In this document: positions 1 to 64,000 of the stretch, piece by piece | Position numbering within the stretch: position 1 is the stretch's first letter | How the letters are laid out: each line of letters starts with the position of its first letter | Origin: a virus | Direction: 5' to 3' (one strand) | UHGV virus genome: UHGV-1550212 | Length of the DNA: 64,000 nt | Position numbers and translations under genes: made by a program | The notes under the pieces: model-generated | Databases searched by the model: none | Told to the model about the DNA's origin: nothing | The model's input: only the letters and a program-made list of their open reading frames with translations

Positions 1-98
1 TTTCTTGTTTGTACAGCCATAGTATGAAATTGTTTGAAGTTTGTCTGTTATTTGTATTGCAGACAAGCTCGAACAATTTCATCATTCAAGTATGTCTG

Positions 99-506
99 CT
101 ATTTGTAGAAAGCGCGATTAATTAACACCCAACGAGTTGTGTTGCCTGCAATAAGAATTGCATATGACATTGCGCCAGTTGCATTTGCTGATACATCTGA
201 GTAGCCTGCTGCATAGTACAATGGCCCATTATTAAATGCAAATGTTGTTGTCGCATTGCAAACTGTTGCATTGCCTACTCGATTAATAACACATGATTCG
301 CCATATGTTAAGTTTGACAATGCGCATGTTATTGCTGACGATGTCGTTATATTATGCACTGTGTTTGCGACTGCATTAAATGACGCAGATTCAAGCGTCG
401 CATTCGCCATCAACGCACTATCAATGAGGTCGCCAAATTGTGCCGAGGTGGGTTTATCTCCGGTTTCAAAATACGTTTTGAGTACCGAACGTGTTTGAAC
501 TGCCAT
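99..506 (-). CDS. small tail-fibre-like protein (135 aa)
   Basis: ATG ORF. The N-terminal LKTYFETGDKPTSAQFGDLIDS motif resembles conserved phage tail-fibre N-termini (recognised from memory, not searched). It lies at the end of the fibre block. Confidence 0.6.
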   Translation of the reverse strand: MAVQTRSVLKTYFETGDKPTSAQFGDLIDSALMANATLESASFNAVANTVHNITTSSAITCALSNLTYGESCVINRVGNATVCNATTTFAFNNGPLYYAAGYSDVSANATGAMSYAILIAGNTTRWVLINRAFYK

Positions 507-610
507 ATGTTTCGATGTTTTAAGTTATGCAATGTGACATGAAAGCAACACTGCAAACTTTCCATCGAATGCAATGTCGCCTACGTTATAACAAGAGATT
601 GAGCCAGATA

Positions 611-629
611 TGTGACCCCCCCCCCAGTT
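611..629. repeat. left arm of inverted repeat: TGTGA-C10-AGTT
   Basis: The C10 homopolymer at 616-625 and its flanks are the reverse complement of 920-936. Confidence 0.85.
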
Positions 630-726
630 CAATTTGAATGTCATAAAGCTTATGAGTTTTTCAAAAATTAAATTGTTTGTTTTATATATTTTGACTGCTC
701 ATATGTACATATCAAAACTCAAAAGA

Positions 727-876
727 TTTGCATCTTGCATCAAAACTCAAAAGTTTTGCATTTTGCATCAAAACAACATCTTAGTTGTTTTGCATCTTGC
801 ATCAAAACAACATCTTAGTTGTTTTGCATCTTGCATCAAAACAACATCTTAGTTGTTTTGCATCTTGCATCAAAAA
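727..876 (+). repeat. tandem array with five copies of the core (G)TTTTGCAT(C/T)TTGCATCAAAAC, including 2.6 copies of a 34-bp unit
   Basis: Cores lie at 727-746, 754-774, 787-808, 821-842 and 855-875. The 34-bp unit GTTTTGCATCTTGCATCAAAACAACATCTTAGTT occurs at 787-820 and 821-854. Confidence 0.9.
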
Positions 877-904
877 CTCAACTCACTTCAAAAACTCAAT
901 TCAT

Positions 905-1261
905 ATGCAAATCCCTCGTAACTGGGGGGGGGCACAACAAGCCCTCCAACAAAGAAAGCTGTTAAAGCAGTTCACCGTACATATTTATACTCGGTACACT
1001 ATACCAATTAGACTGACATTTCTTGATAGAGAATTGCCACAAGAAGTTGGTCCTATTAAAACAGTGACGCCAATGTTGTATGATAATAGTACAGCTATCA
1101 CAATTTACAAAGGCACGCAAGTGTTCTATGATTTGTACTATGATGAAGTTAAGTTTGCTACGCATATCATAGCAACACAAGGCAACACAAACTATGGTGA
1201 AATTGAATTTGACGCTGATGATATCAAAGCATCAGAATATGCAATATACATTGGTATTTGA
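905..1261 (+). CDS. hypothetical small protein (118 aa; alternative start 1073)
   Basis: Only plausible plus-strand ORF here. ATG 905 lies about 30 nt after the last promoter-like repeat copy, and the bidirectional terminator 1333-1364 follows. A G9 tract occupies codons 7-9. The 785-904 part of the tracked ORF is translated tandem repeat. Confidence 0.45.
   Translation: MQIPRNWGGAQQALQQRKLLKQFTVHIYTRYTIPIRLTFLDRELPQEVGPIKTVTPMLYDNSTAITIYKGTQVFYDLYYDEVKFATHIIATQGNTNYGEIEFDADDIKASEYAIYIGI
920..936. repeat. right arm of inverted repeat: AACT-G9-CACA
   Basis: The G9 homopolymer at 924-932 lies inside codons 7-9 of ORF 905-1261. Confidence 0.85.
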
Positions 1262-1332
1262 TAAGTAAATTTGTAAACATTTCAGACTATATTACACTTA
1301 GACTGTATCAATTAAGCGCGTCACAGTGCACA

Positions 1333-1364
1333 AAAAAGACTCAGCAATATTGCTGAGTCTTTTT
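1333..1364. terminator. bidirectional rho-independent terminator
   Basis: Perfect palindrome AAAAAGACTCAGCAAT|ATTGCTGAGTCTTTTT between convergent genes (stops at 1261 and 1381). Confidence 0.85.
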
Positions 1365-1380
1365 ATGCATTTGCAGTTCA

Positions 1381-2136
1381 TTACAGCATATTCCAGTTTG
1401 TCATGTCATACATGTTGAAGTTGAACGCTGATGTAATATGTTCAAGAGCAGTCAAGATGTCATTACCAACTACTGGGTCATTTGCAATAAGCAAAATACA
1501 GTCAGTGACAGACGTATCGACCATGTTGCCTGCTTGAAAATCATTGAGCATTAGCCATTCAGCAAAGCAGTTGTCATAGTACGCAGGCTTGCCTGCAAAC
1601 ACTTTATCATCTCCAAATGATTCAAATGGGTGCGACAATGTCGATGCAAGCAGTTGAATGTCTTCATCTGTGCAATGAGATTCAATTCCCTCAAGCACAA
1701 TTGCTACACGCCACTCATTTGTCTCTGAATCGCCTCTATGAATTTCGTGAATCCAGGGTAAGCATGCAAGTGTATCACCACATGTCAAATTGACATTATC
1801 AAGTGTCTCACCTTGACCTGCGTAGCAATATAAAGTGGAGCCAGTGCCATAACGTAGACAGTCATTTACACTGACATTATCAAGATACACTGAACAAATT
1901 GACAATGCACCTGCACCAAGCCTGTTTGCGGGAATTGTCAACTTATATGTTGGCACGCCATTTGGCTGCACTGTGATAGGTGAGCCTGCTAAGAATTCAC
2001 CAGTGTCAGCATCATAGCATTCGACTTCTTGCATAGTCGCATATGCAGCTTCAAGCAGTGAACCATCTGCTTTATTGATAGCGCCGCTGATAATAGTGTC
2101 ACGAAGAGCCCCCCGCGATTGACTGCTGGCGTTCAA
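1381..2136 (-). CDS. hypothetical virion-module protein (251 aa from TTG 2136; probable 5' extension to ATG 2158 across a G6 tract)
   Basis: Long ORF. The tracked start codon is TTG. An ATG at 2158 in another frame stops after 19 codons, just past the G6 tract (plus-strand C6 at 2109-2114). Confidence 0.7.
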   Translation of the reverse strand: MNASSQSRGALRDTIISGAINKADGSLLEAAYATMQEVECYDADTGEFLAGSPITVQPNGVPTYKLTIPANRLGAGALSICSVYLDNVSVNDCLRYGTGSTLYCYAGQGETLDNVNLTCGDTLACLPWIHEIHRGDSETNEWRVAIVLEGIESHCTDEDIQLLASTLSHPFESFGDDKVFAGKPAYYDNCFAEWLMLNDFQAGNMVDTSVTDCILLIANDPVVGNDILTALEHITSAFNFNMYDMTNWNML

Positions 2137-2227
2137 ACCAGAGTTGAGTAGTTTTCATAAGCGAAAAGACTTTTGTATGTGAAATTTATTGACATATTAT
2201 ATATCATGCTGCACTACGCACAAAAAG

Positions 2228-2256
2228 AAGAGCATCGGTTGATAACCGATGCTCTT
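2228..2256 (-). terminator. rho-independent terminator after the BACON genes
   Basis: 13-bp stem AAGAGCATCGGTT/AACCGATGCTCTT with a 3-nt loop, followed by a U-run in the minus sense. Confidence 0.8.
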
Positions 2257-2304
2257 TCAAGTTCTGCTGTAAACTGTTCAATAGTGTAATCTCGTTGTAC
2301 TCGA

Positions 2305-2919
2305 TTACGATACAGTCCACGGGCAGTTTGCAGTAACCGTAACCGTAACTGCAGGAGTACCGGCCTGAGGAATCTTGATTTCCTGCTTGTCGAGCACCAG
2401 CGTCGGGTCACCAGCAGCCTGAACGATTGCAATCTGAGCAGTCTGGGCACCGTTGGCAGTTACCAAAATCGATGTCGTACGCTCATCAATCGTCAAGTTG
2501 GCGGGAATGTCAAGCTCAATGCTGAACGCAAACTCAGCGCTAGCACCAGGGTCACCAGTGATTGCCACACCGTTGTTGGTTTCTACACCAGCAACCGCGT
2601 ACTTTTCAGGCAGTTCGATAACGAACTCGCCGCCCTCAACGACGCTGAACGTCAGCTTCAATGAGTTAGATACACCGGTTACGGTAAGAGTACCGCCAGC
2701 CTTAGGAGCTGACATCTCTGAACCGTTGTCAAATGACACGAATTCAGCCTTTGCAGTCTGCTGCACATTGTACGTCGAAGGCGTCGAAATACCGGCACCC
2801 TGAACGGTTACGACACCAGTACGTGCAATACGACCAGTGTGGGCGTCAGCAGAGTTGGAAATTGAACCATTACCCGAACCAGATGTCGGGCTAAGTTTCA
2901 ACCATGCGGGTTTAGCCAT
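2305..2919 (-). CDS. BACON-domain protein (204 aa)
   Basis: The N-terminus MAKPAWLKLSPTSGSGNGSISNSADAHTGRIARTGVVTVQ matches the BACON pattern (W-L-x-S-P, G-x-G-N, N-x-G-x-x-R-x-G). It is paralogous to the next two genes. Confidence 0.8.
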   Translation of the reverse strand: MAKPAWLKLSPTSGSGNGSISNSADAHTGRIARTGVVTVQGAGISTPSTYNVQQTAKAEFVSFDNGSEMSAPKAGGTLTVTGVSNSLKLTFSVVEGGEFVIELPEKYAVAGVETNNGVAITGDPGASAEFAFSIELDIPANLTIDERTTSILVTANGAQTAQIAIVQAAGDPTLVLDKQEIKIPQAGTPAVTVTVTANCPWTVS

Positions 2920-2975
2920 TGTTCAAAATTGTTATAAAGTGAGTGTATATGTGTACAAAATTCGATGATTGCTCA

Positions 2976-3575
2976 TCAAAGAATTTTCCAAGAAGCATTT
3001 GATGTCAAGTTCATTGTGATTGTTGTGCCGTCATCATCGACTGTCACAGACTCTGTGCTCAATACAAGAGTTGCTGCCGCAGCTGCTTGAGTAATACTAA
3101 CATTCAATGACTTGCCACCAGGTGTCGTCACTGTCAATACAAATGATTTCTGTTCAATTGTCAAATTTTGCGGTATTGTAACTTCAATTGACCAAGCAAA
3201 CTTTGCAATATATCCAGGGTCATTTGCAATTGCTGTGTCATTTGTTGCAGCGGCGCCATTTGCTGTGTACGCAGTCGGAATGCTAAGATTCGGATTTGTA
3301 GTTGCAAACTTAAGTTTTGCTGCGTTAGACTCACCAGAAACGACAATTTTTGTGGCAGCAGCAATCACATTATATGATGCTGTGCCTGACACAAATTCTG
3401 CAAGAGCAGCTTGGTTAATCGTCGTTTGCTTTGTAACTGTAGGTGTAGTCTTCGTTTGCACAGTCGCAATTGTGCTACGAATGCCTCTACCTGTATGAGC
3501 TCCTGCAGTAAATGCCAGGATATCATTGCCTTCACCAGACATTGGTGAACACTGCGCCCATATAGCTTTTGCCAT
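2976..3575 (-). CDS. BACON-domain protein (199 aa)
   Basis: The N-terminus MAKAIWAQCSPMSGEGNDILAFTAGAHTGRGIRSTIATVQ is BACON-like. It is a paralogue of 2305-2919. Confidence 0.8.
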   Translation of the reverse strand: MAKAIWAQCSPMSGEGNDILAFTAGAHTGRGIRSTIATVQTKTTPTVTKQTTINQAALAEFVSGTASYNVIAAATKIVVSGESNAAKLKFATTNPNLSIPTAYTANGAAATNDTAIANDPGYIAKFAWSIEVTIPQNLTIEQKSFVLTVTTPGGKSLNVSITQAAAAATLVLSTESVTVDDDGTTITMNLTSNASWKIL

Positions 3576-3646
3576 TGTTACTGTGCAATTTTTAATTGTT
3601 TGACATGATATTTATATGCATTGCTTAAGCAATGTTGAATTGACAT

Positions 3647-6600
3647 TTATCGAACAAGGAATGACGTACCAACAACCATATTCGGGATTGCCAAGCCATT
3701 GCCAGACTGGCTTACTGCAACTGTGCCACTTGTGTAACCTGACAATGCTGCAGTAATTGTTGCCGACCTGCTGTTATCTGAACCCCAGTTATTTGCAGCG
3801 GACAATGTCGAACCTCTGATTGTGAATGCGCCATTGTTCGATGAGTACGTTGGAGTAACCGCAGCATCTGATGTTGTAGACTGACCTGTCGTGTACTTTG
3901 TGACAGTTCGACCTGTCGTAGACAATGTTGCAGTGCCACCAGCAGCCCCAAAGCTTGTAACAGTTGAGCTGACAATCAGAGTCTTCGTAGTCGAAGTCAC
4001 ACTGTTGGCTTCCTGTGTAGCAGTGATTGCTTTTGAGCCAGTTTGACCATTCAACGCAACCGTCATATTGACTGTAGCGGTTCTTGCAGAACCAGCAGTT
4101 GTGCCACGATTTGCAGCAGTCAATGAACCGGTTGTACTACTGTTAAGCGTAAAGCCAGTAGTTGTAGCCATACTGTATGAAATTGTACCGCCAGATGTAA
4201 TAGTAGTTTTTGAACCACTTGTGTACGTTGCTGTCTGCGAGTATGCTGGCGTGCCTGTTGGAGTCTTTGTTGCACCTGCTGCAGCAAATGTTGCATATGA
4301 TGTTGCTGTAGTAACTGTGACTGCACTGTATGATACACTGTTAGTTGCTTGATAGACATCAAGTGCTTTTGTAGCAGTCTTAGACCCTTCACCAGTAGCA
4401 GTTGCAGTCAAAGTGCCAATCTTTGTACGAGCTTTAACTGTAGTGCCAAGCGATGATGCGCTGACTTTTGTGCTATACGCAATGCTAACTGAGCCTGCCC
4501 TTGTGCTGCCAGACGTATATGTAATTGTCTGTGATGCACTGATGCCAGACATTGATGCGACTTCACCACCGCCAGCAGGAATATCTGATACAGAACCACC
4601 AGAGATTGTTACTGCGCCATATGTCGTAATTGCATTTGCAGCTTGGTACACATCGACTGCTTTTGTTCCAGATTTGCCATTGACTGTTACAGTAACAGTA
4701 GATGTTGTAATCTTTGTGCGGGCTTTAGCAGTAGTGCCAAGTGAACTACCAGACACTGCGCCAGTAGACGTTGTTACACCAGTACCAGACCATGATTTGC
4801 TGCCGCCAGACGTAACTGTCTGTGTTGAGCCACTTGACCACGTAACTGATTGACTGAATGACACCGTAGGCGTAACTGAGCCGCCTTTTGCAGGAATATC
4901 ACCATAAGTCATCGAAACTGTTGGCATGCCATATGTAGCAGCATTAGCATTTTGAGATGCAGTAGCAGTCTTTGTTCCACTGATAGTCTTTGTGCCTGCT
5001 GCGTTGTATGATGCAGTTGGCGTCCATGTAGCCTTTACAGTCTTTGTGACTGTTGGCGATGTTGTTGCACCACTTGCAGTAGTGCCTTTTGATGATGCGG
5101 TTATAGCACCAGTAGATGCATTGAGTGCAGTGAACAATCCTGATGCGCCTGGCCAGCTATATGATGTTGTAGTTGACAATGAACCATACGTAGATGCTGG
5201 CGCAGTAGTTGAAGTACTGCCACTACTAAAGTGGTATGTTACTGTGTTTGCACCATTTGACGGTGTAGATGTTCCGCCACCTGCAGCAATTGCAGGATAT
5301 GACATCGAACCAACTGCAATATTGAGTGCAGTCACATAGTTGCCTGCCTGATAAATCGTTGCAGACTTGCTGGCAGATTTGCCATTCATTGTGACTTTAA
5401 CAGTCAGTGTACCTGCAGTAGTCTGGTTAGATATTGTAGTGCCCTTTGATTGCACAGTGACTGTCGATGTGTACTCAATTGTTCCGCCGCTTGTCAGTGT
5501 TTCTGTCGTCTTTTCACCAGTAGCATATGTCGTAGTTTTGACTTGCGAATAAGTTACTGTACCAGATTTTACAGAACCGCCGCTTGCTGCAATGATAGTT
5601 GCAGACGGTGTCAAGTTAACTGTGATATCGCTATATGTAACTGTGCCAGCAGATTGAGCTGCTTGATAAACATCTGCAGCTTTTGATGCAGACTTACCGT
5701 TGAGTGCTACTGTGACAGTTAATGTGCCAATCTTTGTTCGTGGCTTAACTGATGTGCCAAGTGATGATGCAGATATACCTGCTGCTGGGCTATATGAAAT
5801 TGTGCCACCAGTAGTAATGTTCTGAGTTGATGTTGATGTGTATGTAGCAGTCTGCGAATATGACACATTGCCACTCTTAATTGTACCACCAGTTGCAGGA
5901 ATATCTGCTACAGTGAAGCTTGAAATTGTAACTGCGCCATATGACACAGTGTTTGCAGCTTGCTTGACTGTGCAAGAACCAGTTTTTGTAACACCGCCCT
6001 CAGTGTATGAGCCAGAAATTGTAATGCTGCGTTCTGCGCCTACGACTGTTGTGCGATTTGCTGCAGTTACTGTAGTAGTCGACAATGTAAAGCCAGTTGC
6101 TGAACCGCTAAGTGTTGCAGATACTGCAGCAGATGACGTTGAGCCTGATGCATATGTGTATGACGCTGTTGAAGTGATTGTAGTTGAACCGCCACCAGCT
6201 GCCAATGTTGCAGCGCCAGGTGTCAATGTCAAGCCATTCAGCGTCTTTGAGTTTGCAGTTTGTGTTGCAGTAGCAGTTTTTGTAGCAGACTTGCCATTGA
6301 TTGCTACCGTAACTGTGACAGCATTTGAAGCATCAGTAGAGCCTACATATGATGTGCCCATTGACGTTACAGTCAATGCGCCACTTGTCGTATTCAATGT
6401 CCAGCGTGACTTAGCAGTCATTGCATAAGACAATGTAGCACCACTTGTCAATGTGCCACCTGAGCCAGCTACGCCATTCCAAGTCCAGACTTGTGAATAT
6501 GAAACAGTTGGGTTTGATGTACCACCAGCAGGAGCAATGTTTGAATATGAGAACGTTCCAATGACAGGCGTTTCATAGACTTTAGCGCCTGCAGCTTGGT

Positions 6601-7975
6601 TAAACGTGATGTCTTTTGATGCAGACTTACCATTTGCGGTGACTGTCAAGGTAACAACAAATCCATTACGTGCAGCAGTAGAATTGTTGTTTGTCACTGC
6701 GACATTCAAGCCAGATAAGCTATAGCCTGTTACAGCAGTTTTGACCGCAGCAGTCCATGTGCCACCTGATGTGTTGCTGTCAGTTGAACCGCTGCTGTAT
6801 GTCATTGACTGCGTAAATGTTGCAGATGCATTGGCTGCAACAGTTTGACCTGCTACTGCAAGAGCAACTGGTGTTGTCTTTGTAATGACTGGCGTGCCAT
6901 ATGTAATGCTGTTAGCAGCTTGTGTAATCGATACAGTAGCAGTTGCATTGCCATATGACGCTGTGCCACTAAATGACCGAGCATCACCGACAGTCTTGCC
7001 ACGATTTGCAGATGTTACAGAATTTGCAGATATCGTAAATCCTGTTGCAGTGCCAGTAATTGTAGGCTTGACATTTGTTTCAGTAGATGTAACAACACCA
7101 TTCCATGTTACAGTGTAAGTGCCTGTGATTGTTGATGTTCCACCTGCTGCAGTATGACTTGTTGAATATGCGTTCAGAGCAAGTTTGTATACGACTGAGC
7201 CTGCTGCTTGTGAACATTTAACAGTCTTCGATAAGTCATGACCACTTACAGTCAGTGTTGGTGTAACTGCTGCAGTTGATGCATTGTTCGGTGTATTGAC
7301 AGTGATTGTTACAGGGCCTGTGCCAGATGCTTTTGAGACTGACCAACCTGCAGGTACGCCTGAAATTGTCCATGCAAAGTCAGGGTTACAAGAAATTGCG
7401 AATGTTTTCGATTCACCCTTTGCAACAAATGACAGAGTTTCTGGTGATACTGCCAATGTTGCACTTGCACCAGCTTGATTTACAGTAAATGCTGCAGACT
7501 CGCCACCAGGCGTTGACAATGTAAAAGTGAACGCCTTTGCAGCGATTGCAGTATGTGCATCAATCTGCACTCGTACAATCACTTCAAATTCAGCATTGAC
7601 ACCAGGGTCATTGTCAAAGTTTGTGTTGAGCTCGTAGTTTTTGCCTGCAACAGTCACGCCAAGCACTGTGCCGCTTGCAGTACCACCAGTACTGCCAAGC
7701 ACAAGTTTTTGTGCATTTGTGACGCATTTCAATGTTGCAATAGTGCCACCATTTGACGCAATGTTTGTAGATGCAACTGTAGCTCGTATAGTTTCACCAG
7801 GAGACTCTTGCAATACTGCACAGTTTTCAGTTACTACTGGTGAACCTGTAGTTGTTTGCGCAGTAAAGCTGCCAGACCTGTTATTTCGACCAGTATGCAC
7901 AGATGCTTTGACAGACAACTGTGAGTTGCCTGTGCCAACATCAGGTGTAACTGTCAACCAAGTAGGCTTTGCCAT
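3647..7975 (-). CDS. giant BACON/Ig-like tandem-repeat surface protein (1442 aa)
   Basis: N-terminal BACON domain (MAKPTWLTVTPDVGTGNSQLSVKASVHTGRNNRSGSFTAQ), followed by more than 10 repeats of about 95 aa with the recurring pattern ...GGT..YSQ..TYTSGS...SLGT..K.RTKIGTLTVT...NGKSA.K...VYQA.N. Confidence 0.85.
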   Translation of the reverse strand: MAKPTWLTVTPDVGTGNSQLSVKASVHTGRNNRSGSFTAQTTTGSPVVTENCAVLQESPGETIRATVASTNIASNGGTIATLKCVTNAQKLVLGSTGGTASGTVLGVTVAGKNYELNTNFDNDPGVNAEFEVIVRVQIDAHTAIAAKAFTFTLSTPGGESAAFTVNQAGASATLAVSPETLSFVAKGESKTFAISCNPDFAWTISGVPAGWSVSKASGTGPVTITVNTPNNASTAAVTPTLTVSGHDLSKTVKCSQAAGSVVYKLALNAYSTSHTAAGGTSTITGTYTVTWNGVVTSTETNVKPTITGTATGFTISANSVTSANRGKTVGDARSFSGTASYGNATATVSITQAANSITYGTPVITKTTPVALAVAGQTVAANASATFTQSMTYSSGSTDSNTSGGTWTAAVKTAVTGYSLSGLNVAVTNNNSTAARNGFVVTLTVTANGKSASKDITFNQAAGAKVYETPVIGTFSYSNIAPAGGTSNPTVSYSQVWTWNGVAGSGGTLTSGATLSYAMTAKSRWTLNTTSGALTVTSMGTSYVGSTDASNAVTVTVAINGKSATKTATATQTANSKTLNGLTLTPGAATLAAGGGSTTITSTASYTYASGSTSSAAVSATLSGSATGFTLSTTTVTAANRTTVVGAERSITISGSYTEGGVTKTGSCTVKQAANTVSYGAVTISSFTVADIPATGGTIKSGNVSYSQTATYTSTSTQNITTGGTISYSPAAGISASSLGTSVKPRTKIGTLTVTVALNGKSASKAADVYQAAQSAGTVTYSDITVNLTPSATIIAASGGSVKSGTVTYSQVKTTTYATGEKTTETLTSGGTIEYTSTVTVQSKGTTISNQTTAGTLTVKVTMNGKSASKSATIYQAGNYVTALNIAVGSMSYPAIAAGGGTSTPSNGANTVTYHFSSGSTSTTAPASTYGSLSTTTSYSWPGASGLFTALNASTGAITASSKGTTASGATTSPTVTKTVKATWTPTASYNAAGTKTISGTKTATASQNANAATYGMPTVSMTYGDIPAKGGSVTPTVSFSQSVTWSSGSTQTVTSGGSKSWSGTGVTTSTGAVSGSSLGTTAKARTKITTSTVTVTVNGKSGTKAVDVYQAANAITTYGAVTISGGSVSDIPAGGGEVASMSGISASQTITYTSGSTRAGSVSIAYSTKVSASSLGTTVKARTKIGTLTATATGEGSKTATKALDVYQATNSVSYSAVTVTTATSYATFAAAGATKTPTGTPAYSQTATYTSGSKTTITSGGTISYSMATTTGFTLNSSTTGSLTAANRGTTAGSARTATVNMTVALNGQTGSKAITATQEANSVTSTTKTLIVSSTVTSFGAAGGTATLSTTGRTVTKYTTGQSTTSDAAVTPTYSSNNGAFTIRGSTLSAANNWGSDNSRSATITAALSGYTSGTVAVSQSGNGLAIPNMVVGTSFLVR

Positions 7976-8030
7976 TTTATGTCGTTTTGTTATTTTCTGT
8001 GATATTTACACACACAATGTAACTTGCATT

Positions 8031-9959
8031 TTATCGAACATGCCAAAGAGTGTTCGACTTCACATTGACAGAGCTCTTAAAGTTATTATGACTGCACAGC
8101 CAAACATGCGACTTGTCAAGTTCTGCATAAGCATCTGACTTTAAGAATGCTTCAGAAGATTTGCTTGTCTGTTGCTTTGTCATTGACGCATCACCTACAA
8201 GCATTGCAGTCGAACCTTTATACACTTGTTGCGCATCATCTGCAATTAACGTAGCTTCAAATGGCTGTTGTTGCATAAGCAATGCAAGCGTAGACCGACA
8301 TGAATCTTTGTCTACTCTTATATGTGTAATTTTGCCGGCAAAACCATACAGCTGAACAATGTCTGAGTCATTTGACCAGTCATGCAAAATTGATGTAGAC
8401 TTAACAACTTCTGTCAAGATTTGCATGTCATTGACTGTGGTCGATGTTGACAAACTCAGTACAAGTTCAACGTCACCATTGTTAAGATTGCGTTGTCTAA
8501 TGACTACGCCGTTCCAGCTCTTGCAAATCTTATCATCTACGCTTGCTAAGCTTTCGCCAGTTTTGACATCAAGCACATGTAACAAGCCAGATGACACTGC
8601 AAGCATCAATCTGCCAAGTCGCATCAGTTGCCATGATGCTGCTTGAGCTTTTGCATTGTCTTCAAGCATAAACAAGCAACATGCAGACCAATCTGACGTA
8701 TCAAGTGATTTGACATACTCAACTGCAATGTCATTGCCAACTGCATTCATATCATAATATGCAGCAGACACTGGCACATATTTGAACGACAGCGGTGATT
8801 CATTTACACTGACTGCTTTATGAATGAATCTACGATTATTTTCGTACATGCTCAAGTCGACATGCATGTCATTAACAAACATATTGAGAGCAATGTCTTC
8901 GACTTGTTCAGTTGCAACTTTGTCTGCATCAAAAGTATCAAATGTTTTTGTGAGCTCGTCCAAATTAAGTATCTCTTTCACATCATCAGCAACTTGCATT
9001 TTAGACTCGTCACGGTATTCAGGTCGGTGCTCATATGACTTCAATGTCAGCTCATAATATGGCGTTGATAACATAATGCCATCTGGATGTTGCACAGATG
9101 CAACTTCAAGCATTCGATTTGCTATTGGTACATAGCAATAGTCAAATTGCTGTGGCTGCTTGCCAATGCCAAACACTCGTTCGTATTCTGCTTTTGGCAC
9201 ATGAGCCGTTATACCTTGTTCAAAGTCAATGTCAAATGCGTCATATGTGACTTTGTTCGTGCTAAATTCATTGTCAACAACCATCAGCTTCAGCCACTTA
9301 ACTGCACCAGTATGAATCAAGTCATATGCACGTAATGATGCAACACGATGTTCATCTGACACTTCATGACTAAACCAGATAACAACATGACCAAGCTGAC
9401 GATTCACAGCATTTACAATGTTATCTTGCAATACTATAGCATCTTGCATGTGCGTGTATGGATTGTACAGATGATTGTCTGATTCAATGACAATTGATGC
9501 TTGTTTTGCTGGTGCAAGAATCTCATCAGCGTATGTGACATTGTCAACAGATTCTTCGTTGACTTTGATATCTTCGAGTACGTATGAGTCATGACGAACG
9601 TTTGCTGCATCTGTCCATTGCTTGCGCCATGCAACATCAACAATCATAATGAACTTGACATGTACAGGCTCATCTGCAGTTGCATATGCAAGTACAAACT
9701 CATTCAAATGTGTCGCAGCGTCATACACAGAACCAGGCTCAGACCATGTCTTGCCTGCATCTACAGACCATTTGAATTGCACATTGAGCATTGCATAACA
9801 TTGCTCAGCGTTATCAACAAGCTCAATGTTATTCAATGAGCCTTTGATATCTACAGCAAATTCAAGATACAGTGTAGAATCTTGTCTTACGATGATGCAA
9901 TCGTCATCAGCCCTTTGTGACACTGACTGCTTTGTTGATTCGTTTGATGACTTTGCCAT
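8031..9959 (-). CDS. hypothetical tail/baseplate protein (642 aa)
   Basis: Long ATG ORF in the structural block. It overlaps the upstream gene by 53 nt. Confidence 0.75.
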   Translation of the reverse strand: MAKSSNESTKQSVSQRADDDCIIVRQDSTLYLEFAVDIKGSLNNIELVDNAEQCYAMLNVQFKWSVDAGKTWSEPGSVYDAATHLNEFVLAYATADEPVHVKFIMIVDVAWRKQWTDAANVRHDSYVLEDIKVNEESVDNVTYADEILAPAKQASIVIESDNHLYNPYTHMQDAIVLQDNIVNAVNRQLGHVVIWFSHEVSDEHRVASLRAYDLIHTGAVKWLKLMVVDNEFSTNKVTYDAFDIDFEQGITAHVPKAEYERVFGIGKQPQQFDYCYVPIANRMLEVASVQHPDGIMLSTPYYELTLKSYEHRPEYRDESKMQVADDVKEILNLDELTKTFDTFDADKVATEQVEDIALNMFVNDMHVDLSMYENNRRFIHKAVSVNESPLSFKYVPVSAAYYDMNAVGNDIAVEYVKSLDTSDWSACCLFMLEDNAKAQAASWQLMRLGRLMLAVSSGLLHVLDVKTGESLASVDDKICKSWNGVVIRQRNLNNGDVELVLSLSTSTTVNDMQILTEVVKSTSILHDWSNDSDIVQLYGFAGKITHIRVDKDSCRSTLALLMQQQPFEATLIADDAQQVYKGSTAMLVGDASMTKQQTSKSSEAFLKSDAYAELDKSHVWLCSHNNFKSSVNVKSNTLWHVR

Positions 9960-11457
9960 TGCGAGGATTTATGATTGCAAGTTCAATATCATAGTCGCCG
10001 ATATGACGAAAATGATGTCTAAAAAGATATTTGTCAGATGTAGCTTCAATGACACCACCAGATATTGCATTACGATATGCGCATGTCCATTTGATGTCAT
10101 GCGGAGCATAAGCATATGACAGCTCATCTGGGAAGCAGCACACTTGACTCCCAACTGTCACAGTTGCGCCATTGTCAATCTTGCAGAACCTTGTGTCATT
10201 TGGTCTACGTTGCACTGCATAGTGATGCTGACATTCAAACATGTCTGATTTGATTAACAGAGTTTGCCAAGGCGATTCAATGAGATATCGAGGCTTTTGA
10301 GACTCTTCACTTACAAGTTTACAATGCAGTCCAAGATTTTCAAGCTCTTCAACAAGTTGAGTATTTGCAATGTGTTGGGTGTAGTGTTTGTCATTTGTGT
10401 GTATTTCCACATCATGCTCAGTAGTGTCAACGACATCTGCAATAATTGTCGCAGGCCAGTTGCCAGTCAGCTCAAAATCATCAAATGCAAAATGCAAGTC
10501 GGTGTTAACATGCAATTGTGCTCTGCTCATAGGCTCTTTGCTGTACGCATACAATGCCCATTGCATTGAATTGTCAAGCATCTGAATTTCTTGCACAGAC
10601 CATGTAAACTTTGCAAATTGTGAATCTGCATGCAATTCACAGTAGTCATTGATTTGCTTAAGCAAGTCTTTAACATCTGCGTATGCAATGTTGACTTCAT
10701 CTGCATCAACTTGAATGCCATTGACATCGACAAACTCAGACATCGACATTGCAAATGTGTCAGCATCTTCAATATCAATTTGCATGTTCAGATATGTTGA
10801 GCCGTACTGCAACAATCGCATGCAATCAGAATCAACAAGTTTGATGTCATTCAAATGGTCAAGCCATAGAACATTTGATTGCGCCTTGTCAAGATTGTAG
10901 AGCCATTTTATGATTGAGTCGTCTTTTTTGACATTTTCTGGGTCAAACACATTTGGGTCTGGGTAGCTCATGAAATCTGGCACACCCAATGCTTTTCGTG
11001 TGCTATAGTACAATGTAGCATTGTTCATGCCTGCAATGTCAATTGACTCATCAGGCTCTTGAAGCTTTGCAGCAATTTGAGACAACGAATTGCCTGCATA
11101 TATCTGCTCAAGTGAATGTCGTTTGTTGTCTGCAATAGCAATGACAAAGTTTGCTTGCAATTCTACGATGTTCAGTGTGCGTTTGAATGCTTGTACTTGA
11201 CCATAACAATCTTTGATAGTCAACACAAGTTCATACACACCTGCAGTTGTTATGCCAAGCTTAAGATGCTGTTGAACATCAAGATACGTTCTGTCAAACA
11301 CAAGCTTGCCAGAATCATCATAGATTTCATACGTAGCTTCTCTACAATTTTGTATGAGCGCAGATAAGTCTGCGTCTTTTGATGACCATGCTGCAATTGA
11401 AATGTCTATAATTGCTACATTGTCTCTGTAAAAAAGCCCTATAGGTTGTGGATTCAT
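9907..11457 (-). CDS. hypothetical tail/baseplate protein with PKD/Ig-like segments (516 aa)
   Basis: Long ATG ORF. Beta-rich segments at both ends (YEIYDDSGKLVFDRTY..., ...GDYDIELAIINPRNGKV) look PKD-like by eye only. Confidence 0.7.
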   Translation of the reverse strand: MNPQPIGLFYRDNVAIIDISIAAWSSKDADLSALIQNCREATYEIYDDSGKLVFDRTYLDVQQHLKLGITTAGVYELVLTIKDCYGQVQAFKRTLNIVELQANFVIAIADNKRHSLEQIYAGNSLSQIAAKLQEPDESIDIAGMNNATLYYSTRKALGVPDFMSYPDPNVFDPENVKKDDSIIKWLYNLDKAQSNVLWLDHLNDIKLVDSDCMRLLQYGSTYLNMQIDIEDADTFAMSMSEFVDVNGIQVDADEVNIAYADVKDLLKQINDYCELHADSQFAKFTWSVQEIQMLDNSMQWALYAYSKEPMSRAQLHVNTDLHFAFDDFELTGNWPATIIADVVDTTEHDVEIHTNDKHYTQHIANTQLVEELENLGLHCKLVSEESQKPRYLIESPWQTLLIKSDMFECQHHYAVQRRPNDTRFCKIDNGATVTVGSQVCCFPDELSYAYAPHDIKWTCAYRNAISGGVIEATSDKYLFRHHFRHIGDYDIELAIINPRNGKVIKRINKAVSVTKG

Positions 11458-11468
11458 TGTATTGCAGT

Positions 11469-11918
11469 CTATTGATGATTGTTGTTATCGCACTTATTGA
11501 GCAACTGGTCATAATACGTTTGCTCTGTCTTACGTTGCTGCTCTATCAAAATAATAATTTGTTCCATTTGAATTTCAAATGCAGCGTTTTTGCGAACAAG
11601 TGCTTTATGTTGCTCAGTAGTTAATGCTGCGTCAAGAATATCCAACATATCTGCATGATATGCAGCAATAATTTTGTTGTATTGCTGCATAGCAGTTTGC
11701 AAAGACTCAAATGACTGGTCAGATAGTGTTGACAAAATTTGAACATGCATTTTGTCTGTCAAGCCAATTTTTGCTTGCAGCAAATCACGTTCTGCCGAAT
11801 GCTTTCTGTCAATGTTGATGATAAACATCATCAAAATCATCAATACAAAAGCTATAACAGTCTTGTAGTTCTTGTCATCAATGAATCGCAGCAAAAATAT
11901 GTCTAAAAACTTTTCCAT
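11469..11918 (-). CDS. hypothetical membrane-anchored coiled-coil protein (149 aa)
   Basis: ATG ORF with an N-terminal hydrophobic helix (VIAFVLMILMMFIINI) and a helical remainder. Confidence 0.6.
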   Translation of the reverse strand: MEKFLDIFLLRFIDDKNYKTVIAFVLMILMMFIINIDRKHSAERDLLQAKIGLTDKMHVQILSTLSDQSFESLQTAMQQYNKIIAAYHADMLDILDAALTTEQHKALVRKNAAFEIQMEQIIILIEQQRKTEQTYYDQLLNKCDNNNHQ

Positions 11919-11935
11919 TGCTTATTCTGCATTGT

Positions 11936-13261
11936 TCATTCTGCGATTTCCCAGATTCGTGTTCGTTTATTTGCTATGCTTCGTACTACAGCACTGTCAC
12001 CTATGCGAACATCCCATGCTCGATTTGATGTCAATGTGATGTTCTTTGTGCCACCAGGCTGCTCAAATGATAAGTTTGCTTTGTCAAGTTCAAGCAATGG
12101 GGCCAAGTCCATGCTTTGGTCAATAAGCCAGTCAAAGTACTCAGCGTCAATTTGCGATGTATCAATGTCTGCTTCTGTGACTACAAAAATGTCATTAAGC
12201 TTGTTTGGTCTAACAGTGTCACCAATTGGCTCAAATGCAGTGCTTGGCAGAAGCATTGTATGTGGACGAATGTAAATGATGTCTTCATCTACAAATGCAT
12301 TCATATCTTTAACTATAATTTGCGCTGCTGGCGTGTATGGTTTTGATGTTACAATTTCTGCATTGTCTGAGCCATACAAATATCGAGCCATGTATGATGC
12401 AAAAACATCAATGCTGACATCTGCAAAATGAATGTGCTCTGGCAAAAAGACGTCTTCAAGAATCATGACAAGATACTGCAGCTTCAGCAACAAATCTTGA
12501 TTGTCTGCCATGTTCTTGACAAATTCAGGCATGCCACAATTCAGATATTTGCCAGACGCTTCATTGTATTCATAGGTCAATTGCAGCAAATTTGTGCGTT
12601 TGTACATGCCTGCGTATGGCGAAATGTCATCTTGCAATGGCAGCAATGTTCTGTTGTTGCCATCAAGTGATTTGAGCACTTCATAGATGCGAACAGCTTC
12701 ACTGTAGCCAAGCCAGTCTAATGCAGCATGCAACCCATTGTATGTGCCAAGCTTGCTGTCAATATCATCTCGTCGTATAAGCCACTCTCTTGCTTTGCTA
12801 TTCTGCAATATGAAGTCAACGACATCTTGTCGAATGTCATTCAGCATCAATGCTTTGTTGTAGTACTCAAGATAGTCATGACCCATATTAGACATCATGA
12901 CAAGCAAACGTTCATCAGCATCAACTACTGTAGCAGTCACATTGATATGCAATGCAATGTCATCAACGACAACTTCAATTGCACAAACGTTGTTGCCAAC
13001 ATCGACAGCATTGAATATGATGTTTGCAGTCATGTCGTCATTGACAAGATGCCGAGTAGTCTTATCTACAAGCAGCAATTCATTATTCTCATTAACTGCA
13101 AAGAAACTCAATGCAGACGATAGCAATCTAACTGTGCATTCAACATTGTCTGAAAACAATGATGCAATGTTATATGTGCCCTTTGACACATTGCCAAGCT
13201 CTATGTTAGCGCCGTCATAGATGCGCTTGCCGAATCTGTCAAAAATGTTTATTGCAGCCAT
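11936..13261 (-). CDS. hypothetical baseplate-module protein (441 aa)
   Basis: Long ORF. The tracked start at 13285 is TTG, so ATG 13261 (MAAINIFDRF...) is preferred. It lies downstream of the J-like gene. Confidence 0.7.
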   Translation of the reverse strand: MAAINIFDRFGKRIYDGANIELGNVSKGTYNIASLFSDNVECTVRLLSSALSFFAVNENNELLLVDKTTRHLVNDDMTANIIFNAVDVGNNVCAIEVVVDDIALHINVTATVVDADERLLVMMSNMGHDYLEYYNKALMLNDIRQDVVDFILQNSKAREWLIRRDDIDSKLGTYNGLHAALDWLGYSEAVRIYEVLKSLDGNNRTLLPLQDDISPYAGMYKRTNLLQLTYEYNEASGKYLNCGMPEFVKNMADNQDLLLKLQYLVMILEDVFLPEHIHFADVSIDVFASYMARYLYGSDNAEIVTSKPYTPAAQIIVKDMNAFVDEDIIYIRPHTMLLPSTAFEPIGDTVRPNKLNDIFVVTEADIDTSQIDAEYFDWLIDQSMDLAPLLELDKANLSFEQPGGTKNITLTSNRAWDVRIGDSAVVRSIANKRTRIWEIAE

Positions 13262-13281
13262 GTTACAGTTTCTTATCAATG

Positions 13282-13512
13282 TCAAAGTTTCTTGTCAATA
13301 TCAAAATATGACGTAAAGCGATTCACAAATTCAACAAACAAAATCGATAGTGCGTCACACATGCCAATGAGAGTTGACACGCCAAAATACGCTGCAACTC
13401 TTGTGCTCTTATTGAACACTACTCTACTATACACACCACTCTGCCATGATGGCTTTGCAGTGACAAGCATTGATTGCTTGATTTTGTCTCTTGTAGTGAA
13501 ATTCGATTGCAT
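13282..13512 (-). CDS. hypothetical small protein (76 aa)
   Basis: ATG ORF that exactly fills the gap between two structural genes. Confidence 0.4.
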   Translation of the reverse strand: MQSNFTTRDKIKQSMLVTAKPSWQSGVYSRVVFNKSTRVAAYFGVSTLIGMCDALSILFVEFVNRFTSYFDIDKKL

Positions 13513-13524
13513 ATTTGTGAATCA

Positions 13525-15135
13525 TCAACATTCTACATACGAGCCATCAGTGTTTTCAACAAGCACTTTGATACTCAAGCTTACATCTGTGCCTTGTTGA
13601 CTTCTTATCAATGGCACAATGTCTTTTGCTTGCGGTGCAATATTGCCCATATTGTCAATGTGCTTGTCATTGCCAATGAACTGCACATCTACTGATTTGA
13701 TGACATCAAGCTCTTCAAGTTTTGCAATTGCAGCAGAACGACTAACGAATGTCGATGCATTTGACCAGGAGTCTTCTACAAACGCTTTTGCGGCATCAAG
13801 CAGTTGTTGTTTGACGTCTTCTATGTTTTGCAGTACTGCAGTCTTTTTGACAAGAATGAGCATTTGATAAAATTCAAGTTGCACAGTGTCAAATTGCACA
13901 TCAGTTAGCAGCACATAGTCACCAGTGTTTTCGATAGCATTGTTCAGATATTGTCTATCTGTAGAGTCAATCGTAAATTCTGCTATTGGCAATGACCAGT
14001 AGTCATACACTATTGAGCTCGCTTTGACATACTTGTCTGCAATGTTGGGCACCAGTACAACATGAATTGTCTGAGTCTCTGTATTTGACCAGACATCAAG
14101 TATCTTGTACTGACCAAAACGTGACATAAACGCCCTGATTGAATCTGCTGAGTGCAATACAAGCGCCCTGTTAATTGAACCTGCATGTGAACGTATTGAT
14201 TCGATGTCTTCACCATTGTAGCCGCCGACAATATCTGTCAGCTGTTCAATGACTAATACACCCTTTGGGCTTACAGCAGTAGTGTTTGCATCATACATGC
14301 CATTGACCCATTCAAATGTTGCGTCATTGTCAATCAAAATGTTTCCTGCATAGCCCTCACATGCAGTGTATTCTACATTGACAACTGCATTTTGTGCAGG
14401 AATTTGACCAGCAGTGCCATTGCCAAACACAATCTGTAGTTTGCCATCATATGACCAGCGTTCAATATACCCCTTGCTGTATCTGTCCATTTCATCAAAC
14501 CCTGCATAGCGAGTCCACAGCTCATTGCCAACTGTGACAGTCAATGAATCTTCAGATACAATCAAGTTGCGTTCTTCGATAGTGAATGTTGTCATTGACT
14601 CGCCATCAGAAATGTATTGCTGAGACTTGCGTTCACCTTGTCTGACTGCGAATTCATATCGTACACCCGTCAACTCATTGTTGATGTTGAGTTGCGCAAA
14701 GTCTTGATGCATATCGATGTAGTACATCAATGAGTTCTCTTTGCATTTAATTGCTGCATATCGTTTAATGAACACAGTTGGACCAAGCTCTTTGACTGCA
14801 TCATATGAAAAACTCAATGCAATTTTGCCTGATGCTGCAATGCCACCAACACATTTGTAACATGCAAGCTGTGCAAGTCCTCGTACAGATGCGGTCTGTT
14901 CTGCAGTAAGCAAGTTGTTTTCTTTTGTGCCTACTACAATTTGCGTAAAGATGAGTGACGCAAGTTCTCTGAAACTCTGAACAAGAATTCCAAAAATTGT
15001 GTACTTACCATATTGTTTCTTTGTAGAGTTCAGCAAATTCTGCAGCCAAGTATCTATAGACTGTGACACACCTGAATATGACATTTGCATTTTCTGCATC
15101 CACGTCATATTGTCACGAGTGTTATTTGTGCGCAT
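13525..15135 (-). CDS. baseplate J / gp6-like wedge protein
   Basis: GGYNGEDIESIRSHAG resembles the GG..E(S/T).E..R signature of baseplate-J proteins, and the size and context fit. Start ATG 15135 was chosen just after the ATACATATACAAAC motif. The tracked N-terminal extension to 15237 is translated 30-bp tandem repeat. Confidence 0.65.
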   Translation of the reverse strand: MRTNNTRDNMTWMQKMQMSYSGVSQSIDTWLQNLLNSTKKQYGKYTIFGILVQSFRELASLIFTQIVVGTKENNLLTAEQTASVRGLAQLACYKCVGGIAASGKIALSFSYDAVKELGPTVFIKRYAAIKCKENSLMYYIDMHQDFAQLNINNELTGVRYEFAVRQGERKSQQYISDGESMTTFTIEERNLIVSEDSLTVTVGNELWTRYAGFDEMDRYSKGYIERWSYDGKLQIVFGNGTAGQIPAQNAVVNVEYTACEGYAGNILIDNDATFEWVNGMYDANTTAVSPKGVLVIEQLTDIVGGYNGEDIESIRSHAGSINRALVLHSADSIRAFMSRFGQYKILDVWSNTETQTIHVVLVPNIADKYVKASSIVYDYWSLPIAEFTIDSTDRQYLNNAIENTGDYVLLTDVQFDTVQLEFYQMLILVKKTAVLQNIEDVKQQLLDAAKAFVEDSWSNASTFVSRSAAIAKLEELDVIKSVDVQFIGNDKHIDNMGNIAPQAKDIVPLIRSQQGTDVSLSIKVLVENTDGSYVEC

Positions 15136-15160
15136 ATCAGTTAATTTGTTTGTATATGTA

Positions 15161-15235
15161 TTCGAATGTGCACACATGAGAATAGGTCTCTTCGAATGTG
15201 CACATATGAGAATAAGTCTCTTCGAATATGTACAC
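15161..15235 (-). repeat. 2.4 copies of a 30-bp tandem repeat (TTCGAATGTGCACA(C/T)ATGAGAATA(G/A)GTCTC)
   Basis: Copies lie at 15161-15190 and 15191-15220, with a partial copy from 15221. Each holds the near-palindrome ATGTGCACAT. The array sits between terminator 15241-15266 and the J-like gene. Confidence 0.85.
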
Positions 15236-15240
15236 AAAAA

Positions 15241-15266
15241 GAAGAGCTTGCATATGCAAGCTCTTC
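15241..15266 (-). terminator. rho-independent terminator
   Basis: Perfect 26-nt palindrome GAAGAGCTTGCATATGCAAGCTCTTC followed by UUUUUG. Confidence 0.8.
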
Positions 15267-15308
15267 CATCACCAAAACCTATCTAATTATGGAAACACCT
15301 CTGAAAGG

Positions 15309-15692
15309 TCAAATGATGAATCGTTTTGTGATTGGTCTAAAGTCTTCTGGTAAATCATAGCGTTTTGTAATTGTCACATCGCAAACAAGCAAATCATTCA
15401 TTTGCGTAGCAGACTTTGTAATGAAGCAATTGACTGTCCATTCAAACAAATGCTGCGTAACACTATAATTTTTGAGTGCTGTGATGATATGCGATTGAAT
15501 TGTTGCTGTTGAAATGCTTCTGTGATAAAGCGCAGCATCAATCTTCTCAACATCAAACATAATGTCAATTTCATTCAAAAAGACACGCAATGAATCTGTT
15601 GTTTGCAATTCGTCGTCTTCTTGAGTTTCTACAAAGTCAATGCCTTGCAGCTCTTGCGACATTTGTGATGTATCGAAACGATTATCTGACAT
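15309..15692 (-). CDS. hypothetical protein (127 aa; W/gp25-position small baseplate protein by synteny only)
   Basis: ATG ORF immediately upstream of the J-like gene. A terminator follows it. Confidence 0.6.
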   Translation of the reverse strand: MSDNRFDTSQMSQELQGIDFVETQEDDELQTTDSLRVFLNEIDIMFDVEKIDAALYHRSISTATIQSHIITALKNYSVTQHLFEWTVNCFITKSATQMNDLLVCDVTITKRYDLPEDFRPITKRFII

Positions 15693-15698
15693 GATATG

Positions 15699-17009
15699 CT
15701 ATGCTGTTTGTTGAACATTGACAGTCACAAGTACCTGTTTGCCAGGCTCCTGTGATTTCATTTGACGCGAGACTTCAATGAAAGCATCAAGCAATTGAGC
15801 AGGTGAAACTGTCATGCCTTGCTCCATAAGCTGCTTACGTAATGCTGCGATTTGCTGACTTGCATTTTGGTCATTGCCAATTGACAGCAGCAATGCATCA
15901 AGTCTGCGCTCAAGCTCTGCAACTTTAAGCTGAATTGACTGCAATTGTGATGCTGAATCTGCAAGTTGACTGATGGCTTGCATGTACAAATCAAGCGATA
16001 CGCCATCAATATTCGATACTTCAATGGGCGCAAGCCCAACATTACATGAGCTTACTCGAGTGCAAATGCGAAATGCGATTGCATTTGCAGAGCCGTCATC
16101 AGACATTGCTTTCTTAACAAAGCGTTGCATGCTGTAGCCTCTGCCACCTGATTCTTCATATCGATTGACAAAGAACAATGAGTGCAAGCATCGTGTTTTG
16201 ATAGATGGATTTGACTGCAGCCAAACATCACAATACAATGCAATGCAATTGAATTCAATGTCTTCATTGAATGCTTCATAATCTGAGAACTGCAGCTTCA
16301 ATCTGTCAACTGCACGACTCAGACTGTATCGACTTGCAGGTTCTACAATATCTGCATTGTCATAGATAGCTTTTGTGAATGTTGTGTCGCCATCTTCAAG
16401 ACCCTGAGCATTTTCTTGAAATGCTTCTGGCACATAGCCAACTTCAATGCCTGGATATGTTGCAGCAGACCACTTTGCATTGCATCGCTTTGCATTTGCA
16501 GGTATGTACAGATACTGTTCTGTGTACGACATGCCATTAAGCTCAACTACACCAAAATCTATCGCATTGCCAATGTATGTAACAAGCGGCTGCCAATCTG
16601 AACGTTGCACGAATGCTGCGCCATCTGCAGTAGACTCAAGTTCAAGAGCAGAAGCTTTTTGAAGCATCTTCCACAACGCAGATTCTGCAAATGTTTCATT
16701 AGCAGACTCAAGCAATGAAGTTGCAAGCAATGAGCAGTTGTCAAGGTAATTTTGACACAATGCAGGCACAAGAGCATTTGCGTCTTCAACCATCGTAGTG
16801 TCATTGAACTCTGATGGATGCACAAAGAACTTTTGCCCATTATGCTCAGCGTCGTTGTACCAGTCTGGAATGTTCAAACAAGCAAACACAGACGGCGATA
16901 CGACAATGTCATGATTCAATGTTGCATTTGTCAACAATGTATTTGTGTCAGTGAACACAAGTACAGTGCCTTGTGTTAACTTTAATGGGTCGAAAACGGA
17001 AACTCTCAT
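15699..17009 (-). CDS. hypothetical structural protein with C-terminal coiled coil (436 aa)
   Basis: Long ATG ORF. The C-terminal heptad-like region is QLADSASQLQSIQLKVAELERRLDALLLS. Confidence 0.75.
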   Translation of the reverse strand: MRVSVFDPLKLTQGTVLVFTDTNTLLTNATLNHDIVVSPSVFACLNIPDWYNDAEHNGQKFFVHPSEFNDTTMVEDANALVPALCQNYLDNCSLLATSLLESANETFAESALWKMLQKASALELESTADGAAFVQRSDWQPLVTYIGNAIDFGVVELNGMSYTEQYLYIPANAKRCNAKWSAATYPGIEVGYVPEAFQENAQGLEDGDTTFTKAIYDNADIVEPASRYSLSRAVDRLKLQFSDYEAFNEDIEFNCIALYCDVWLQSNPSIKTRCLHSLFFVNRYEESGGRGYSMQRFVKKAMSDDGSANAIAFRICTRVSSCNVGLAPIEVSNIDGVSLDLYMQAISQLADSASQLQSIQLKVAELERRLDALLLSIGNDQNASQQIAALRKQLMEQGMTVSPAQLLDAFIEVSRQMKSQEPGKQVLVTVNVQQTA

Positions 17010-17011
17010 TG

Positions 17012-17446
17012 TTATGAAATTGTCAATCGATGTTCTGCATCAGTTTGCTCACTACTGAATGTCACTGTTACTGAGTGCTCAGTGTCATTGAAACTTGCAA
17101 TGCACTCATGCTCAATGCCGGCGATTCGCAAATGCACATCAGCAAAAGTCTTGTCAATTGTCGATTTGATGACATACACATATTGCGGTGACTGTGATTC
17201 AAGTCGAGTAACAGTCACATACTGATTGTCTACTTGCTCTTCACTATTTACAAGCTCAGTCAATGTTGGCTTTACTACACTGACATGTGCAAACTGCAAT
17301 GCTTTAAGTACTGCTTTGCTTCTTGAATCTACTTGTTGCTGATTTGACACCAGCAGTTTGATTGCAGAGTATGGCGTCTCTACATTAGCATCAATAGTAT
17401 TGAGTGCAATAGGCTTTACAGTAGCCAAAAATTCTGCAAGTGTCAT
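17012..17446 (-). CDS. hypothetical protein (144 aa)
   Basis: ATG ORF, tightly packed with a 2-nt gap on each side. Confidence 0.65.
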   Translation of the reverse strand: MTLAEFLATVKPIALNTIDANVETPYSAIKLLVSNQQQVDSRSKAVLKALQFAHVSVVKPTLTELVNSEEQVDNQYVTVTRLESQSPQYVYVIKSTIDKTFADVHLRIAGIEHECIASFNDTEHSVTVTFSSEQTDAEHRLTIS

Positions 17447-17447
17447 A

Positions 17448-17948
17448 TTATGAAAGCTGAGCTGTAGTGTACCAAGTTAAGTCAGATTCATTGTACGTCA
17501 ATGCAATTGTAAGAGCTTGACCAAGTTGCTGTGACAATTGCTTACATGAATCAATGAATGCTTGCATATCTGCATATGACTTTGTGTAGAACATGCACCA
17601 TTCTGTTGTATTGACTGCGACATTATGAACATCTGCAAGATGACAGACTTCTACAGATGATACATTAAAGTCTGAGCCATCTTCATCAACATGATGCACA
17701 TTGTTTGCGCACCAATACTGATACAAACGAGCTTTGTCTGATGCAGTCATGTCAAACTGCATGCATTGAGCAATTGATTCATCGACATTATCAATGAATT
17801 GCTTTGCTGATTTTGACTCAAGCATCGCATGATGCAGTGTATAATTTGCATGCCAGTCTGGAGTGCCGATTGCTACGCTAAGCTGATTTTCAAACACAAA
17901 CTGCTGTGCTTGAGCTTCTTCGTAGCATTGTGTCCATGTCTTTGTCAT
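17448..17948 (-). CDS. hypothetical protein (166 aa)
   Basis: The tracked start at 17978 is TTG inside the promoter-like motif. ATG 17948 (MTKTWTQ...) is preferred. Confidence 0.65.
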   Translation of the reverse strand: MTKTWTQCYEEAQAQQFVFENQLSVAIGTPDWHANYTLHHAMLESKSAKQFIDNVDESIAQCMQFDMTASDKARLYQYWCANNVHHVDEDGSDFNVSSVEVCHLADVHNVAVNTTEWCMFYTKSYADMQAFIDSCKQLSQQLGQALTIALTYNESDLTWYTTAQLS

Positions 17949-17962
17949 GTTGTTTATCTTAA

Positions 17963-17982
17963 GTTTGTATATGTACAAATAC
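17963..17982 (-). promoter_or_regulatory. late-type promoter-like motif (minus sense TATTTGTACATATACAAAC)
   Basis: It lies about 15 nt upstream of ATG 17948, directly after the sigma-gene terminator. Confidence 0.4.
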
Positions 17983-18012
17983 TGTTGATGTTGTATTGAA
18001 GCATCGCAAAAT

Positions 18013-18047
18013 AAGGCCAGACTACTCGGTTGAGCTTGTCTGGCCTT
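18013..18047 (-). terminator. terminator after the sigma-factor gene
   Basis: 10-bp GC-rich stem AAGGCCAGAC/GTCTGGCCTT with a 15-nt loop, followed by AUUUUG. Confidence 0.65.
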
Positions 18048-18065
18048 TCAAATGCATTTTGCTTA

Positions 18066-18962
18066 TTACAATGTTCCGCAAAGCAATTCACGTAAATCCA
18101 TGCCAGCTTGTGTACTATACTGAGCAATAAGATTACGTTCTGAATCAGACATGCTCCAATAAATCTTATGCTGAGCTCTACGAATAATAGTATGAATGCC
18201 AGATGTGCTACAATTGAACTTCTTTGCAAGTTCTGCATGAGTTAACAAATCCGCATCGCCAAGGCCATACACATGTGTGAGTACAAGCTTTTCATTTTGA
18301 GTGAGTTGTTCAAATGCTCTTTGCAGAATCTTTGTGTTGCGTTTGTGAGCATCCTCGATTTCAAGAACTTCTTGGCCTGTTTTGAAGTCTGACCTCAAAT
18401 CATTCTGAACTGGTGACCATGCATCACCATCTTTATCAAGTGTAGTGTCATCCTTACTGGTGAATTGTTTGCCTTCAAGAGCTCTTTCATATGCTCCACG
18501 AATACCAGTAGATAATTGTTGACTTGTCAGATTGAGTTCGTCAAGCACATATTTCTTAATCCAAGGATATGCATATGTGCTAAACTTTGCTTCACGAACT
18601 CCTGCAGGCAATACGCCTTCTACGTAATTCTTGGCTGCTATTGACAATCCAAGATTGCCTGCTTGAATGACGTCATCCAATGGAACCGAGCGTTTGCCAG
18701 ATGCGAACCATAAGCTTCGTGCAACTGATATGACCAATCTTAAACAAGATTTGATAAGAGCTTCACGATTTTCTTGAGTCTTCTTGAATCGAGTAACATC
18801 ACAATATCGCTTTGCAGTAGCCAGCGATTTGACTTCTTCAGGAGTAAGCTCATTCTCCATCCTCATTTGCTTGAGCTCCTCCTTTGTGTATAGACGTTCT
18901 CTTGTGATTCTACCTACGTCCTTTACGTAGCCTTGATTGATTTGTGAATTTGAACCTGCCAT
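18066..18962 (-). CDS. sigma-70-family RNA polymerase sigma factor (298 aa)
   Basis: Region 2 is LDDVIQAGNLGLSIAAKNY...FSTYAYPWIKKYV (compare DLIQEGNIGLMKAV...FSTYATWWIRQAI). The region-4 HTH is LTHAELAKKFNCSTSGIHTIIRRAQHKI. Its own terminator lies at 18013-18047. Confidence 0.85.
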   Translation of the reverse strand: MAGSNSQINQGYVKDVGRITRERLYTKEELKQMRMENELTPEEVKSLATAKRYCDVTRFKKTQENREALIKSCLRLVISVARSLWFASGKRSVPLDDVIQAGNLGLSIAAKNYVEGVLPAGVREAKFSTYAYPWIKKYVLDELNLTSQQLSTGIRGAYERALEGKQFTSKDDTTLDKDGDAWSPVQNDLRSDFKTGQEVLEIEDAHKRNTKILQRAFEQLTQNEKLVLTHVYGLGDADLLTHAELAKKFNCSTSGIHTIIRRAQHKIYWSMSDSERNLIAQYSTQAGMDLRELLCGTL

Positions 18963-19064
18963 GGTTGTGTAACTTATTTAGTTTTAATTTGTTATATAAA
19001 TTTAATCATTTTTTGTCACATGTGAAACGTTTTGCACATTATTTTCACATAAAGTGTAAAAAAG

Positions 19065-20123
19065 TTATGAACGTCTTGTTAACAATGCATGACCACAATC
19101 ATAAACTGCAACATAGCCAGTGTTAAGCATCTCTTGCTCATCTTGGCCGGCGTCTACAATATGTTCTTTGCTGTTAAGTTTGACCCAGTGCTTGCAGATT
19201 GTTGATTTATCATCTGACAATTTAGGGTTAATGCAGAAGTCTGTTGAGTTTATTGTGTTGTCGAGATGTTGTTTGATGACATCGACAACTTGCTCTGGTG
19301 TCATCCAATCAAACACTGTTATGCAAGTGTAGCCATATTTGAGAGCAAGTTGAGCTTTGTTGAAGTGATAGTCGAATGGAATTGGATGATTGTGTTTTGA
19401 TTTGCCAATTGCATATGCATAGCCATATGTAGAGTTGTGACTGATTGTTGGGCAAATTTCAATCAGCAAATGCTTATAATGCAGGTCATATGACTGGCGT
19501 TCAATATTGACGTCATCACAGTCAAATGCAAGCCCAAGTTCTTGTAACAGCAAAGTTTGCCATCGTTTGTTTGTAGCTGATATGACATTTTTGTGAGCAT
19601 TGCGACATTTTTGATGCATACAAAAGAATGGGACACCATATTTTTGCTGCATCAATTTAGTGTCAATGCCTGCTGCATTGCCATAACGTTCAAGCTTCGT
19701 TGCTCTAATTTTGTCAGCATCACCCCAAATGTTGCCATATCGTTTGCGCTTTGTGTCTTGAGACTTCTTAATGTTGCCACTGCGGTTGCCATAAATAAGT
19801 TCCTTTGATTGACACGCATGTTCAGCAGCATCTGGCCCATATATGTGACCGTATTTTTGAAGCTTAATTTCATTGATACGTTCTACTGGGCCATTTGGAT
19901 GACCATAGCGTTCTTGTTTGATGCGTTTTGTGTGCTCAATTGTTGACTTTAATGCAAGCTTTGACGTGACGCCAAATTTGCGCAAACAGCCTATTCTAAT
20001 ATTGAAACTACGTTTAATATGTGATGCTTCTATTTTTGTAACAGCCAATTGCAATGCATCATCACGTTCAGTTTCAAGCATGCAAATTTGTTCATCAATT
20101 GTCATAGCATCAAACCATTTCAT
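19065..20123 (-). CDS. freestanding homing-endonuclease-like protein, paralogue 1 (352 aa)
   Basis: Carries six tandem (K/E/Q)(R/K)YG-x3-G repeats followed by YDLHYKHLLIEICPTISHNS, which resembles Vsr/DUF559-type nuclease cores. The C-terminal region aligns closely with 48845-49876. Confidence 0.75.
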   Translation of the reverse strand: MKWFDAMTIDEQICMLETERDDALQLAVTKIEASHIKRSFNIRIGCLRKFGVTSKLALKSTIEHTKRIKQERYGHPNGPVERINEIKLQKYGHIYGPDAAEHACQSKELIYGNRSGNIKKSQDTKRKRYGNIWGDADKIRATKLERYGNAAGIDTKLMQQKYGVPFFCMHQKCRNAHKNVISATNKRWQTLLLQELGLAFDCDDVNIERQSYDLHYKHLLIEICPTISHNSTYGYAYAIGKSKHNHPIPFDYHFNKAQLALKYGYTCITVFDWMTPEQVVDVIKQHLDNTINSTDFCINPKLSDDKSTICKHWVKLNSKEHIVDAGQDEQEMLNTGYVAVYDCGHALLTRRS

Positions 20124-21690
20124 TCAACTTGTCAACATTCTTTTTGGCATCTGCACTTTGTACAAATGCATAGACGTTGTCATAGACTTTGCTAATTGCT
20201 GCATCTGTATAGTCATAGAAGTTGTGTCGAGTTCTTGAAGTTCTACCACCTTTGATGCCGAGTGATGTTTTGTCAGAATCTGATGGTTTCCAATATGTTC
20301 GCCCAAACCCAGTAGATAAAATCATACTTTCCACACCAGACCTATCTCGAGGCATAGCATGCTTCAAATGGCAAGTTACAATGAAGTCAGTTGGAAAGTC
20401 ATCATAGCCAAGCTCACTTGATGCAGGTTGAATGTCAGTTTTCGTCAAGATAAGATTGCCAATGCATGCAATTGGGCGAAGGGGATTTCCTAATAGCAAG
20501 TGCCATTCGCCGATGGCGTCGCCCTTCAACAAGCTATTCATAACAGGGATTGCTGGTCGACCAATAGTGTTCAAGAATTTTGCAACAGCAAAACGTTGAA
20601 ATGCAAGTTTAGCAATCTGCTGCAATTTTTGTTTTGCTGCTTCTTTTCCACCACCGCTTGCATTCATAATGTTTTGGGCAATACCTTTGAAGAAGTCTGT
20701 GATTGAGTTGAATGAACCATCAAGTGCATCTTGAATAACTGCAGATTCAAGTTCAAGCGCTTTGTTCCAGAATATTGAAGGCTGACCGCCGACCCAATAT
20801 CGGCCCCCACCCCAAAACTTTGCATCATTGTATGTGCATTGCATCACATTGCTCAACAAGTCAAGCATTGCTGTTTTGGGATTGATTCCATCAATCGACT
20901 TCAATGAATAAAAGAATTTGACAGTCAATTCATGTTCGAAGTTCAAACCAACATCACGAATATGAGTCTGCGTAATTGAATCAATCGGGCCATAAACTTT
21001 GTTATGGTCATGTGTAGGGTCTATTGACAGTCGTGCTTTGCCACGCATTTGGTCTTTTGCATACACTGGGTCCATCAATTTTGCCACTCGACCCATCCAG
21101 CCACTAATGCCATAATTACCTCCACTGTCACCACGCATTTCGCCTTGCTCCAATGCAGCAGATAATTCTTTCCAACGCATGCCAAAACTGAAGCTTAGCA
21201 AATCTTCAAGTTTGTTGTTTTCACCATCAAACCACGTAATCATATGGGCGATTTCTGGTGTTTGCTGAACTGTTGTGTTGAAGATGTCATCTTGACATGG
21301 CTCAGCAAATCTACGCAATGTGATGAGTCTGTTGTTCGGGATTTGGCCAAGAAATCTGCAATATGCAAAGTCTTGCCAATCATATGTTGATGCACCAATG
21401 GGGTTGTTGATGATATTTGCTGCAGTAGGCGTCAAGTATTGCAGGCCTTGCAAGTCTTGGTCAAAGTACACAGTTTTGCCATCAGGCAATTGCGGTGCTG
21501 CAAATAGATTCCATGCATTGAACAAAGACTGCACACCTTGTTTTGATGCATCTTCTGCACCACGAGGCATATCAGCATTGAGCTTCTTTTCATAAAAACC
21601 ATGCTCATAATCTGTTTCTTGTGCAAATGCGCCAGTCAGTGTGCTACTATCTGCATTAAGCTTATTGTCTTTTGGCGGAGCTATTGTAGC
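20110..21690 (-). CDS. hypothetical virion protein (526 aa)
   Basis: Long ORF. The tracked start at 21723 is TTG, so ATG 21690 (MATIAPPKDNK...) is preferred, downstream of the GGTACATATCC motif. Confidence 0.75.
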   Translation of the reverse strand, partial: ATIAPPKDNKLNADSSTLTGAFAQETDYEHGFYEKKLNADMPRGAEDASKQGVQSLFNAWNLFAAPQLPDGKTVYFDQDLQGLQYLTPTAANIINNPIGASTYDWQDFAYCRFLGQIPNNRLITLRRFAEPCQDDIFNTTVQQTPEIAHMITWFDGENNKLEDLLSFSFGMRWKELSAALEQGEMRGDSGGNYGISGWMGRVAKLMDPVYAKDQMRGKARLSIDPTHDHNKVYGPIDSITQTHIRDVGLNFEHELTVKFFYSLKSIDGINPKTAMLDLLSNVMQCTYNDAKFWGGGRYWVGGQPSIFWNKALELESAVIQDALDGSFNSITDFFKGIAQNIMNASGGGKEAAKQKLQQIAKLAFQRFAVAKFLNTIGRPAIPVMNSLLKGDAIGEWHLLLGNPLRPIACIGNLILTKTDIQPASSELGYDDFPTDFIVTCHLKHAMPRDRSGVESMILSTGFGRTYWKPSDSDKTSLGIKGGRTSRTRHNFYDYTDAAISKVYDNVYAFVQSADAKKNVDKLNEMV

Positions 21691-21731
21691 CATATCTTCA
21701 AATGTATTTAGGATATGTACCAAACAAACAA

Positions 21732-21758
21732 AAAGCTTGACTTATTCAGTCAAGCTTT
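21732..21758 (-). terminator. hairpin/terminator that overlaps the stop codon of 21742-22233
   Basis: 10-bp stem AAAGCTTGAC/GTCAAGCTTT followed by UUUGUUUG. Confidence 0.55.
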
Positions 21759-22233
21759 GTTCAGAAAGTTCAATAATTTGTGTTTCGTATAGTCGTCGTA
21801 GTTCATCAAATCTTACACAGTTTTTGTCATACAGTGTAGCAAGGCCTTGCAATGCTTGTTGTTTGCTTGTCCATATGATGTCAGCAGTCAAATCCCATAG
21901 CCACTTTTGTGCATAATAAAACTTCCAGTCATGCCAAAATGTCTGTGCAGTGATTTGCTGTTCTTTATCATCAATGTAGATAAAGTGATGTGTTGGATTG
22001 CCGCTTTCAAGGTCTATGAATCTGAATGTTTTGTTTGCTACATGCTTAGCAATCCATTCGTCAGACGCAATGACTTCTTGTAACGCACATTGATAATAGT
22101 AGCGTTTTGCAATATCAAAGTGTCGAACTACTACGCCACGAAACAATGTCCATAGCCAGGGCTCTTCTTCTGAACTTCTAATCCAATAAACTTCTTGATT
22201 TACTGGTAGAAAATCGTAGTGAACGAGGTCCAT
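21742..22233 (-). CDS. hypothetical protein (163 aa)
   Basis: ATG ORF. Its stop codon lies in the loop of hairpin 21732-21758. Confidence 0.65.
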   Translation of the reverse strand: MDLVHYDFLPVNQEVYWIRSSEEEPWLWTLFRGVVVRHFDIAKRYYYQCALQEVIASDEWIAKHVANKTFRFIDLESGNPTHHFIYIDDKEQQITAQTFWHDWKFYYAQKWLWDLTADIIWTSKQQALQGLATLYDKNCVRFDELRRLYETQIIELSEQSLTE

Positions 22234-22236
22234 CGC

Positions 22237-22866
22237 TTACAGATGCACATTTACACTTGTCACAAGGTCGCAATCAATCAATGCTTTGAGCGTGTCAATT
22301 TCATTGTAGCCAAATGCACTTGTAGCAGCAAGCACATGATTGACATCAACTGCAGCAGTAATGTCAACCACAACAGTTTTGTCATCTTCAAGTGGCTGCA
22401 AACGTTTAATGAGTTGATGCAGCATATCATCTGCCGGTATGCTTGGCTGTTGTGCAGATTCAGCAACATAAGTGGTTTTGACTGGCTGTTGCGCAGGATA
22501 TGCAGGCACTGGTGACACTGGTTCAACTGAGCGCTCAGTTTGTAGCGCAGCAACTGGCTGCGTTGGCAAAATTGTCTCTGACACAGTACTGCCATCTGCA
22601 GCAGTTGTAGTTACGCTTGGAATCACAATTGGCTGAGAGAACACGTCGTCTTGAGGACGATTCCAGGTTTCAATTTCAGACAATGCATAAAGACGATTTT
22701 GGTCATCCCATGCCTTATCAGCTTCTTCGTCAATTGCAACAATTGTTCGAATTTCTGCTGTTGCTGGCCTATCGCCATTTTCAAGTTGTTCAATGACTCT
22801 GATAGGCGCTATTGATGTTCGTGACATATTTGGATGGTTTTTTTTATATTGTACAACGTAAAGCAT
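22237..22866 (-). CDS. hypothetical protein (209 aa; alternative start 22827)
   Basis: ATG ORF. An internal ATG at 22827 is preceded by the TTGTACAATATAAAA motif, so the true start is uncertain. Confidence 0.6.
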   Translation of the reverse strand: MLYVVQYKKNHPNMSRTSIAPIRVIEQLENGDRPATAEIRTIVAIDEEADKAWDDQNRLYALSEIETWNRPQDDVFSQPIVIPSVTTTAADGSTVSETILPTQPVAALQTERSVEPVSPVPAYPAQQPVKTTYVAESAQQPSIPADDMLHQLIKRLQPLEDDKTVVVDITAAVDVNHVLAATSAFGYNEIDTLKALIDCDLVTSVNVHL

Positions 22867-22905
22867 GCATTTGCATCTGTGTACGTTATTTTTATGCTGA
22901 GCACT

Positions 22906-22939
22906 CTGCGTAAAATAGCAAAATGCTTATTTTACGCAG
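22906..22939 (-). terminator. hairpin after the tail-fibre gene
   Basis: 12-bp stem CTGCGTAAAATA/TATTTTACGCAG with a 10-nt loop and no clean U-run. Confidence 0.5.
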
Positions 22940-22956
22940 GGTACTACAAATTAACT

Positions 22957-25900
22957 TTATCGTACGATGAATGGCTTGTTAGAGTCTTCAATAATCATTG
23001 AGCCGATGCCATGCAGCTCTTGAGTAACCTCGACAGATACATCTTGTGCAGTGTTGTATGAGCACTTGAATGCTGCAACTCGACTAAATGCGTCAATGTC
23101 TGAATAACTGAGTTCATCAACTTGTATTGAGATTTCACCAATTGCTGGCGCAGTCTTTGATGGTGTAATTGTGATGTCATGCAGCCAGCCCGGATTGCCA
23201 ACAATGACTGCAGTCAATGATTCACCATCAATTGGATTGACAACTTCATAATTGAAGCTCAAAGTCTTTGATGAGTCATCAGTTGTTGCTGACGCAGGCG
23301 TAATGTTGATTGTTGTTACGCCTTTCGCAGCCTGAACAATTTGTGCAGTAACATCTTGAGCATTGATGTGAGAGAACTTAACTGAGCAGCTACGTTGTTC
23401 TGTCGTTAAGTTGCGGTCACATTCAATAGTCAAGTAGCCTTTGCCTGTGTTATCATCATATTCGAAATTTGTGTCAGTGAATACGCCAGCTCCATTAAGA
23501 ACTTCATATGACAACTGCTGACCTGCAATTGGATTGCCAACAGTGACCTCAAAGACTGCTTGAGTATCTGTTGACTTCAATTGAGCAATAATCGGCTCAA
23601 CAGTTATTGTCGACACGCCTTGAGCTGCTTGTGTAATGTTGACTGTTACGTTGTCAGCAGTCATATATGACAGTCTCAAGTATAAGTTACGAGTAGCTGT
23701 TGCAGTGTTGATGTCAAGCGCAAATTGTATTGTGCCAGCTGACATATTTACTACAGGTTCGCCAACAAAGCCAGAGCCCTCTGCAGCAACTGTCAGTGTT
23801 TCGTCTTCAATAGGATTGGTGATGCTAAAGTTAACTGTAAACGAACCACCATTAGCTGCTGCGTTGATTGTCAGCGGTTCAGCATTGATGACTGTAGCTT
23901 CTTTAGCAGCCTGAGCAAGCGATACTGCTACATTGTCTGCAGTTGGATATTGTAGTACAATGTTTGCTGTACGAGTGCTTGTTTGCAATGTCTTGTCATA
24001 ATCAAATGTAATCTTGCCATCAGCAACTTGAACATTGTGAATCCAGCTTTTTGTTGCATATGCAGTGACTGCAGCACCAGCATAGCCATTACGAATTTGA
24101 TATGTAATTTCAGATGAACCGCCAGCAGCATTAAGTGACATAGAACTTGTGACAATGATTTCAGGCCTTGTTGATGCACTTGTGCTGTATTGAACTACAG
24201 ATGCAATTACACGAGGCTCAAATATGACAGCATTTGCAGAGCCGCCAAATGTCGGTGTTGCAATCACATAGATTGGCCAAACTCCACTTGATGCGACATT
24301 GCGTAAGATTGCTCGATAGTGCAGTTCATTGCATGCATCTTGCAATTCACTCCATGTTTTTGCAGTGTCAATTGTTGTCAAGCATGCAGGCAACACCGCA
24401 CATGTTGATGGCTTATCGGCGTCAATAGGTGTTGCATTGCCACTTGCTATTGGTTTGTAGCTCAAGTCGACTTTGACTGATGCATAACCATTGCCATACA
24501 CAATGAATGGCACAGTGATATCAAGCAAAATATCGACAGTTGCAGGCATGTTCAGATATGCTGGCAGCGGTACAAGCGTTTGCATTGCAGTAGCACCTGG
24601 CACATTGTCATCGAATGATTCAACATACACAGGTGGCGTCAAATCATCTTTGTGAGCATATTCTGCATGAGTGTGGTCTGAATGTGACACTGTGCTTGCA
24701 TAACCAGACCCAGCAAAGTCTTTATTGAATGCAGACTTCTTTGCTTCTTCAGTCAATCTGCCAGAGCCATCATATGCCAGCACAGTATTTGATGCGCCGA
24801 CACCTGCTGCAAGATGATTTGAGCCATCAATGAAGACATGTTTATATTGACGTTCAAACAAATGAGCATCAAAATTGTCAAATATCGAATTGAACAGCTT
24901 TTTGACTGCGGATGCTGTAGGCAGATGCTTGTTTGCATTTGCGCCATCAATGATGATACTTGCCCAATTGTCTGAGCTCTTGAAGATGCCAAGAAGCATA
25001 TCGATGACTTTGCCAGTAGCGTCTGTGCCAAGAACACTTGCACCAGGCAGTTTCATCAATTGTAAGTCGACTGTTGCAGCAAGTTTAAGCAACTGCTTTG
25101 TCAATGTCAGAATGTCTGTGACAACTCCAGCATCTGACAATGCTGCAATGCGATATGACTGATTGATGAGTTGCGCAAACTTATATGCACGAATGAATGA
25201 CTCTCGCTTTGCTTCTGCATCCAAGCCTTTTGCCAAGAACAACTCATCATATTTCAGATTTGCATATGACAATATGTCAAGCTCATTGACTGCAGATGTA
25301 AAATGATTGCGAAGTCTAATGCCCTCATATGATTGCCACAATGCAGCCAAATCAGCAAATGACTTGACATGTGAATCATCTGATGCAAAGCCAAACACAA
25401 GACCGCTGTTAAAGTCGTTTTGCAACAGCATATGTGGAAAAGCATCAATGCCTGGCAACTGATTCTTTTTGTCTGCATCAAGACGATTCAGTGTTCGTTG
25501 TGTGAGGTCGTAATAGTAATATGGATTGCCCAATATCTGCACAACTGGCTTTGCTGCTTTGTTGTTTGCATTGCCAAGACCATCAATTTGTGTATCACTC
25601 GGTGCAAGCAGAATAACTGAGCTGTCAACGTTATTGTATCGAGGCACACTTTCAAGCCCTATTGACAATGCGCCTGTATGCTTGTTTGAGTAGCTGTTGT
25701 CGATTTCTGCACCAGGCTGGCCATCTGCTGCAATGTTGAACATTGCTGCGTATGACTTGATTGTACCGCCGTACTTTGTTTTGATGAGCTCTTCAATGAT
25801 TTGCGTAATGATGACATTCAAGTTATCATTGTCACTTGTCAGCAATTGCAAGCCCGTAAATTGCCACCATTGCGCATCATCTGATGACGCGTCATACCAG

Positions 25901-26295
25901 TACACTTTGCCATCTGGTGCAATGACCCAGTCTGCGTATGACAAAGCATCTGTATGCAAAATGTTGCAAAACGCGGGTTTGTTTGCATCTGAACAGAACT
26001 CATTGAATGCTGCAGCATCGACAACTTTTGCAGTACCTGCGTCATTTTGCGTAGCTGACCAATCACTGCCAAATGTTGCATTGATATCAGCAAGTGATGC
26101 ATACATAATGCGGTTGCCTCGATAGCCATCGAAGCCAGGCAAACCGCGGTCACCAGTTTCACCAATACGACCCTTAAATAGGGGGGAATTCACAATTCTA
26201 CTGAAATTGTAATTCAAAATTTCACACAACTCTGCATAAGATGTGACTTGAAGTTTTTTCAGTACAATTGGCTGTGCTTTATGTTCTGCAGACAT
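22957..26295 (-). CDS. tail fibre protein with collagen-like motif and C-terminal BACON-like repeats (1112 aa)
   Basis: Contains the G-x-Y run GRIGETGDRGLPGFDGYRGN near the N-terminus and an HSDHTHAEYAH motif. Four C-terminal repeats of about 90 aa end ...V(T/S)V.(I/V)TQ(A/E)A.G. Confidence 0.85.
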   Translation of the reverse strand: MSAEHKAQPIVLKKLQVTSYAELCEILNYNFSRIVNSPLFKGRIGETGDRGLPGFDGYRGNRIMYASLADINATFGSDWSATQNDAGTAKVVDAAAFNEFCSDANKPAFCNILHTDALSYADWVIAPDGKVYWYDASSDDAQWWQFTGLQLLTSDNDNLNVIITQIIEELIKTKYGGTIKSYAAMFNIAADGQPGAEIDNSYSNKHTGALSIGLESVPRYNNVDSSVILLAPSDTQIDGLGNANNKAAKPVVQILGNPYYYYDLTQRTLNRLDADKKNQLPGIDAFPHMLLQNDFNSGLVFGFASDDSHVKSFADLAALWQSYEGIRLRNHFTSAVNELDILSYANLKYDELFLAKGLDAEAKRESFIRAYKFAQLINQSYRIAALSDAGVVTDILTLTKQLLKLAATVDLQLMKLPGASVLGTDATGKVIDMLLGIFKSSDNWASIIIDGANANKHLPTASAVKKLFNSIFDNFDAHLFERQYKHVFIDGSNHLAAGVGASNTVLAYDGSGRLTEEAKKSAFNKDFAGSGYASTVSHSDHTHAEYAHKDDLTPPVYVESFDDNVPGATAMQTLVPLPAYLNMPATVDILLDITVPFIVYGNGYASVKVDLSYKPIASGNATPIDADKPSTCAVLPACLTTIDTAKTWSELQDACNELHYRAILRNVASSGVWPIYVIATPTFGGSANAVIFEPRVIASVVQYSTSASTRPEIIVTSSMSLNAAGGSSEITYQIRNGYAGAAVTAYATKSWIHNVQVADGKITFDYDKTLQTSTRTANIVLQYPTADNVAVSLAQAAKEATVINAEPLTINAAANGGSFTVNFSITNPIEDETLTVAAEGSGFVGEPVVNMSAGTIQFALDINTATATRNLYLRLSYMTADNVTVNITQAAQGVSTITVEPIIAQLKSTDTQAVFEVTVGNPIAGQQLSYEVLNGAGVFTDTNFEYDDNTGKGYLTIECDRNLTTEQRSCSVKFSHINAQDVTAQIVQAAKGVTTINITPASATTDDSSKTLSFNYEVVNPIDGESLTAVIVGNPGWLHDITITPSKTAPAIGEISIQVDELSYSDIDAFSRVAAFKCSYNTAQDVSVEVTQELHGIGSMIIEDSNKPFIVR

Positions 26296-26312
26296 ATTGT
26301 TCAGATGTTTTG

Positions 26313-26328
26313 CTTTGTATATGTATCG
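26313..26328 (-). promoter_or_regulatory. late-type promoter-like motif (CGATACATATACAAAG)
   Basis: It lies about 18 nt upstream of the fibre-gene ATG 26295. Confidence 0.4.
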
Positions 26329-26360
26329 AATCTCATTGCATTTGATTATGTATCACTGTG

Positions 26361-26392
26361 TGCATTTTGCATCACGAAGTGCATTTTGCATA
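26361..26392 (+). promoter_or_regulatory. two TGCATTTTGCAT boxes in the fibre-gene intergenic region
   Basis: The boxes lie at 26361-26374 and 26380-26392. Their orientation is opposite to that of the flanking minus-strand genes. Confidence 0.4.
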
Positions 26393-26395
26393 TCA

Positions 26396-29300
26396 TCATT
26401 GCCACTCTACAATGCACCTTGCTGCGCCTTGTTGAGCTTCAAATTGCACTGTGACATATGAATTTGAGCTGTCCCTGTTCAATGCAATTGGCATGATGAG
26501 CTGACCTGTAAAGACATCATAGAATGTCAATGTTGGTTGTGGCAGTTTTGCAATCAAGTAATTTGCATATTGCATTGATTTTGCATTGTCGCCAAGCAAT
26601 TTTGCAAGTACTGCTACAAGCGATAAGCGTTGTTCTGCACCAGCAACATCAGGTAATTGCAGTTCTGCTGTTTTTGTTGTTGCAATAGACATAATTGCTG
26701 CGAACATGCAAAGTTCAAACACTGTAGGGCCTGCAATATGCTCAAATGTGCCATCAAGCCAAACTCTTGACAATTGTGTTGACAATGGGCTAATGACTTG
26801 TTCTACTGTAAGAACTTCATTGTCAATCAATGCCCACAAATGAACTGAACTTGACTGAGCAAACGCTACTTTGTGCTGCAAAGACTCATCATCATTTGCA
26901 AGCGCAGACCATTGCGTAACTTGAGTCAATTCAGGCAGACAATATGTGCCATATCGAGTCAAATTGACAAGCAGCTTATTTGTTGGACTTGCATTTGCAG
27001 GGTCTGCATCAATGATTTGCTGCTGCATAAACTTTTGCATTACTGCAATTCCATCAAGAGCATTGATTGCATCACGTTGATTGTAGAATGCTATTGGCGC
27101 GAATCTATGAATCATTGTCTGCATTGTTGGCATAACTTGCATCACAATGCTTGTCATCATTGACTCAAGAATTCGTGGTTTAACAGAGCCCTCGATAAAT
27201 GCATCGACGTCATTGTCAAATGTCACAGCAAGCTCTGTTTGTATCATATGTCGAGGCCAACTGTATGTTTCACCAGACTCGTATTCAATTGATGGAATGA
27301 TGTCTTTGACCCAGATGATTGCTTCTGTGTCATTCAGCAAGTTCACTTCAATTACATCGAACAGTTGTACAACTGCAGTCTTATATGCTACTGCACTTGT
27401 CCAGTTTGTTATGTCAAGTTTGACATTTGTGCCTACAATGAAGATGTCCTTAATTGAGAACAAGTTTTGCAATGCAATAACTTTGATTGCAATGTCAATT
27501 GAGCCGTCATCATTTATGACGATTGGCTTGTCTACTGTAGTGCCTTTGTATGGAAAGCTTGCAACAGTTTTGCTAAGCGGATAACAGTTGAATGCTACAT
27601 CTACTTGTGCAATTTTATTGTCATCAAGAGCAACGATGCTTGAATTGTCATAGTAGATGCTTTTGTCAATTGCAGATGTTTGCAAAACGCCATCAAGATT
27701 GACAAGAGACTGGTCAATAACTTTGAATGGCAATACAACTGTCAATGTTTTGAACTTGTTATTGATGATAAGCTGCGGTTTGCATTCAAATATGCTGTCA
27801 CCATCTACTCTGACTACTGCAAAACGCCAGCCAACATACGATGATGACACACTGTATTCAACACCCTTAAACAATGCAAATGCTGTGATATGGTCTGGCT
27901 TGGCGTAGCAATATGTGTAGCATGGCACTTCAAGAACAGCCTTGTCAGTTACAGCAAATTTATGTGTCAGTTTTGTGTCAAATACATCGATAGTAGTGTC
28001 AGCAAACTCTTTTATGTCAATTGCTTCTGTGGCATATGACTTGCAAAGCAGTTTTGCATGCTGATGCTGCAGCACATAGTCAGGACAACCAGACCCTTCA
28101 ACAAACCAGCTATAGTTAAATGAATCCAGCGCAATTCCTGTCAAGCGCTCATATGGCGCAAAGCCAGTACAGTTGAATGCTATTGAATTATTTGCTCTGT
28201 ATTGCTTGTTCAGCGCATCAGTAGCTTCAATTGCAGCAAAATGACATTGACGAATATTAGGCTTATTGTCCTTGTCATTAACTGCAAGGTCGTCAAATCT
28301 GTCATAGACAGAATCAGAAAATATCAATGCAGAGTCTTTTGACTCAAGAGTCTTAATTGCGTTTGGCTGTGAGTTGCCTTGCAATTGCTTAACATGCTGA
28401 GCTATTGCATCAACATATTGCATACGTTTTGACTTTTCTGCTGTAGCAGTCATGCTAGTAGCCCATGCATCAATATCGAATTCTGTGTTTGCTGTCAGTC
28501 TCAATTCAGACTCATAGAAGCCTGACCAGTCATACACATCATGCAATTTACAAAGTCGAGCTTGCGCAGCTTGAATTTGCAGCATGTCAAATGCAATTTT
28601 GACTGCAATGTCTGGTAGTACATCATCTACAAGTACTACAAGCGAATCAATAGATGTCAATGACTCATCAATTTCTGCAAGAGTCATCAATTGACGAATT
28701 CGTACTTTGATTGCATCGGTGTCATTAAGATGCAGCAACAATGCATTTGCAGTTTGCAAGTATTGTCGCATTGTAGCACTAATGACAAGTGAATTATTGA
28801 CAGTAACTGCTGCATCAAATTGCACTGTTTGACTGCTGTATGTACTTTTCTTGTACATCGACCACGGCAGCAAAACTTCAATGTTGACGTCATTTGAGTT
28901 GCAATTTGTCTCAATTCGCAGTCTTGGATTGCTTTCTGCACTATACTTTGACGATGGCAACACTGTTACAGTATAGTCATATGTAGACTTTGCTGATGCA
29001 TTTTTGAATGCTTCAATGAATCTGTCAATGCTTTCTTGCCAGTTTAGACCAAACAAGAATTGATTGTCATCAACTGTTCGGCCATATTCCCATGCATATA
29101 GACGTTCACCATCGATGCCAGCATCTTTCATTTGGCAAATAACTTGCACATCGACTTTGCCATCTACAATGATTTCGAATTTTTCACCAGGCGTCATTTT
29201 GCCTGTCAATTCCAAATCAAGTGTTCGCTTTCGTGTAAACGTGTTTGGCTTAAGACCATCATTTGCAGAAAATGATGCTACAACAGTTTCTGCGTACAGC

Positions 29301-30199
29301 TTAGATGAATCAAGCAATGCCGGCAATTTGACAGTATCGCCATCAATGTATGTCAGCAAGCCAAGCGCATCACCAGATACATATGCATCAATGAATGGCA
29401 AATGTGACAATGACATCGTTGGTGCCCACTCTGTCATTTGAGCATCTGACACATACAAGCCGACATATCGATGCTCACCTGGAGTGACATCTTCAAATTC
29501 AAATGACAAGTTGACAATTTGCGAGCATATCAGACCATTGTCTCGCCAAGCTTCTGACAACGCAGCATCAAAGTCATATGGCGACAATTCTGCGTCATCA
29601 ATGTTTGGCACACCAAGTGTAGCATCTTTATATTGCGCAGTGACTGCATCAAAGCCCCATACACGACTTTGCTGATTGCTGCTATGCGACACAAAACATG
29701 TTGCTTCAGACATTGATGCTTGATGTTTTGTCAACTCAGCAATGTCTTTCAATCGCCATTGATGCACAAGCACAGCATCTTTAATAAGTTCTTGCCAATT
29801 TGTCGCCATCAAATTATCTGAACGCAATACAACAAAGTATTGTGGCATAGACGTCTTTGACAGCAACAATGGTGCAAAATATCTGAACACATTGAGTCGC
29901 TTCGTATATCTGCAACCACATACATATGTCATGTCAAATTGTTTTGCAAGCTCATTGTTTTGCTGCATACCAACGAGTGTGCTTTGTTGCACATTGCAAA
30001 TCTTTGATATGCCCCACTTAAGACGAGACCACATTGCAGCAGCATTGTCTGCATATGAGCCTGCATTCGAGTCAAACTCAAGTGAACTTGAATTTGTAAG
30101 TGGCGCAAACTTGACTTTGCTATACATGTCTACAATGCATTGTACATCGCCAGACAGCAATGTATTTGTGCGAAACAGTGCTTTTGATTCGTGTATCAT
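26396..30199 (-). CDS. large hypothetical distal-tail/baseplate protein (1267 aa)
   Basis: Long ATG ORF immediately downstream of the tape-measure-like gene. Confidence 0.8.
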   Translation of the reverse strand: MIHESKALFRTNTLLSGDVQCIVDMYSKVKFAPLTNSSSLEFDSNAGSYADNAAAMWSRLKWGISKICNVQQSTLVGMQQNNELAKQFDMTYVCGCRYTKRLNVFRYFAPLLLSKTSMPQYFVVLRSDNLMATNWQELIKDAVLVHQWRLKDIAELTKHQASMSEATCFVSHSSNQQSRVWGFDAVTAQYKDATLGVPNIDDAELSPYDFDAALSEAWRDNGLICSQIVNLSFEFEDVTPGEHRYVGLYVSDAQMTEWAPTMSLSHLPFIDAYVSGDALGLLTYIDGDTVKLPALLDSSKLYAETVVASFSANDGLKPNTFTRKRTLDLELTGKMTPGEKFEIIVDGKVDVQVICQMKDAGIDGERLYAWEYGRTVDDNQFLFGLNWQESIDRFIEAFKNASAKSTYDYTVTVLPSSKYSAESNPRLRIETNCNSNDVNIEVLLPWSMYKKSTYSSQTVQFDAAVTVNNSLVISATMRQYLQTANALLLHLNDTDAIKVRIRQLMTLAEIDESLTSIDSLVVLVDDVLPDIAVKIAFDMLQIQAAQARLCKLHDVYDWSGFYESELRLTANTEFDIDAWATSMTATAEKSKRMQYVDAIAQHVKQLQGNSQPNAIKTLESKDSALIFSDSVYDRFDDLAVNDKDNKPNIRQCHFAAIEATDALNKQYRANNSIAFNCTGFAPYERLTGIALDSFNYSWFVEGSGCPDYVLQHQHAKLLCKSYATEAIDIKEFADTTIDVFDTKLTHKFAVTDKAVLEVPCYTYCYAKPDHITAFALFKGVEYSVSSSYVGWRFAVVRVDGDSIFECKPQLIINNKFKTLTVVLPFKVIDQSLVNLDGVLQTSAIDKSIYYDNSSIVALDDNKIAQVDVAFNCYPLSKTVASFPYKGTTVDKPIVINDDGSIDIAIKVIALQNLFSIKDIFIVGTNVKLDITNWTSAVAYKTAVVQLFDVIEVNLLNDTEAIIWVKDIIPSIEYESGETYSWPRHMIQTELAVTFDNDVDAFIEGSVKPRILESMMTSIVMQVMPTMQTMIHRFAPIAFYNQRDAINALDGIAVMQKFMQQQIIDADPANASPTNKLLVNLTRYGTYCLPELTQVTQWSALANDDESLQHKVAFAQSSSVHLWALIDNEVLTVEQVISPLSTQLSRVWLDGTFEHIAGPTVFELCMFAAIMSIATTKTAELQLPDVAGAEQRLSLVAVLAKLLGDNAKSMQYANYLIAKLPQPTLTFYDVFTGQLIMPIALNRDSSNSYVTVQFEAQQGAARCIVEWQ

Positions 30200-30204
30200 G
30201 TCTC

Positions 30205-33200
30205 TTATTTGTGTACTTTTATGCCTGCGCCTTCAAGCAATTCGAAGATGTCAATCAATATCGACATTACAGGATTGTCTGGGTCATCTGCAAATTCTGC
30301 ATATTTATCAGCGCCTTCTATAGGATTGTCTGCTGTGCCAAGTTTAAGCATTGGTTGATTTGCAATAGATGGCGTAGGCATTGCATTCATTGAACTGAAC
30401 TCATTCTGTTCATAGTTCTTTTTCAAGAATGTATCAAGAGTATCAAACAGTTTCTTAAGCGACTGCACCAGCGGCCCTTCAATGGTTGCTGCAACTTGTT
30501 TGAGTCCTGCAATCATTTCTTGTGATTGCAATGATTTATATTGAATGTCGAGCTTTGTCAGTTTTTCGAAGTTGAGTGAATTGATTGCAGTTTGAATGTT
30601 CTCAATGTTTGTTGCAGTAGATTGCAGTTCTTTATTGCGCTTGTCAAGGTTGCCATCAGCAAGAACATCAAAGAATGCGTCAAGAGATTTACCAACTGTT
30701 TGCACTCTATATGTGTTAATGCCTTGCATGCCATCAAACATTGATACGATAGCGCCTACTGCAGCTTTTGCTGTTGGTGCAAATGTCTTTTCAATGTAAT
30801 TGACATCAAGTTTTTGTTGCGAGAAGCCTGTTATGAGATTGACAAGTGGGTCAAGTATTGTGCCAATTCCATCAAAGCCAGCTTTTGCTTGTCGCATACG
30901 CTTCTTGAAATCTTCACGTTCAGCTGCGTTTATGCAAGCATTTACAAGAGAATCAATGACTGATTCAAGGCCTACACCAACTTTTGGCAATGCTTCAGAC
31001 AAATCAATTGTGCCGACAACTACGAGTTCACCATTTCGAGCTTCATATTTTGGGAACACAAGAGTCGCCATGCCCTTAATGCCCTCTGACAATTGATATA
31101 TGAGATTGCCAAGACCTGACAGCGCGTTGATTGCTTTCTTAGCGCCCTTTGCTTTGTCTTCAACGCCATCAAGAGCATTGACCATGACCTCAATGAATGT
31201 CGCAAGATTATTGCCAATGCTTACAAGTTCAGCGTCAGTCAAATTAACTTCTGACATTGTTTTGATTGTCTTTGCAAAGCTAAGCATCGACAAGCCAACA
31301 GCGCCAAGTGCTGCAGCGCCAGCAAGCGTAAATGGTAATGTGAATGGGTTGCCTGTCACAGTAGCAACGCCTACAAGAGCTGCAACAGTGCCAGCAATTG
31401 ATGCAACATCAAGGTCTTTGACTGCCTGCATCTTTTCAAGTGCAGCCGCAAAAACATATGTTGCTGCACCAGTAGCAGCCATTGCAGCTGCACCAAGCAA
31501 TGCAAGTGGACCAACCAAGCCAAGCGCAGTTGCTGCAGCAGTTACAGTAACTACAAATGCACCAAGTGCAAGCATTGTAGTGCCATCAACAGATTGAGCT
31601 TTGACAAGAGCGTTTGCATACATTGTAGTGCCGACTGCAGATAATACAAGTGCAGCGCCACCAAGCAATGCAGTCGCGCCCATATTGCCCAGAATTGCGA
31701 TTGCGCCAACATTTGCTGCAATAAACAAGCCCATCATGACAGCAGTCTCACCATCAACAGCATTTGCAATCAACAATGCGCCAGCAAGCAATGCAACGCC
31801 AACTGAGGTAATTATAAGCGCACCAGCAGCCATAAGCGGCGAGCCCTTGCTTGATAGAGCCATCAATGCTGCAAGTGCACCAGTTACAACTGCAAGCGCT
31901 GCACCAGCTTTACCCATGTCTTCCCAATCAAGCAGTTTGTAGGGCAACATTGCAATGCCAAGAATGCCAACTGCTGCAGCCATCACAATAACACCAGTAG
32001 CAATTGATAGCACTTGTTTGCTATCTTTTGCTACTCTTGTCATAACTGCAAATATCGTAGCAAGCACACCAATCCCAAGTGCAGCCTTGCCCATGTCTTC
32101 CCACTCAACAATTCGCCAAGCAAATATGCCAAGTGCAAGTGCACCAACCGCTGCAGCCATAGCAAGCACGCCTACACCAAGCTTTTGCATATCGCCATCT
32201 TTGCCAGCAAGACGATTTGCACCAGCCATTGCCAATGCAAGTGTAGTAATTGTTATTGCAGGCGCAAATGCATATGTGTAATCAGGTATGAGTTCATGCC
32301 AAGCCCAAATTGACAATGCAAGCACCGCTATTGAACCTGCAATCATCATCATTTGAGCACCGATGCCACCCTTAAGATTTGAGCCCTCTGTCTGCATTTT
32401 GCTGAATGCATCAGCATTGCCAGATAGCTTCATACCAAGGCCTGCACCTGCAGATGATATGCCATTTGCAAAGCCGATTGCAAGACCCAATGCAACAATG
32501 ACACCAAAGATTAAGCCAACAGATTCCCAGCTTGCTTCCATCAATTCACCTGCAGCAACCACTGCAAGCACAAACAGAGCAATTGAGCCTGATAGCATCA
32601 GCATTTCTTTGCCCACTGCATTCTGCTGTCCTTTCTTGCCGCCTGAACCAAACAGCGATTCACCAGACAATGCTTTGCCAAGCACCCATATTGCTCCACT
32701 GACAGCAAGCAAAGCAACTGAACCCATAACAACACCACTCCATGATACATTGCTAAATAGCATCATTGACAATGCGACCATGCTAAGCGCGCCTGCAATC
32801 ATCATGACATTCTTTGCACCAGCTGATGCATCTTTGTCAGTGATTTTGCCAATTGCCCAATATGCTGCAATGAATGTCAATGTGCCAAGCGTGAACATTC
32901 CAAGAGCTTCAAATGTCACAAGTTGACCAAATGACCATATTGTAAGACCCACAAGAGCAATTGCTGCAGCAGCTTTCATGACAACCTCTGTCGTTCTATC
33001 AAGAGATGCCACAAGTGATTCAACTTGGCTGACCATGTCAGCCACTGCAGTCATTGACTCTTTATGAGATTTCAGAGTTTCAGCAGCTTTCAAATACGAA
33101 TCGACAAGCTTATTCAAGGCAGCCTCAAATCTTGGAGCAGCCTTTTCAAGCCTGTCGACAATCAAATCGATAGCTTCAAGACCGCTTTCAAGCTGCAATC

Positions 33201-33918
33201 GTTTGACAGGCGACATATTTGTCAAAGAGTCAATGATTGTTGCAAAAGCAGTAGCTATCGTGCCCATTTTTGGGTCAATGTTGGGCGCATTGCTTGCATT
33301 GGCCTTGCTGTTTGCGATTGAGTCTTTTTCTTGACGTTCTGCAATGACGTCTGCAAATGTTGTCAGGTCATCAAGTTTTGATGACATCAATGCAAAGATG
33401 TTGCGTTGATTTTCCTCGATAACTTCAAGATAGACTCTTACAAGGTCACAATGTTGTGTAAATTCAGTATGTTGTGATTCAACATGCTCTGCAATCACAT
33501 CAAGCAAAACAGAAGCATCTGATATGTTTGTTGCAGCAGCTTTGTTTTCAATATGCTCTGCAATGATTTCAAGCAATGCGTTTGTGTCAGACAATAATGC
33601 AGATACTGATGTTGCTGAAGATGATTCGTCTGTTTGCAGTTCAGATATGATTTGAGCAAGACCTGCAAACATATTTGTTTCTGCACTCGAATCTTTTTCT
33701 TTCCATGATTGATACAAAACTGCACCAACAGTTGAGCACAATGACGCAACAATAGTGTCGTTGCCAACAATTGACATGAAAGTGTTTTCAAGCTTTGTCA
33801 GCTCATCATCACTGACATCAGTCGAAGATGCTGACGACGTGTCAGCATCTTCGAACTCTTGCCAGTTTGTTGGCTTGTCGCCTGTAGAATCGTAGACGTT
33901 TGTTTTGTCTTCAGCCAT
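30205..33918 (-). CDS. tape-measure-like protein (1237 aa)
   Basis: Helical N- and C-terminal regions flank about 20 Ala/Gly-rich hydrophobic helices with an internal duplication (...WEDMGKA... occurs twice). Size and position fit a tape measure protein. Confidence 0.75.
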   Translation of the reverse strand: MAEDKTNVYDSTGDKPTNWQEFEDADTSSASSTDVSDDELTKLENTFMSIVGNDTIVASLCSTVGAVLYQSWKEKDSSAETNMFAGLAQIISELQTDESSSATSVSALLSDTNALLEIIAEHIENKAAATNISDASVLLDVIAEHVESQHTEFTQHCDLVRVYLEVIEENQRNIFALMSSKLDDLTTFADVIAERQEKDSIANSKANASNAPNIDPKMGTIATAFATIIDSLTNMSPVKRLQLESGLEAIDLIVDRLEKAAPRFEAALNKLVDSYLKAAETLKSHKESMTAVADMVSQVESLVASLDRTTEVVMKAAAAIALVGLTIWSFGQLVTFEALGMFTLGTLTFIAAYWAIGKITDKDASAGAKNVMMIAGALSMVALSMMLFSNVSWSGVVMGSVALLAVSGAIWVLGKALSGESLFGSGGKKGQQNAVGKEMLMLSGSIALFVLAVVAAGELMEASWESVGLIFGVIVALGLAIGFANGISSAGAGLGMKLSGNADAFSKMQTEGSNLKGGIGAQMMMIAGSIAVLALSIWAWHELIPDYTYAFAPAITITTLALAMAGANRLAGKDGDMQKLGVGVLAMAAAVGALALGIFAWRIVEWEDMGKAALGIGVLATIFAVMTRVAKDSKQVLSIATGVIVMAAAVGILGIAMLPYKLLDWEDMGKAGAALAVVTGALAALMALSSKGSPLMAAGALIITSVGVALLAGALLIANAVDGETAVMMGLFIAANVGAIAILGNMGATALLGGAALVLSAVGTTMYANALVKAQSVDGTTMLALGAFVVTVTAAATALGLVGPLALLGAAAMAATGAATYVFAAALEKMQAVKDLDVASIAGTVAALVGVATVTGNPFTLPFTLAGAAALGAVGLSMLSFAKTIKTMSEVNLTDAELVSIGNNLATFIEVMVNALDGVEDKAKGAKKAINALSGLGNLIYQLSEGIKGMATLVFPKYEARNGELVVVGTIDLSEALPKVGVGLESVIDSLVNACINAAEREDFKKRMRQAKAGFDGIGTILDPLVNLITGFSQQKLDVNYIEKTFAPTAKAAVGAIVSMFDGMQGINTYRVQTVGKSLDAFFDVLADGNLDKRNKELQSTATNIENIQTAINSLNFEKLTKLDIQYKSLQSQEMIAGLKQVAATIEGPLVQSLKKLFDTLDTFLKKNYEQNEFSSMNAMPTPSIANQPMLKLGTADNPIEGADKYAEFADDPDNPVMSILIDIFELLEGAGIKVHK

Positions 33919-33927
33919 AGTGTATCA

Positions 33928-34182
33928 TCAGAACTTTGGCAGTTCAAAATTATTGTTGAACTTTGGCATTGGCAGACTTGTCGGCATCATTGACTTTGCT
34001 TTGCGCATATATGCATCTTGTTGAGCCTTGATGCTTTTATGAGTACCGCTTTGTGAATCAGCATCGCCTTTTCGAGCTTCTTCTTCAGTTTTGATAAGCT
34101 CAAGAACATCATCCAGCAGCCATTGATATTCATAGTATGGCAATGCGTCCAATTCAGAAAACTGAAGAGGACATTTTTGCAT
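33928..34182 (-). CDS. hypothetical small protein (84 aa)
   Basis: ATG 34182 (MQKCPLQF...) follows the upstream stop at 34199. The tracked longer ORF overlaps the upstream gene. Confidence 0.5.
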   Translation of the reverse strand: MQKCPLQFSELDALPYYEYQWLLDDVLELIKTEEEARKGDADSQSGTHKSIKAQQDAYMRKAKSMMPTSLPMPKFNNNFELPKF

Positions 34183-34198
34183 GATGTATATGCGATTC

Positions 34199-35221
34199 TT
34201 ACAAAAGTTCCGATTCGAGATTTTGAACTGGTTGAAAAATCTGCTTGATTCCCTCTGGAAATCGAAACGGGGCTTCACCCTCCATGTGACACTTCGGGCA
34301 AGTGAACTTGATATTGTTAGATGCAAGAATCATGCACTTAGACAGAATCTTCAGCTTAAGCGGCAATTCTTTGAATGCATCCATTGCTTGGAACGACTGA
34401 CAAATTTGCTCAGCTTTCTTGACATTAAGACCTCGCCAATCAGGTGTAAGCCACTGAGCTGCAAGAATGTATGTCTTTGCGTTCATCAATGTGTCTTTGT
34501 CAAGTGTTCGCATGTACTCTGCAAAAACTTTGCCAACGCCGATTGTCGATGGCTTGAGTACAAGTTCGCCATACGAACGAGTTTGAACTCGATAGCAGCC
34601 GGTTTCAGAATCAATGTATTTGTCCATTGATTCATCGGGCTCATCCCAAGTCATATTGTCAGCAGTTAAGTCAAGCTTAAAATTATGCTTGCAAGTGCCT
34701 GATGAAATTTCCAGCGTAATCGGGTTTGTCAGCTCAGAGTTCTCAGGGAATGTGAGGTCGTGAATCAACATTATCAGGTACCACTTGTCGTGTTCGTATA
34801 TATCATCAACTGACCAATGATTCATGCCAGACTTGCTGACGCATCGAACGCATACCTTAACAATGTCGTTCAAATATGTTGCTGCTTCAGCTGGATTTGC
34901 ATTGTCATCAAGATTCGACCAGTGACGAATTTCACCTGCTCGACATGCTCGATAGATAATTTGCAAATCACTTGGGTACAGTCGACCTTGCTTAGCAAGC
35001 TTCGTCATGTCAACATTGAACCAGCCAGTGTCTGTAACTTCTGATTGACGTGCTCTTTCTGCAATACGCTCTTGAGCTACTTCAGTTGCAGCATCAATTG
35101 CGCTATCATTGACTCTTGTAGCTGCTTCAGCTTCTTCTACTACAGATGCAAGCGGATTGTTTCTACCCGCATTCTCACCGCCATCTGCTGGAATGACGAG
35201 ACGTTTCTTTTCTTGTGGCAT
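34199..35221 (-). CDS. hypothetical protein with C-terminal zinc-ribbon (340 aa)
   Basis: Starts at ATG 35221 (MPQEKKRLV...). Has a C-terminal FTCPKCHMEG motif. It is the first gene of the tail operon, divergent from the HE2/TerL region. Confidence 0.7.
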   Translation of the reverse strand: MPQEKKRLVIPADGGENAGRNNPLASVVEEAEAATRVNDSAIDAATEVAQERIAERARQSEVTDTGWFNVDMTKLAKQGRLYPSDLQIIYRACRAGEIRHWSNLDDNANPAEAATYLNDIVKVCVRCVSKSGMNHWSVDDIYEHDKWYLIMLIHDLTFPENSELTNPITLEISSGTCKHNFKLDLTADNMTWDEPDESMDKYIDSETGCYRVQTRSYGELVLKPSTIGVGKVFAEYMRTLDKDTLMNAKTYILAAQWLTPDWRGLNVKKAEQICQSFQAMDAFKELPLKLKILSKCMILASNNIKFTCPKCHMEGEAPFRFPEGIKQIFQPVQNLESELL

Positions 35222-35289
35222 ATTGTAATGTATTTGAATGGTTTTGAATATGTATTTGAGATGTGCACACATTGAAAATATCACACAAA

Positions 35290-36585
35290 CTATTGTTTGC
35301 GTTGTAATGTCAGTAGTCCACAGTCATATACAGGTAAAAATCCTGCAGCATTGTAGTCTTCTGCATGTGATATGTCATTGTCTATAAAATGCTCACCAGT
35401 TCGCATATTATGCCAATGACATTGTATAACATTGCTTACTAATTTATAGTCATCTACATATTTTGTAGGGTCTTCTTTTGACAAGTCTATTGTAATAACG
35501 TCGGCAGTTTTCAATTGTTCTGTGTCATCGATGATTGACTTTAGCAATGCGACAATTGTATCAGCGTCATCCCAATCCCAAATTGTGACGCATCGATAGC
35601 CTTGCGACATTGCTTTGCAACATTTGTCTGCATGACTATTTGCATGTCTATGCCAATTTGCTGCAGAGCGGCCTGTCATATACTCAAAGCTATACGCACT
35701 ATTATGCGTAAACGTTGGATTGATTTCAATTGCTATGTTCTCATAGCGTAAGTCATATGTAAATGATTCTATTTGCGGTTGCTCAAACTCAAATTGAACG
35801 TTAAGCGATTCTAACAAGTATCGTTGCCACCATTGATTTTGCTTAGATATGATGTGACCTTGCGCAAGTTTACAATGTGTAGTCATGCAATAATATGGCA
35901 CACCATAACGCATCATATTTGTACGTACAACTGCTTGTGTGCGTCGTTTTAAGTCACCGCCCCACTTGTTGCCATACCGTTCAAGCTTTGTTTGCGTTGC
36001 CAGTTGTATATTCACACATCCATTTGCTTTGCCATATCGTTCAAGTTTGACTTGCGTAATTTTGTCCATAGGCCCAAATGCATTACCAAATTGTGCAATC
36101 TTTGTAGCTTTCATTTTGTCAATATTGCCAACACCTTTGCTGCCAAATCGAACAAGCTTAGTGTCGCCAACTTTGCATTTAACATCATGCAATTGTGATA
36201 TGAATTCTACACCGTATTTGAGCAAGTTATTGATGCGACCATTATAACGCTGTTTAATGATGCCATGCGATGTTTTGCGTGGTGCATAACGAACAAATGG
36301 TGTATTAGCAAGTTCAGCATCTCGCAATTCTTCAAGTTCTTTTATTCGAGCTGCATGTTCAGATGCGTTATCATATTGCAACGCGCCAGCATGACGTTCA
36401 TATGGCAATCTTCCATGCTTACGTATGAAAGCAATTTTGTTTGCATATTGCACACGTATCTTACTATGTGTAGATACTCTTGCGCTTAATTTTGCATATG
36501 GCGTTTCTGCAATCAATTTATCACGTTCAGCTTCAAGTTCTTTTATTCGAGCTTCAAGAGCATCACCAGTTAGTCGTTCAGCCAT
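35290..36585 (-). CDS. freestanding homing-endonuclease-like protein, paralogue 2 (431 aa)
   Basis: The N-terminal LTGDALEARIKELEAERDKLIAETP module is duplicated internally (IKELEELRDAELANTPFVRYAPRKTSHG). It also has (K/E)RYG repeats and a YDLRYENIAIEINPTFTHNS core. Start ATG 36585. Confidence 0.75.
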   Translation of the reverse strand: MAERLTGDALEARIKELEAERDKLIAETPYAKLSARVSTHSKIRVQYANKIAFIRKHGRLPYERHAGALQYDNASEHAARIKELEELRDAELANTPFVRYAPRKTSHGIIKQRYNGRINNLLKYGVEFISQLHDVKCKVGDTKLVRFGSKGVGNIDKMKATKIAQFGNAFGPMDKITQVKLERYGKANGCVNIQLATQTKLERYGNKWGGDLKRRTQAVVRTNMMRYGVPYYCMTTHCKLAQGHIISKQNQWWQRYLLESLNVQFEFEQPQIESFTYDLRYENIAIEINPTFTHNSAYSFEYMTGRSAANWHRHANSHADKCCKAMSQGYRCVTIWDWDDADTIVALLKSIIDDTEQLKTADVITIDLSKEDPTKYVDDYKLVSNVIQCHWHNMRTGEHFIDNDISHAEDYNAAGFLPVYDCGLLTLQRKQ

Positions 36586-36615
36586 TGTGCATGAATGTTC
36601 AATATGTAAATTCAC

Positions 36616-36629
36616 TATATGTACATATA
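36616..36629. promoter_or_regulatory. perfect palindrome TATATGTACATATA, a candidate bidirectional late promoter between terL and HE paralogue 2
   Basis: It lies 24 nt upstream of terL ATG 36653 and 31 nt upstream of HE ATG 36585. The same core precedes many structural genes. Confidence 0.45.
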
Positions 36630-36652
36630 ACACGAATATTCAAGTTAGATGC

Positions 36653-38644
36653 ATGGCTGAAGTCAAGAATCAAGTGTTTAATCCAGTAGCACAATTCAAA
36701 TCTGCTGAAGAAAAAGAAGCTGCGAAAGTTATATGGTGCAGTGAATCAGTCGCAATGGCATATGATGCAGTTGACCAAGGCTTGCCACTTAGAGCAAATC
36801 CGTGGTTCTTTGGCAATATTGCACTGCGTAAGCCCGGATTGCTATACAGATACACTGACATAGAATTGCGTGAATGGCTTAGATGCAAGTATGACATATT
36901 ATATTTTGCTGACACATGGTGTCAGATTTTAACTCCAGATGGCACAAGAAAGCATTTTAATTTGAGACCATATCAACGCAAAATGCTGCGTGCATATCAA
37001 CGACAAAAGTATACGATAGTTCTTACTGGGCGACAAGTAGGCAAAACGGTCGTTACATCAGTATTTCTCGCTTGGGCAGTCATTTTCAATCGTGAGCTTA
37101 ACATAGCAGTACTTGGCGACCGCTTGGCAACATCAAGTGAAAACCTGAACAAAACAAAAGACATCATAAACAATCTGCCGTTCTTTATGAAGCCTGGTGT
37201 GTTTGTTTGGAATGGCGGAATGGTCGCATTTGACAATGGTTGCAAAATTATCACAGGTACTGCTCAAAAGTCATCACTTGTCGGTAAGACAATTCACATC
37301 TTATATCTTGATGAGCTCGCAATTCCACCTGCTCAGCAATCAAAGACTCTTGTAGATTATGCATTGCCAACAATTGCGTCATTGCCAACTGGCAAAGTTA
37401 TCGTAACATCTACGCCATCTGGTGATAATGTGTTCAAGACTTTGTGGCTTGGTGCAATTAACAAAACAAATGGCTTCTTTCCAATTCAAGTAAACTGGTG
37501 GGATATTCCTGGCCGTGATGAAAAGTGGAAAGCTGAGCAAATCGCAATTCTTGGTGAAGATGCTTTCAATGAGCAATACAACTGCGTGTTCTTGTCAGGT
37601 GCAACGTCAATTTTCAATTCAAGAGCAATTGATGATATTGCAAGACGACAGCAAAAGTATGAATTTGTTGCTGATGAGCGTCTTGAATCACTACTCAGAT
37701 TCTTCATTGCTGATTCAGATGTCGGCACTGAACCCGAGCCGCACTCATTTATGACTTGGCGTGCAGATATTGACCCAGCAACACTCAAAAATGAAACATG
37801 TATCATCAATATTGACATTGCTGAAGGTTTATCTGGCGACTTTTCTGTCATACATGTGCATCGTATAGTTGACATTACAAAAGATGTTGAACTTGAACTT
37901 GATGCAAGCAATCTGTATGATATGTTTGACGATGACAAAAAATCATTGTTTGCAAAAGCAGTTGAAATGCAACGTCAAATGTCAGCAACACAAGCTCAAG
38001 ATGATGACGATGATGACGATGACGACTGGTTTGGCGCAGACGATGATGTCGCTCAAGGCGTTGATGCATATCAAGATTATGCGAATGCTGCAGTAGAAGA
38101 GATTGGCTTATGGCGTTCAAATGTGACATCAATCAAAGTCATGGCTCTGTATTTGCAGTTCTTAATGACGTATGTGTTTGATGCAAACAAAACAAAGATT
38201 ATCTATGAACGCAACAAATATGGTGGAGAGTTTCGTTCATATTGTTTGTCTGAACGTGCACGCAATATTGCAATTGATGAAGAGAGCTTCGTAAGCTTCC
38301 AACGAACTCTTGGTTCAGAACAACTTGCACCAGGCTGTTCAATTACGCCTGGCACCAAACCAGTGTACGTAAGACAGCTCAAAGACCTTATTGAAACTGG
38401 CAAGATTCTTGAAAACAATGCAGATACGCAAAGAGAGCTTACATATTTTGGCGGTGTCAAAGGCAAGAATGGTCACGTGTCATATCAGGCGTCACCTGGC
38501 TTCCATGATGACATTGCAATGACTCTTGTATCTCTTGCAGCATTTATGGACACTCGATGCAATGACTGGCTTGAACTGCTTGATGTGTTCTACAATGGCA
38601 GCAGTCAAACAAGTTCTGATGATGACGATGATGACTGGATTTGA
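36653..38644 (+). CDS. terL: terminase large subunit (663 aa)
   Basis: Walker A is VLTGRQVGKT and Walker B is ILYLDELA, with a T4 gp17-like layout. ATG 36653 was chosen because the tracked 36425 start overlaps the opposite-strand HE gene. Confidence 0.9.
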   Translation: MAEVKNQVFNPVAQFKSAEEKEAAKVIWCSESVAMAYDAVDQGLPLRANPWFFGNIALRKPGLLYRYTDIELREWLRCKYDILYFADTWCQILTPDGTRKHFNLRPYQRKMLRAYQRQKYTIVLTGRQVGKTVVTSVFLAWAVIFNRELNIAVLGDRLATSSENLNKTKDIINNLPFFMKPGVFVWNGGMVAFDNGCKIITGTAQKSSLVGKTIHILYLDELAIPPAQQSKTLVDYALPTIASLPTGKVIVTSTPSGDNVFKTLWLGAINKTNGFFPIQVNWWDIPGRDEKWKAEQIAILGEDAFNEQYNCVFLSGATSIFNSRAIDDIARRQQKYEFVADERLESLLRFFIADSDVGTEPEPHSFMTWRADIDPATLKNETCIINIDIAEGLSGDFSVIHVHRIVDITKDVELELDASNLYDMFDDDKKSLFAKAVEMQRQMSATQAQDDDDDDDDDWFGADDDVAQGVDAYQDYANAAVEEIGLWRSNVTSIKVMALYLQFLMTYVFDANKTKIIYERNKYGGEFRSYCLSERARNIAIDEESFVSFQRTLGSEQLAPGCSITPGTKPVYVRQLKDLIETGKILENNADTQRELTYFGGVKGKNGHVSYQASPGFHDDIAMTLVSLAAFMDTRCNDWLELLDVFYNGSSQTSSDDDDDDWI

Positions 38645-38651
38645 TTTGTGA

Positions 38652-38709
38652 CACATCATCACAAAACAAGCCAGCAGAATTGTCTGCTGGCTTGTTTTGT
38701 GATGATGTG
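38652..38709. terminator. bidirectional terminator with a perfect 27-bp stem
   Basis: CACATCATCACAAAACAAGCCAGCAGA-ATTG-TCTGCTGGCTTGTTTTGTGATGATGTG, between the convergent terL (stop 38644) and DHFR (stop 38713). Confidence 0.8.
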
Positions 38710-38712
38710 CTG

Positions 38713-39216
38713 TCATCGTTTTCGATGGAAGACTTTGAATTTGTATCGTAACGTTCTGTCATTATCTGTGCATGTGTATAGTGCAGACTCAGATTTTTTA
38801 GTCCACATTCGCCAATTGACTGCAGGAAATCGAACGTCGCCTTCAGCATAATTGTCAATCATCGTCAAGTACATTCTGTCTGCATAAATCATTGCTTCTT
38901 CAAACAACTTAGAACCGCCGATGATAAACATGTTAGACGCAAATGCAGACTTGCAATATGCTATTGCATTGGCTAGCGTGCTAAATACGAAATAGTCGCT
39001 TGTTGGCTGCAATGTAGAGCTTATAACAATGTTAATTCTGTCGGGCAAGGGCTTGCAATTCATCGACTCAAAAGTCTTACGACCCATGATGACAATGTGA
39101 TTCTTTGTGAGTTTCTTGAAGTGCTGCAAGTCATGTGGAATATGCCAGGGCAAATCACCATTGCGACCTATGACATTGTTATTTGATACTGCTGCTATGA
39201 TATTGATGTATTGCAT
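38713..39216 (-). CDS. folA: dihydrofolate reductase (167 aa)
   Basis: The N-terminal IAAVSNNNVIGRNGDLPWHIPHDLQHFKKLT...IVIMGRKTFES segment is the DHFR signature. Confidence 0.9.
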   Translation of the reverse strand: MQYINIIAAVSNNNVIGRNGDLPWHIPHDLQHFKKLTKNHIVIMGRKTFESMNCKPLPDRINIVISSTLQPTSDYFVFSTLANAIAYCKSAFASNMFIIGGSKLFEEAMIYADRMYLTMIDNYAEGDVRFPAVNWRMWTKKSESALYTCTDNDRTLRYKFKVFHRKR

Positions 39217-39231
39217 TGTTGATGAAGTTGT

Positions 39232-39537
39232 TTATAATGAGTCAGACACTACAGATGCATATTGCAAGACCTGTTTGCGAATATCACTGCCAATCAGTCG
39301 TTCATACTGCAGACGCAGTTTTGTAACTGTCATATTATCTGGCAGTTCTTTGATTTTGATGAACACACCAGCTCTATGACCTTTATCGATGTAGCCGCAT
39401 TTTTCACACATATTGCGCAAATTGTCGACGTATGACTCTTTGTCATTGACTGCAGATAGCATTTGCTGTCTGCTAAATGAATCGCCAATTGCAATTGATG
39501 CTATGAATTGTTTGAATGAATCCCAAGCAGTCATCAC
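39232..39537 (-). CDS. hypothetical protein (101 aa)
   Basis: ATG ORF with a 4-nt overlap onto the upstream gene. Confidence 0.6.
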   Translation of the reverse strand: MMTAWDSFKQFIASIAIGDSFSRQQMLSAVNDKESYVDNLRNMCEKCGYIDKGHRAGVFIKIKELPDNMTVTKLRLQYERLIGSDIRKQVLQYASVVSDSL

Positions 39538-39989
39538 ATATTTGACTTATAAGTTTCACAGCGTTTCCAATCTGTTGCAGACTTCAAGCCCTTCAAGTAT
39601 TCTACATACATTGGGTGCTCCCATGCAGGGTCATCAGTCACAGCAACATAGCCTTTGCTATGCTTATCTTTGTCAATAAGCATCTCTGCGTATTTTGGTG
39701 CAAGCAGTCGTTTGTTTGCAGCCCAAGCAAAATGACATTTGACAAAGTGCCGCGTAATTCTTGTGTATGCTGCTTTGACAGACTTTAGCATATCAGGGTC
39801 TGCAATGACATCTGACAAATTCTGTGGTGCTGCAGCAATGAAAACTGCTTCACAGTCTTTGTGCTTTGCCGCAATTTGCTGCAGCAAGTCTTCATGTGAA
39901 TTGAGATGCAGAATCGTCGAACAGATGACCACGATATCTGTTGCAGGTTCGATTCGCTTTGCTTGTTCTTTAAGAGATGGTTGTTCCAT
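39534..39989 (-). CDS. hypothetical protein (151 aa)
   Basis: ATG ORF in the operon. Confidence 0.6.
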   Translation of the reverse strand: MEQPSLKEQAKRIEPATDIVVICSTILHLNSHEDLLQQIAAKHKDCEAVFIAAAPQNLSDVIADPDMLKSVKAAYTRITRHFVKCHFAWAANKRLLAPKYAEMLIDKDKHSKGYVAVTDDPAWEHPMYVEYLKGLKSATDWKRCETYKSNM

Positions 39990-39995
39990 GTTGTG

Positions 39996-40250
39996 TCAGA
40001 TTTTGATATGTCGTAGCAAAATTTTATGCAAATTCAACAATGATTGCGCTGCATATGCTGTATTTGGTTGAAGCTCTTTGCAGTTGTCGCATTTCAATGA
40101 CAGTTCAGTTATTTGAGCATCTGTGTCAATGTCAATTGCAGTTTGGCAAACTACACATTGCCATTTAAGTGTATGTGTATGCAAGTTGTTTACGAACAAC
40201 GTAGAGCCAAACTTGTCTTGCCAGTCTTCTGCGCATTTTGGATGAAACAT
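39996..40250 (-). CDS. hypothetical zinc-ribbon protein (84 aa)
   Basis: ATG 40250 is preferred because the tracked start is TTG. Contains CVVC...CDNC cysteine pairs. Confidence 0.55.
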   Translation of the reverse strand: MFHPKCAEDWQDKFGSTLFVNNLHTHTLKWQCVVCQTAIDIDTDAQITELSLKCDNCKELQPNTAYAAQSLLNLHKILLRHIKI

Positions 40251-40252
40251 TG

Positions 40253-41254
40253 TCAATGAGCCCAGTTAAGCCATACGTCATCAATTGATTGCGTAGTATA
40301 TTCACAATCATACAAAAAATCTACAAGAGCATCATAATTGCGTCTGCCCCATAATTTGTGCTTCAGACTGCCGATTTCTTCGTCTTTCTTGTAATTGTTG
40401 TAGATTCGTTCAAGCATTGCTGAAGAACCTGCTTTTGTGTCATATTCTGCCTCAAACAAACAGCCACAACTTGCTTTCTTTACAATTATGCGGTCATACA
40501 TTGACACTACTGCTCTCAAAATGCTCTTTGACTGCAATCGTAGCGTGTCAAGTTTATTGCATTGAGACTCCCATTTTTTGTACAACGTGTTGAATGATGG
40601 ATTGTCAAGTAGCTTGTCTGCAATTGCATACGCAAATGACATTGCATGCCAATCATCTGTTCTGAAGTCCTCTGTGTTATGCTTGTTGTAATAGGCGCCA
40701 GTCGGTGCACAGCCAATAAACGCTTCAAGCTGTCCAGCATCATTTCGCAATATACGCAATGAATGCTTGTTAAAGAATGACACCCATATGCGATTGTGCG
40801 CAACTATCACAGAATACTTGTTTTCGCATTTTGCAGCAGCATCACTTATTGAACGACAATCAATTTGCTTGCAAATTGATGTTATGAATGCTGCAAACTC
40901 TTCATGCTTCTTGAGCTTGTTTTGCGTGACGTCATACAGATGTAGCAGTCCATTGACAACAGAGTCAAGCTTAGCTTCGTCAGATTCAAAACTGCCAAAT
41001 GTTTCAAAGACTCGCATCTCTTTGTCAACAAGTGTTTCTACAATTGCATCAATATCTTTGCTAAGTAGTGTTTTGGGTTCTAACGTTGCATGCATAAATG
41101 TCAATTGAAGCAATGCATTTGCAGTTTGCTCAGACAACACATCATTTGCACGTGCAATGTCGATTGCAGCTTTAAGTTCTGTTCGTTTGACTTCAAAATA
41201 TCGTTGCAGCTGTAGTTTAAGTTGCTGAGAGTAGACGTTATTTGGTCTGAGCAT
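40253..41254 (-). CDS. hypothetical protein (333 aa)
   Basis: Long ATG ORF. Confidence 0.7.
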   Translation of the reverse strand: MLRPNNVYSQQLKLQLQRYFEVKRTELKAAIDIARANDVLSEQTANALLQLTFMHATLEPKTLLSKDIDAIVETLVDKEMRVFETFGSFESDEAKLDSVVNGLLHLYDVTQNKLKKHEEFAAFITSICKQIDCRSISDAAAKCENKYSVIVAHNRIWVSFFNKHSLRILRNDAGQLEAFIGCAPTGAYYNKHNTEDFRTDDWHAMSFAYAIADKLLDNPSFNTLYKKWESQCNKLDTLRLQSKSILRAVVSMYDRIIVKKASCGCLFEAEYDTKAGSSAMLERIYNNYKKDEEIGSLKHKLWGRRNYDALVDFLYDCEYTTQSIDDVWLNWAH

Positions 41255-41363
41255 ATTTGGGACGGATTCTTGTCTTTACTTTACTATATGAAAATTGTAC
41301 CACAAGTTGTCAAGTTTTGCTAACTTTGACGACTTGTGGTACGTCTGTTTTGTACATATGCAG

Positions 41364-41732
41364 TTATTTGATTGCACGTTCAAACATTCTGCAGCACCAG
41401 TCTTTATATGCAGGATTGCCCTTGACATCTGCTCGGAATGCGCAGTTGATAAGAGTCTTCTCCTCATTAACAAAGCATGCATAACGGCAGTTTGCGCAAC
41501 AACGAGCATCTTCTTGTTTTGTGCAAAATGCTGCACATGTCATGTCATCTTCTGTGTTGCGAATTGTTTTTGTTGGCGTGTACTCATAAGTGCACTGACA
41601 AATGCCATTATGCTCACGATGAAAGAAGCAATTTTTGCAAATATGTGCAACTTCTTCAACTGGTGCTGATGCTGCATATGTTTGTTCTTGCTCTACTGCA
41701 GACTGTGCAGCAACTTTAGTCTTTTTTGCCAT
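41364..41732 (-). CDS. Cys-rich hypothetical protein (122 aa)
   Basis: Starts at ATG 41732 (MAKKTKV...), and the upstream tracked part is translated tandem repeat. Contains two C-x-N-C modules (CKNCFFH, CCANCRYAC). Confidence 0.6.
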   Translation of the reverse strand: MAKKTKVAAQSAVEQEQTYAASAPVEEVAHICKNCFFHREHNGICQCTYEYTPTKTIRNTEDDMTCAAFCTKQEDARCCANCRYACFVNEEKTLINCAFRADVKGNPAYKDWCCRMFERAIK

Positions 41733-41759
41733 TGTATCAAATATTTGTATTTGTAAGTT

Positions 41760-41833
41760 GTTTTGATGCAAAATGCAAAACAATATAAAATTGTTTTGAT
41801 GCAAAATGCAAAACAATATAAAATTGTTTTGAT
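41760..41833 (-). repeat. tandem array with 2.25 copies of a 33-bp unit carrying the same core (minus sense GTTTTGCATTTTGCATCAAAAC)
   Basis: The copies at 41760-41792 and 41793-41825 are identical. The array lies about 27 nt upstream of ATG 41732. Confidence 0.9.
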
Positions 41834-41835
41834 AT

Positions 41836-43740
41836 CTACAAAGATTTGAACAATTCCTCGTATGTTACAATTTTCTTGCCTTTTGCAAGTGCTGCTTTCA
41901 TTTTGTTCGACAGCTTGTTGACATCATTTGTGACAACATAGTCACATGCATCAATGTTTGCACCGACATCTTCAAGCTTACCATTTGCTGCATCAATAAA
42001 TGCGCCTTTTGTAGCCCAAGTAGGCTTAGGCGAGCCCGTCATGACAACTTTGATTGCTGCATCATTTGTAGACGTCTCTTTATGCATTTCATTAAACATT
42101 ACGAAGCATTGCGGAAAATGCTTGAGCAATCTTTGTATGACATTCAGCTTTATGAGCTTGTCAATTGGCTCCATGCTCAAGCCCTTAAAGTCATACTGAC
42201 AATTGCTGAAGTATGCAGATAACTGATACGCTGCTTTGCTGCCAAGACCAGGAATCTGCATGCATTCAATGAAATGCGATAAGTAAATGCTACTGAAGCG
42301 TTCACGTAAGCCTGCAATGACTGTACGGTCATTTTTGCTGTTTGTGTCAAACTGCAGCAGCTCAAACAGTCGTTCATTGTCAACTTCTTGCACAATGCAG
42401 AACAAGTCTTCAATTGTGGGCGCATCAGAGAATGTCAACATGACATCAAGATTGTCTTGTGCAATAAGCAAAGCCTCGCAAATTTTCGTAGCATAAACCC
42501 AACCAAGCCCATCGATGTTAAGCTTGCAAACGCCTTTGATAAACCTCGTGCATCTTGCAAATTCCTCAGGCATCATCAAGTGAATGCCATCGACATATGC
42601 ATGTACAGGAATGTCAGCTTTGCTGATATCACCAGGTTCAATACATTCTTGAATGTCTGGAATAATGTCGCCGCCCTTTTCAATACGAACAAGAGCGCCA
42701 GGCCAAATGTCATTTGCATGCAAAAAGCCATAGTGAAATGCTGAAGCTGCTTTTACTGTAGTGCCATCAAGCTCAACAGGCTCAAGTTCAACTCTCGGAA
42801 AAAGCTCACCATTGATTCGCTGACGCCAATCAATTCTAGTCACTCGAGTTACAGCAGACATTGCATCAAGCTTCAATGCAACCATGTTTGCGTATTCTGC
42901 TGCATTTGCAAACTGCTGCTCAATCCACAAGTCATCTGCAAAAGGCTTGACTACAATGCCATCAATGCGATATTTGAATTCTGGGCGTTCATTAGCAATT
43001 TTTGTGCAAGTTTCTGCAAACTCATTGTAATCAGTGACTTCAAAGACTTCTGCAATGAATTCTGCAGGCCAGCCAACTTTAGCAAGAGCATCTGCAGGAT
43101 TGGTTTGCTCATATGTTTTGCCATCAAGTGTGTCAGTCAACATGTATGCCATAGGGTCAATGTCTTCCATGCCACACATATCTAATGACTTCACAAATGC
43201 CGCAGCAGTATTACGCTCATTTTTGTATTTAACTGAGCCATCAGAGTTGAAGTGATACTTTTGTGCAAAAATGTCTTTTGCAATGACAGCTTCAAAGCGA
43301 ATCTGATATGGCTGTTCTGCTGCAGCAAGCTGCATCGGCACTTTGCCTGCTACAACAAATTTGCGCGTGACATCATAGCCCGTATAGCCATCACCACGAG
43401 TAACAACTTTTAGCAATCTGCCATCAGTGTCGTAATGTGCTTCACAGCCCATGCCGTCATACTTGTGCATAAGTAACATTTTATAACCAACAATGTTGCA
43501 CACAATATCATGCAATGTGGTTGTAAACTGTGACTTTGTGTGAATTGCAGCAAGACTTAATGCAGGTGTAAGATGCTTAACTTCTTGCTTGTTTGACTCT
43601 TCAAAACGAATCTTATGTTTAATGTCATCATTTGCAAGAAGCTGCTGTTCAAGAGCATCAAATGCATCATCAGACATTATCGGATTGCCCGCATAATATG
43701 CAGCTATAGCGTCATGGTACGTATTGAGCATGTCAGTCAT
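41836..43740 (-). CDS. ligA: NAD-dependent DNA ligase (634 aa)
   Basis: The N-terminal YYAGNPIMSDDAFDALEQQL is Ia-domain-like. The adenylation-site context is HKYDGMG (KxDG). The C-terminus is BRCT-like (VVMTGS...DYVVTND...KGKKIVTYEELF). Confidence 0.8.
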   Translation of the reverse strand: MTDMLNTYHDAIAAYYAGNPIMSDDAFDALEQQLLANDDIKHKIRFEESNKQEVKHLTPALSLAAIHTKSQFTTTLHDIVCNIVGYKMLLMHKYDGMGCEAHYDTDGRLLKVVTRGDGYTGYDVTRKFVVAGKVPMQLAAAEQPYQIRFEAVIAKDIFAQKYHFNSDGSVKYKNERNTAAAFVKSLDMCGMEDIDPMAYMLTDTLDGKTYEQTNPADALAKVGWPAEFIAEVFEVTDYNEFAETCTKIANERPEFKYRIDGIVVKPFADDLWIEQQFANAAEYANMVALKLDAMSAVTRVTRIDWRQRINGELFPRVELEPVELDGTTVKAASAFHYGFLHANDIWPGALVRIEKGGDIIPDIQECIEPGDISKADIPVHAYVDGIHLMMPEEFARCTRFIKGVCKLNIDGLGWVYATKICEALLIAQDNLDVMLTFSDAPTIEDLFCIVQEVDNERLFELLQFDTNSKNDRTVIAGLRERFSSIYLSHFIECMQIPGLGSKAAYQLSAYFSNCQYDFKGLSMEPIDKLIKLNVIQRLLKHFPQCFVMFNEMHKETSTNDAAIKVVMTGSPKPTWATKGAFIDAANGKLEDVGANIDACDYVVTNDVNKLSNKMKAALAKGKKIVTYEELFKSL

Positions 43741-43972
43741 CGTCTTCTTCTGTTAAATCATTTTCTTCTACCAATGTGTCGGTTGTGTCAATATCTGGAA
43801 ATTCGTAGTTGTTAGGTCGTTTTACGCTAATGTCATGCAAATGCTTCATAAGTTTATCACGAGTCATAAAGAACGTGTTATTATTATCATTTGCATACAT
43901 TAAGGGTTTTGCTGTAGATTCATATGTAGTTGCCGTGCATACATACAACGGCGAGCCATTCAGTGTTGGCAT
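43733..43972 (-). CDS. hypothetical acidic small protein (79 aa)
   Basis: ATG ORF with an 8-nt overlap onto ligA. Confidence 0.5.
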   Translation of the reverse strand: MPTLNGSPLYVCTATTYESTAKPLMYANDNNNTFFMTRDKLMKHLHDISVKRPNNYEFPDIDTTDTLVEENDLTEEDDD

Positions 43973-43973
43973 T

Positions 43974-44417
43974 TCATTGCAATTGTTTTTGATACGCTAT
44001 CAATTCATTAAGCAATTCATCTGCATGACATTGAACAAGCAGTTGCCACGTTTTTGAATCAATGCCCTCAGTTTGCATATACAAGTCTACTACTCGTTTG
44101 TCAAACTTGTTTATTGCATCTACAGTAGCATTACTTGCAGGTTTGTCAACTTTCTTACCGCTGATAAAAGACCATTTTGGCTGTCTTGCATTACCAAGTT
44201 CTCTATGATAAGCATTCATAACTTGTGTCATGTCCATACCGAGTTTGTTGAATGCTTGAGCAATCTGCGGAAAGGCTATGGCAACATTGCGATTTGTCAT
44301 GAATGCATTGTCTGCTTTTTGTTTTGCAGTCAACTTATCATAATCGCTATCACGAACATACAATAGCTCCTTGAATTTGAAGAAGTCTACTTTTTGTGTG
44401 ATGAATTGTTCTGCCAT
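43974..44417 (-). CDS. hypothetical protein (147 aa)
   Basis: ATG ORF directly downstream of the conserved promoter-like motif 44431-44472. Confidence 0.65.
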   Translation of the reverse strand: MAEQFITQKVDFFKFKELLYVRDSDYDKLTAKQKADNAFMTNRNVAIAFPQIAQAFNKLGMDMTQVMNAYHRELGNARQPKWSFISGKKVDKPASNATVDAINKFDKRVVDLYMQTEGIDSKTWQLLVQCHADELLNELIAYQKQLQ

Positions 44418-44430
44418 TGAAGTTTATTGT

Positions 44431-44472
44431 TATATAGTGATATAGTACAACAAAAATCTCAAATTTGCACAC
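44431..44472 (-). promoter_or_regulatory. early/middle-type promoter-like motif (minus sense GTGTGCAAATTTGAGATTTTTGTTGTACTATATCACTATATA)
   Basis: One of seven similar elements of about 40 bp. It lies 14 nt upstream of ATG 44417. Confidence 0.45.
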
Positions 44473-44996
44473 TATGATGGCTTTTTGTCATCAAATTTGA
44501 AAATGACTGGCATTGCAGAATCAGGCTTTATGTCGCCTTTGCTAACTGCGTCATTTAAGCATTCTACAATCTTTTTGCCAAAGTCTTTTACTTCTGCAGG
44601 AATTTTCTCATATGGCACATTTGATGACAATTGGGGCTCGTTTTGTTGATGCTCATTTTGTTGAAGCTCTGCTGTTTCAGATAGCTGCTTGTCAATTCGA
44701 GTACACATCAATTCATCACGTGCATCAATAAATTCTTGAATTGCTTGCAGCTGCTCAATGCTGCATATGACAACACATTGCAATAAGTTTGATGCATCAT
44801 AGAATGACATGCCAACAATTCGTGTAGTGTCATAATCGAATGCACATGAAGATTGCGCATAATCGATGTCTTTCAATGTATCCATAAACGACATTGATAA
44901 GTCTTCAATACCTGATACATCTGCAATGCTGAACACAAATTGTGTGCTGCCAACGCATTCATGCTTATCTGAAAATATGAGCTTATCTACTGTCAT
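44472..44996 (-). CDS. hypothetical protein (174 aa)
   Basis: ATG ORF. Confidence 0.6.
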   Translation of the reverse strand: MTVDKLIFSDKHECVGSTQFVFSIADVSGIEDLSMSFMDTLKDIDYAQSSCAFDYDTTRIVGMSFYDASNLLQCVVICSIEQLQAIQEFIDARDELMCTRIDKQLSETAELQQNEHQQNEPQLSSNVPYEKIPAEVKDFGKKIVECLNDAVSKGDIKPDSAMPVIFKFDDKKPS

Positions 44997-45208
44997 TTCG
45001 TAGTTACTTTTGTGATGATGCCCTTTGCAAGCATCTTTTTGTATGTGTCATAGCCGATAATGTCAATTGTTGTGTCGTTTACTCGCCGAACAATCAACTC
45101 TGCTTTATCTGCAGCAGACATGATGTTATCTGCAGCTTCTTTGTTTGCAGTGATAGCAGACCACTTACCATTACCGAGCTTAGTTATGTTTGCTTTGATT
45201 GATGTCAT
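44993..45208 (-). CDS. hypothetical protein (71 aa)
   Basis: ATG ORF with a 4-nt overlap. Confidence 0.55.
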   Translation of the reverse strand: MTSIKANITKLGNGKWSAITANKEAADNIMSAADKAELIVRRVNDTTIDIIGYDTYKKMLAKGIITKVTTK

Positions 45209-45213
45209 TGTTG

Positions 45214-46557
45214 TCAGAATTGAAACATGTTGTTGATAAACGTATCGCCAAACTGCGCATCTGCAGCTTTTGACGTTATGTCATACGTTGCTGCATTGAT
45301 GCCGAGTGCAGTTATTGTTGATTGCGCATCTACAAGTTCATACACTTTGCAGCTTGGCTTTGTAATGTCTGTAAACGACATTGTGTACATGAAGTTTTCA
45401 AAGATATGTCTTGGTACTTCACGTGCATTCAAACATGCAAGTTGTCTATTTTCTGCAAATCGCGCCTTGAGCCATTCAAAGTCATCTGCAGGTACTGAGT
45501 CAACATTCATGAATGTCTTATATGCTGCAGTCAAAAACATTGCAATGACTTCGTCATCATACAAATCTTCACCAAGCATATATCGCATGCCAGGTTCCAA
45601 CTGTTTTGCATTGTCAGTTTCAATACCAAGAGACTTCAATGCATCGTAGATTTGGCCTACAGATAAATGCGACCAATTGTTGCCACGTTTCTTGAGCTTG
45701 CCAAACAATTCTGGGATGTTGTCACCAGCATCACCAAGCACAATCTTGTAAAACAAGAAACTTGGCACATGTTCATGAATCTCTGCATCAACATACTCAA
45801 GCAATGCTGCATATGGGTTGTCAAGAATGCGTGTTTTAACTTGAGCACCAGCAAAGCTGTCGAAGATGCTGCCGCCGACATTCTGCGACTTTTCACCAGC
45901 AAGTTCTTTGATGTGTTCAAGCACAAACTTGTCGCCCATCAGTACTCGAGACTTCTGCCACCCATTTGCTTTGCAGCCATTTTTGATGATTGCATATGCT
46001 GAACATGCGCCAGTGTATGTGTCAACACAAACACATTGAGTCAAGTCTTTGTCAGTGCCTTGATACAACACATTGCGGCCTTTTGACGTTGCATATCTGC
46101 TAAGCATGAAGATGACATCATCAGCTTCTGCTTCAGAAAGCTTAATGTGACGAATGCCATGCACTTCTTGCATCAACTTCAACCAGTCAAAGTATACACC
46201 ATAAACTTTGAGCCAGTTGATTGTCTGGTCATATGTTCGAGTGCCTTTGTAACCAGCATCTTCACCTTGTTCAAAGCCCTCTCTTGTCAAGTATTGATGC
46301 TTTGAGCGCCACAAATTCGACTTTTTGTCATCGACCGCAATGATGACATCATCAACAACATCTTCAAGTCTACGAAGCTCATTACAAAGGTCGAGCGTTA
46401 ACTTGGATATCAAAGACAGTCTTGATGCATTCTCATTCTTTTCGAATGACAAGTCTGTGCCTGATTTTGCTAATACTGGCACTCTGCTCTTCAACCACCA
46501 GCTTCCATCAATTACGTAGATGAACTTGTGATTATGAGTATTGTCAAGCTTTGTCAT
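45214..46557 (-). CDS. 5'-3' exonuclease / flap endonuclease (RNase H-like, 447 aa)
   Basis: Contains the PIN-like motifs VIDGSWW and SEAEADDVIF, and the H3TH-like motif LGDAGDNIPELFG. Confidence 0.8.
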   Translation of the reverse strand: MTKLDNTHNHKFIYVIDGSWWLKSRVPVLAKSGTDLSFEKNENASRLSLISKLTLDLCNELRRLEDVVDDVIIAVDDKKSNLWRSKHQYLTREGFEQGEDAGYKGTRTYDQTINWLKVYGVYFDWLKLMQEVHGIRHIKLSEAEADDVIFMLSRYATSKGRNVLYQGTDKDLTQCVCVDTYTGACSAYAIIKNGCKANGWQKSRVLMGDKFVLEHIKELAGEKSQNVGGSIFDSFAGAQVKTRILDNPYAALLEYVDAEIHEHVPSFLFYKIVLGDAGDNIPELFGKLKKRGNNWSHLSVGQIYDALKSLGIETDNAKQLEPGMRYMLGEDLYDDEVIAMFLTAAYKTFMNVDSVPADDFEWLKARFAENRQLACLNAREVPRHIFENFMYTMSFTDITKPSCKVYELVDAQSTITALGINAATYDITSKAADAQFGDTFINNMFQF

Positions 46558-46805
46558 TGTCTGAATGCTTTTGCAATTGCTGATGTTGAGAGCATTGGCA
46601 CACTACCATTTTTGAAGCGAGGCTTTTTGTTTGACAACGACCACTTTTGCTTATGCCACTTTGAGCAGTTTGTGCCACGATTTGTTACATCTGCGCCGGA
46701 CCTTGAGCACTTGAGTCGGAAATCTTGTGCAGATGTGCAGTGCTTCTTTATTGAATGCTGACAATTATAGCAGCATTTATCTTGTGGTGTCACTGGATAT
46801 CTCAT
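46554..46805 (-). CDS. Cys-rich hypothetical protein (83 aa)
   Basis: Starts at ATG 46805 (MRYPVTPQDKCCYNCQHS...), right after the upstream stop at 46807. Shares the CCxNC motif with 41364-41732. Confidence 0.5.
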   Translation of the reverse strand: MRYPVTPQDKCCYNCQHSIKKHCTSAQDFRLKCSRSGADVTNRGTNCSKWHKQKWSLSNKKPRFKNGSVPMLSTSAIAKAFRQ

Positions 46806-46806
46806 G

Positions 46807-47274
46807 TCATTCAATGATAAGCGTATGACCAACTTCTTTCGCAAATGACACAATGCAGCCAAACAATTGCGGGTCACACCAAGGCTTGATGAACTGCTGC
46901 CACCAGTGAACATCAGATGACACCATCATTTCTTTGACAAGGTCTTCCTTTTCCCTGTCAAGATATGCAATATCACCCAATGCAAACATTGACTTCAAGA
47001 TGTTATCATCACTCATGTCAAACTTGCCAAGCCCTTGTTCGTCAACTTTTCGTGCAACTTTTATTGCATCAGGCAGCTTGCATGCCCCATTTGCGCATAA
47101 ACATGCTGCAAGAATTACAAATGCAGGCTTCTTATCCTGTGCAAGTCTGTATGCCCAATTGCGTGTTGCAGGAAAGTTTGGTACCCTGATGTCTACACCT
47201 TGAGGCAGATTTGATTCTTTAACTGCTTTGAGCTTGGCATCACTGCCAACCATGCCCATCTTTATTTGTGTCAT
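46807..47274 (-). CDS. hypothetical protein (155 aa)
   Basis: ATG ORF. Confidence 0.6.
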   Translation of the reverse strand: MTQIKMGMVGSDAKLKAVKESNLPQGVDIRVPNFPATRNWAYRLAQDKKPAFVILAACLCANGACKLPDAIKVARKVDEQGLGKFDMSDDNILKSMFALGDIAYLDREKEDLVKEMMVSSDVHWWQQFIKPWCDPQLFGCIVSFAKEVGHTLIIE

Positions 47275-47277
47275 ATA

Positions 47278-47397
47278 TCAATCTTGGTCAAGAAATTGTT
47301 CTTCGTCATTTGACTGTTTCTTTGTCGACTCATCGACATTGTCTGCATCAAGCCATTTGTCATCTTGCTTGACTGTTCCAGTATCTGGTGCGTTCAT
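47278..47397 (-). CDS. hypothetical acidic mini-protein (39 aa)
   Basis: Hand-translated ATG ORF (MNAPDTGTVKQDDKWLDADNVDESTKKQSNDEEQFLDQD*) that exactly fills the 47275-47401 gap. It is below the ORF-track size cut-off. Confidence 0.35.
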   Translation of the reverse strand: MNAPDTGTVKQDDKWLDADNVDESTKKQSNDEEQFLDQD

Positions 47398-47401
47398 ATT
47401 G

Positions 47402-47797
47402 TCATCGGTTCTTTGAAAATGAAACTTGTGTTGATTGCTGTGGTCGTATATCGACAAACACTGAATCTACTGCGTCAAACTTAAGTGTCGCAAGTGAATC
47501 AATTGTCTGTCTTGCTTTTTGCAACTTGCGTGCTTTGATGCCTGATACTGTTGCAGACTTTTCAAGCAGATATGCATCACGAGGCGTCCAGTAACGAGCT
47601 TGCCAACGCATATGCATAGAGTCAACAATCAGATTTTCTGCTGCAGCGTCAATAATTGCCGCAGTTGATTGCTGAGTTGCATCAAGTCGTTGCTGCAACA
47701 CTGCTAATTGTTTTGTGTGCTGTTGCTGATGTTTGAATACTATGCTGATTGCTCCAAATAAGAGAAACCATGCAATAAACTGCAAAAATGACTTCAT
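47402..47797 (-). CDS. hypothetical membrane-anchored protein (131 aa)
   Basis: ATG ORF with an N-terminal TM helix (FIAWFLLFGAISIVF). Confidence 0.55.
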   Translation of the reverse strand: MKSFLQFIAWFLLFGAISIVFKHQQQHTKQLAVLQQRLDATQQSTAAIIDAAAENLIVDSMHMRWQARYWTPRDAYLLEKSATVSGIKARKLQKARQTIDSLATLKFDAVDSVFVDIRPQQSTQVSFSKNR

Positions 47798-48768
47798 GAT
47801 TGCTGCACGAATTTTGAGAGCTCGAATGATAATGCGAGCATTGTTATGAATTGGTCAATTGATTGTTTCGACTCTACACCGTATTTGTGAGCTGCAATGA
47901 CAATGTCTCCAAGTCGTGCAACAAAACCGGGTGTGTTCTTTGAGAGCTTTGCATAGCACCAATTTGCAAAGTCAGTTGAGAGAGCATTGATGACTTCGGT
48001 TTCACGACCTTTGTATTGTGACAGTGTTTTGTAAAATTCACGTGGGTCTTTGCATGCAACAATGAAATCATACAGTTCTTCAAACTTTGCTGACATGCCC
48101 TTTGTGACATGCTCAAGCGTTATATGACGCTCGCCTTGATTGAAGACAAAGTAGCAAATGTTCAGAATTTTGCGGAAGTCTGGGTAGTTATCTTGAATTA
48201 GCTTGATGAGCGCTTCTTTTTCAATTGTGCATTCATTTTCCTTCAAGATATTGTAGACGCGAACCATGCATTTCTTCATCAACTGTTCTGCGACATCATC
48301 AGAAAAGTCGAATGATAGCATTTTGAGACGAGATTGAGCAATTGATGCATCAATGCGGTCTGGATAGTTGCAAGTTGCAATGAAAAACGCGATGCCTGCA
48401 AACTCTTCAATGGTGCCTCTTAAAGCCATCTGACTTTGCACAGATAAAAAATCCATTTCATCAAGCAGCACAACCTTTACGCCACTTGACGACAATGACA
48501 TATGCTGACAGAATTCTGAAATTGTGTTGCGAACTGTGTCAATGCCAGAATTCTTTGAGCAGTTAATTTGCAAAATTGAACGCCTATCAGTCCACTTCAA
48601 TGCCAATGCTCTTGCTGCGGTTGTTTTTCCACTTCCTGGTGCTCCTGCGAACAAATAATTTTGCGGCTGACCATTAAATGCTGCAGCATAATCATCAGGC
48701 ACAATTAACTCTTCGACTTTTGTTGGCCTGTAGCGTTCTAACCAAGTTTTATCTTTAAGGGATGCCAT
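47794..48768 (-). CDS. RFC-like AAA+ clamp-loader subunit (324 aa)
   Basis: Contains WLERYRPTKVEELI (RFC box II), Walker A GAPGSGKTT, Walker B VLLDEMD and an SRL (SRC-like) motif. Start ATG 48768 is preferred because the tracked start is TTG. Confidence 0.85.
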   Translation of the reverse strand: MASLKDKTWLERYRPTKVEELIVPDDYAAAFNGQPQNYLFAGAPGSGKTTAARALALKWTDRRSILQINCSKNSGIDTVRNTISEFCQHMSLSSSGVKVVLLDEMDFLSVQSQMALRGTIEEFAGIAFFIATCNYPDRIDASIAQSRLKMLSFDFSDDVAEQLMKKCMVRVYNILKENECTIEKEALIKLIQDNYPDFRKILNICYFVFNQGERHITLEHVTKGMSAKFEELYDFIVACKDPREFYKTLSQYKGRETEVINALSTDFANWCYAKLSKNTPGFVARLGDIVIAAHKYGVESKQSIDQFITMLALSFELSKFVQQS

Positions 48769-48814
48769 TTGTTGTTTGTTGTGATATGTGATATGATGCA
48801 AAATGCATATTCAT

Positions 48815-48858
48815 ATTGTATATGAATATGATACAACAAACGTGTCAATTTTGCACAG
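48815..48858 (-). promoter_or_regulatory. early/middle-type promoter-like motif
   Basis: Minus sense CTGTGCAAAATTGACACGTTTGTTGTATCATATTCATATACAAT. It overlaps the last 14 nt of HE paralogue 3 and is followed by a TGCATTTTGCATCA box. Confidence 0.45.
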
Positions 48859-49876
48859 CATGACCGCAATCGTACACAGGCAAAAAGCCTGCGTCAAGCA
48901 TCTCTTGTGTATCTTGTCCACAATCTTTAACATATTGTCGTGTTTTGAAATTATGCCAATGCTTATGAATTGTTGACTTGTCATCTGACAGCTGTGGATT
49001 GAGCGCGAAGTCAGTCGAGTCTACTGGTTCACCTGCAAGATGCTTTCTAATGGCATCAATGACTTCATTGTCATCCATCCATTCGAATATTGTAATGCAA
49101 GTGTAGCCATGCTTGAGAGCAAGCTGAGTTTTGTTGAAGTGATAGTCGAATGCAAGTGGATGATTATGCGTTGATTTGCCCATTGCATATGCAAATCCAT
49201 ATGCTGCATTGTGTGAAAACGTTGGGTTAATTTCAATGAGCAATTTGCAATGTTCATTGCTGTAGTTCAAATCAAATGAAAATCTATGCAATGAAATTTC
49301 ATCATAGCCACAATTGATGCAAAGTTCTTGCTGCAGTTTATCATGCCAATATTTGTTTATCGCTGAAATTGGGCGACCATTTGCATCTCTGCATCTCTTT
49401 GTCATGCAAAACCATGGCACACCATATCGTTGCAGCGTTGTTGCATTGATTTTTTGTTTAGGCCCAAATGCATTGCCATACAAGCGTTGTTTTGTTTCAA
49501 GCATTTTGTTAATGTTGCTTAGAGAGTCACCCCACTTTGCTCGTTTTGTTTCAATTGATTTTGCGACGTTGCCCCATGCATTGCCGTAGCGCTCTAAATT
49601 TGTTTGTCGTTGTTTAGCGACATTGCCCATGCCATTGCCATATTTTGCACGTTTTGATGCAACCATTTTCGCAGCAACATCTTTGCATTGATTGCTATGT
49701 TCTACACCATATTTGTGCAAACATGCTATTTTTCGATTGTACTTTGTTTTAATTGCGCCATGCGATGTTTTACGTGGCGCATATCTCACAAATGGCGTTT
49801 CTGCAAGCAATTTGTCTCTTTCCTCTTCAAGTTCTTTTATGCGAGCTTCAAGAGCTTCTCCTGTCAATTTTTCCAT
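48845..49876 (-). CDS. freestanding homing-endonuclease-like protein, paralogue 3 (343 aa)
   Basis: The N-terminus LTGEALEARIKELEEERDKLLAETPFVRYAPRKTSHG is shared with paralogue 2. It has (K/E)RYGN repeats and an FDLNYSNEHCKLLIEINPTFSHNA core. The C-terminus is shared with paralogue 1. Confidence 0.75.
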   Translation of the reverse strand: MEKLTGEALEARIKELEEERDKLLAETPFVRYAPRKTSHGAIKTKYNRKIACLHKYGVEHSNQCKDVAAKMVASKRAKYGNGMGNVAKQRQTNLERYGNAWGNVAKSIETKRAKWGDSLSNINKMLETKQRLYGNAFGPKQKINATTLQRYGVPWFCMTKRCRDANGRPISAINKYWHDKLQQELCINCGYDEISLHRFSFDLNYSNEHCKLLIEINPTFSHNAAYGFAYAMGKSTHNHPLAFDYHFNKTQLALKHGYTCITIFEWMDDNEVIDAIRKHLAGEPVDSTDFALNPQLSDDKSTIHKHWHNFKTRQYVKDCGQDTQEMLDAGFLPVYDCGHAVQN

Positions 49877-49905
49877 ATGTCATTTGTGTAAATGTCAACA
49901 AAAAT

Positions 49906-49942
49906 AGCGCAGCAGTGTAATCTCACGACTAACTGCTGCGCT
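49906..49942 (-). terminator. rho-independent terminator downstream of the primase-helicase gene
   Basis: 10-bp stem AGCGCAGCAG/CTGCTGCGCT followed by AUUUUUG in the minus sense. Confidence 0.7.
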
Positions 49943-50110
49943 TGAACATTGTGCTATGAAAGAATGACCATCCCAAACACCCAAACAAGCACAAATGTTC
50001 CGACACAAGAAAACGGAAGAACCCGAAAGAAGCGAGGAGCACGCTTTGTTTGTGACTGGATTGTTATCAATGTATGTACTTATAGGGTGTTTGTTCGTGG
50101 GTTCTTGTCA

Positions 50111-53100
50111 TCAAAAGCTTCGATTCATCAGTTCATCAGCAAGTCGTTCAAGTTCAGTAGCAGCTTTTTGTCGCTTGGCTTCTCTTTCTGCTTCAACATC
50201 TGCTTTGCTTACTGGCGATTCCAAGTCTTTTGCAGGTGCATCTTCAATAACAGTCAAATTGCTGTCATCAAACTTGTTGTCAATGTCAACTCGTTTGAAT
50301 GATATGATGCCTGATGACACCTGAGCTTCTGCTTGTTGTTTGTCAAATACAAGGCTGCTAATTGTTGATTGCAGTTTTGTAGATGCCAGCAATCGTTCTG
50401 TGTTATCTGCAAAAATGTCATCAGTAAACAATACATGCAGCATTTGAGCAATCGAATCACGACTTCTGCTGCAGCCACTGTCAAATGCAGGCAACTGCTT
50501 AATTGCATAGATGTCGCCATCATGTACAGTAATTGCATTGAACATGCGTCTTGCAATTGATGCCACCGAATCAAGTACATCTGGTGATTGCGGCGTGTAG
50601 CCTCGTGAATCGAAGTATATGAGTGCAGAGTTCTTAACAATTTGGTCGACTACTTCTGATGCAATTGAGACTGCATCTTTGCTGTTATTGAAGACATCAT
50701 TTAGCATATATGACACAATCTTGATGTTCGACTCATGCATTGTGCCACTTGAACCCGCATCAAATATTGACACTGCATCTTTGATTGATTTGAGTCTTGC
50801 AAGTCGATACATGTCTTTGTTGTCAATGACATACATATCGATAGTCTTCATGATGGTGTCAAACAAGTAATGATGCGATAGTGTTCGCAATGCATGTCGC
50901 CAATCATCAAACACTCGTCTGTCTTCTACAAGATATGTAAGCTTGCCATTTTTCTTGACAAGTTCAAATCTGTCTGATTCTTGAACTTGCTCTGCTGGCA
51001 AATTCATGATAACTTCGAATGTAGCCTGATTGACAAATGATGCAAACATTTTGCCAATCTTGCTGTTCTTTTCTTGACGGTACTCTGCTCGAGCTTCTTT
51101 TGCAGCATTGAGAACTTGAGCAATCATCATGTCATCTGCAACAACATCTTGCACGACTTTGCATTCATAGCCATACGATGACAATGTGTTCTGAATGATG
51201 ACAAGCTGAGTAGCCCATTGTCGCCATTTCTGCTCAAACATATTGAGCTTATACGCAGTCAAGTGAATCTTGATTTCACCTGTGTACGGGTCACGATAAA
51301 AGTACGGTGCATTGAATGCCCATTCAAAGAAATCAAAGAGACTTCTTGAGTCATTGCGCTTTGTCTGCATTTGCAAAATGTCCCAGAATGACAGCTTTTC
51401 AACATTTGTTAATGTCAAGTCAAGCTCGTCATATGCAGTAATGTTTCGTGGGTCGCCATTTGATTTTGTCATACTGAAATACACATATGACTGAATGGAT
51501 ATTTTGCGAAGCCGTGAGTTAAATTGTTCGATTTCTTGACCTGTAAATGCCTCGTCATAAATGACATCAAATTCATAGCTGTCATTGATATCAATGCCAA
51601 CTGACAAGTAATTTGTGCAGAACAGCAGTTCAATATCACCAATTGTGCCAGATTCATTGATTGATTGAACAAAGTCATGCATTGCATTGTCACGCTTGTA
51701 GTACTTGACTTTTGGATTTCTGCCAAGCATCATTCGAACTGCGCCTACAATTGCATGAGTAAATGCGTCGCCTTTGTTTGTTGGGAACAGAATTCGTTTG
51801 CCTGCTTTAATTGCTGTTGAGATATGTGATGCAAGTTTTGTAATCTTGTCGCCGTCATGTTTGCAGCAGACAAATCTGACACCTTTGTTGTAATTAAGCG
51901 GCTTGTCGCAGAATATGACAGTGTCAAAATGACAGAACATGTGTTCAGCTACAGGTGTGCCTGTCATCAAAATGACTTTTGTCTGCAACTTTGTTAAGTT
52001 GTCAATCACATTTGCAGGTACAACATCACGATATGCAGACATTGTCAACAAGTGCGATTCGTCGACGACAACATAGTCATATAAAATTGACACTTCCTCT
52101 GGGTCAGCTAATGTAAATTTATCGAATGTCAAAGCTACATTGACATGCTTAGACAATTCAAGACCTCGTTGACCAAATGAGCAATACATGCCAAGGTCTG
52201 ACATCTCAATCTTTGATTGCAAGATTGATGTGTATGGTTCAATCAGCATGACTCGTTTTCCATCACGAGTAAGCTGCTTGATAAATTCTGTCTTGCCTGA
52301 GCCTGGCCGTGCAATCAAGTAATTGATGCCAGTTACAAATACTTCTTCAAGTTCATGCTTGTATGTTGACAAGTACTCATTTTCTGCAAGTTTGAAGACA
52401 TGCGTATGTCGAAGTTCAAAGTCTTTTTGCTGTGCAACTTTCGACATAATGTACTGACTGATTGCATCTTCTGTATTGTGTTCAGCAATCAGTTCATTGA
52501 CAGTTACAGATGACTTGTTAGCAAACTTGAATTTGAAGCCGTGCTTTTCACGAAGTTCTTTGACAGATGACCATACGCACGGACAAGTGCCTGCTGCATT
52601 ACGTTCAACTGCAGACCTGAATGAGTTTGCCCAGCTGTTATGCTCTGCATTGAACTTTGGATTACCCGAACACATTTGCAAGAACATTTGCAACACATGT
52701 TCATATTGACCACCTGTAGTTGACTTCAAATCATATAGCCATGCAAGTGTATAGGCCAAGCGATATCTACCAGTGTTGTCGTAGTTTTGTGGAGTGATTG
52801 TGAGCATTGTGCCCTCTTCAATCATTGTGATGTCATCACGTTGAGTGAAGACTTGCTCGCCGTCAGTCATTGCAGTCATATGAGACTTCGGCGCATAATC
52901 AAAACGACCTCGAAGTCTATCAAACATTGTCTTCAGTTTGTCGATGCAAAATTTTGCATCAACTGAAGCATAGATGCTAACATCAAACTCTGGTTGCTCA
53001 ATGAATTGCGCGTTTTGATTGATGATGACATCTTTATCACGTGCAACAAACAACGGCTGACTAATTTTGCAAACAGATGCATCAACTACTCGAGATTCAG

Positions 53101-53710
53101 ACATTTGACCTGACTTTTCAAGTCGTCTTGACAATGTATTGTTGACAGGATGCACTTCTCGAGCCATGTCATGATTGCCCTCTGATTCAAGCTGGTCACT
53201 CAGCAACACAAGGCATTTCCAAATGACATACAATTTTGCCTCATATGCATCAAGATATGCTTTCTTTGCTGCAGAAGCATTTTCAGATGACACAAATACA
53301 GCATCTTCAGTTTGAATTGACAGAGGCTTTGAGATTGTGTAGACGTGCAAGCCTGAACCAGAAGTCGACTTAAGCACAGCAACACACCACGGATATTTGC
53401 AAAGCATTGCAGCCAAACGTGGTTTGATGACTTCTACAAGTTCTTTTGAGTGAAAGTCCAAATCGACTGGCTGCAGACCTGACCAAGTCAAGTAGTCATG
53501 AACTTGTTGTTTTGGTCGAGCAAACATTGTCGATTGCGACACAAAGGGACGATGTGCTTTATCTACTGTGTCAAGTGACTCATCATTTGCAACTTTCATG
53601 ATGAGGTCATACAATGAAATTTGTTGCTTATTGACAGTGTCTTCTGTTTTACGAACACTGTCGCCCATCATGAACTTTATGCCACTGAGCAAATCTTTGA
53701 CGTTTGACAT
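50111..53710 (-). CDS. primase-helicase-type replication protein (1199 aa)
   Basis: The central SF2 helicase core has Walker A LIARPGSGKTEF, a DExH box (VVVDESHLL) and MTGTP. The large N-terminal domain is assumed to be a primase (inference). Confidence 0.75.
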   Translation of the reverse strand: MSNVKDLLSGIKFMMGDSVRKTEDTVNKQQISLYDLIMKVANDESLDTVDKAHRPFVSQSTMFARPKQQVHDYLTWSGLQPVDLDFHSKELVEVIKPRLAAMLCKYPWCVAVLKSTSGSGLHVYTISKPLSIQTEDAVFVSSENASAAKKAYLDAYEAKLYVIWKCLVLLSDQLESEGNHDMAREVHPVNNTLSRRLEKSGQMSESRVVDASVCKISQPLFVARDKDVIINQNAQFIEQPEFDVSIYASVDAKFCIDKLKTMFDRLRGRFDYAPKSHMTAMTDGEQVFTQRDDITMIEEGTMLTITPQNYDNTGRYRLAYTLAWLYDLKSTTGGQYEHVLQMFLQMCSGNPKFNAEHNSWANSFRSAVERNAAGTCPCVWSSVKELREKHGFKFKFANKSSVTVNELIAEHNTEDAISQYIMSKVAQQKDFELRHTHVFKLAENEYLSTYKHELEEVFVTGINYLIARPGSGKTEFIKQLTRDGKRVMLIEPYTSILQSKIEMSDLGMYCSFGQRGLELSKHVNVALTFDKFTLADPEEVSILYDYVVVDESHLLTMSAYRDVVPANVIDNLTKLQTKVILMTGTPVAEHMFCHFDTVIFCDKPLNYNKGVRFVCCKHDGDKITKLASHISTAIKAGKRILFPTNKGDAFTHAIVGAVRMMLGRNPKVKYYKRDNAMHDFVQSINESGTIGDIELLFCTNYLSVGIDINDSYEFDVIYDEAFTGQEIEQFNSRLRKISIQSYVYFSMTKSNGDPRNITAYDELDLTLTNVEKLSFWDILQMQTKRNDSRSLFDFFEWAFNAPYFYRDPYTGEIKIHLTAYKLNMFEQKWRQWATQLVIIQNTLSSYGYECKVVQDVVADDMMIAQVLNAAKEARAEYRQEKNSKIGKMFASFVNQATFEVIMNLPAEQVQESDRFELVKKNGKLTYLVEDRRVFDDWRHALRTLSHHYLFDTIMKTIDMYVIDNKDMYRLARLKSIKDAVSIFDAGSSGTMHESNIKIVSYMLNDVFNNSKDAVSIASEVVDQIVKNSALIYFDSRGYTPQSPDVLDSVASIARRMFNAITVHDGDIYAIKQLPAFDSGCSRSRDSIAQMLHVLFTDDIFADNTERLLASTKLQSTISSLVFDKQQAEAQVSSGIISFKRVDIDNKFDDSNLTVIEDAPAKDLESPVSKADVEAEREAKRQKAATELERLADELMNRSF

Positions 53711-53739
53711 ATTTTGTTGATGCTTTTTGTTTGGTCAAA

Positions 53740-53781
53740 ATTATATTGAATATGATACAACACTTGTGACATTTTTGCTTA
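53740..53781 (-). promoter_or_regulatory. early/middle-type promoter-like motif
   Basis: Minus sense TAAGCAAAAATGTCACAAGTGTTGTATCATATTCAATATAAT, upstream of primase-helicase ATG 53710. Confidence 0.4.
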
Positions 53782-54420
53782 GAATGCGACACCGACATGT
53801 GCGCCAATCATAGCAGCTTTTGAGTCAACTTTCTTCATGCAGCCTGCATCAAGACCTATACGCCATTGTAAACTACTCTTACCAAATTGACGAGTGTATG
53901 ATAGCCAATACATGTCAATTGATTGCTTGTTAAATGTGCCAAATGCATAGTGAAAGTCTACATTATTTCGTGGTGCATCATGGTCAATGACTTTGATTGT
54001 CGTAGTTTGCACTTCACGAATAACTGTGTCTGCTTTGAACATCAAAACGTCCCAATCACGTTGCTTGATTGTGTTTTGCGTAATGTAGTCTTTTATTGCT
54101 ATTTGCAGTTTGTCTGACTTCAATGTGTCTGCATACTCATACTGTGCAAAGTAGTCATTAACATACTGCATAAGCTTTGTAGTGTCTATGTCAACTACAA
54201 GAGTCGTGTCACGATACACTGGCACTGGTATTGTCTTGCCAGGCATATGAACTGTGTCGTGTTTAATAACAGTGTCAGCTTTGACAATTGGCTCTGCATT
54301 TATAGCATCTTGATATGTTTGCCAGTCTTTTGGGCTGACAAAATGCCAATCTTTGAAAATCATGACAGCAGTCAATACAATGACTGCTGTCATGACTATG
54401 ATTTTGAGTGTCTTCAACAT
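53779..54420 (-). CDS. hypothetical signal-anchored beta-rich protein (213 aa)
   Basis: ATG 54420 is preferred because the tracked start is GTG. Has an N-terminal hydrophobic helix, and the C-terminus ends ...GAHVGVAF. Confidence 0.6.
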   Translation of the reverse strand: MLKTLKIIVMTAVIVLTAVMIFKDWHFVSPKDWQTYQDAINAEPIVKADTVIKHDTVHMPGKTIPVPVYRDTTLVVDIDTTKLMQYVNDYFAQYEYADTLKSDKLQIAIKDYITQNTIKQRDWDVLMFKADTVIREVQTTTIKVIDHDAPRNNVDFHYAFGTFNKQSIDMYWLSYTRQFGKSSLQWRIGLDAGCMKKVDSKAAMIGAHVGVAF

Positions 54421-54426
54421 ATTCAC

Positions 54427-56022
54427 TTATGCTTTTGCAGTTACAGATGATAAGACAATTCGTTGCAGGAAATTGCCTGCAGTGTCCATAATGTCCCAAG
54501 TAGTACTTGAGCCCTCATTGTTTGACAATGTAAATCTGATGTAATTCGATGTTCTTGTCAATTCATCGCGAATGATATTGTTGCCTGAACGTGCAATGTA
54601 ACTGCCAAATTTTTGCAATGCTATCTGAGCATTGTCTGTGTCAAGCAATGCAATTGATATGTCTACAGAAGAGCCCTTTGGGCAGTTGATTGTCTTGACA
54701 ACGAACAATGATTGAGCATCATCATTTATCACAAGCTTGCTGATAAGCGTAGGCACAGGTCTGTCAATCTGCAAGACTCTATCTACGCCCGCTTTTGCAT
54801 TGCCAATGACTGTCTTTTGATTGATGACTTTATGCACAATGTCATATGATTCAAATTTGACTTGAGGTTTACGATGCCAGCAAAGCATTGCAATGTCATC
54901 TTCAGACAGAATCAATTGCATTGAACGACTTATGCGTACTTGTCCAAGAGTTGACACGTAATCAAGCACAGCAGTAACATACACAAGAGCCATTTTTGGC
55001 TTGTTATCTGGATTGTCATCGTCTACAATGATAGGCGACCATTCAACTGCTTGTGTCGCGTTGTCAACATTTGCAAATTGCATATGTCGTATGCTTGAAT
55101 CTATGAGAACGCCTTCTGCATTGTATGCTTGCAAGATGACGTCATACGTGACATTCGCATCATCAATCAACTCAAGTCTTGAAATCCAATCTGACAGTTG
55201 CATTGTACGATGCTTCATCTGCATTTCAATGCATGCAGGCGCAAATTCGGATTCTTGTCGCAGTACTACATCTGCATACAAAGTCTCATCTTCATTGCCG
55301 GTCAACAGCAATGCTTGTTTGATTTCTCGAAGAGCAAACTGAGTAAATGTTCTGACTGCCCCAGATACAAGTGACTGCTCAAATGAGTAAACTTTGTCAT
55401 CATACACAAGTCCAATCTCAACATTGATATTTGATTGCAATGCTCGTCTTGTAGATGTGCCAAACACGAACTCACGAACTTTAGACATTTCATCACTGTT
55501 CATTGAACACAAGAAGTCAATATCGACAATCTTGAATTCAATTTCAGTAGTGAACTGCTCATTGTCAATGACGACAATCTTGTTTTTGACAGGTGTAAAC
55601 AATGAACGTGCTTTGATGTCAAGCAATGACATCAAACTGTATTTGACATCATCAATGTCAATTGACAGTCTAAGCCAAACGCCAATGACATTTGATGCAT
55701 AACGAAATCCACTGACTGCGTATAATCTGCATGTCAGATATTGCAGTTTGTCAAGCGATGTCGTCTTATATGCCGAATCTGCAAAATTTGCGACAATTGT
55801 GTCTGTGTATGAGTCTGGTGTCAGATATGTCGGCACCTGATATGTAGTGTTTTGTGCAACTGAACTGTATTCACGAACATTGTGTGTTTCTGCACCATCG
55901 GCATTCAATAGATGCACAACACCGCCACTTGCAATCTTATGCAAGGGCACGTCTGTCATGTCGTAGACACTTGAATCACCAATCTCAAGTGCAAAGTCTT
56001 CAGTCAGTCTCAGTCGTTGCAT
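54427..56022 (-). CDS. hypothetical protein (531 aa)
   Basis: Long ATG ORF downstream of a terminator and promoter-like motif. Confidence 0.7.
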   Translation of the reverse strand: MQRLRLTEDFALEIGDSSVYDMTDVPLHKIASGGVVHLLNADGAETHNVREYSSVAQNTTYQVPTYLTPDSYTDTIVANFADSAYKTTSLDKLQYLTCRLYAVSGFRYASNVIGVWLRLSIDIDDVKYSLMSLLDIKARSLFTPVKNKIVVIDNEQFTTEIEFKIVDIDFLCSMNSDEMSKVREFVFGTSTRRALQSNINVEIGLVYDDKVYSFEQSLVSGAVRTFTQFALREIKQALLLTGNEDETLYADVVLRQESEFAPACIEMQMKHRTMQLSDWISRLELIDDANVTYDVILQAYNAEGVLIDSSIRHMQFANVDNATQAVEWSPIIVDDDNPDNKPKMALVYVTAVLDYVSTLGQVRISRSMQLILSEDDIAMLCWHRKPQVKFESYDIVHKVINQKTVIGNAKAGVDRVLQIDRPVPTLISKLVINDDAQSLFVVKTINCPKGSSVDISIALLDTDNAQIALQKFGSYIARSGNNIIRDELTRTSNYIRFTLSNNEGSSTTWDIMDTAGNFLQRIVLSSVTAKA

Positions 56023-56040
56023 ATTGTCGAAATCTTGTTT

Positions 56041-56060
56041 GTGTTATATGTACACAAAAC
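56041..56060 (-). promoter_or_regulatory. late-type promoter-like motif (GTTTTGTGTACATATAACAC)
   Basis: It lies between terminator 56060-56085 and ATG 56022. Confidence 0.4.
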
Positions 56061-56085
56061 TGCACCAGCAATTTTGCTGGTGCAG
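56060..56085 (-). terminator. rho-independent terminator
   Basis: Stem CTGCACCAGCA/TGCTGGTGCAG followed by UUUUG. Confidence 0.7.
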
Positions 56086-56089
56086 CTGG

Positions 56090-56347
56090 TTAATTGTTGA
56101 GATACTGCTGAAGCTCAACTTCTGTTGCAAGTCTACATTGCTTAATATTGAACACTGTCATAATATGACAACTCTTGCATTTATGCCAAATTTCAGCAAC
56201 AGCAGTTTGTGTGTTCTTTGGCAATGAGCGTCTGTACTTGACAATGTCTGTAGTGCCGCAGCATTTACATGTGCCAAGCACTACATACAATTTTGAGTTA
56301 GTCGCGCTCAATTGTGACATGTCTAACTTCTGCTTCTTCATAGCCAT
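56090..56347 (-). CDS. hypothetical zinc-ribbon protein (85 aa)
   Basis: ATG ORF with CKCCG...CKSCH. It overlaps the 3' end of the topoisomerase gene by 50 nt. Confidence 0.45.
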   Translation of the reverse strand: MAMKKQKLDMSQLSATNSKLYVVLGTCKCCGTTDIVKYRRSLPKNTQTAVAEIWHKCKSCHIMTVFNIKQCRLATEVELQQYLNN

Positions 56348-57719
56348 GCTCTCTTAGCTTTTCAATGAGTGCTTCAACATCTGCTCGATAAGTGTCACGA
56401 TTGTCAGAACGTTCAACTACTTTGTACTCTTTCTTAAGTTCTACAATCTTTGCTTTTAGTTTTTTCTGCTCATCTTGAGTCAATCTGCTGACTGCAATTT
56501 CAAGAACTTTGTGATTGATTGAATGCTCATCAAGAATAGACTTGACTTGTTTAGTAGTCATCTTATGCAGTACAATGACTTCGTCAAGCACAAGTTGAAT
56601 GAACTTCATGATGTCTTCATACCACTGAATTGTAGTACGAATGTCTTCAAGTCGTTTTTGCTTGCGAATTTCATAGAATTGCAAACGCCACTCGACAAAT
56701 CGCATAATGAGTGAACCGACTGTTTTGTATCGACGAATCTTGTCATCGAAGTCAATGACAGTCAAGTTGTCACGTTCAATTCTGCAGAACATTGCAAGAG
56801 TCCAGTACAATGAGTCTTTTGCAAGCAACTCAACAAGTTTTGCTTTCGTAAACTTTATCTCATACAGAATCTTGTCTTTGTGAGAGTAATTTGTCCATGC
56901 TTCAATAATGTCACGGTCAAGCAGCATATTGAGATGGTTTTCATAGCCATCGAATGTGTTATTGTATGGGATTGCAGTTACATTGACTGTAGTGTCATCA
57001 ACAACTTCCATTCGACCATGATGCTCATATACACCATTGACAAGTCGCCATTCTCCTTGCAAGCCTTTGACATACGGCGTAATTTTGCGTTCAGAAATAT
57101 CTTCGCCATCAAGAGCATCAATAACAGCATTGCAAACTTCAATTGGATTACGATTGATAATTGTGCTTGAATAGCCAACCGCGATGCCCATAATTGAGTT
57201 TAGCAAAATTGTGGGCACAATTGGCAGATAAAATTGCGGCTCAACTTCAATGCCCTCTTGCCAACGATTTGTCAGCAACTCATTGTCTTTCATGAGCAAC
57301 TCAAATGCATCTGACAATCGAACAAAGATGTATCGAGGCGCACCTGCATATGGGCTGTAGAATGTACCAAACTGACCCTCACCAATGAAGTATGGAATGT
57401 TCTGCTTAAAGTCCTGAGACATGATTGTGATATTGCCCTCAAGACTTGTCTGGCCGTGTTCGTAACCACCCTCTGCTTTTACATAGCCCGCAAATGCACC
57501 TACAGTTTGCTTAACACCACCTTTAAGACGCTTGAGCGCAACATACATGATTTTTCGTGCAGTAGGCTTAAAGCCATCACGAACATCAGGTATTGCACGT
57601 TCAAATGCAGTGTGTAACGCATACTCTTTATATCGAGTATTCAAAAATTCCGCAATGGAAATTTGAATATCTTGTTCTGTCAATGGTTCTGTGTAAACTT
57701 CTTGTTTTCGTCGTGCCAT
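56298..57719 (-). CDS. type II DNA topoisomerase, A-type (GyrA/ParC/T4 gp52-like) subunit (473 aa)
   Basis: Contains IPDVRDGFKPTARKIMY (compare the RDGLKPVHRR motif) and the catalytic-Tyr context GAPRYIFVRL. ATG 57719 is preferred because the tracked start is TTG. Confidence 0.85.
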   Translation of the reverse strand: MARRKQEVYTEPLTEQDIQISIAEFLNTRYKEYALHTAFERAIPDVRDGFKPTARKIMYVALKRLKGGVKQTVGAFAGYVKAEGGYEHGQTSLEGNITIMSQDFKQNIPYFIGEGQFGTFYSPYAGAPRYIFVRLSDAFELLMKDNELLTNRWQEGIEVEPQFYLPIVPTILLNSIMGIAVGYSSTIINRNPIEVCNAVIDALDGEDISERKITPYVKGLQGEWRLVNGVYEHHGRMEVVDDTTVNVTAIPYNNTFDGYENHLNMLLDRDIIEAWTNYSHKDKILYEIKFTKAKLVELLAKDSLYWTLAMFCRIERDNLTVIDFDDKIRRYKTVGSLIMRFVEWRLQFYEIRKQKRLEDIRTTIQWYEDIMKFIQLVLDEVIVLHKMTTKQVKSILDEHSINHKVLEIAVSRLTQDEQKKLKAKIVELKKEYKVVERSDNRDTYRADVEALIEKLREHGYEEAEVRHVTIERD

Positions 57720-57743
57720 TGTAGCTAATTTGATTTTATTTCC

Positions 57744-57778
57744 TATATTATTGTACAACGATGTTGTTAGATTTGCAT
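57744..57778 (-). promoter_or_regulatory. early/middle-type promoter-like motif
   Basis: Minus sense ATGCAAATCTAACAACATCGTTGTACAATAATATA, upstream of topoisomerase ATG 57719. Confidence 0.35.
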
Positions 57779-57940
57779 CATTTGAATATCTTCAAATCTG
57801 CAAAGCTGCGCAGTAGACTGAATACGGAATACTAAGAATACACCAGAATCAGTGACGCATTTAACAAGTGCATCTTCATTTGTGGGCGTGTACAATACGA
57901 CATCCCAAGGTTCAAGTTGTTTTGCTTCTTCTGCTGTCAT
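57767..57940 (-). CDS. hypothetical mini-protein (57 aa)
   Basis: Hand-translated ATG ORF (MTAEEAKQLEPWDVVLYTPTNEDALVKCV...) that fills the 57759-57951 gap. Confidence 0.35.
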   Translation of the reverse strand: MTAEEAKQLEPWDVVLYTPTNEDALVKCVTDSGVFLVFRIQSTAQLCRFEDIQMMQI

Positions 57941-57951
57941 ATGCGTAGTGT

Positions 57952-58920
57952 TTAATCAAGCCAATGCAACATATTCTCATCATCAAAACGAGATTCAAGC
58001 TCTGCTGTCGTAATGAATGCAAGTTTGTTCAGCATATACTGCTGCAATTCACGTTTGCGAATTGATTCAAATCTGACAAATGTTTCAGGCACTTCAAGTT
58101 CACCATCAGCATCATATGTTGCAACAGACGTGTCAACATTGATGTTATGAATCTTTTCACATGACACTCTGTACTTTGTCAAGTCAAAGCCTGGCATGCC
58201 ATCATTACGAGGCAGCAAACTCCACATAGCAAAGTTTTCTACAGCTTCAGCAACAAATGCAAGAGCTTCATGCATGTCAACACTATAGTCTTCTATAAGA
58301 TTTGCATACAATGTAGCTACAATGTTTTGGTGTGTTGCAAGGTCAAGCTTATTACTAATTGCATGCTCAAAAATGTCTTTGAAGTTCTCATACATAGTAA
58401 AGTTCTTCAAGACAAGTCGCTGTAATGCTGTGCGATCTTCAAGAGCTGCAAATGCTGCGTCATCATGCATTGCAGAAGCTGCTGCTTGCTGAGCATTCAG
58501 TACAACTGACACATCATGAATGACAAATTTTGAGTCAATCAATACTGACACTGCAATAAATGGTGCAACAGACTTTGAGTCTTTTTGAGCAAAGTCAATC
58601 TTAATGTGAAATGAATTGCCTTGTCGTGATTGCACTGAATGATAAATGTCGTAGTCGTTGACATACAGCTTAAAGTGCTGCTTGATTGCATCATTGACTG
58701 CATTGATGCCCGCATCATAAATGTTGCCAATCACTTCAAGTGCACGAGTGTTAAGCGTATGTGCAAGAAATGCTACGTTTTGATAGTTGACGAGTTTGTG
58801 AGACAAGTCAGTCGTGCTGTTAAGTTGTCTCATCAAATCATGCAGTGCATCGTATGACAATTTGATGTCATCTAATGTGTTGCACTCATGTATTGCGTTA
58901 ATTTGCTGTGCCAGAGTCAT
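57952..58920 (-). CDS. hypothetical protein (322 aa)
   Basis: Long ATG ORF. Confidence 0.7.
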   Translation of the reverse strand: MTLAQQINAIHECNTLDDIKLSYDALHDLMRQLNSTTDLSHKLVNYQNVAFLAHTLNTRALEVIGNIYDAGINAVNDAIKQHFKLYVNDYDIYHSVQSRQGNSFHIKIDFAQKDSKSVAPFIAVSVLIDSKFVIHDVSVVLNAQQAAASAMHDDAAFAALEDRTALQRLVLKNFTMYENFKDIFEHAISNKLDLATHQNIVATLYANLIEDYSVDMHEALAFVAEAVENFAMWSLLPRNDGMPGFDLTKYRVSCEKIHNINVDTSVATYDADGELEVPETFVRFESIRKRELQQYMLNKLAFITTAELESRFDDENMLHWLD

Positions 58921-59164
58921 TTTGTGTATGTTCTTGATTTGCTTGTTCTGCTAAGTTGTTTATGAATGCTTTGAGCAATGTAATGATTGTTGTTAGCAAC
59001 TGAATTTGAAACAATACAATGCTAAACACGACAATTGCTACAACGCAAAATGAAATGAAGAGCATATTGATGTCAAATTTGTTTGCTATCAATGTTTGCA
59101 GCCAAGTTATGACTGCAAACATTGAAATCAGTATGAATGCTTTGTGCTGTGATAACGATTTCAT
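58898..59164 (-). CDS. hypothetical two-TM membrane protein (88 aa)
   Basis: ATG ORF with two hydrophobic helices. It overlaps both neighbours. Confidence 0.5.
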   Translation of the reverse strand: MKSLSQHKAFILISMFAVITWLQTLIANKFDINMLFISFCVVAIVVFSIVLFQIQLLTTIITLLKAFINNLAEQANQEHTQNDSGTAN

Positions 59165-59880
59165 TTGAAATGTGTGGATGTTGGATTAGTGTCGGTCATT
59201 CTAACATGCCAATCATAAATGAACCATCTTGCGAGGTCATCATTTTTGATGTTATGAGTTTTGACATACTGTTCAGGACCTAATGCCTCACCAGTTTCAG
59301 GATTGACTGCGAAATGAGATTCATCTACATTAGTAGACTTGTTTTTGATGTTTGAGATTCGGAGCTTTGTATGCAGTTCAGTGCCATCAGATTGCAGTGT
59401 TTTGACATAGAATGCAGTTTTTGTCGTTGCTTCATTGTCAAGCCATACTCCAAACTTAACTCCGTGCGATTTCCAGTATGCATTGTCAGCATCCCTGATT
59501 GCTTTGAAGTTCGGGTCATCCAACCAAGGTTTGAAGACGTATACAGCATGTTGTTCTTTTCGAGTGATTTCGCCTTTGCCTTCACAAACTGTATGATACA
59601 GCCGCATTGCAGTTTCTTCATCAAAATAGTAAGTCAGATTGCCTGGCTTATCAAATGTGCCAAGCTGTTGACCATCGATTACAAGAATGAATGTGTACCG
59701 CGAATCCTTAAAGAATTCTACTTGTACAGGCTGTTTGTGCTGTTTGCTGTTAAGCAGTCTGTCAATTGTAATGACTGCCCAGTTGGTGCCTGTCTTTGTT
59801 TTGTTGCCGTGAAACAGTTCAGGATATGAAACTGTGTAAGGCAATGCTTTGTACTTCCAATGTTCATTAAAGCTTTTCAT
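59161..59880 (-). CDS. hypothetical protein (239 aa)
   Basis: ATG ORF downstream of the 335-bp regulatory intergenic region. Confidence 0.7.
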   Translation of the reverse strand: MKSFNEHWKYKALPYTVSYPELFHGNKTKTGTNWAVITIDRLLNSKQHKQPVQVEFFKDSRYTFILVIDGQQLGTFDKPGNLTYYFDEETAMRLYHTVCEGKGEITRKEQHAVYVFKPWLDDPNFKAIRDADNAYWKSHGVKFGVWLDNEATTKTAFYVKTLQSDGTELHTKLRISNIKNKSTNVDESHFAVNPETGEALGPEQYVKTHNIKNDDLARWFIYDWHVRMTDTNPTSTHFK

Positions 59881-59946
59881 ATGTAGAGATTTTTGTAGTT
59901 TGTATCAATTGCATTCTATATCAATTGTATCTTGTATCAAATACAT

Positions 59947-59994
59947 TATATTGATATATGATAATTGTACTACAAAAATCCCAAATTTGCACAC
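59947..59994 (-). promoter_or_regulatory. early/middle-type promoter-like motif
   Basis: Minus sense GTGTGCAAATTTGGGATTTTTGTAGTACAATTATCATATATCAATATA. Confidence 0.45.
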
Positions 59995-60037
59995 TTTGAT
60001 AATCAAAAGTGCAAACAAAATTCAAAGTTATATTGTA

Positions 60038-60069
60038 CATCACAAAGTGCAAATTTGCACTTTGTGATG
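60038..60069. repeat. perfect 32-bp palindrome CATCACAAAGTGCAAA|TTTGCACTTTGTGATG
   Basis: Verified base by base. The centre GTGCAAATTTGCAC is made of two inverted GTGCAAA boxes. Confidence 0.95.
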
Positions 60070-60167
60070 TTAAAATGCCCCATTGTACAATATTTTGTGC
60101 TATTTTGCACAAAGCAGCATGTTAAAATGTAACCATTTATAACGCTGCAAAATGTCTGCATAAAATA

Positions 60168-60191
60168 AGCAGCTTAGCAATCTAAGCTGCT
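60168..60191 (-). terminator. rho-independent terminator after the membrane-protein gene
   Basis: 10-bp stem AGCAGCTTAG/CTAAGCTGCT followed by UAUUUUAU. Confidence 0.65.
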
Positions 60192-60215
60192 GTCATTGTA
60201 TGCATGCAGTCACTG

Positions 60216-60701
60216 TCATTTGTAGTGCTCAGTTATGTATGCTGAGCATAGCAATACAACTGATATGCAAATGACAATGTATGTTGGTGTAATCAGTGTC
60301 ACATTAAATAGCAATGCAGTCAATGCGCATACTGTTACTGATATAAGTGTTGAAATGAATACTGCATATGTACTAAACTTGCTTTTGAATAGACGCTCAA
60401 TGATGTACGTTGTTACAATAGATAGCAAGACTATGCATACAAATAACAGCAACCAAGTTGAGTTTGACGTTGTCGGCTCTTCAATAAATTGCAATGTTGC
60501 AGATGATACTTCAATGTTGTTTGGCGCTTGTAAAGTGCCACTTGCTGCATCTGCGTACATCACAGTTAAGTAGTGTCGTTGAATTTCTGCTGCGTCTACT
60601 TTATAGATTCTATGCCATGCAACATCTGATATGATGTATGTTGCAGCCATAAATGCAGCAATGCATAGCATATAAGAGCCAAACTTTGCAATCGGTTTCA
60701 T
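60216..60701 (-). CDS. hypothetical multi-pass membrane protein (161 aa)
   Basis: Starts at ATG 60701 (MKPIAKFG...), because earlier tracked codons lie inside the promoter-like motif. Has about 4 hydrophobic helices. Confidence 0.65.
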   Translation of the reverse strand: MKPIAKFGSYMLCIAAFMAATYIISDVAWHRIYKVDAAEIQRHYLTVMYADAASGTLQAPNNIEVSSATLQFIEEPTTSNSTWLLLFVCIVLLSIVTTYIIERLFKSKFSTYAVFISTLISVTVCALTALLFNVTLITPTYIVICISVVLLCSAYITEHYK

Positions 60702-60716
60702 GCAAATATATTTTTG

Positions 60717-60737
60717 TTTGTATATGTACATAAAAGA
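60717..60737 (-). promoter_or_regulatory. late-type promoter-like motif (CTTTTATGTACATATACAAAC)
   Basis: It lies between terminator 60736-60765 and ATG 60701. Confidence 0.4.
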
Positions 60738-61160
60738 GCAAGTTCTCAATGTGGAGAACTTGCTCAGCTGACCTGTTGCCAGGTGAAAGCGTGGTGCAGC
60801 ACCTTGTGCTGCAATGGCTATGCTGCCATCGCCATAACGGGCTGAGCATTGCCCAGCATCATTACACGACCAGCTGCATTAAGCGTACGCTTTGCTTTGT
60901 TGAAAAATTTGCCAGTTATCTGGTATCTGCACATCTATTCAAGCGACCTACTATGCAATCAAATGCCTGTCGAGCCCAATGTTTGAGCAGTTGTTTGTCA
61001 GATGCTCAGCTGACTGCAGTCTTTCTGAGTGTATCAAGTTCAGCGATTCTGCATCTTTGCTAAATGGCAATAGTTCAGGTGGACTCGCCGAGAATCGAAC
61101 TCGGGTCTTACATAGCGCATCCTTGACTTGGTCCTGTAAACAGGGTTGTCAACATGCATT
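60732..61160 (-). ncRNA. ssrA: candidate circularly permuted (two-piece) tmRNA-like gene: acceptor piece about 61160-61078, spacer 61077-60978, coding piece 60977 to about 60736
   Basis: Hand fold. The T-arm CCGAG-UUCGAUU-CUCGG is followed by the 3' acceptor strand CGAGUCC-A-CC (61104-61078). The 5' acceptor strand GGGCUCG (60977-60971) gives 7 bp with G3.U70 and A73. The P2a-like pairing is UUGCAUAG (60958-60951) with CUAUGUAA (61115-61108). An AUG-less frame ends ...GNAQPVMAMAA-UAG (stop at 60818-60820) inside hairpin 60811-60832. The terminator is at 60736-60765. Confidence 0.5.
60736..60765 (-). terminator. rho-independent terminator that ends the tRNA/tmRNA-like transcription unit
   Basis: Perfect 12-bp stem GAGCAAGTTCTC/GAGAACTTGCTC with a 6-nt loop, followed by UUUUAU. 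Confidence 0.8.
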
Positions 61161-61231
61161 GCAATACGACAGGACTCGAACCTGCGACCTCGGATTGGAC
61201 GTCCGCGCTCTTACCGCTGAGCTACGTATTC
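61161..61231 (-). tRNA. atypical tRNA, Gly(UCC)-like
   Basis: Hand-folded 71-nt cloverleaf with D-arm GCUC/GAGC and T-arm GCAGG-UUCGAGU-CCUGU. The anticodon loop is CGUCCAA, which puts G at position 33. There is a G1.G72 mismatch and no clear nucleotide 26. Confidence 0.5.
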
Positions 61232-61321
61232 TTATCAATTGACTGCACTGCAATGCAATCAATCGTGCCAATGATATTTGACGCATAATTGCAGTTATGC
61301 GTAACAATTCAAATGTCATTG

Positions 61322-61394
61322 AGCCAACTGCAGGAGTCGAACCTGTAACCTGCTGATTACAAATCAGCTGCTCTGCCAATTGAGCTAAGTTGGC
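61322..61394 (-). tRNA. tRNA-Thr(UGU)
   Basis: Acceptor GCCAACU/AGUUGGC, anticodon arm GCUGA-UUUGUAA-UCAGC, T-loop UUCGACU. Confidence 0.9.
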
Positions 61395-61396
61395 AT

Positions 61397-61475
61397 AAAG
61401 TCGTTGGGCCATTGCAACCCAAACCTATCATCTTTGTCTAACCAAAGATGCAAGTGTTCTCTTACACCACGACTT
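61397..61475 (-). tRNA. non-canonical tRNA-like gene (identity undetermined)
   Basis: Perfect 7-bp acceptor AAGUCGU/ACGACUU. A single linker nucleotide precedes the D-arm GUGU-AAGAGA-ACAC, which lacks GG. The central stem is 8 bp, CAUCUUUG/CAAAGAUG, with a 6-nt loop GUUAGA. The T-arm is UGGGU-UGCAAUG-GCCCA, lacking U-psi-C. It sits 1-2 nt from canonical tRNAs on both sides. Confidence 0.4.
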
Positions 61476-61476
61476 G

Positions 61477-61548
61477 TAGCCGAACTTGGAGTCGAACCAA
61501 GCTTTCGAGAATGAAAATCTCGCGTCCTAACCGATAGACGAAACGGCC
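61477..61548 (-). tRNA. tRNA-Glu(UUC)
   Basis: Anticodon arm CGAGA-UUUUCAU-UCUCG and T-arm CUUGG-UUCGACU-CCAAG. The acceptor has two U.U mismatches, at 6:67 and 7:66. Confidence 0.75.
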
Positions 61549-61731
61549 AAGAGCAGTTCAAGTCTGCAGCATTGAACTGCGGAAACAATGCCTGTACGGG
61601 CAGCAAATTGTGCAGATACAGCGACATTGCAAAATCACACCGAACCAAGTTTGTGGCTCTTCTGTCTCATAAAAACAAGTAATCATTACACTTGGCACCA
61701 ATGATTCTGATGTAAAAATCGGTGTGTTATG

Positions 61732-61816
61732 CGGAGAGTAAGGGATTCGAACCCCTGGTACGTTGCCGTACAGTGGTTTTCAAGACCACCGCCATCGACC
61801 GCTCGGCCAACTCTCC
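61732..61816 (-). tRNA. tRNA-Ser(UGA)
   Basis: Class II tRNA. Acceptor GGAGAGU/ACUCUCC, anticodon loop CUUGAAA, 16-nt variable arm, T-loop UUCGAAU. Confidence 0.9.
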
Positions 61817-62010
61817 ATAAAACATTGCATAAGCATTCTTATCTCTTGATGAGACCAAGTAGCTAATTTGGCAAGTTTGTTATATCTATCGTGACTGTTG
61901 CAGTTTGTTTGTCACTCAATACACAAAACTTTCGAACATTCATTGACAGCACTGCAATATCGCTTTTTAAGCTTAGCCATCAATGTATTTATGCAATGTA
62001 TAACAATTCG

Positions 62011-62092
62011 TAGCCAAACCGGGACTTGAACCCAGACTCCTAATGGAACAACATTTTGAGTGTTGCGTGTCTACCAATTCCACCATTTGGCC
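62011..62092 (-). tRNA. tRNA-Leu(CAA)
   Basis: Class II tRNA. Anticodon arm CAACA-CUCAAAA-UGUUG, 13-nt variable arm, T-arm CUGGG-UUCAAGU-CCCGG. Confidence 0.9.
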
Positions 62093-62182
62093 ATTTACAA
62101 ATGCAATCTATTTCACAACTGTTTGCATTTGCATTGTTTAACACTAAAAATATGATTCATCTAATCAAAAACCAGAGAATTG

Positions 62183-62256
62183 TAGGGTAGACAGGACTCA
62201 AACCTGCGACCACGTGGTCCCAAACCACGCATTCTAATCAACTGAACTACTACCCT
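62183..62256 (-). tRNA. tRNA-Pro(UGG)
   Basis: Acceptor AGGGUAG/CUACCCU and anticodon arm CGUGG-UUUGGGA-CCACG. The T-loop UUUGAGU is slightly atypical. Confidence 0.85.
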
Positions 62257-62262
62257 AAGTAG

Positions 62263-62334
62263 TTGAACCGTCTGGACTCGAACCAGAAATGGCTGAACCA
62301 AAATCAGCTGTGTTACCGATTACACCACGATTCA
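62263..62334 (-). tRNA. tRNA-Gln(UUG)
   Basis: U1-A72 acceptor UGAAUCG/CGGUUCA, anticodon arm GCUGA-UUUUGGU-UCAGC, T-loop UUCGAGU. Confidence 0.9.
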
Positions 62335-62389
62335 ATCAAATGCAAATCTTTGTAAGGCGTTTGCAATCCTGTAATTTGTTTATGTATTT

Positions 62390-62428
62390 TATAGTGATAT
62401 AATACTACAAACATTTATGATTTGCACC
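62390..62428 (-). promoter_or_regulatory. early/middle-type promoter-like motif upstream of the tRNA array
   Basis: Minus sense GGTGCAAATCATAAATGTTTGTAGTATTATATCACTATA, about 55 nt upstream of the tRNA-Gln 5' end. Confidence 0.45.
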
Positions 62429-62450
62429 ATATACTGTAACTTTGTATCAC

Positions 62451-62813
62451 TTAATTGTACAATATGACTCTGTCTTTAAGTTTGTGCATGTGTAGCACGC
62501 TTGTAATATCTACTGGCAACTTATATGACCCATCAGATATTGCAAATGCAGCAAGTTGCATAATCAAATCTGCATTGTCTGTAAGAACTTCTGCAAATTT
62601 ACTGGCATCACAACATGCATAATACTTGCGAATTGTTGTTGCTTGTTTTTGTATGATGACGCGCACGTAAACAGTTTGAGCAATGATTGCGCGTCGTAAA
62701 TCAACTTTGACAATACACATAGTGTCATCGTGGTCATTTATGACATGTCGCCATACACCGTCATTGCAAATGCCGTGCTGTGCTATAAGTATTTTCGTGA
62801 TATCAGACATCAT
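62451..62813 (-). CDS. hypothetical protein (120 aa)
   Basis: ATG ORF upstream of the tRNA-array promoter-like motif. Confidence 0.6.
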   Translation of the reverse strand: MMSDITKILIAQHGICNDGVWRHVINDHDDTMCIVKVDLRRAIIAQTVYVRVIIQKQATTIRKYYACCDASKFAEVLTDNADLIMQLAAFAISDGSYKLPVDITSVLHMHKLKDRVILYN

Positions 62814-62858
62814 CTCTGTTCAAATATAATTTTTTGATAATAAAATTCCATACAAATA

Positions 62859-63356
62859 TCATTCGATGTTACCAGATAATATCCGAATGGCATCCAATGC
62901 ATTTTCTCGTATTAAGCCAAACTTACCTATAACTTGAACAAAATGTTTGTCATTTTCAAATGTTGAGTCGTCAAGAATGACATATTGTTTGATGTTATGT
63001 TTATCAACAAGCGCAGGCACTGCAGCAAATCTGTCATAAAAGCCCTCAGCATAAATTGATGGCAACAAATAGCCCGGCATATTGCGCTTAAGCCACATTG
63101 TCTTGCAGTCATCAAGAATAGCCCAACTACTTATCAAGCAAATTGCGCCAACATCTGACATCTGACAAATGTATCTCAACCAGCCAACACAACGTTCGTC
63201 AAATAATTGACCAAACTCATCTCTCGACTGCACATCCATGTTTGCACGATGTTTTGACATGTGCAACATATTGAGATTATCTTGGCTATTCAAAACGCCA
63301 TCAATATCCAAGAAAATTACTTTGTCAGGCCAAATCACTTTGCTTGCTGCGTTCAT
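62859..63356 (-). CDS. HAD-superfamily phosphatase-like protein (165 aa)
   Basis: N-terminal VIFLDIDGVLNS, the DxDG nucleophile motif of HAD phosphatases. Confidence 0.7.
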   Translation of the reverse strand: MNAASKVIWPDKVIFLDIDGVLNSQDNLNMLHMSKHRANMDVQSRDEFGQLFDERCVGWLRYICQMSDVGAICLISSWAILDDCKTMWLKRNMPGYLLPSIYAEGFYDRFAAVPALVDKHNIKQYVILDDSTFENDKHFVQVIGKFGLIRENALDAIRILSGNIE

Positions 63357-63951
63357 AACGATGCTTTATTATGTCTTCTATTGTTAGATTGAGCGCAGGC
63401 CACGTGTCAAACACTTTTTGTAATTGCTCATCTGACTTATTAAGAAGCTTCTTATATGTTGTGCTCAATGATTGATAATGAGCGTCAAGAGCTTTGCTGA
63501 TGTGCGCAAGTGGTATTTGCAAATGCACAATACAATGCAGCACAAATGCTTGTTTGCGAAGTCTTTGAACGCCACCATCCAAACGCCAAATTTGCAGCAT
63601 ATTGCATTTTAACGCATCTTCATACAATGACTGCACAACTTGTATGTTATGCTCTGCTGTAGTACGTCTGCTATCGCGTTTTGTTGCTGCAAGCGACCTG
63701 CGTGAATCTGGGCGTTGTCTTGTGTGCTTAATAGTCTGTGCTGTGACATCATTGATATGAATATGAGTTTTCTCAATGTCAATGAATTCAGTACGATGTT
63801 CTTTTGCTGCAGTTTTTCGTCTGCCAAGTACACGTTTGTCATATACTTGTTCTTGCAGTCGTTCAGACAACTCTGCTTGCAAATCTGCGACTTGTTTGCG
63901 CAATATTGCATTTTGCGCAGATTGTTGTGCTGCAATATCTGCAACAGACAT
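63325..63951 (-). CDS. hypothetical basic protein (208 aa)
   Basis: ATG ORF with a 32-nt overlap onto the downstream gene. It is Arg/Lys-rich in the middle. Confidence 0.6.
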   Translation of the reverse strand: MSVADIAAQQSAQNAILRKQVADLQAELSERLQEQVYDKRVLGRRKTAAKEHRTEFIDIEKTHIHINDVTAQTIKHTRQRPDSRRSLAATKRDSRRTTAEHNIQVVQSLYEDALKCNMLQIWRLDGGVQRLRKQAFVLHCIVHLQIPLAHISKALDAHYQSLSTTYKKLLNKSDEQLQKVFDTWPALNLTIEDIIKHRYERSKQSDLA

Positions 63952-64000
63952 AATGTCAAAGACTGTGTTGAGCTGCAGCCATACATTATATGCGCATTCT

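Follow-up and report, generated by a model that had tools for sequence, protein, structure and literature searches.

The two long G/C homopolymers that lie between the oppositely oriented genes 99-506 and 905-1261 are probably slippage-prone poly-G tracts located in the leaders of these units, where they would switch at least one gene ON and OFF between genomes. We give this reading a probability of roughly 70%. It comes from comparing the window (the whole stretch of 64,000 nucleotides of UHGV-1550212 that was analysed; Table 1) with related assemblies and protein alleles. By its sequence the phage is an uncultured, myovirus-like member of the human gut virome with a genome of about 175-176 kb, and its nearest isolates infect Bacteroidota; the window forms the beginning of a contig of about 175 kb. 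An identity as a crAss-like phage was rejected on the basis of the baseplate-wedge match, the T4-type terminase, the genome size of about 176 kb and the nearest relatives. A megablast search of INPHARED with window positions 1-8000 returned no near-identical isolate, and a scan of metagenome contigs for more distant relatives yielded two short ones only.

Table 1. Features of the poly-G locus and of the related loci in the window
Feature	Position	Strand	Remarks
Tail-fibre-like gene, 135 aa, MAVQTRSVLKTYFETGDKPTSAQFGDLIDS...	99..506	-	downstream of leader ORF
Leader ORF MTFKLNWGGGHISGSISCYNVGDIAFDGKFAVLLSCHIA, 39 codons, MTFKLNW-Gn	525..644	-	stop 525-527
Poly-G tract, G10 on minus strand (C10 as written)	616..625	-	19 nt after ATG 644
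TATATAA box	682..688	-	44 nt upstream of ATG 644
Palindrome ATATGTACATAT, two back-to-back TGTACATAT boxes	701..712	.	candidate bidirectional promoter element
Array of five 22-nt motifs GTTTTGCATYTTGCATCAAAAC	725..876	+	28 nt upstream of ATG 905, downstream of rightward TGTACATAT
Accessory gene, 118 aa, leader MQIPRNW-Gn-AQQALQ	905..1261	+	ON in this window
Poly-G tract G9	924..932	+	codons 7-10 of ORF 905-1261; putative frame switch
Perfect 32-nt palindrome AAAAAGACTCAGCAATATTGCTGAGTCTTTTT	1333..1364	.	conserved in L002, L007, L023
Paralogous cassette gene, leader ATG 2158 (MKTTQLWFERQQSIA)	1381..2158	-	poly-G G6 at 2109-2114
Second motif locus, 2 motif copies (41760-41814) and TGTAGATAT (41832-41840)	41760..41840	-	27 nt upstream of ATG 41732

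As the sequence-only reading had described, an inverted pair of homopolymers surrounds a five-copy motif array, with TGTGA-C10-AGTT at 611-629 and AACT-G9-CACA at 920-936. A repeat search aligns the arms over 13 nt (617-629 and 920-932), 100% complementary and 290 nt apart. Their mirror symmetry is perfect within this core and imperfect outside it, where the left one has an additional A and is longer by one C. C10 and G9 are the sole G/C runs of at least 9 nt within 64 kb. Such runs are indeed very unexpected in this sequence, since none appeared in 200 trials of a first-order Markov simulation; for runs of at least 6 nt, 4 were observed and 0.51 expected under the same model. The possibility that the tracts are assembly artefacts can be discarded because at least 16 independent assemblies, produced in several studies and with several assemblers, contain them. 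The idea that contig ends found nearby correspond to a physical genome end was rejected because the locus is internal in L010 and L011. The position of G9 requires a correction: the tract lies within ORF 905-1261 and not ahead of it. Both flanking genes can plausibly be called fibre-module genes, a label drawn from context since neither has a family match (no match in Pfam, PHROGs or PDB for the tail-fibre-like protein; no usable match in sequence searches of the same three collections for the 118-aa protein).

The two leaders are related. ATG 644 and ATG 905 are equally far from their respective tracts, each of which begins 19 nt after the ATG, and MQIPRNWGGAQQAL aligns with MKTPQFWFERQQGL, as expected for homologous leaders. 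Two transcription units would diverge from the palindromic promoter-like element at 701-712, a motif already picked out in the sequence-only reading and confirmed here, and both would lie in the host-recognition/tail-fibre region. Each unit would open with the same leader design, an ATG followed by 16 nt and then by AAC TGG GGG GGG... (Asn-Trp-Gly-n). Because both units diverge from ATATGTACATAT and their leaders point in opposite directions, the tracts take the appearance of a C10/G9 inverted repeat.

The length of the right tract decides whether ORF 905 can be read. Translation of virtual tract lengths shows that it is open only at 6, 9 and 12: the whole 118/119-aa ORF is in frame at 9 or 12, and translation ends after 20-35 codons at 10 or 11. 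Among 16 assemblies the tract measures 9 (n=1), 10 (n=9) or 11 (n=6), with some error attached to consensus calls of 9-11-nt G-runs from Illumina data. The OFF state is therefore found in 15/16 assemblies, and 10 and 11 are the commonest lengths outside the window. Twenty-two distinct protein alleles were collected for this gene, 8 of them in frame and about 14 truncated or using an alternative start. Five of the in-frame alleles imply n=9 (MQIPRNWGGAQQ or MQIPRSWGGAQQ), one implies n=12 (MQIPRNWGGGAQQ), a length absent from the assemblies, and two carry a substitution within the tract (NGGGG, NWWG). The ON alleles from other assemblies share about 91-100% identity. The gene is missing in L007 and reduced to a remnant in L002; in L010-type relatives the same leader precedes a different, 222-aa body.

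These length changes occur in otherwise identical genomes. Across 3,300 bp, seven assemblies show 100% identity save for the lengths of four tracts. The window, L005 and L006 are likewise identical over 3,506 bp with the exception of two tracts and a 68-bp indel in the array; the tract at 924 measures 9, 10 and 10, respectively, and that at 2109 measures 6, 7 and 6. Left and right lengths are independent of each other, as seen from the pairs 10|9, 10|10, 8|10, 9|11 and 10|11. The second option of the sequence-only reading, a separate slipped-strand switch at each tract, is thus strongly supported: the homopolymers reach or approach about 7 nt or more near a 5' coding start (G9 in ORF 905, G10 after ATG 644, G6-G8 after ATG 2158), their lengths are polymorphic between genomes that are otherwise identical over 3.3-3.5 kb, and both in-frame and out-of-frame alleles exist for ORF 905 and for the cassette gene. 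Many of the assemblies derive from PRJEB14847 (Costea 2017 study), whose Phase III used fecal specimens from eight individuals and three protocols (PMC6739870). Since few specimens went through several protocols, the SNP-free differences in tract length likely reflect heterogeneity within populations. The tracts would be hot spots of replication slippage, the mutational mechanism that we infer from this pattern, and their length would change at high frequency in nature.

The same design would be repeated on a duplicated promoter-leader cassette in at least four or five further genes (MKTTQLWFERQQSIA-Gn), including the one that starts at ATG 2158. In the window, the 241-aa body of this cassette gene (1381-2158) is out of frame with its ATG. 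Its tract starts 44 nt after the ATG and contains 6, 7 or 8 residues in relatives, lengths well within Illumina accuracy. Each length has its product, namely 251 aa for n=6, 217 aa for n=7 and the in-frame 259-aa P0016 for n=8, and all three occur. All but one of the cassette states are OFF. In the related loci, every G/C run of at least 6 nt is a sense-strand poly-G located 19 or 44-47 nt after an ATG, and the ATGs preceding these tracts begin M.....W leaders. One paralogue carries a decayed tract, GGGTGGG. The phage would thus carry a multi-gene set of independent stochastic ON/OFF switches. Sequence searches in Pfam, PHROGs and PDB returned nothing usable for the 259-aa protein and for four virtual-ON cassette proteins; spurious designer-Kelch matches and a sub-threshold CorA-like match for one paralogue were the only hits. 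AlphaFold single-sequence models were unusable (pLDDT 47 for ORF 905 and 44 for P0016). The neighbourhood of the tract-bearing genes, with BACON-domain and baseplate genes, suggests a possible role of their products in host recognition.

The left tract behaves differently from the frame switches: inspection of all frames identified no long body, and changes in its length open no long ORF. Its length is 10 in most relatives (eleven), the others having 9 (two), 8 (one) or 7 (one). The leader ORF that holds it stops 18 nt before the ATG (504-506) of the tail-fibre-like gene and is kept in L002, where C7 represents an in-frame difference. The tract may therefore tune the translation of the tail-fibre-like gene from within an upstream ORF, or correspond to a relic leader. 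The tail-fibre-like gene has a paralogue that shares its N-terminus and begins on the minus strand at window position 20.

For most tracts the assemblies are predominantly OFF, which runs against a switching role and is unexpected if the genes matter; slippage of the ribosome or during transcription might still allow expression. The frame offsets could be decoded by programmed ribosomal frameshifting or RNA-polymerase slippage, the out-of-frame form being the normal, functional, low-product state. Read from its ATG, the modal G7 cassette (P0005, 52 contigs) gives GCG GGG GGG and so contains a G_GGG_GGG heptamer that conforms to the X_XXY_YYZ pattern. Three paralogues, as well as the interrupted GGGTGGG copy, have their body in the -1 frame, and two of three substitutions just after the tract are synonymous in the body frame. 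However, the shift required is not constant, being -1 for G7 but +1 for G6, as it is for G10 of ORF 905 and the MKTPQFW copy, and in-frame alleles exist for both gene types. As a replacement for switching at the DNA level this explanation is unlikely, and ribosomal or transcriptional decoding can coexist with such switching.

It is quite unlikely that the tracts have no regulatory role and represent neutral, unstable relics or sequencing noise. The left tract, with no long ORF in any frame, the decayed GGGTGGG paralogue and the preponderance of OFF states would fit such a view. Against it, diverged paralogues and a relative with diverged flanks have retained their tracts at the same point of the leader, two runs of at least 9 nt are seen where none is expected, and the ON alleles of ORF 905 are conserved. 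Noise is also hard to reconcile with the accuracy of Illumina calls for tracts of 6, 7 and 8 nt.

The array between the tracts consists, as previously noted, of five motif copies in the same direction, that of the plus strand, which follow one another with periods of 28 and then 34 nt. When as many as 3 mismatches are allowed, GTTTTGCATYTTGCATCAAAAC has 7 matches in the window compared with 0.01 expected. Relatives carry 1, 2, 3 or 5 copies in this array. The second locus, adjoining the DNA ligase gene, precedes a gene for a Cys-rich 122-aa protein (ATG 41732) and includes 3 copies in L001 and 2 in L008. Both arrays are found directly downstream of a TGTA(C/G)ATAT box, 27-33 nt upstream of a start codon and oriented with the gene. 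The array is most likely a copy-number-variable cis-regulatory element common to one other gene (at 41.7 kb), either an operator or a 5'-leader element. A canonical Bacteroidota promoter (TTTG-N19-21-TAnnTTTG) was rejected as an explanation of the array (2 matches, 1.6 expected). Five direct 22-nt repeats beside a 78% A+T stretch (630-724), situated where transcription diverges and echoed by a small array next to a ligase gene, also recall an iteron-type replication origin that the tracts would merely flank. This appears improbable: rather than fixed, phased repeats, the copies vary in number from 1 to 5 in viable-looking genomes and are irregularly spaced (28, 33 and 34 nt), both arrays show the box-to-gene arrangement just described, and no initiator gene was identified nearby.

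The first proposal of the sequence-only reading was an invertible promoter, in which a recombinase would flip 630-919 between the arms and thereby swap the element facing the tail-fibre-like gene with that facing ORF 905. The perfect 13-nt inverted repeat with its matching 4-nt flanks does bracket a segment containing promoter-like elements and the array, and inversion would probably regenerate two intact leaders because the arms are equidistant from their ATGs. The junctions predicted are GATATGTGA-Cn-AGTTACGAGGGATTTGCAT or GATATGTGA-Cn-AGTTACGAGGG, together with ATGACATTCAAATTGAACT-Gn-CACAACAAGCC. However, the array has a single orientation relative to the flanking genes in 16/16 assemblies with both arms, the opposite one being absent from all of these related genomes. 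A chimeric MTFKLNW...AQQ N-terminus occurs in 0/22 protein alleles; every one of them either has MQIPR at its start or includes a read-through of the natively oriented array. L002 and L007 keep the array without the right arm, which is thus dispensable, and arm lengths drift independently. The recombinase whose search the sequence-only reading had proposed was not encountered either: a Pfam scan detected no resolvase/invertase or tyrosine-recombinase domain in 40 ORFs of the 64-kb window, which covers part of the genome of about 175-176 kb. Inversion is therefore highly improbable. A long-range C10:G9 RNA helix, also proposed, does form in silico but needs one transcript across both arms, unlike what is expected from promoter-like motifs that face outwards from within the segment; the lack of coupling between the two tract lengths also speaks against it.

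Short inverted repeats around a regulatory segment and oppositely oriented host-recognition-module genes are features that the locus shares with IR-flanked invertible systems such as the Bacteroides CPS invertons, fimS, Mu G/Gin and P1 C/Cin. It differs from them in its constant orientation, the lack of a recombinase among those genes scanned, and homopolymer arms of uncoupled length, one of which is dispensable. The slippage tracts also resemble bacterial contingency families such as Neisseria opa, whose members carry CTCTT repeats in the leader coding region. As in these families, near-identical 5' leaders precede divergent bodies and a slippage tract lies near each start, so that every paralogue would be switched independently by frameshift; here, by contrast, the system is virus-borne and built on a homopolymer, with products that are uncharacterised. 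Poly-G contingency genes are also described for Campylobacter jejuni (PMC10877375), and the invertible tail-fibre segments of Mu and P1 are cited in PMC10579305.

The nearest parallel in phages is provided by Campylobacter phages, in which hypermutable poly-G tracts produce phase-variable receptor-binding proteins (Sorensen 2021, as cited in PMC10579305 and PMC10877375). As far as these citations describe them, they resemble the present phage in being lytic, large and of myovirus type, with poly-G inside coding sequence in the host-recognition region, and in having tract lengths that vary within populations and set ON/OFF expression, the latter being deduced from sequence in our case. The present phage nevertheless belongs to an unrelated lineage with a different likely host phylum (Bacteroidota-type, 41% G+C), and no protein homology was detected. 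Its tracts belong to a conserved promoter-leader cassette that has been duplicated, where they occupy codons 7-17 in several paralogues, and one lies in a short upstream ORF. The Campylobacter phage proteins are receptor-binding, whereas here this role is a candidate one, suggested by gene neighbourhood. The comparison partly follows details that Sorensen et al. 2021 (Cell Rep 35:109214) reportedly gave for Fletchervirus.

The locus suggests that the same strategy operates in an abundant uncultured lineage of human-gut phages, in the form of a reusable leader cassette placed on several paralogues. A more complete picture, which we advance tentatively and at slightly less than even odds, is that of a widespread uncultured gut phage of about 176 kb, probably infecting Bacteroidota, with an opa-like family of at least 5-6 genes in the host-recognition region, each under its own poly-G switch cassette. 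Infection would then yield a combinatorial mixture of virions or host interactions, and C10 would tune the tail-fibre gene via the upstream ORF. Gut Bacteroidota escape phages by phase-varying their surfaces. To our knowledge, phage counter-measures are largely unknown beyond diversity-generating retroelements and recombination, and in the literature searched we know of no demonstration of poly-G switching of phage host-recognition genes outside Campylobacter phages. If correct, this picture would be the first description of a multi-gene slipped-strand contingency system in a phage of gut Bacteroidota, and would provide a phage-side counterpart of the phase-variable surfaces of the hosts.

The recurrence of TGTACATAT and TATATAA suggests that both are promoter elements. 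The former occurs 9 times (0.98 expected), mostly in sense orientation and 25-50 nt upstream of ATG starts. The latter has only four minus-strand copies in 64 kb, all 20-45 nt upstream of ATG starts and including those ahead of the cassette ATG 2158 and of the gene for a sigma factor, which the phage encodes itself. An exact copy of ATATGTACATAT is found at 36617-36628, inside ORF 36425-38644 as listed; only with a terminase start near ATG 36653 would it fall between two divergent genes. A sigma-70/terminator scan of positions 1-2400 gave nothing above shuffle expectation, and an Rfam scan of 1-3000 gave sub-threshold chance matches only. The palindrome AAAAAGACTCAGCAATATTGCTGAGTCTTTTT looks like a bidirectional terminator that would close the plus-strand unit as well as the minus-strand gene upstream.

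Two points concern annotation. Mirrored homopolymers between divergent genes can mimic invertons, and frameshifted "pseudogenes" in tail modules may correspond to switched-off contingency genes that gene callers have mis-started. In this lineage, one gene is called at 61, 62, 75, 112, 118, 119, 133, 134, 144, 154 and 163 aa.

The C10 and G9 runs are the only G/C runs of at least 9 nt in the 64-kb window, and none occurred in 200 trials of a first-order Markov simulation, bearing out the sequence-only reading that such homopolymers are unexpected here (runs of at least 6 nt: 4 observed vs 0.51 expected). They lie in TGTGA-C10-AGTT (611-629) and AACT-G9-CACA (920-936), and a repeat search recovers the inverted repeat proposed from them as 13-nt arms (617-629 and 920-932) with 100% complementarity. 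The mirrored arrangement holds within this core; outside it the arms differ by one A and one C. Both runs are sense-orientation poly-G tracts that start 19 nt after an ATG (see table), the G9 run forming part of codons 7-10 of ORF 905-1261, a plus-strand accessory gene (hereafter ORF 905). The inverted repeat exists because two homologous leaders, sharing AAC TGG GGG GGG, point apart. In all related loci examined, every G/C run of at least 6 nt occupies this leader position. The sole further run of this size in the window (26181-26186) is a C6 in the sense of a 1112-aa gene (22957-26295), at about codon 37.

Sequence comparison indicates that the G9 run is a genuine frame switch, predicted to be ON (in frame) in the window, because virtual translation keeps ORF 905 open at tract lengths 6, 9 and 12 only and both in-frame and truncated alleles are found. 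Eight distinct in-frame alleles are present in the protein collection: five imply length 9, one implies length 12 and two have a substitution interrupting or extending the tract; about 14 further alleles are truncated or mis-started. The slipped-strand mechanism, offered earlier as an alternative, is thus upheld by tract-length polymorphism in otherwise identical genomes. Over 3,506 bp, the window and two related contigs (L005 and L006) differ only in tract 924 (9/10/10), tract 2109 (6/7/6) and an array indel of two units; over 3,300 bp, seven further assemblies differ only in four tract lengths. Many of these SNP-free assemblies derive from PRJEB14847, the Costea 2017 methods study; its earlier phases reportedly re-extracted few specimens many times. 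Phase III of the PRJEB14847 study used fecal specimens from eight individuals and three protocols (PMC6739870). Because many assemblies share this source, with few specimens and several protocols, the tract-length differences probably represent heterogeneity within one phage population. The two in-frame alleles of the 905-1261 product with tract-region substitutions are P0018 and P0028 (MQIPRNGGGGAQQ, Trp codon converted and run longer; MQIPRNWWGAQQ, run interrupted), which are possibly locked or altered-rate variants.

The C10 run is as unstable as the G9 run, and no frame of this left tract opens a long ORF. Its 39-codon leader ORF ends in a stop codon 18 nt upstream of the tail-fibre-like gene on the minus strand (99-506, ATG 506). 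It may be a relic leader; more speculatively, it could act as an upstream ORF that modulates the downstream gene through the point at which it terminates, 18 nt or about 80 nt short of the tail-fibre start codon. Just before the G10, the leader sequence TTGAACTG (624-631) is perfectly complementary to CAGTTCAA (495-502, codons 2-4 of the tail-fibre-like gene). The two are paired in the predicted minus-strand RNA fold, and a C-to-T change in a relative (L002) retains the pair as G-U. This complementarity could be due to chance (about 0.1 expected).

A paralogous leader defines a cassette of about 100 nt, comprising promoter and leader, in near-identical copies: TATATAAT, 45 nt, ATG AAA ACT ACT CAA CTC TGG TTT GAA CGC CAG CAG TCA ATC GC-Gn-CTCTTCGTG, or, in short form, TATATAAT ... 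ATG MKTTQLWFERQQSIA-Gn. In the leader alignment MQIPRNWGGAQQAL aligns to MKTPQFWFERQQGL. The cassette lies upstream of gene 1381-2136 in the window (ATG 2158, G6), and in the 175-kb relative three or more further genes carry it, each with an unrelated body. Sequence identity between copies ends directly after the tract, which in one copy is interrupted (GGGTGGG). The cassette gene products are 251 aa (G6), 217 aa (G7) and, in frame, 259 aa (G8, allele P0016).

Leaders, tracts, cassette copies and promoter-like sites (window coordinates unless a related contig is named)
Feature	Position	Strand	Details
Plus-strand leader ORF	ATG 905	+	MQIPRNW-G9-AQQALQ..., 118 aa
Minus-strand leader ORF	ATG 644	-	MTFKLNW-G10-HISGS..., 39 codons
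Right tract	924-932		length (assemblies): 9 (1), 10 (9), 11 (6)
Left tract	616-625		length (assemblies): 10 (11), 9 (2), 8 (1), 7 (1)
Cassette tract	2109-2114		lengths across assemblies: 6, 7, 8
Cassette copy	2100-2230	-	
Cassette copy	L002 150-285	+	
Cassette copy	L002 2470-2600	-	
Cassette copy	L003 8800-8930		
Cassette copy	L004 4135-4265		
Palindrome ATATGTACATAT	701-712		between arms
TGTACATAT sites	701-712, 2949-2957, 15226-15234, 17969-17977, 36617-36628, 41351-41359, 56046-56054, 60722-60730		2949-2957 is variant TGTACACAT

OFF states dominate among assemblies, and some expression may arise from ribosomal or transcriptional slippage: in the G7 cassette the body is in the -1 frame behind a G_GGG_GGG heptamer, but the shift needed differs between copies. 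The long-range C10:G9 RNA helix, also raised previously, does form in silico; it would need a transcript across both arms, and the outward-pointing promoter-like boxes argue against one. The invertible promoter first proposed between the arms is not supported by the comparisons, and inversion would at most be rare, since motif, leaders and flanking genes have one orientation in 16/16 assemblies with both arms, the MTFKLNW...AQQ chimera expected from inversion is absent from the 22 distinct protein alleles (all 22 start MQIPR or are alternative-start products through the natively oriented array), the right arm is missing in two relatives, arm lengths vary independently, and no recombinase domain was found in 40 ORFs of the window scanned with Pfam.

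Between the arms, the five tandem motif copies and the palindrome described earlier are present. The copies of GTTTTGCATYTTGCATCAAAAC (725-876) are all on the plus strand with periods of 28 then 34 nt; at up to 3 mismatches the motif has 7 matches in the window vs 0.01 expected. Elsewhere in the window the 22-nt motif occurs in one place, as two minus-strand copies (41760-41814); a TGTAGATAT box with one mismatch immediately precedes them, and the ATG of a Cys-rich 122-aa protein follows 27 nt later. In the 175-kb relative it likewise occupies two places only, and the second array of relatives has 2-3 copies, 33 nt from the ATG. Copy number of the first array is 1, 2, 3 or 5 across genomes, and the array is retained in L007, from which the plus-strand gene is deleted, and in L002, which has only a remnant of it. 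The array's position downstream of a promoter-like box favours an operator or 5'-leader element over the promoter itself, and its varying copy number and spacing make an iteron-type origin less likely. The Cys-rich protein (41364-41732, minus strand), directly downstream of the second array, has several CxxC-like motifs and no family match; this candidate zinc-binding regulator might have the shared motif as its target. The stretch from the array to a putative bidirectional terminator (877-1332) and its homologues in L002, L007, L010 and L023 form a cargo hot spot. L007 has no gene there and L002 retains a remnant of 32 codons; the window type has a single 118-aa gene, and the L010 type has two genes, one joining the MQIPRNW leader to a 222-aa body and the other being a further poly-G cassette gene.

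Motif recurrence marks TGTACATAT as a candidate phage-specific promoter box: the window contains 9 occurrences vs 0.98 expected, mostly sense-oriented and 25-50 nt upstream of start codons (ATG 56022; ATG 2919, behind the variant; probable starts near 17943, 36585 and 36653). Because the exact palindrome recurs (36617-36628) beside the terminase gene and gene 35290-36633, its copy between the arms is read as a putative back-to-back bidirectional promoter element; the second site would be intergenic and divergent if translation of the terminase began at the probable ATG near 36653, but not with the listed ORF, which begins at 36425. TATATAA has four minus-strand copies only, each 20-45 nt upstream of a start, ATG 644 and ATG 2158 among them. 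Such a box at 18998 also precedes the gene for a sigma-70-family phage sigma factor (18066-18962, minus strand; phrog_351; Pfam Sigma70_r2 and r4). A terminator and a TGTACATAT box are directly followed by a tandem 30-nt repeat (15161-15236, 2.5 copies of TGTGCACATTCGAAGAGAC..., each unit holding the variant box TGTGCACAT), which precedes the probable start of a baseplate-wedge-like gene. The canonical Bacteroidota promoter pattern TTTG-N19-21-TAnnTTTG has two exact matches in the window, 60023-60053 (minus strand) and 60685-60716 (plus strand), both near a divergent region at about 60.7 kb.

Family searches detect no recognisable domains in the tract-bearing proteins, and their structure models are unusable; we infer a role in host recognition from the adjoining BACON-domain, tail-fibre-like and baseplate genes only. 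The locus is organised like bacterial contingency families, for example opa, with a conserved leader and divergent bodies. The literature searched yielded no report of poly-G switching in gut or Bacteroidota phages. The closest known kind, as far as the citing articles describe it, is that of Campylobacter phages, in which hypermutable poly-G tracts make receptor-binding proteins phase variable (Sorensen 2021, cited in PMC10579305 and PMC10877375).

The window comes from a large, myovirus-like gut phage that is uncultured and probably has a Bacteroidota host. Nearly all window genes are on the minus strand, and family matches include a baseplate wedge protein, T4-type large terminase, NAD-dependent DNA ligase, clamp-loader-like ATPase, topoisomerase II subunit A, DHFR, the sigma factor and BACON-domain proteins. 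The terminase is nearest those of Chryseobacterium phages MA9V-1/2 (40-47% identity) and Tenacibaculum phage PTm1, and related contigs are 175-176 kb, from human-gut metagenomes. A 174,628-bp JGI contig, probably the source of the window, encodes a protein identical to the ORF 905 product. Contig ends of at least seven independent assemblies fall within a few kb of the locus, some inside the array (window position 1; L002, L005, L006, L012, L013, L018, L019). A physical genome end was rejected, the locus being internal in L010 and L011; paralogous leaders and MAVQTR N-termini likely break the assembly graphs.

Follow-up and report, generated by a model that had tools for sequence, protein, structure and literature searches.

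A repeated box conserved within one species of large gut phage as a probable regulator-binding site

The window analysed here, a stretch of 64,000 nucleotides, is the first 64 kb of a phage contig of about 176 kb assembled from a gut metagenome, and an ENA contig of 176,073 bp is near-identical to it and begins at the same base. Almost all of the genes in the window lie on the minus strand, and they include those for a terminase, an NAD-dependent ligase, a T4-type clamp loader, a topoisomerase and DHFR, together with seven tRNAs. The replisome genes are T4-like, and no lysogeny genes, repressor or integrase were recognised in the 64-kb window. A DNA-level similarity search of GenBank phages returned none similar to the window phage, and its clamp loader shares about 35% identity with the clamp loaders of Flavobacteriia jumbo phages and of Sphingomonas phage PAU. 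A weak BACON-domain match among the window proteins hints at a Bacteroidota host. The phage is a member of an uncharacterised group of large human-gut phages of about 176 kb, whose nearest cultured relatives stand at about 35% protein identity.

The first array of repeats (array 1, 711-876, plus strand) is found in a divergent, non-coding and AT-rich region of 398 bp. It consists of five units, two of 28 bp and three of 34 bp, and Tandem Repeats Finder reports periods of 28 and 34 at 711-875. A 22-bp core, GTTTTGCATYTTGCATCAAAAC, is matched with at most three mismatches at 725-746, 753-774, 787-808, 821-842 and 855-876 on the plus strand, and the boxes within these matches lie at 731-740, 759-768, 793-802, 827-836 and 861-870. 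Downstream of the array, on the same strand, is a gene for a protein of 118 aa (ORF905, 905-1261), the ATG of which stands 28 nt from the end of the last core. On the other side, a minus-strand gene for a protein of 135 aa (99-506) is transcribed away from the array and is its neighbour in every strain that covers that side; the N-terminus of its product is common to paralogues, and the C-terminus differs in strain L007.

The second array (array 2, 41758-41833, minus strand) is made of two 33-bp units and a partial third arm, and is located in the gap between the stop of the NAD-ligase gene (41836) and ATG 41732 of the gene for a Cys-rich protein of 122 aa (41364-41732, minus strand), which lies directly downstream at a distance of 27 nt from the core. 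The core is matched at 41760-41781 and 41793-41814 at the same tolerance, and the boxes, which read TGCATTTTGCAT, are at 41766-41777 and 41799-41810, all on the minus strand. The stretch from the ligase gene to the array contains no terminator-like site. The sequence-only reading of this DNA had counted the core five times near 727-876 and 2.25 times at 41760-41833, and both counts were borne out: five matches span 725-876 on the plus strand, and Tandem Repeats Finder gives 2.3 copies with a period of 33 at 41758-41833 on the minus strand. In the window as a whole there are seven matches to the core with at most three mismatches, compared with 0.02 expected from shuffles.

Single boxes are found away from the arrays. 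One of these, TGCATTTTGCATCA (48794-48807, minus strand, with the 12-mer at 48796-48807), lies 25 nt upstream of ATG 48768 of the clamp-loader gene. This copy had been noticed before at 48787-48800, a placement that was right as to its presence and wrong by 7 nt as to its position. A promoter of a type common in this phage, GTGCAA-N17-TATCAT, starts at 48856, such that the box is downstream of the promoter and upstream of the ATG. A stem-loop with an 11-bp stem, CATATTCATAT-ACA-ATATGAATATG (48806-48830, minus strand, -8.6 kcal/mol), abuts the box; it bears no sequence relation to the palindromes of the arrays, and the layout of a hairpin followed by a box is shared with the arrays. Two further boxes, GTGCATTTTGCAT, lie 19 nt apart at 26361-26372 and 26380-26391 on the plus strand, opposite to the flanking minus-strand genes, and confirm the claim of two inverse copies next to the fibre gene. 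They are found just past the stop of a gene for a 1267-aa protein and upstream of a gene for a fibre-like protein of 1112 aa (ATG 26295), about 65-95 nt from its start, and have no stem. The scan for all copies also returned a 12-mer at 10485-10496 (minus strand), inside the coding sequence of the gene at 9907-11457 and lacking the flanking arms, which judged by this setting is probably a chance match.

With this copy included, the inner 12-mer TGCATYTTGCAT occurs 11 times in the window, compared with 0.49 expected. Outside both arrays there are four copies, where Markov models of order 1 to 5 predict 0.3-0.4, and three of the four are intergenic. Words containing TGCA are strongly enriched across the window; the copies outside the arrays still exceed the Markov expectation.

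Each unit of an array opens with an 8-bp direct repeat, ATCAAAAC, continues with a palindromic spacer that ends in GTTTTG, and closes with a 10-nt box, CATYTTGCAT. The next unit reopens with ATCAAAAC, and CAAAAC and GTTTTG arms alternate along the array. The spacer palindrome varies in length and sequence, whereas the box is fixed save for the Y position, and in about 20 distinct copies from nine assemblies it is unchanged except at that position while the adjoining spacers differ. Seven spacer variants, S1 to S7, were found in the window and in related strains, all ending in the CAAAAC/GTTTTG arms. The extra complementarity sits in the spacer, which is a self-contained palindrome with a loop of 4 to 6 nt, and several variants lengthen the pairing with different bases (AAC/GTT, AAT/ATT, T/A or AATA/TATT). 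In chimeric units only the 6-bp arms are retained across the box. An alternative parsing divides the core into three heptads, GTTTTGC, ATTTTGC and an inverted GTTTTGA (TCAAAAC), and the box into two direct RTTTTGC heptads, which in the arrays are followed by the inverted third.

This anatomy is open to a reading at the level of RNA, in which the unit would be transcribed as a leader or intercistronic element. The palindrome would then fold into a small stem-loop, the adjoining single-stranded CAUYUUGCAU would serve as the site for an RNA-binding protein or a ribonuclease, and the processing, stability or translation of the gene 25-34 nt downstream would be controlled. Such a role is favoured by the spacer variants, since they keep the arms and in several cases extend the pairing with different bases, and by the unrelated hairpin that abuts the clamp-loader box. 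The two arrays and the clamp-loader site are sense-oriented and lie at similar distances from their start codons (28, 27 and 25 nt), array 2 is located between co-directional genes with no terminator, and the fold energies of the arrays are below those of shuffles (z = -4.6 and -2.5). However, the predicted unit hairpins are weak and A/U-rich, with energies from 0 to -8.3 kcal/mol, and two of the variants scarcely form a fold at all. The predicted probability that the box is unpaired, 0.43-0.51, is no higher than the 0.46-0.50 of the arrays overall, and the conserved fibre-adjacent boxes are reversed and stemless. A search of Rfam 15 with the repeats gave no family at the gathering threshold and chance-level matches only. 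An RNA element is the chief rival to the preferred reading, albeit a rather unlikely one.

Contigs of the same species from IMG/VR, ENA and JGI data, with flanking DNA 93-99.9% identical to the window, were used to follow the arrays between strains. Array 1 has five units in the window and in L017, three in L018, two in L007 and one each in L267 and L268; L140 has at least four, and its contig ends within the array. Array 2, with two units and a partial arm in the window, has three units in L001 and two in L012 to L016 and L141, in which the first spacers differ. The fibre-adjacent boxes number two in the window and one in L146. The clamp-loader box, present in the window, is absent from L001, which is 94% identical and lacks a segment of about 35 nt there. 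These copy numbers are taken from short-read assemblies, in which identical 34-bp units can be miscounted, and part of the variation in unit number may therefore be technical. Miscounting of short reads cannot explain the single-unit arrays or those of mixed type.

Because ATCAAAAC bounds every unit, unequal crossing-over or slippage is sufficient for the arrays to expand and contract, and from the sequences compared the multimerisation looks like copy-number drift and not like a designed feature. The strain comparison also shows the box at the fibre gene site as a conserved island within a diverged stretch, and places both array 1 and the clamp-loader box at indel or replacement junctions between close strains. 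Beyond array 1 in L140, about 25 nt on, comes the sequence leading into a bidirectional terminator, and the interval contains no gene; in L007 the array is succeeded by a 3' remnant of a different gene. Cis-elements of this kind thus expand, contract and move quickly, and such rapid turnover calls for caution against reading function into copy number.

The same comparison bears on the suggestion that the core always lies 27-30 nt upstream of a start codon. Within the window it is borne out in part, with 28, 27 and 25 nt from core to ATG at array 1, array 2 and the clamp loader; the fibre-adjacent copies are reversed and more distant. In close strains it breaks down, as array 1 lacks an intact downstream gene in L007 and L140. 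From array 2 to the ATG there are 33 nt in L001 and L141, compared with 27 nt in the window, and this shift of 6 nt between close strains also counts against the RNA element.

Beyond the species, the repeat was not recovered. Searches of JGI metagenomes and of a set of 185,579 species, each represented by one genome, recovered the 22-mer from this phage species alone; in the latter set it has 0 matches, by which a mimic of a CRISPR repeat or of a host sequence was rejected. A CRISPR array was itself ruled out, as the spacers are identical within an array. A search of viral contigs with the 14-mer TGCATTTTGCATCA gave, among the matches listed, only chance single matches, and an 18-mer search gave six single matches, unrelated and within coding DNA. 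A looser two-box pattern matches many bacterial heptanucleotide satellites, (TGCATNN)n, which were treated as unrelated simple repeats because they have no common neighbour gene and no preferred distance to a start codon. In a relative with a 63% identical Cys-rich protein, the junction between the ligase and Cys-rich genes is 48 nt long and lacks the motif, and in relatives whose ligase is 48% identical and whose gene order is unchanged there is no box near the ligase gene, the Cys-rich gene or the clamp loader. The core is thus conserved among strains of the species and absent at the same sites in these relatives, and no deep conservation supports a function.

These results can be used to weigh the simplest account, that the repeats have no function and are slippage-prone or selfish palindromic sequences, similar to REP or MITE elements, that spread or expand neutrally. 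The extreme variation in copy number among near-identical strains fits such an account, as does the association with indels, seen in the clamp-loader insertion, the loss of ORF905 and the gene remnant. So does the restriction to one species. The relatives with the 48% identical ligase carry different tandem arrays at other intergenic sites of the same module, one of which consists of 10.4 copies of the 16-bp unit TTAAAAAGAATTGACA and closely precedes a small gene. However, the 12-nt box is held invariant while the spacers and flanks beside it diverge. There are also few sites per genome, almost all of them intergenic, and the repeats showed neither target-site duplications nor the terminal inverted repeats that a mobile unit would have. 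Absence of function is accordingly judged unlikely.

The gene downstream of array 1 is itself variable. ORF905, whose homologues are 118-144 aa long and 91-92% identical, is present in the window, L017, L018, L267 and L268, and its replacement by a gene remnant in L007 and absence from L140 mark it as an accessory gene of some strains. It contains a tract of nine G at 924-932 (codons 7-10), which is G10 and out of frame in L017, L018 and L267, G13 and in frame in L268, and about 12 in P0029 as judged from the protein; the lengths of such long runs may include sequencing error. Judged from its sequence, the tract resembles homopolymer-based phase variation acting on a small fibre-region gene. 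Phase variation of this kind is described for Campylobacter phages in the work of Sorensen et al. (2021), as it is cited in PMC10877375. The poly-G gene beside array 1 may be a host-range switch, and such switches are documented mainly in Campylobacter phages.

A C10 tract (617-626) and the G9 tract (924-932) bracket array 1 and are the only G/C runs of at least 7 in the 64 kb. Each belongs to a gene-start cassette, and the two cassettes are divergent copies of one another. The left one (611-664) carries AAAAACTCA, a minus-strand ATG at 645 and AACTG10, which is the C10 of the plus strand; the right one (887-936) carries TTCAAAAACTCA, ATG 905 and AACTG9CACA, and mirrors the left copy in its order of AAAAACTCA, ATG, about five codons and AACTGn. 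The resulting inverted repeat pairs TGTGA-C10-AGTT (611-629) with AACT-G9-CACA (920-936), with a nested repeat at 653-664 and 887-898. An inverton at 611-936 was considered and rejected: the inverted repeats are real, the flipped state was seen in none of the five assemblies that carry both repeats, and no recombinase for the segment was recognised. In a broader proposal, array 1, the inverted cassettes and the C/G tracts would act together as a contingency locus of several layers in the tail-fibre region. Expression would be set by the number of box repeats, ORF905 would be turned on or off by changes in poly-G length, and the link between the locus and the replication genes would be a factor, of host or phage, that recognises TGCA-N3-TGCA. 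This combined scheme is a long shot.

Promoter patterns allow a further suggestion of the sequence-only reading to be assessed, that the arrays are stacked promoters, each unit being used, possibly in the manner of the PeSL cassettes, by the host RNA polymerase or a form modified by the phage. The sense orientation and the distance to the ATG are those of a promoter, no other promoter is recognisable in the gaps upstream of ORF905 and the Cys-rich gene, and each internal unit of array 2 reads, by eye, TTGCAT-N18-TATATT. The element is also tied to indels and to a variable gene, as are the PeSLs of T4-type phages (PMC2839356, PMC4122927). However, a generic sigma-70 scan found no sense-strand site in either array, with array 2 giving antisense matches only (TTGATG-17-TAAAAT), and the units of array 1 have no hexamer similar to a -10 element. 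A Bacteroidota-type promoter (TTTG ... TAnnTTTG) was also looked for by eye, and no unit matches it.

The phage has a promoter pattern of its own, common to the intergenic gaps of the window and of the relatives with the 48% identical ligase, in which GTGCAA is followed by 17-18 nt ending in TTGTwG and then by TAnnAT. Counted as GTGCAA-N17/18-TAnnAT, it has 14 matches in the window compared with 1.7 expected; about eight of the 14 are just upstream of minus-strand gene starts or of the tRNA cluster. None is in the arrays, and the units do not match the pattern. In the whole 175-kb genome of a relative there are only two arrays with arms, too few for a class of promoters and suggestive of a small regulon, and the array of L140 faces a terminator with no gene between. 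Stacked promoters are thus very unlikely.

Tandem units with internal symmetry also recall the iterons of a replication origin, to which an initiator would bind beside an AT-rich region of unwinding. The same repeat forms two clusters separated by 41 kb, which could mark one or two origins; one is inside the replication gene module and the other is in the divergent AT-rich region, and the units join direct and inverted symmetry. Positions 640-700 are AT-rich, as is most intergenic DNA in the window. However, L267 and L268 have just one unit at array 1, the scanned window proteins, those flanking the arrays among them, yielded no initiator or Rep domain, relatives that keep the gene order lack the arrays at these sites, and the cumulative GC skew has no turning point at either array. 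The replisome genes are T4-like, and replication of the T4 type depends largely on promoter-type origins and on recombination. The iteron-like origin proposed earlier is therefore weak, and is the least probable of the readings considered here. The Cys-rich protein is similarly unlikely to be an initiator or regulator that acts on its own gene, given that its orthologues have no repeats upstream.

In short, the repeated box is real, is conserved within one phage species, and is very unlikely to be a stack of promoters or a replication origin; judged from the comparisons above, it is probably a site for a regulator. The best explanation is that the functional element is one composite unit, the invariant box TGCATYTTGCAT with a short palindrome, and not the multimer. 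The preferred form of this explanation, put forward tentatively and as short of an even chance, is that the box is an operator-like DNA site for a putative sequence-specific factor, and that its copy number drifts by unequal crossing-over. The invariance of the box beside variable spacers, and the conserved island at the fibre gene, place the box under constraint. The box faces either way with respect to the genes around it, as would suit a factor that recognises double-stranded DNA, and the clamp-loader box, between a phage-type promoter and the ATG, is in the classical position of an operator. The very small number of sites per genome also fits a binding site at the DNA level. Given that L001 does without this box, regulation there would be accessory and not part of the core machinery.

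A factor encoded by the phage or the host would bind the box and tune the transcription of adjacent genes. Where the box is between promoter and start codon, as at the clamp loader and array 2, the bound factor would block or modulate RNA polymerase; where it is upstream of genes of late type, as at the fibre gene and the gene at 99-506, the factor could act from upstream. Tandem copies would arise by unequal crossing-over or slippage between the 8-bp repeats that bound the units, and unit number would drift between strains and at most set the dose. Binding by a protein, DNA rather than RNA as its target, and the direction of regulation are what we infer from this arrangement. The sequence-only reading had offered iterated sites for a regulator among its options, and as a reading of the invariant box this is the best of them, although scans with Pfam and PHROGs found no DNA-binding domain or protein among about 30 window proteins.

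The operator is ranked first and the RNA leader element second, and the evidence does not separate the two. Recognition of double-stranded DNA leaves unexplained why the palindromes keep their complementarity despite changes in sequence and loop length, which favours a reading of the RNA type, as does the placing of an unrelated 11-bp hairpin in the same position at the clamp loader. The orientation of the boxes, nine of 11 being sense and 25-34 nt from an ATG, also counts against the operator, together with the short-read basis of the copy numbers and the absence of the motif from relatives. The box offers a short, testable handle for finding a regulator, and the phage-wide promoter pattern offers a second.

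Several known systems resemble parts of this arrangement. The iterons of lambda ori, P4 ori/crr and SPP1 oriL/oriR are tandem units of about 20-30 bp with internal symmetry and adjoining AT-rich DNA, and the iterons of phage and plasmid origins sometimes form two clusters per genome. The repeats here differ in being single-copy in some strains, in having no initiator that could be found, and in not being kept in relatives that share the gene order. The ribbon-helix-helix repressor omega of plasmid pSM19035 binds contiguous 7-bp operator repeats, direct and inverted, that vary in number from site to site, and these heptad arrays cluster upstream of several genes. The units here likewise contain at least two contiguous 7-bp repeats (GTTTTGC, ATTTTGC, A, TCAAAAC) and cluster upstream of genes, but the heptad sequence is another one, there are two to three heptads per unit, and palindromic spacers separate the units. 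No ribbon-helix-helix protein was found among the scanned proteins of the window, itself 64 kb of a genome of about 176 kb.

The stoperators of cluster A mycobacteriophages are asymmetric sites of about 13 bp in short intergenic spaces, at which a bound repressor halts elongation (PMC9283540). Similarly, the box here is located between promoter and gene and is mostly oriented with transcription. Stoperators number more than 20 per genome, are never in tandem, and belong to temperate phages with a known repressor (PMC9283540), whereas the box is found at four intergenic loci and in one intragenic copy in 64 kb, and one of its conserved sites is reversed.

In the PeSLs of T4-type phages, a consensus sigma-70 promoter is combined with a strong terminator hairpin; each genome has many such cassettes, and they are not tandemly multimerised (PMC2839356, PMC4122927). 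Unlike these, the arrays here have no -35/-10 match and no terminator-like site, their stems are weak, and there are two of them per 175 kb. PeSLs are nonetheless the closest concept, in that a stem-loop and a regulatory box are joined in a cassette at indel junctions (PMC2839356, PMC4122927). In both cases, short repeated intergenic cassettes lie just upstream of start codons in phages with T4-like replication genes, have poly-G or poly-C tracts nearby, and mark the places where genes have been inserted, deleted or replaced between close strains.

Array 1, the five tandem box units at 711-876 on the plus strand, is flanked by two gene-start cassettes in inverted orientation. There are only two G or C homopolymers of at least 7 nt in the 64-kb window, a C10 and a G9 tract, and both lie in the arms of one inverted repeat with matching flanks (611-664 and 887-936), inside which a second inverted repeat is nested. 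The left arm, at 611-664, carries the C10 tract and the right arm, at 887-936, the G9 tract; as copies of the cassette they point away from each other. Each arm has the order AAAAACTCA, ATG, about five codons and AACTGn, and the orientation of the cassettes is identical in all five assemblies that have both arms.

The G tract of the right arm occupies 924-932, and hence codons 7-10 of ORF905, the 118-aa gene at 905-1261 that is present in some strains only. Its length is hypervariable between assemblies: G9 keeps the frame in the window, as does G13 in the same-species assembly L268, G10 results in a frameshift in three assemblies (L017, L018 and L267), and the homologue P0029, judged by its protein, has a tract of about G12. 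The C tract on the opposite side of array 1 is 7, 9 or 10 nt long. It is possible that ORF905 is a phase-variable gene in the fibre region, or the length differences may instead reflect sequencing error in long G runs. Downstream, between convergent genes, a perfect 32-bp palindrome (AAAAAGACTCAGCAATATTGCTGAGTCTTTTT; 1333-1364) flanked by A and T runs is kept in every strain examined, and is probably a bidirectional terminator.

At the left end, positions 1-212 of the window match 5375-5580 of the same-species assembly L017 at 89% identity, with the L017 copy 1.3 kb further left. That region of L017 holds tandem paralogues of small fibre-like genes with the common N-terminus MAVQTRSVLKTYFETGDKPT... 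This repetition is probably the reason that two independent assemblies break at the identical base.

A promoter-like pattern, in which GTGCAA is followed by 17-18 nt ending in TTGTwG and then by TAnnAT, is common to the phage family (14 matches versus 1.7 expected), and the palindrome GTGCAAAnTTTGCAC sometimes precedes it. On the minus strand of the window it starts at 62427, 60110, 60060, 59992, 57778, 48856, 44470 and 22876; in the related contig L142 it occurs at about 2860 and 12540, and in the phage relative L144 at about 3610 and 13700. Hexamers with TGCA or GCA are in 6- to 10-fold excess over the base-composition expectation across the whole window, among them GCAGCA, GCTGCA, CTGCAG, TTGCAG, TGCAAT and TGCAAA.

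A permuted tmRNA is predicted by ARAGORN at 60727-61169 on the minus strand; its tag peptide would end in ...PVMAMAA. The Rfam tmRNA_permuted match at 60818-61138 is sub-threshold (30.8 bits, where the gathering score is 47; E = 2e-4). The predicted tmRNA has seven tRNA genes (61161-62334) as neighbours.

Bacterial genomes of many phyla (L147-L266) hold long intergenic (TGCATTT)n or (TGCATCY)n satellites, several each in some Bacteroidota and Alistipes genomes. These satellites are often near an inverted array, and have neither a neighbouring gene in common nor a preferred start-codon distance.

In the phage relatives L144 and L145, whose ligase is 48% identical, there is a tandem array of another unit, TTAAAAAGAATTGACA: L145 has 10.4 copies at 5119-5285, and L144 has 4.7 plus 3.7 at 5052-5285. 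The array lies in the replication module, with about 10 nt between its end and the ATG of an acidic protein of 46-50 aa. Compared with L142, both relatives have a 397-aa gene inserted between the ligase and Cys-rich genes, and a 22-bp tandem duplication across the ligase stop codon (11928-11973 in both) coincides exactly with the insertion point.

Follow-up and report, generated by a model that had tools for sequence, protein, structure and literature searches.

A portable leader with a length-variable polyG tract, probably a slipped-strand switch, in an accessory gene island of a large human-gut phage

The gene considered here lies on the minus strand, from position 2158 to position 1381, of a 64,000-nucleotide stretch of the virus genome UHGV-1550212, the whole of which we refer to as the window. 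The window is apparently part of a large tailed phage: It encodes a baseplate wedge homologue (phrog_219) at 13525-15237, a head-closure-like protein, a tape-measure-like protein, a sigma factor, and an NAD-dependent ligase, together with seven tRNAs and one tmRNA-like call (ARAGORN). Identical or near-identical proteins are found on human-gut metagenome contigs of 174.6-181 kb. The genes directly upstream of the flagged gene encode BACON domains, and the gene sits in a variable island, with structural genes on its left flank, whose gene content varies among strains. The features referred to throughout are as follows:

2228..2256, minus strand: intrinsic-terminator hairpin with a 13-bp stem and a T run, ending the transcript of the upstream BACON gene
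2159..2205, minus strand: conserved stretch of the leader cassette ahead of the ATG (…ATATAATATGTCAATAAATTTCACATACAAAAGTCTTTTCGCTT), putative promoter/5'UTR; the same ~47 nt stand before other leader copies
2115..2158, minus strand: leader coding segment, consisting of the ATG, the codons MKTTQLWFERQQSI, and the first two bases of an Ala codon; taken to be the true 5' end of the gene
2134..2136, minus strand: TTG used by gene callers as the start of a 251-aa ORF; falls within the leader's W-F-E codons and shares the frame of the body at G6 only
2109..2114 (read 2114-2109), minus strand: polyG tract, G6 here (C6 on the plus strand), the off state; encodes the Gly linker of the fused protein
2099..2101, minus strand: TGA ending the 19-codon product of ATG 2158 in the G6 state, as read from the sequence and from in silico tract changes
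1381..2109, minus strand: gene body, 242 codons from ALRDTIISG… plus the stop; under purifying selection; ORFan
1332..1360, minus strand: likely terminator of the flagged gene, hairpin AGACTCAGCA-ATAT-TGCTGAGTCT-TTTTTT, read from the sequence; the terminator scan did not report it
905..1261, plus strand: neighbouring gene with a second leader type (MQIPRNWGG-AQQALQ…); G9 tract at 924-932, in frame in the window (on, 118 aa)
525..644, minus strand: 39-codon ORF MTFKLNWGGGHISG…, G10 tract at 616-625; a 135-aa gene at 506-99 lies downstream

ATG 2158-2156 opens a 19-codon frame, MKTTQLWFERQQSIAGGSS, that is closed by TGA 2101-2099, and the G6 run begins 44 nt past this ATG, placing a simple-sequence repeat near the start of the gene. 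An earlier note on this DNA had described the ATG frame, the G run, the TGA, and a TTG-initiated ORF extending from 2136 to 1381, and all four were found on the minus strand as described. The note had further proposed that a change in tract length would fuse ATG 2158 to the main ORF. In silico substitution of tracts from G4 to G12 bears this out, yielding a long ORF from ATG 2158 at G5, G8, and G11 only (258-260 aa), with off-state products from the same ATG of 19 codons at G6 and 56 codons at G7. Stop-codon reassignment was considered and rejected: Read-through of TGA 2101-2099 runs into a TAA after 9 more codons. The terminator suspected upstream of the gene corresponds to the 13-bp-stem hairpin at 2256-2228, and because this hairpin lies upstream and a second hairpin with a T run (1360-1332) follows the stop codon, the flagged gene looks like a separate transcription unit. 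The 'CACATACAAAAG' element is present and conserved in other copies of the leader cassette; a sigma-70 promoter scan gave no match at this element.

G/C runs of this length are scarce in the surrounding DNA. Four runs of at least 6 nt occur in the 64-kb window (C10 at 616-625, G9 at 924-932, C6 at 2109-2114, and G6 at 26181-26186), against 0.48 expected from 50 first-order Markov simulations of the window. Three of the four (616-625, 924-932, and 2109-2114) fall within 1.5 kb, each a few codons past an ATG, in keeping with the earlier note's remark on G/C runs at the 5' ends of three adjacent genes, and the other two tracts vary in length as well. At 924-932, the tract is G10 or G11 (off) in L006, the L007-type loci, L029, and L030, and the bodies behind this second leader type differ between strains. 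The 616-625 tract has a length of 7, 8, 9, or 10 among relatives, and the 135-aa gene next to it belongs to a family of 120-145-aa paralogues (MAVQTRSVLKTYFETGDKPT…).

The substitution pattern on both sides of the tract is that of coding sequence. A diverged leader present in related genomes, leader v2 (ATGAAAACTCCACAATTTTGGTTTGAGCGTCAACAAGGGCTAGCG-G7, encoding MKTPQFWFERQQGLAGG), differs from the leader in the window by four consecutive synonymous third-position changes (GAA CGC CAG CAG vs GAG CGT CAA CAA) and by the conservative replacements L/F and I/L, and is preceded by unrelated DNA; another leader copy has an in-frame GCG insertion. These synonymous changes, together with the in-frame insertion, indicate that the ATG frame is conserved as a peptide. 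Between the tract and Met43, the variable codons among 34 divide into 6 synonymous and 4 non-synonymous when read in the body frame, as opposed to 1/9 and 2/8 when the same codons are read in the other two frames. Over the body, dN/dS is 0.09-0.42 among six diverged strains, with no stop or other indel in the 242 codons. Because the stretch before Met43 is constrained and the body is intact, the protein must start upstream of Met43, and ATG 2158 is the only conserved start, one that is supported both by the run of synonymous differences in leader v2 and by a natural in-frame allele that encodes the fusion (P0016, below). The earlier note's suggestion that this ATG is the real start is thereby strengthened, and its alternative of initiation at TTG 2136 loses ground: The TTG ORF exists in the G6 state only, and in leader v2 the TTG frame is interrupted by a TAG. 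Since the leader and the pre-Met43 stretch are both coding by substitution pattern, the 251-aa TTG ORF is a by-product of the G6 state, and the 217-aa ORF is the corresponding by-product of G7, also an off state. A signal-peptide or lipoprotein N-terminus for the G7-frame products was considered and discarded, the sequences concerned not being conserved; the leader, as read from its sequence, has no hydrophobic core and so is not a signal peptide.

Both the full-length state (G8, in L006) and the truncated states (G6 and G7) of the gene occur in nature. Members of the 90%-identity protein cluster have 251 aa (G6, TTG start), 217 aa (G7, start at Met43), or 259 aa (G8). Protein P0004 is identical to the window protein, with L as its first residue, and P0016 (259 aa; locus L006) is the fused form, MKTTQLWFERQQSIAGGALRD… / MKTTQLWFERQQSIAGGALRDT… / MKTTQLWFERQQSIAGGALRDTIISG…, with one extra glycine relative to the predicted fusion. 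The comparison of homologous N-termini that the earlier note had proposed thus finds the leader present in a natural 259-aa protein and conserved in the diverged leader v2. The tract lengths among the loci recovered, some of which were found using the neighbouring 135-aa gene as query, are distributed as follows:

G6: the window, L014-L019, L023, L028, L030
G7: L001, L007-L013, L021, L024-L027, L029
G8: L006

Counted over the non-redundant loci, several of which nevertheless overlap and many of which are re-assemblies of one clone, G6 occurs in 12 and G7, the commonest length, in 14. The in-frame state is rare: For the flagged gene, G8 was seen once in some 12 separate strains or clones, and about 3 of ~18 states are on when all leader genes are pooled.

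Switching by tract length, which the earlier note had raised, is supported by these data, as G6, G7, and G8 are found in genomes with zero or almost no other substitutions. L029, an independent ENA assembly from a sample of another cohort, shows 0 mismatches and two 1-nt gaps when aligned to 10,506 bp of the window; its tracts are G7 (window G6) at the flagged position and G10 (window G9) at 924-932, and no further tract difference was found. L030 differs from the window by 4 mismatches, with a flagged tract of G6 and a 924-932 tract of G10. A second clone is represented by thirteen assemblies (L007-L019), mostly with 0 mismatches relative to L007 over 3.4-11 kb (the exceptions being L011 with 2, L013 with 1, and L019 with 10). 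Longer gaps in L011 and L013 aside, the differences among these assemblies are 1-nt indels only, matching four polyG/C tracts; together they make up at least 6 tract haplotypes, with the flagged tract at G6 or G7. By contrast with these tracts, three other runs of that DNA (C5, C7, and the interrupted G6TGG) have a constant length. The thirteen assemblies come from ENA study PRJEB14847, in which a few faecal specimens were re-extracted and re-sequenced by different protocols (Costea et al. 2017). The tract haplotypes probably coexist within one or a few donors, with the heterogeneity within populations being deduced from consensus assemblies, many of them from this one study. Repeated, locus-specific changes in length on a nearly substitution-free background are the prediction of a hypermutable tract and not of base-calling error.

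The leader is part of a cassette, a block of ~70-110 nt that comprises a promoter-like stretch, an ATG, about 15 codons, a G tract, and GCTCTTCGTG. In L007, the cassette forms a repeat of ~110 bp (5829-5939 vs 11896-11785), and on a 175.5-kb IMG/VR contig the one cassette stands before four different bodies:

Body 1: orthologue of the flagged gene; tract G7
Body 2: 232 aa, MRIYVRDNADN…; tract G7
Body 3: 173 aa, behind leader v2; tract G7, where G6 or G9 would be needed for the gene to be in frame
Body 4: behind a cassette copy about 105 kb away; interrupted tract GGGTGGG

Across related genomes, the cassette is followed by at least four bodies other than that of the flagged gene.

L007 has a further cassette copy (leader at 7529) before a paralogue that is split into pieces of 107, 65, and 164 aa and seems to carry a further frameshift; the G7 tract of leader v2 is invariant in the same clone. 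In L006, a second leader-bearing gene is likewise G8 and in frame. In some copies the tract is interrupted (GGGTGGG, GGGGGGTGG); these copies are out of frame, and switching would be difficult for them. The variable island as a whole is bracketed by two inverted leader copies, and in L021, a 3.5-kb contig from a different strain, the body of the flagged gene is joined to the opposite (gene-3-side) flank. The one junction seen there has the form that would be expected after recombination between inverted cassettes. A Pfam search for a recombinase in L026 found none; it covered two island ORFs and the eight ORFs that lie up to ~4.5 kb from the right flank.

The protein itself has few relatives. 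HMMER against 1.84 billion representatives gave 3 matches only, all from the same phage group or unannotated, and searches of Pfam and PHROGs returned no family for the flagged protein or for the other leader-bearing bodies (a CorA-like match for the L002 body was sub-threshold and was disregarded). The AlphaFold (AF2) model is poor (pLDDT 54), and Foldseek against BFVD with this model found no credible structural neighbour (TM below 0.3). At the DNA level, blastn in distant mode of positions 1200-3700 against 50,697 phage records found no match. The leader DNA pattern is absent from 185,579 representative bacterial genomes (GTDB), so the phage is not a prophage of a sequenced species; the pattern occurs in IMG/VR on one contig, with four copies, and in the metagenome collection on four short contigs only. 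Two concatenated leaders used as a protein query found no cluster representative with three common words, which means that in-frame leader-bearing proteins never serve as cluster representatives. That the gene follows the baseplate and BACON genes hints at a protein of the virion surface or of adsorption, and a common N-terminal peptide would suit the docking of alternative proteins at one site. The leader residues MKTTQLWFE may resemble the T4 capsid-targeting sequence MKTYQEFIAE; we do not rely on this likeness.

We consider it probable that the flagged gene is a slipped-strand contingency (phase-variable) locus that is off in the window. The analysis shows directly how the locus is built, that its tract differs in length between clonal genomes, that an in-frame allele exists in nature, and that leader and body are both constrained as coding sequence. 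The gene would begin at ATG 2158, and the polyG tract, read as glycines, would link its first ~16 codons (MKTTQLWFERQQSIAG) to the body. During replication of the phage DNA, the tract would gain or lose a G by slipped-strand mispairing, such that lengths of 3n+2 (G5, G8, G11) would give the full protein of ~258-260 aa, and G6 or G7 would lead to early termination. Slippage is the likely cause of the length changes, and switching would presumably be reversible; the off states presumably make no functional protein. The flagged gene would be one of several such genes in the island beside the baseplate and BACON genes, and since each has a tract of its own, the phage population would carry mixed on/off combinations. 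The products may be virion or adsorption proteins that serve as bet-hedging against variable host surfaces. Several observations weigh against this reading. Populations sit mostly at G6 or G7, both of which are off; this is unlike a balanced switch, and would also fit a dispensable gene. In addition, G6-G8 is the short end of the range for hypermutable tracts, the G7 tract of leader v2 does not vary within the L007-L019 clone, and the interrupted tracts of some copies are poorly suited to switching.

The most serious rival, given that off states predominate (about 3 on among ~18), is neutral decay, according to which the genes are dispensable accessory cargo and the G run is a mere mutational hotspot, or else the TTG- or Met43-initiated products are functional, with no adaptive switching in either case. 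Such decay would account for the excess of out-of-frame alleles, for the existence of interrupted and apparently locked-off tracts, for the further frameshift that the L007 paralogue seems to hold, and for the differences in island gene content from strain to strain. We nevertheless regard it as unlikely. A decaying gene would not be expected to keep its 242-codon body undisrupted in six diverged strains at the dN/dS values given above, nor to keep its leader peptide through synonymous change; the region before Met43 is also constrained, and a start at Met43 would leave this conservation unexplained; and the same layout recurs in three adjacent genes, on a background almost without G/C runs. 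The same purifying selection on a body that is out of frame in most alleles could instead be taken to favour recoding, in which the full-length protein is made at any tract length, with G7 as the normal state, by ribosomal frameshifting on the G run (-1 on G_GGG_GGG at G7, +1 on GGG-GGC at G6) or by RNA-polymerase slippage. G7 is indeed the commonest length, and reasoning from the sequence, both Gly-tRNAs could re-pair perfectly after a -1 slip at G7, with a product equal to the G8 protein. The shift that would be needed, however, is not conserved in near-identical genomes (+1 at G6, -1 at G7, none at G8, and another register again for leader v2). The 89-96 nt downstream of the tract fold no better than shuffled sequences (z = +0.20, -0.23, and -0.55) and differ between paralogues; the zero-frame extensions are not conserved; and the GGGTGGG copy is without any slippery site, with G6TGG variants existing as well. 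To our knowledge, the poly-G heptamer is not among the well-characterised efficient -1 sites. We therefore rate recoding as distinctly unlikely, a judgment that extends to the +1 frameshift proposed in the earlier note, for which the required shift differs between strains and no conserved downstream structure is found; programmed frameshifting or transcriptional slippage may still be a minor contributor.

It might also be argued that the tract is in reality G5 or G8 everywhere and that the other lengths are homopolymer errors of sequencing or assembly. Homopolymers are a known weak point, and the data are consensus assemblies only, but Illumina consensus errors at runs of 6-8 nt are rare, G6 and G7 recur in loci from several studies and assemblers (JGI/IMG, ENA, and Logan), and the C5, C7, and G6TGG runs close by keep one length in those contigs. 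With clonal genomes varying at the tracts and the control runs staying constant, the base-call error that the earlier note had allowed for is untenable as a general explanation, and we give it very little credence.

Slipped-strand phase variation of single genes could be one part of a larger arrangement, which we put forward tentatively, as a possibility that falls well short of being probable. The island would then be a combinatorial contingency system in which unrelated small proteins are each fitted with the portable cassette, made up of the polyG switch, a promoter-like region, and an N-terminal peptide of ~16-22 aa (MKTTQLWFERQQSIAG-G(n)-ALRDT). The peptide might dock or target whichever bodies are on to one site of the virion, so that a burst would release particles that differ in their accessory or adsorption proteins, and homology between cassettes might allow the island to be inverted and bodies to be swapped between loci, with which the cassette copy ~105 kb away and the recombinant contig L021 would agree.

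In bacteria, homopolymer slippage is a familiar source of phase variation. Among phages, it has so far been demonstrated experimentally for Campylobacter phages and recently for T-even phages, which gives the reading proposed here a precedent, and our literature searches found no report of polyG switching in human-gut phages. In the study of polyG tracts in Campylobacter Fletchervirus phages, the switched genes are reportedly those of receptor-binding proteins. That work describes hypermutable polyG tracts in genes of lytic myovirus-type phages, with G runs in several genes, progeny of mixed phenotype, and a proposed role as an answer to host surface variation (Sorensen et al. 2021, Cell Rep 35:109214), in all of which it resembles the present case. 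The resemblance is one of mechanism only, as there is no DNA match to the phage described here in the 50,697-record phage collection and no PHROG match; here, moreover, the tracts are shorter (6-10) and lie in a conserved portable leader cassette common to unrelated bodies, and BACON genes adjoin. Contingency loci have also been described in T2/T4 and other phages, where repeats of at least 6 nt inside phage genes undergo reversible ±1 frameshifts at an elevated rate that is read as bet-hedging (Gomez, Barrick & Waters 2025, bioRxiv 10.1101/2025.10.21.683753). Those tracts are mostly A runs scattered in ordinary genes (e.g., agt), with a wild type that is in frame and mutants that are null. 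At the locus described here, in contrast, the tract has a fixed place just past the start codon in several genes that bear the cassette, and off is the state that prevails.

Bacterial phase-variable families include the opa genes of Neisseria, whose signal-peptide region contains CTCTT repeats, and polyG genes of Campylobacter and Haemophilus. The present genes share with these a conserved 5' coding leader with a slippage-prone repeat, variable bodies, and paralogues that would each switch independently; they differ in residing in a phage genome and in having a leader that is not a signal peptide. Sequence homology is absent here too, as it is with the Campylobacter phages and T2/T4, and the likeness is again one of mechanism. 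T4-type phages are known to carry mobile regulatory cassettes. Along with the invertible tail-fibre segments of Mu (Gin) and P1 (Cin) (van de Putte 1980), these offer a parallel for short repeated cassettes placed 5' of alternative genes for accessory proteins or fibres; in the present phage, inverted copies flank the island, and L021 has the body of the flagged gene on the opposite flank. The differences are that a search reaching 4.5 kb to one side yielded no recombinase, that the repeats are of ~110 bp and include a promoter-like region, and that the frame is switched by tract length and not by inversion. The portable leader-plus-tract cassette on unrelated genes is an unusual feature within a known mechanism.

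Annotation of this gene depends on the state of the tract, with gene callers giving 217, 251, or 259 aa accordingly, and the true N-terminus is therefore usually missed. At the same time, a widespread gut phage of ~175 kb offers a switching signature that can be read directly from public metagenomes, in the form of clonal genomes whose sole differences are at polyG tracts near the starts of several neighbouring accessory genes. Should the products act at the cell surface, the phase-variable capsules of gut Bacteroidales would have in this system their counterpart on the phage side, and it would help to explain the long-term coexistence of phage and host.

In related phages, the variable island, a small region of accessory genes beside the tail/BACON genes, is flanked by two leader cassettes of approximately 110 bp each in inverted orientation (each a promoter-like stretch, an ATG, leader codons, and a polyG tract), the island measuring 3-6 kb according to strain. 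The inverted pair, and the segments used to compare cassettes between two further related-phage loci, are as follows.

L001 4001, plus strand: leader cassette
L001 7042, minus strand: inverted leader cassette
L021 958-1147 versus L007 11785-11977: cassette comparison

On contig L021, the flagged gene's body (in the window: minus strand, ATG 2158, G6 tract 2114-2109) adjoins the flank that usually lies beside the other leader gene. Such an arrangement would be expected if the cassettes had inverted the segment or exchanged with one another.

The flagged gene has a paralogue in L007 at 6722-7529 (minus strand), with 31% identity to the protein P0017, which closely resembles the 164-aa ORF at that locus. 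This paralogue has its own G6/7/8 tract and lies in pieces (the leader with 107 aa, then 65 aa and 164 aa); it therefore carries a second frame break in addition to the tract. In the window, the only further G/C run of at least 6 nt, beyond those at 616-625, 924-932, and 2109-2114, is found at 26181-26186, approximately 110 nt within the 5' end of a 1112-aa gene (22957-26295, minus strand). At the flagged gene itself, base-pairing between the G tract and the conserved CUCUUCGUG immediately downstream could give a small hairpin (2095-2117, minus strand) in RNA or in single-stranded DNA; its fold was not significantly better than those of shuffled sequences (z = -1.42).

We also observed a family of paralogues of 120-145 aa, which share the N-terminus MAVQTRSVLKTYFETGDKPT(S/A)xQFGDLIDS and an NRA(F/L/Y)Y motif at the C-terminal end, with variable middles, and which found no match in Pfam or PHROG.

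Window 99-506, minus strand: paralogue
Window 1-20, minus strand: paralogue beginning at the window's left edge
L007 8676-10535, both orientations: four paralogues

Tandem repeats (711-875; a 34-bp unit in 3.6 copies and a 28-bp unit in 2.3 copies) occupy the divergent intergenic region between the leader-B gene (plus strand, ATG 905) and a small ORF (minus strand, ATG 644). Alignment of the near-identical contig L030 with this region contains additional gaps and an overlap, which suggests that repeat copy number has changed between the two.

Elsewhere in the window, seven tRNA genes (Gly, Thr, Glu, Ser, Leu, Pro, and Gln) cluster at 60727-62334; ARAGORN makes a tmRNA-like call beside them, with a tag peptide that seems unusually long at 31 residues, and this call may be spurious.

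A further leader copy is located approximately 105 kb from the island, at L002 4001-4751 (position ~35.5 kb of the IMG/VR contig), where the tract is interrupted (GGGTGGG) and followed by a different body of 230 aa, out of frame. Because the L002-type upstream sequence and leader are found inside the island of the L007 strain, this cassette, together with its gene, has moved between loci.
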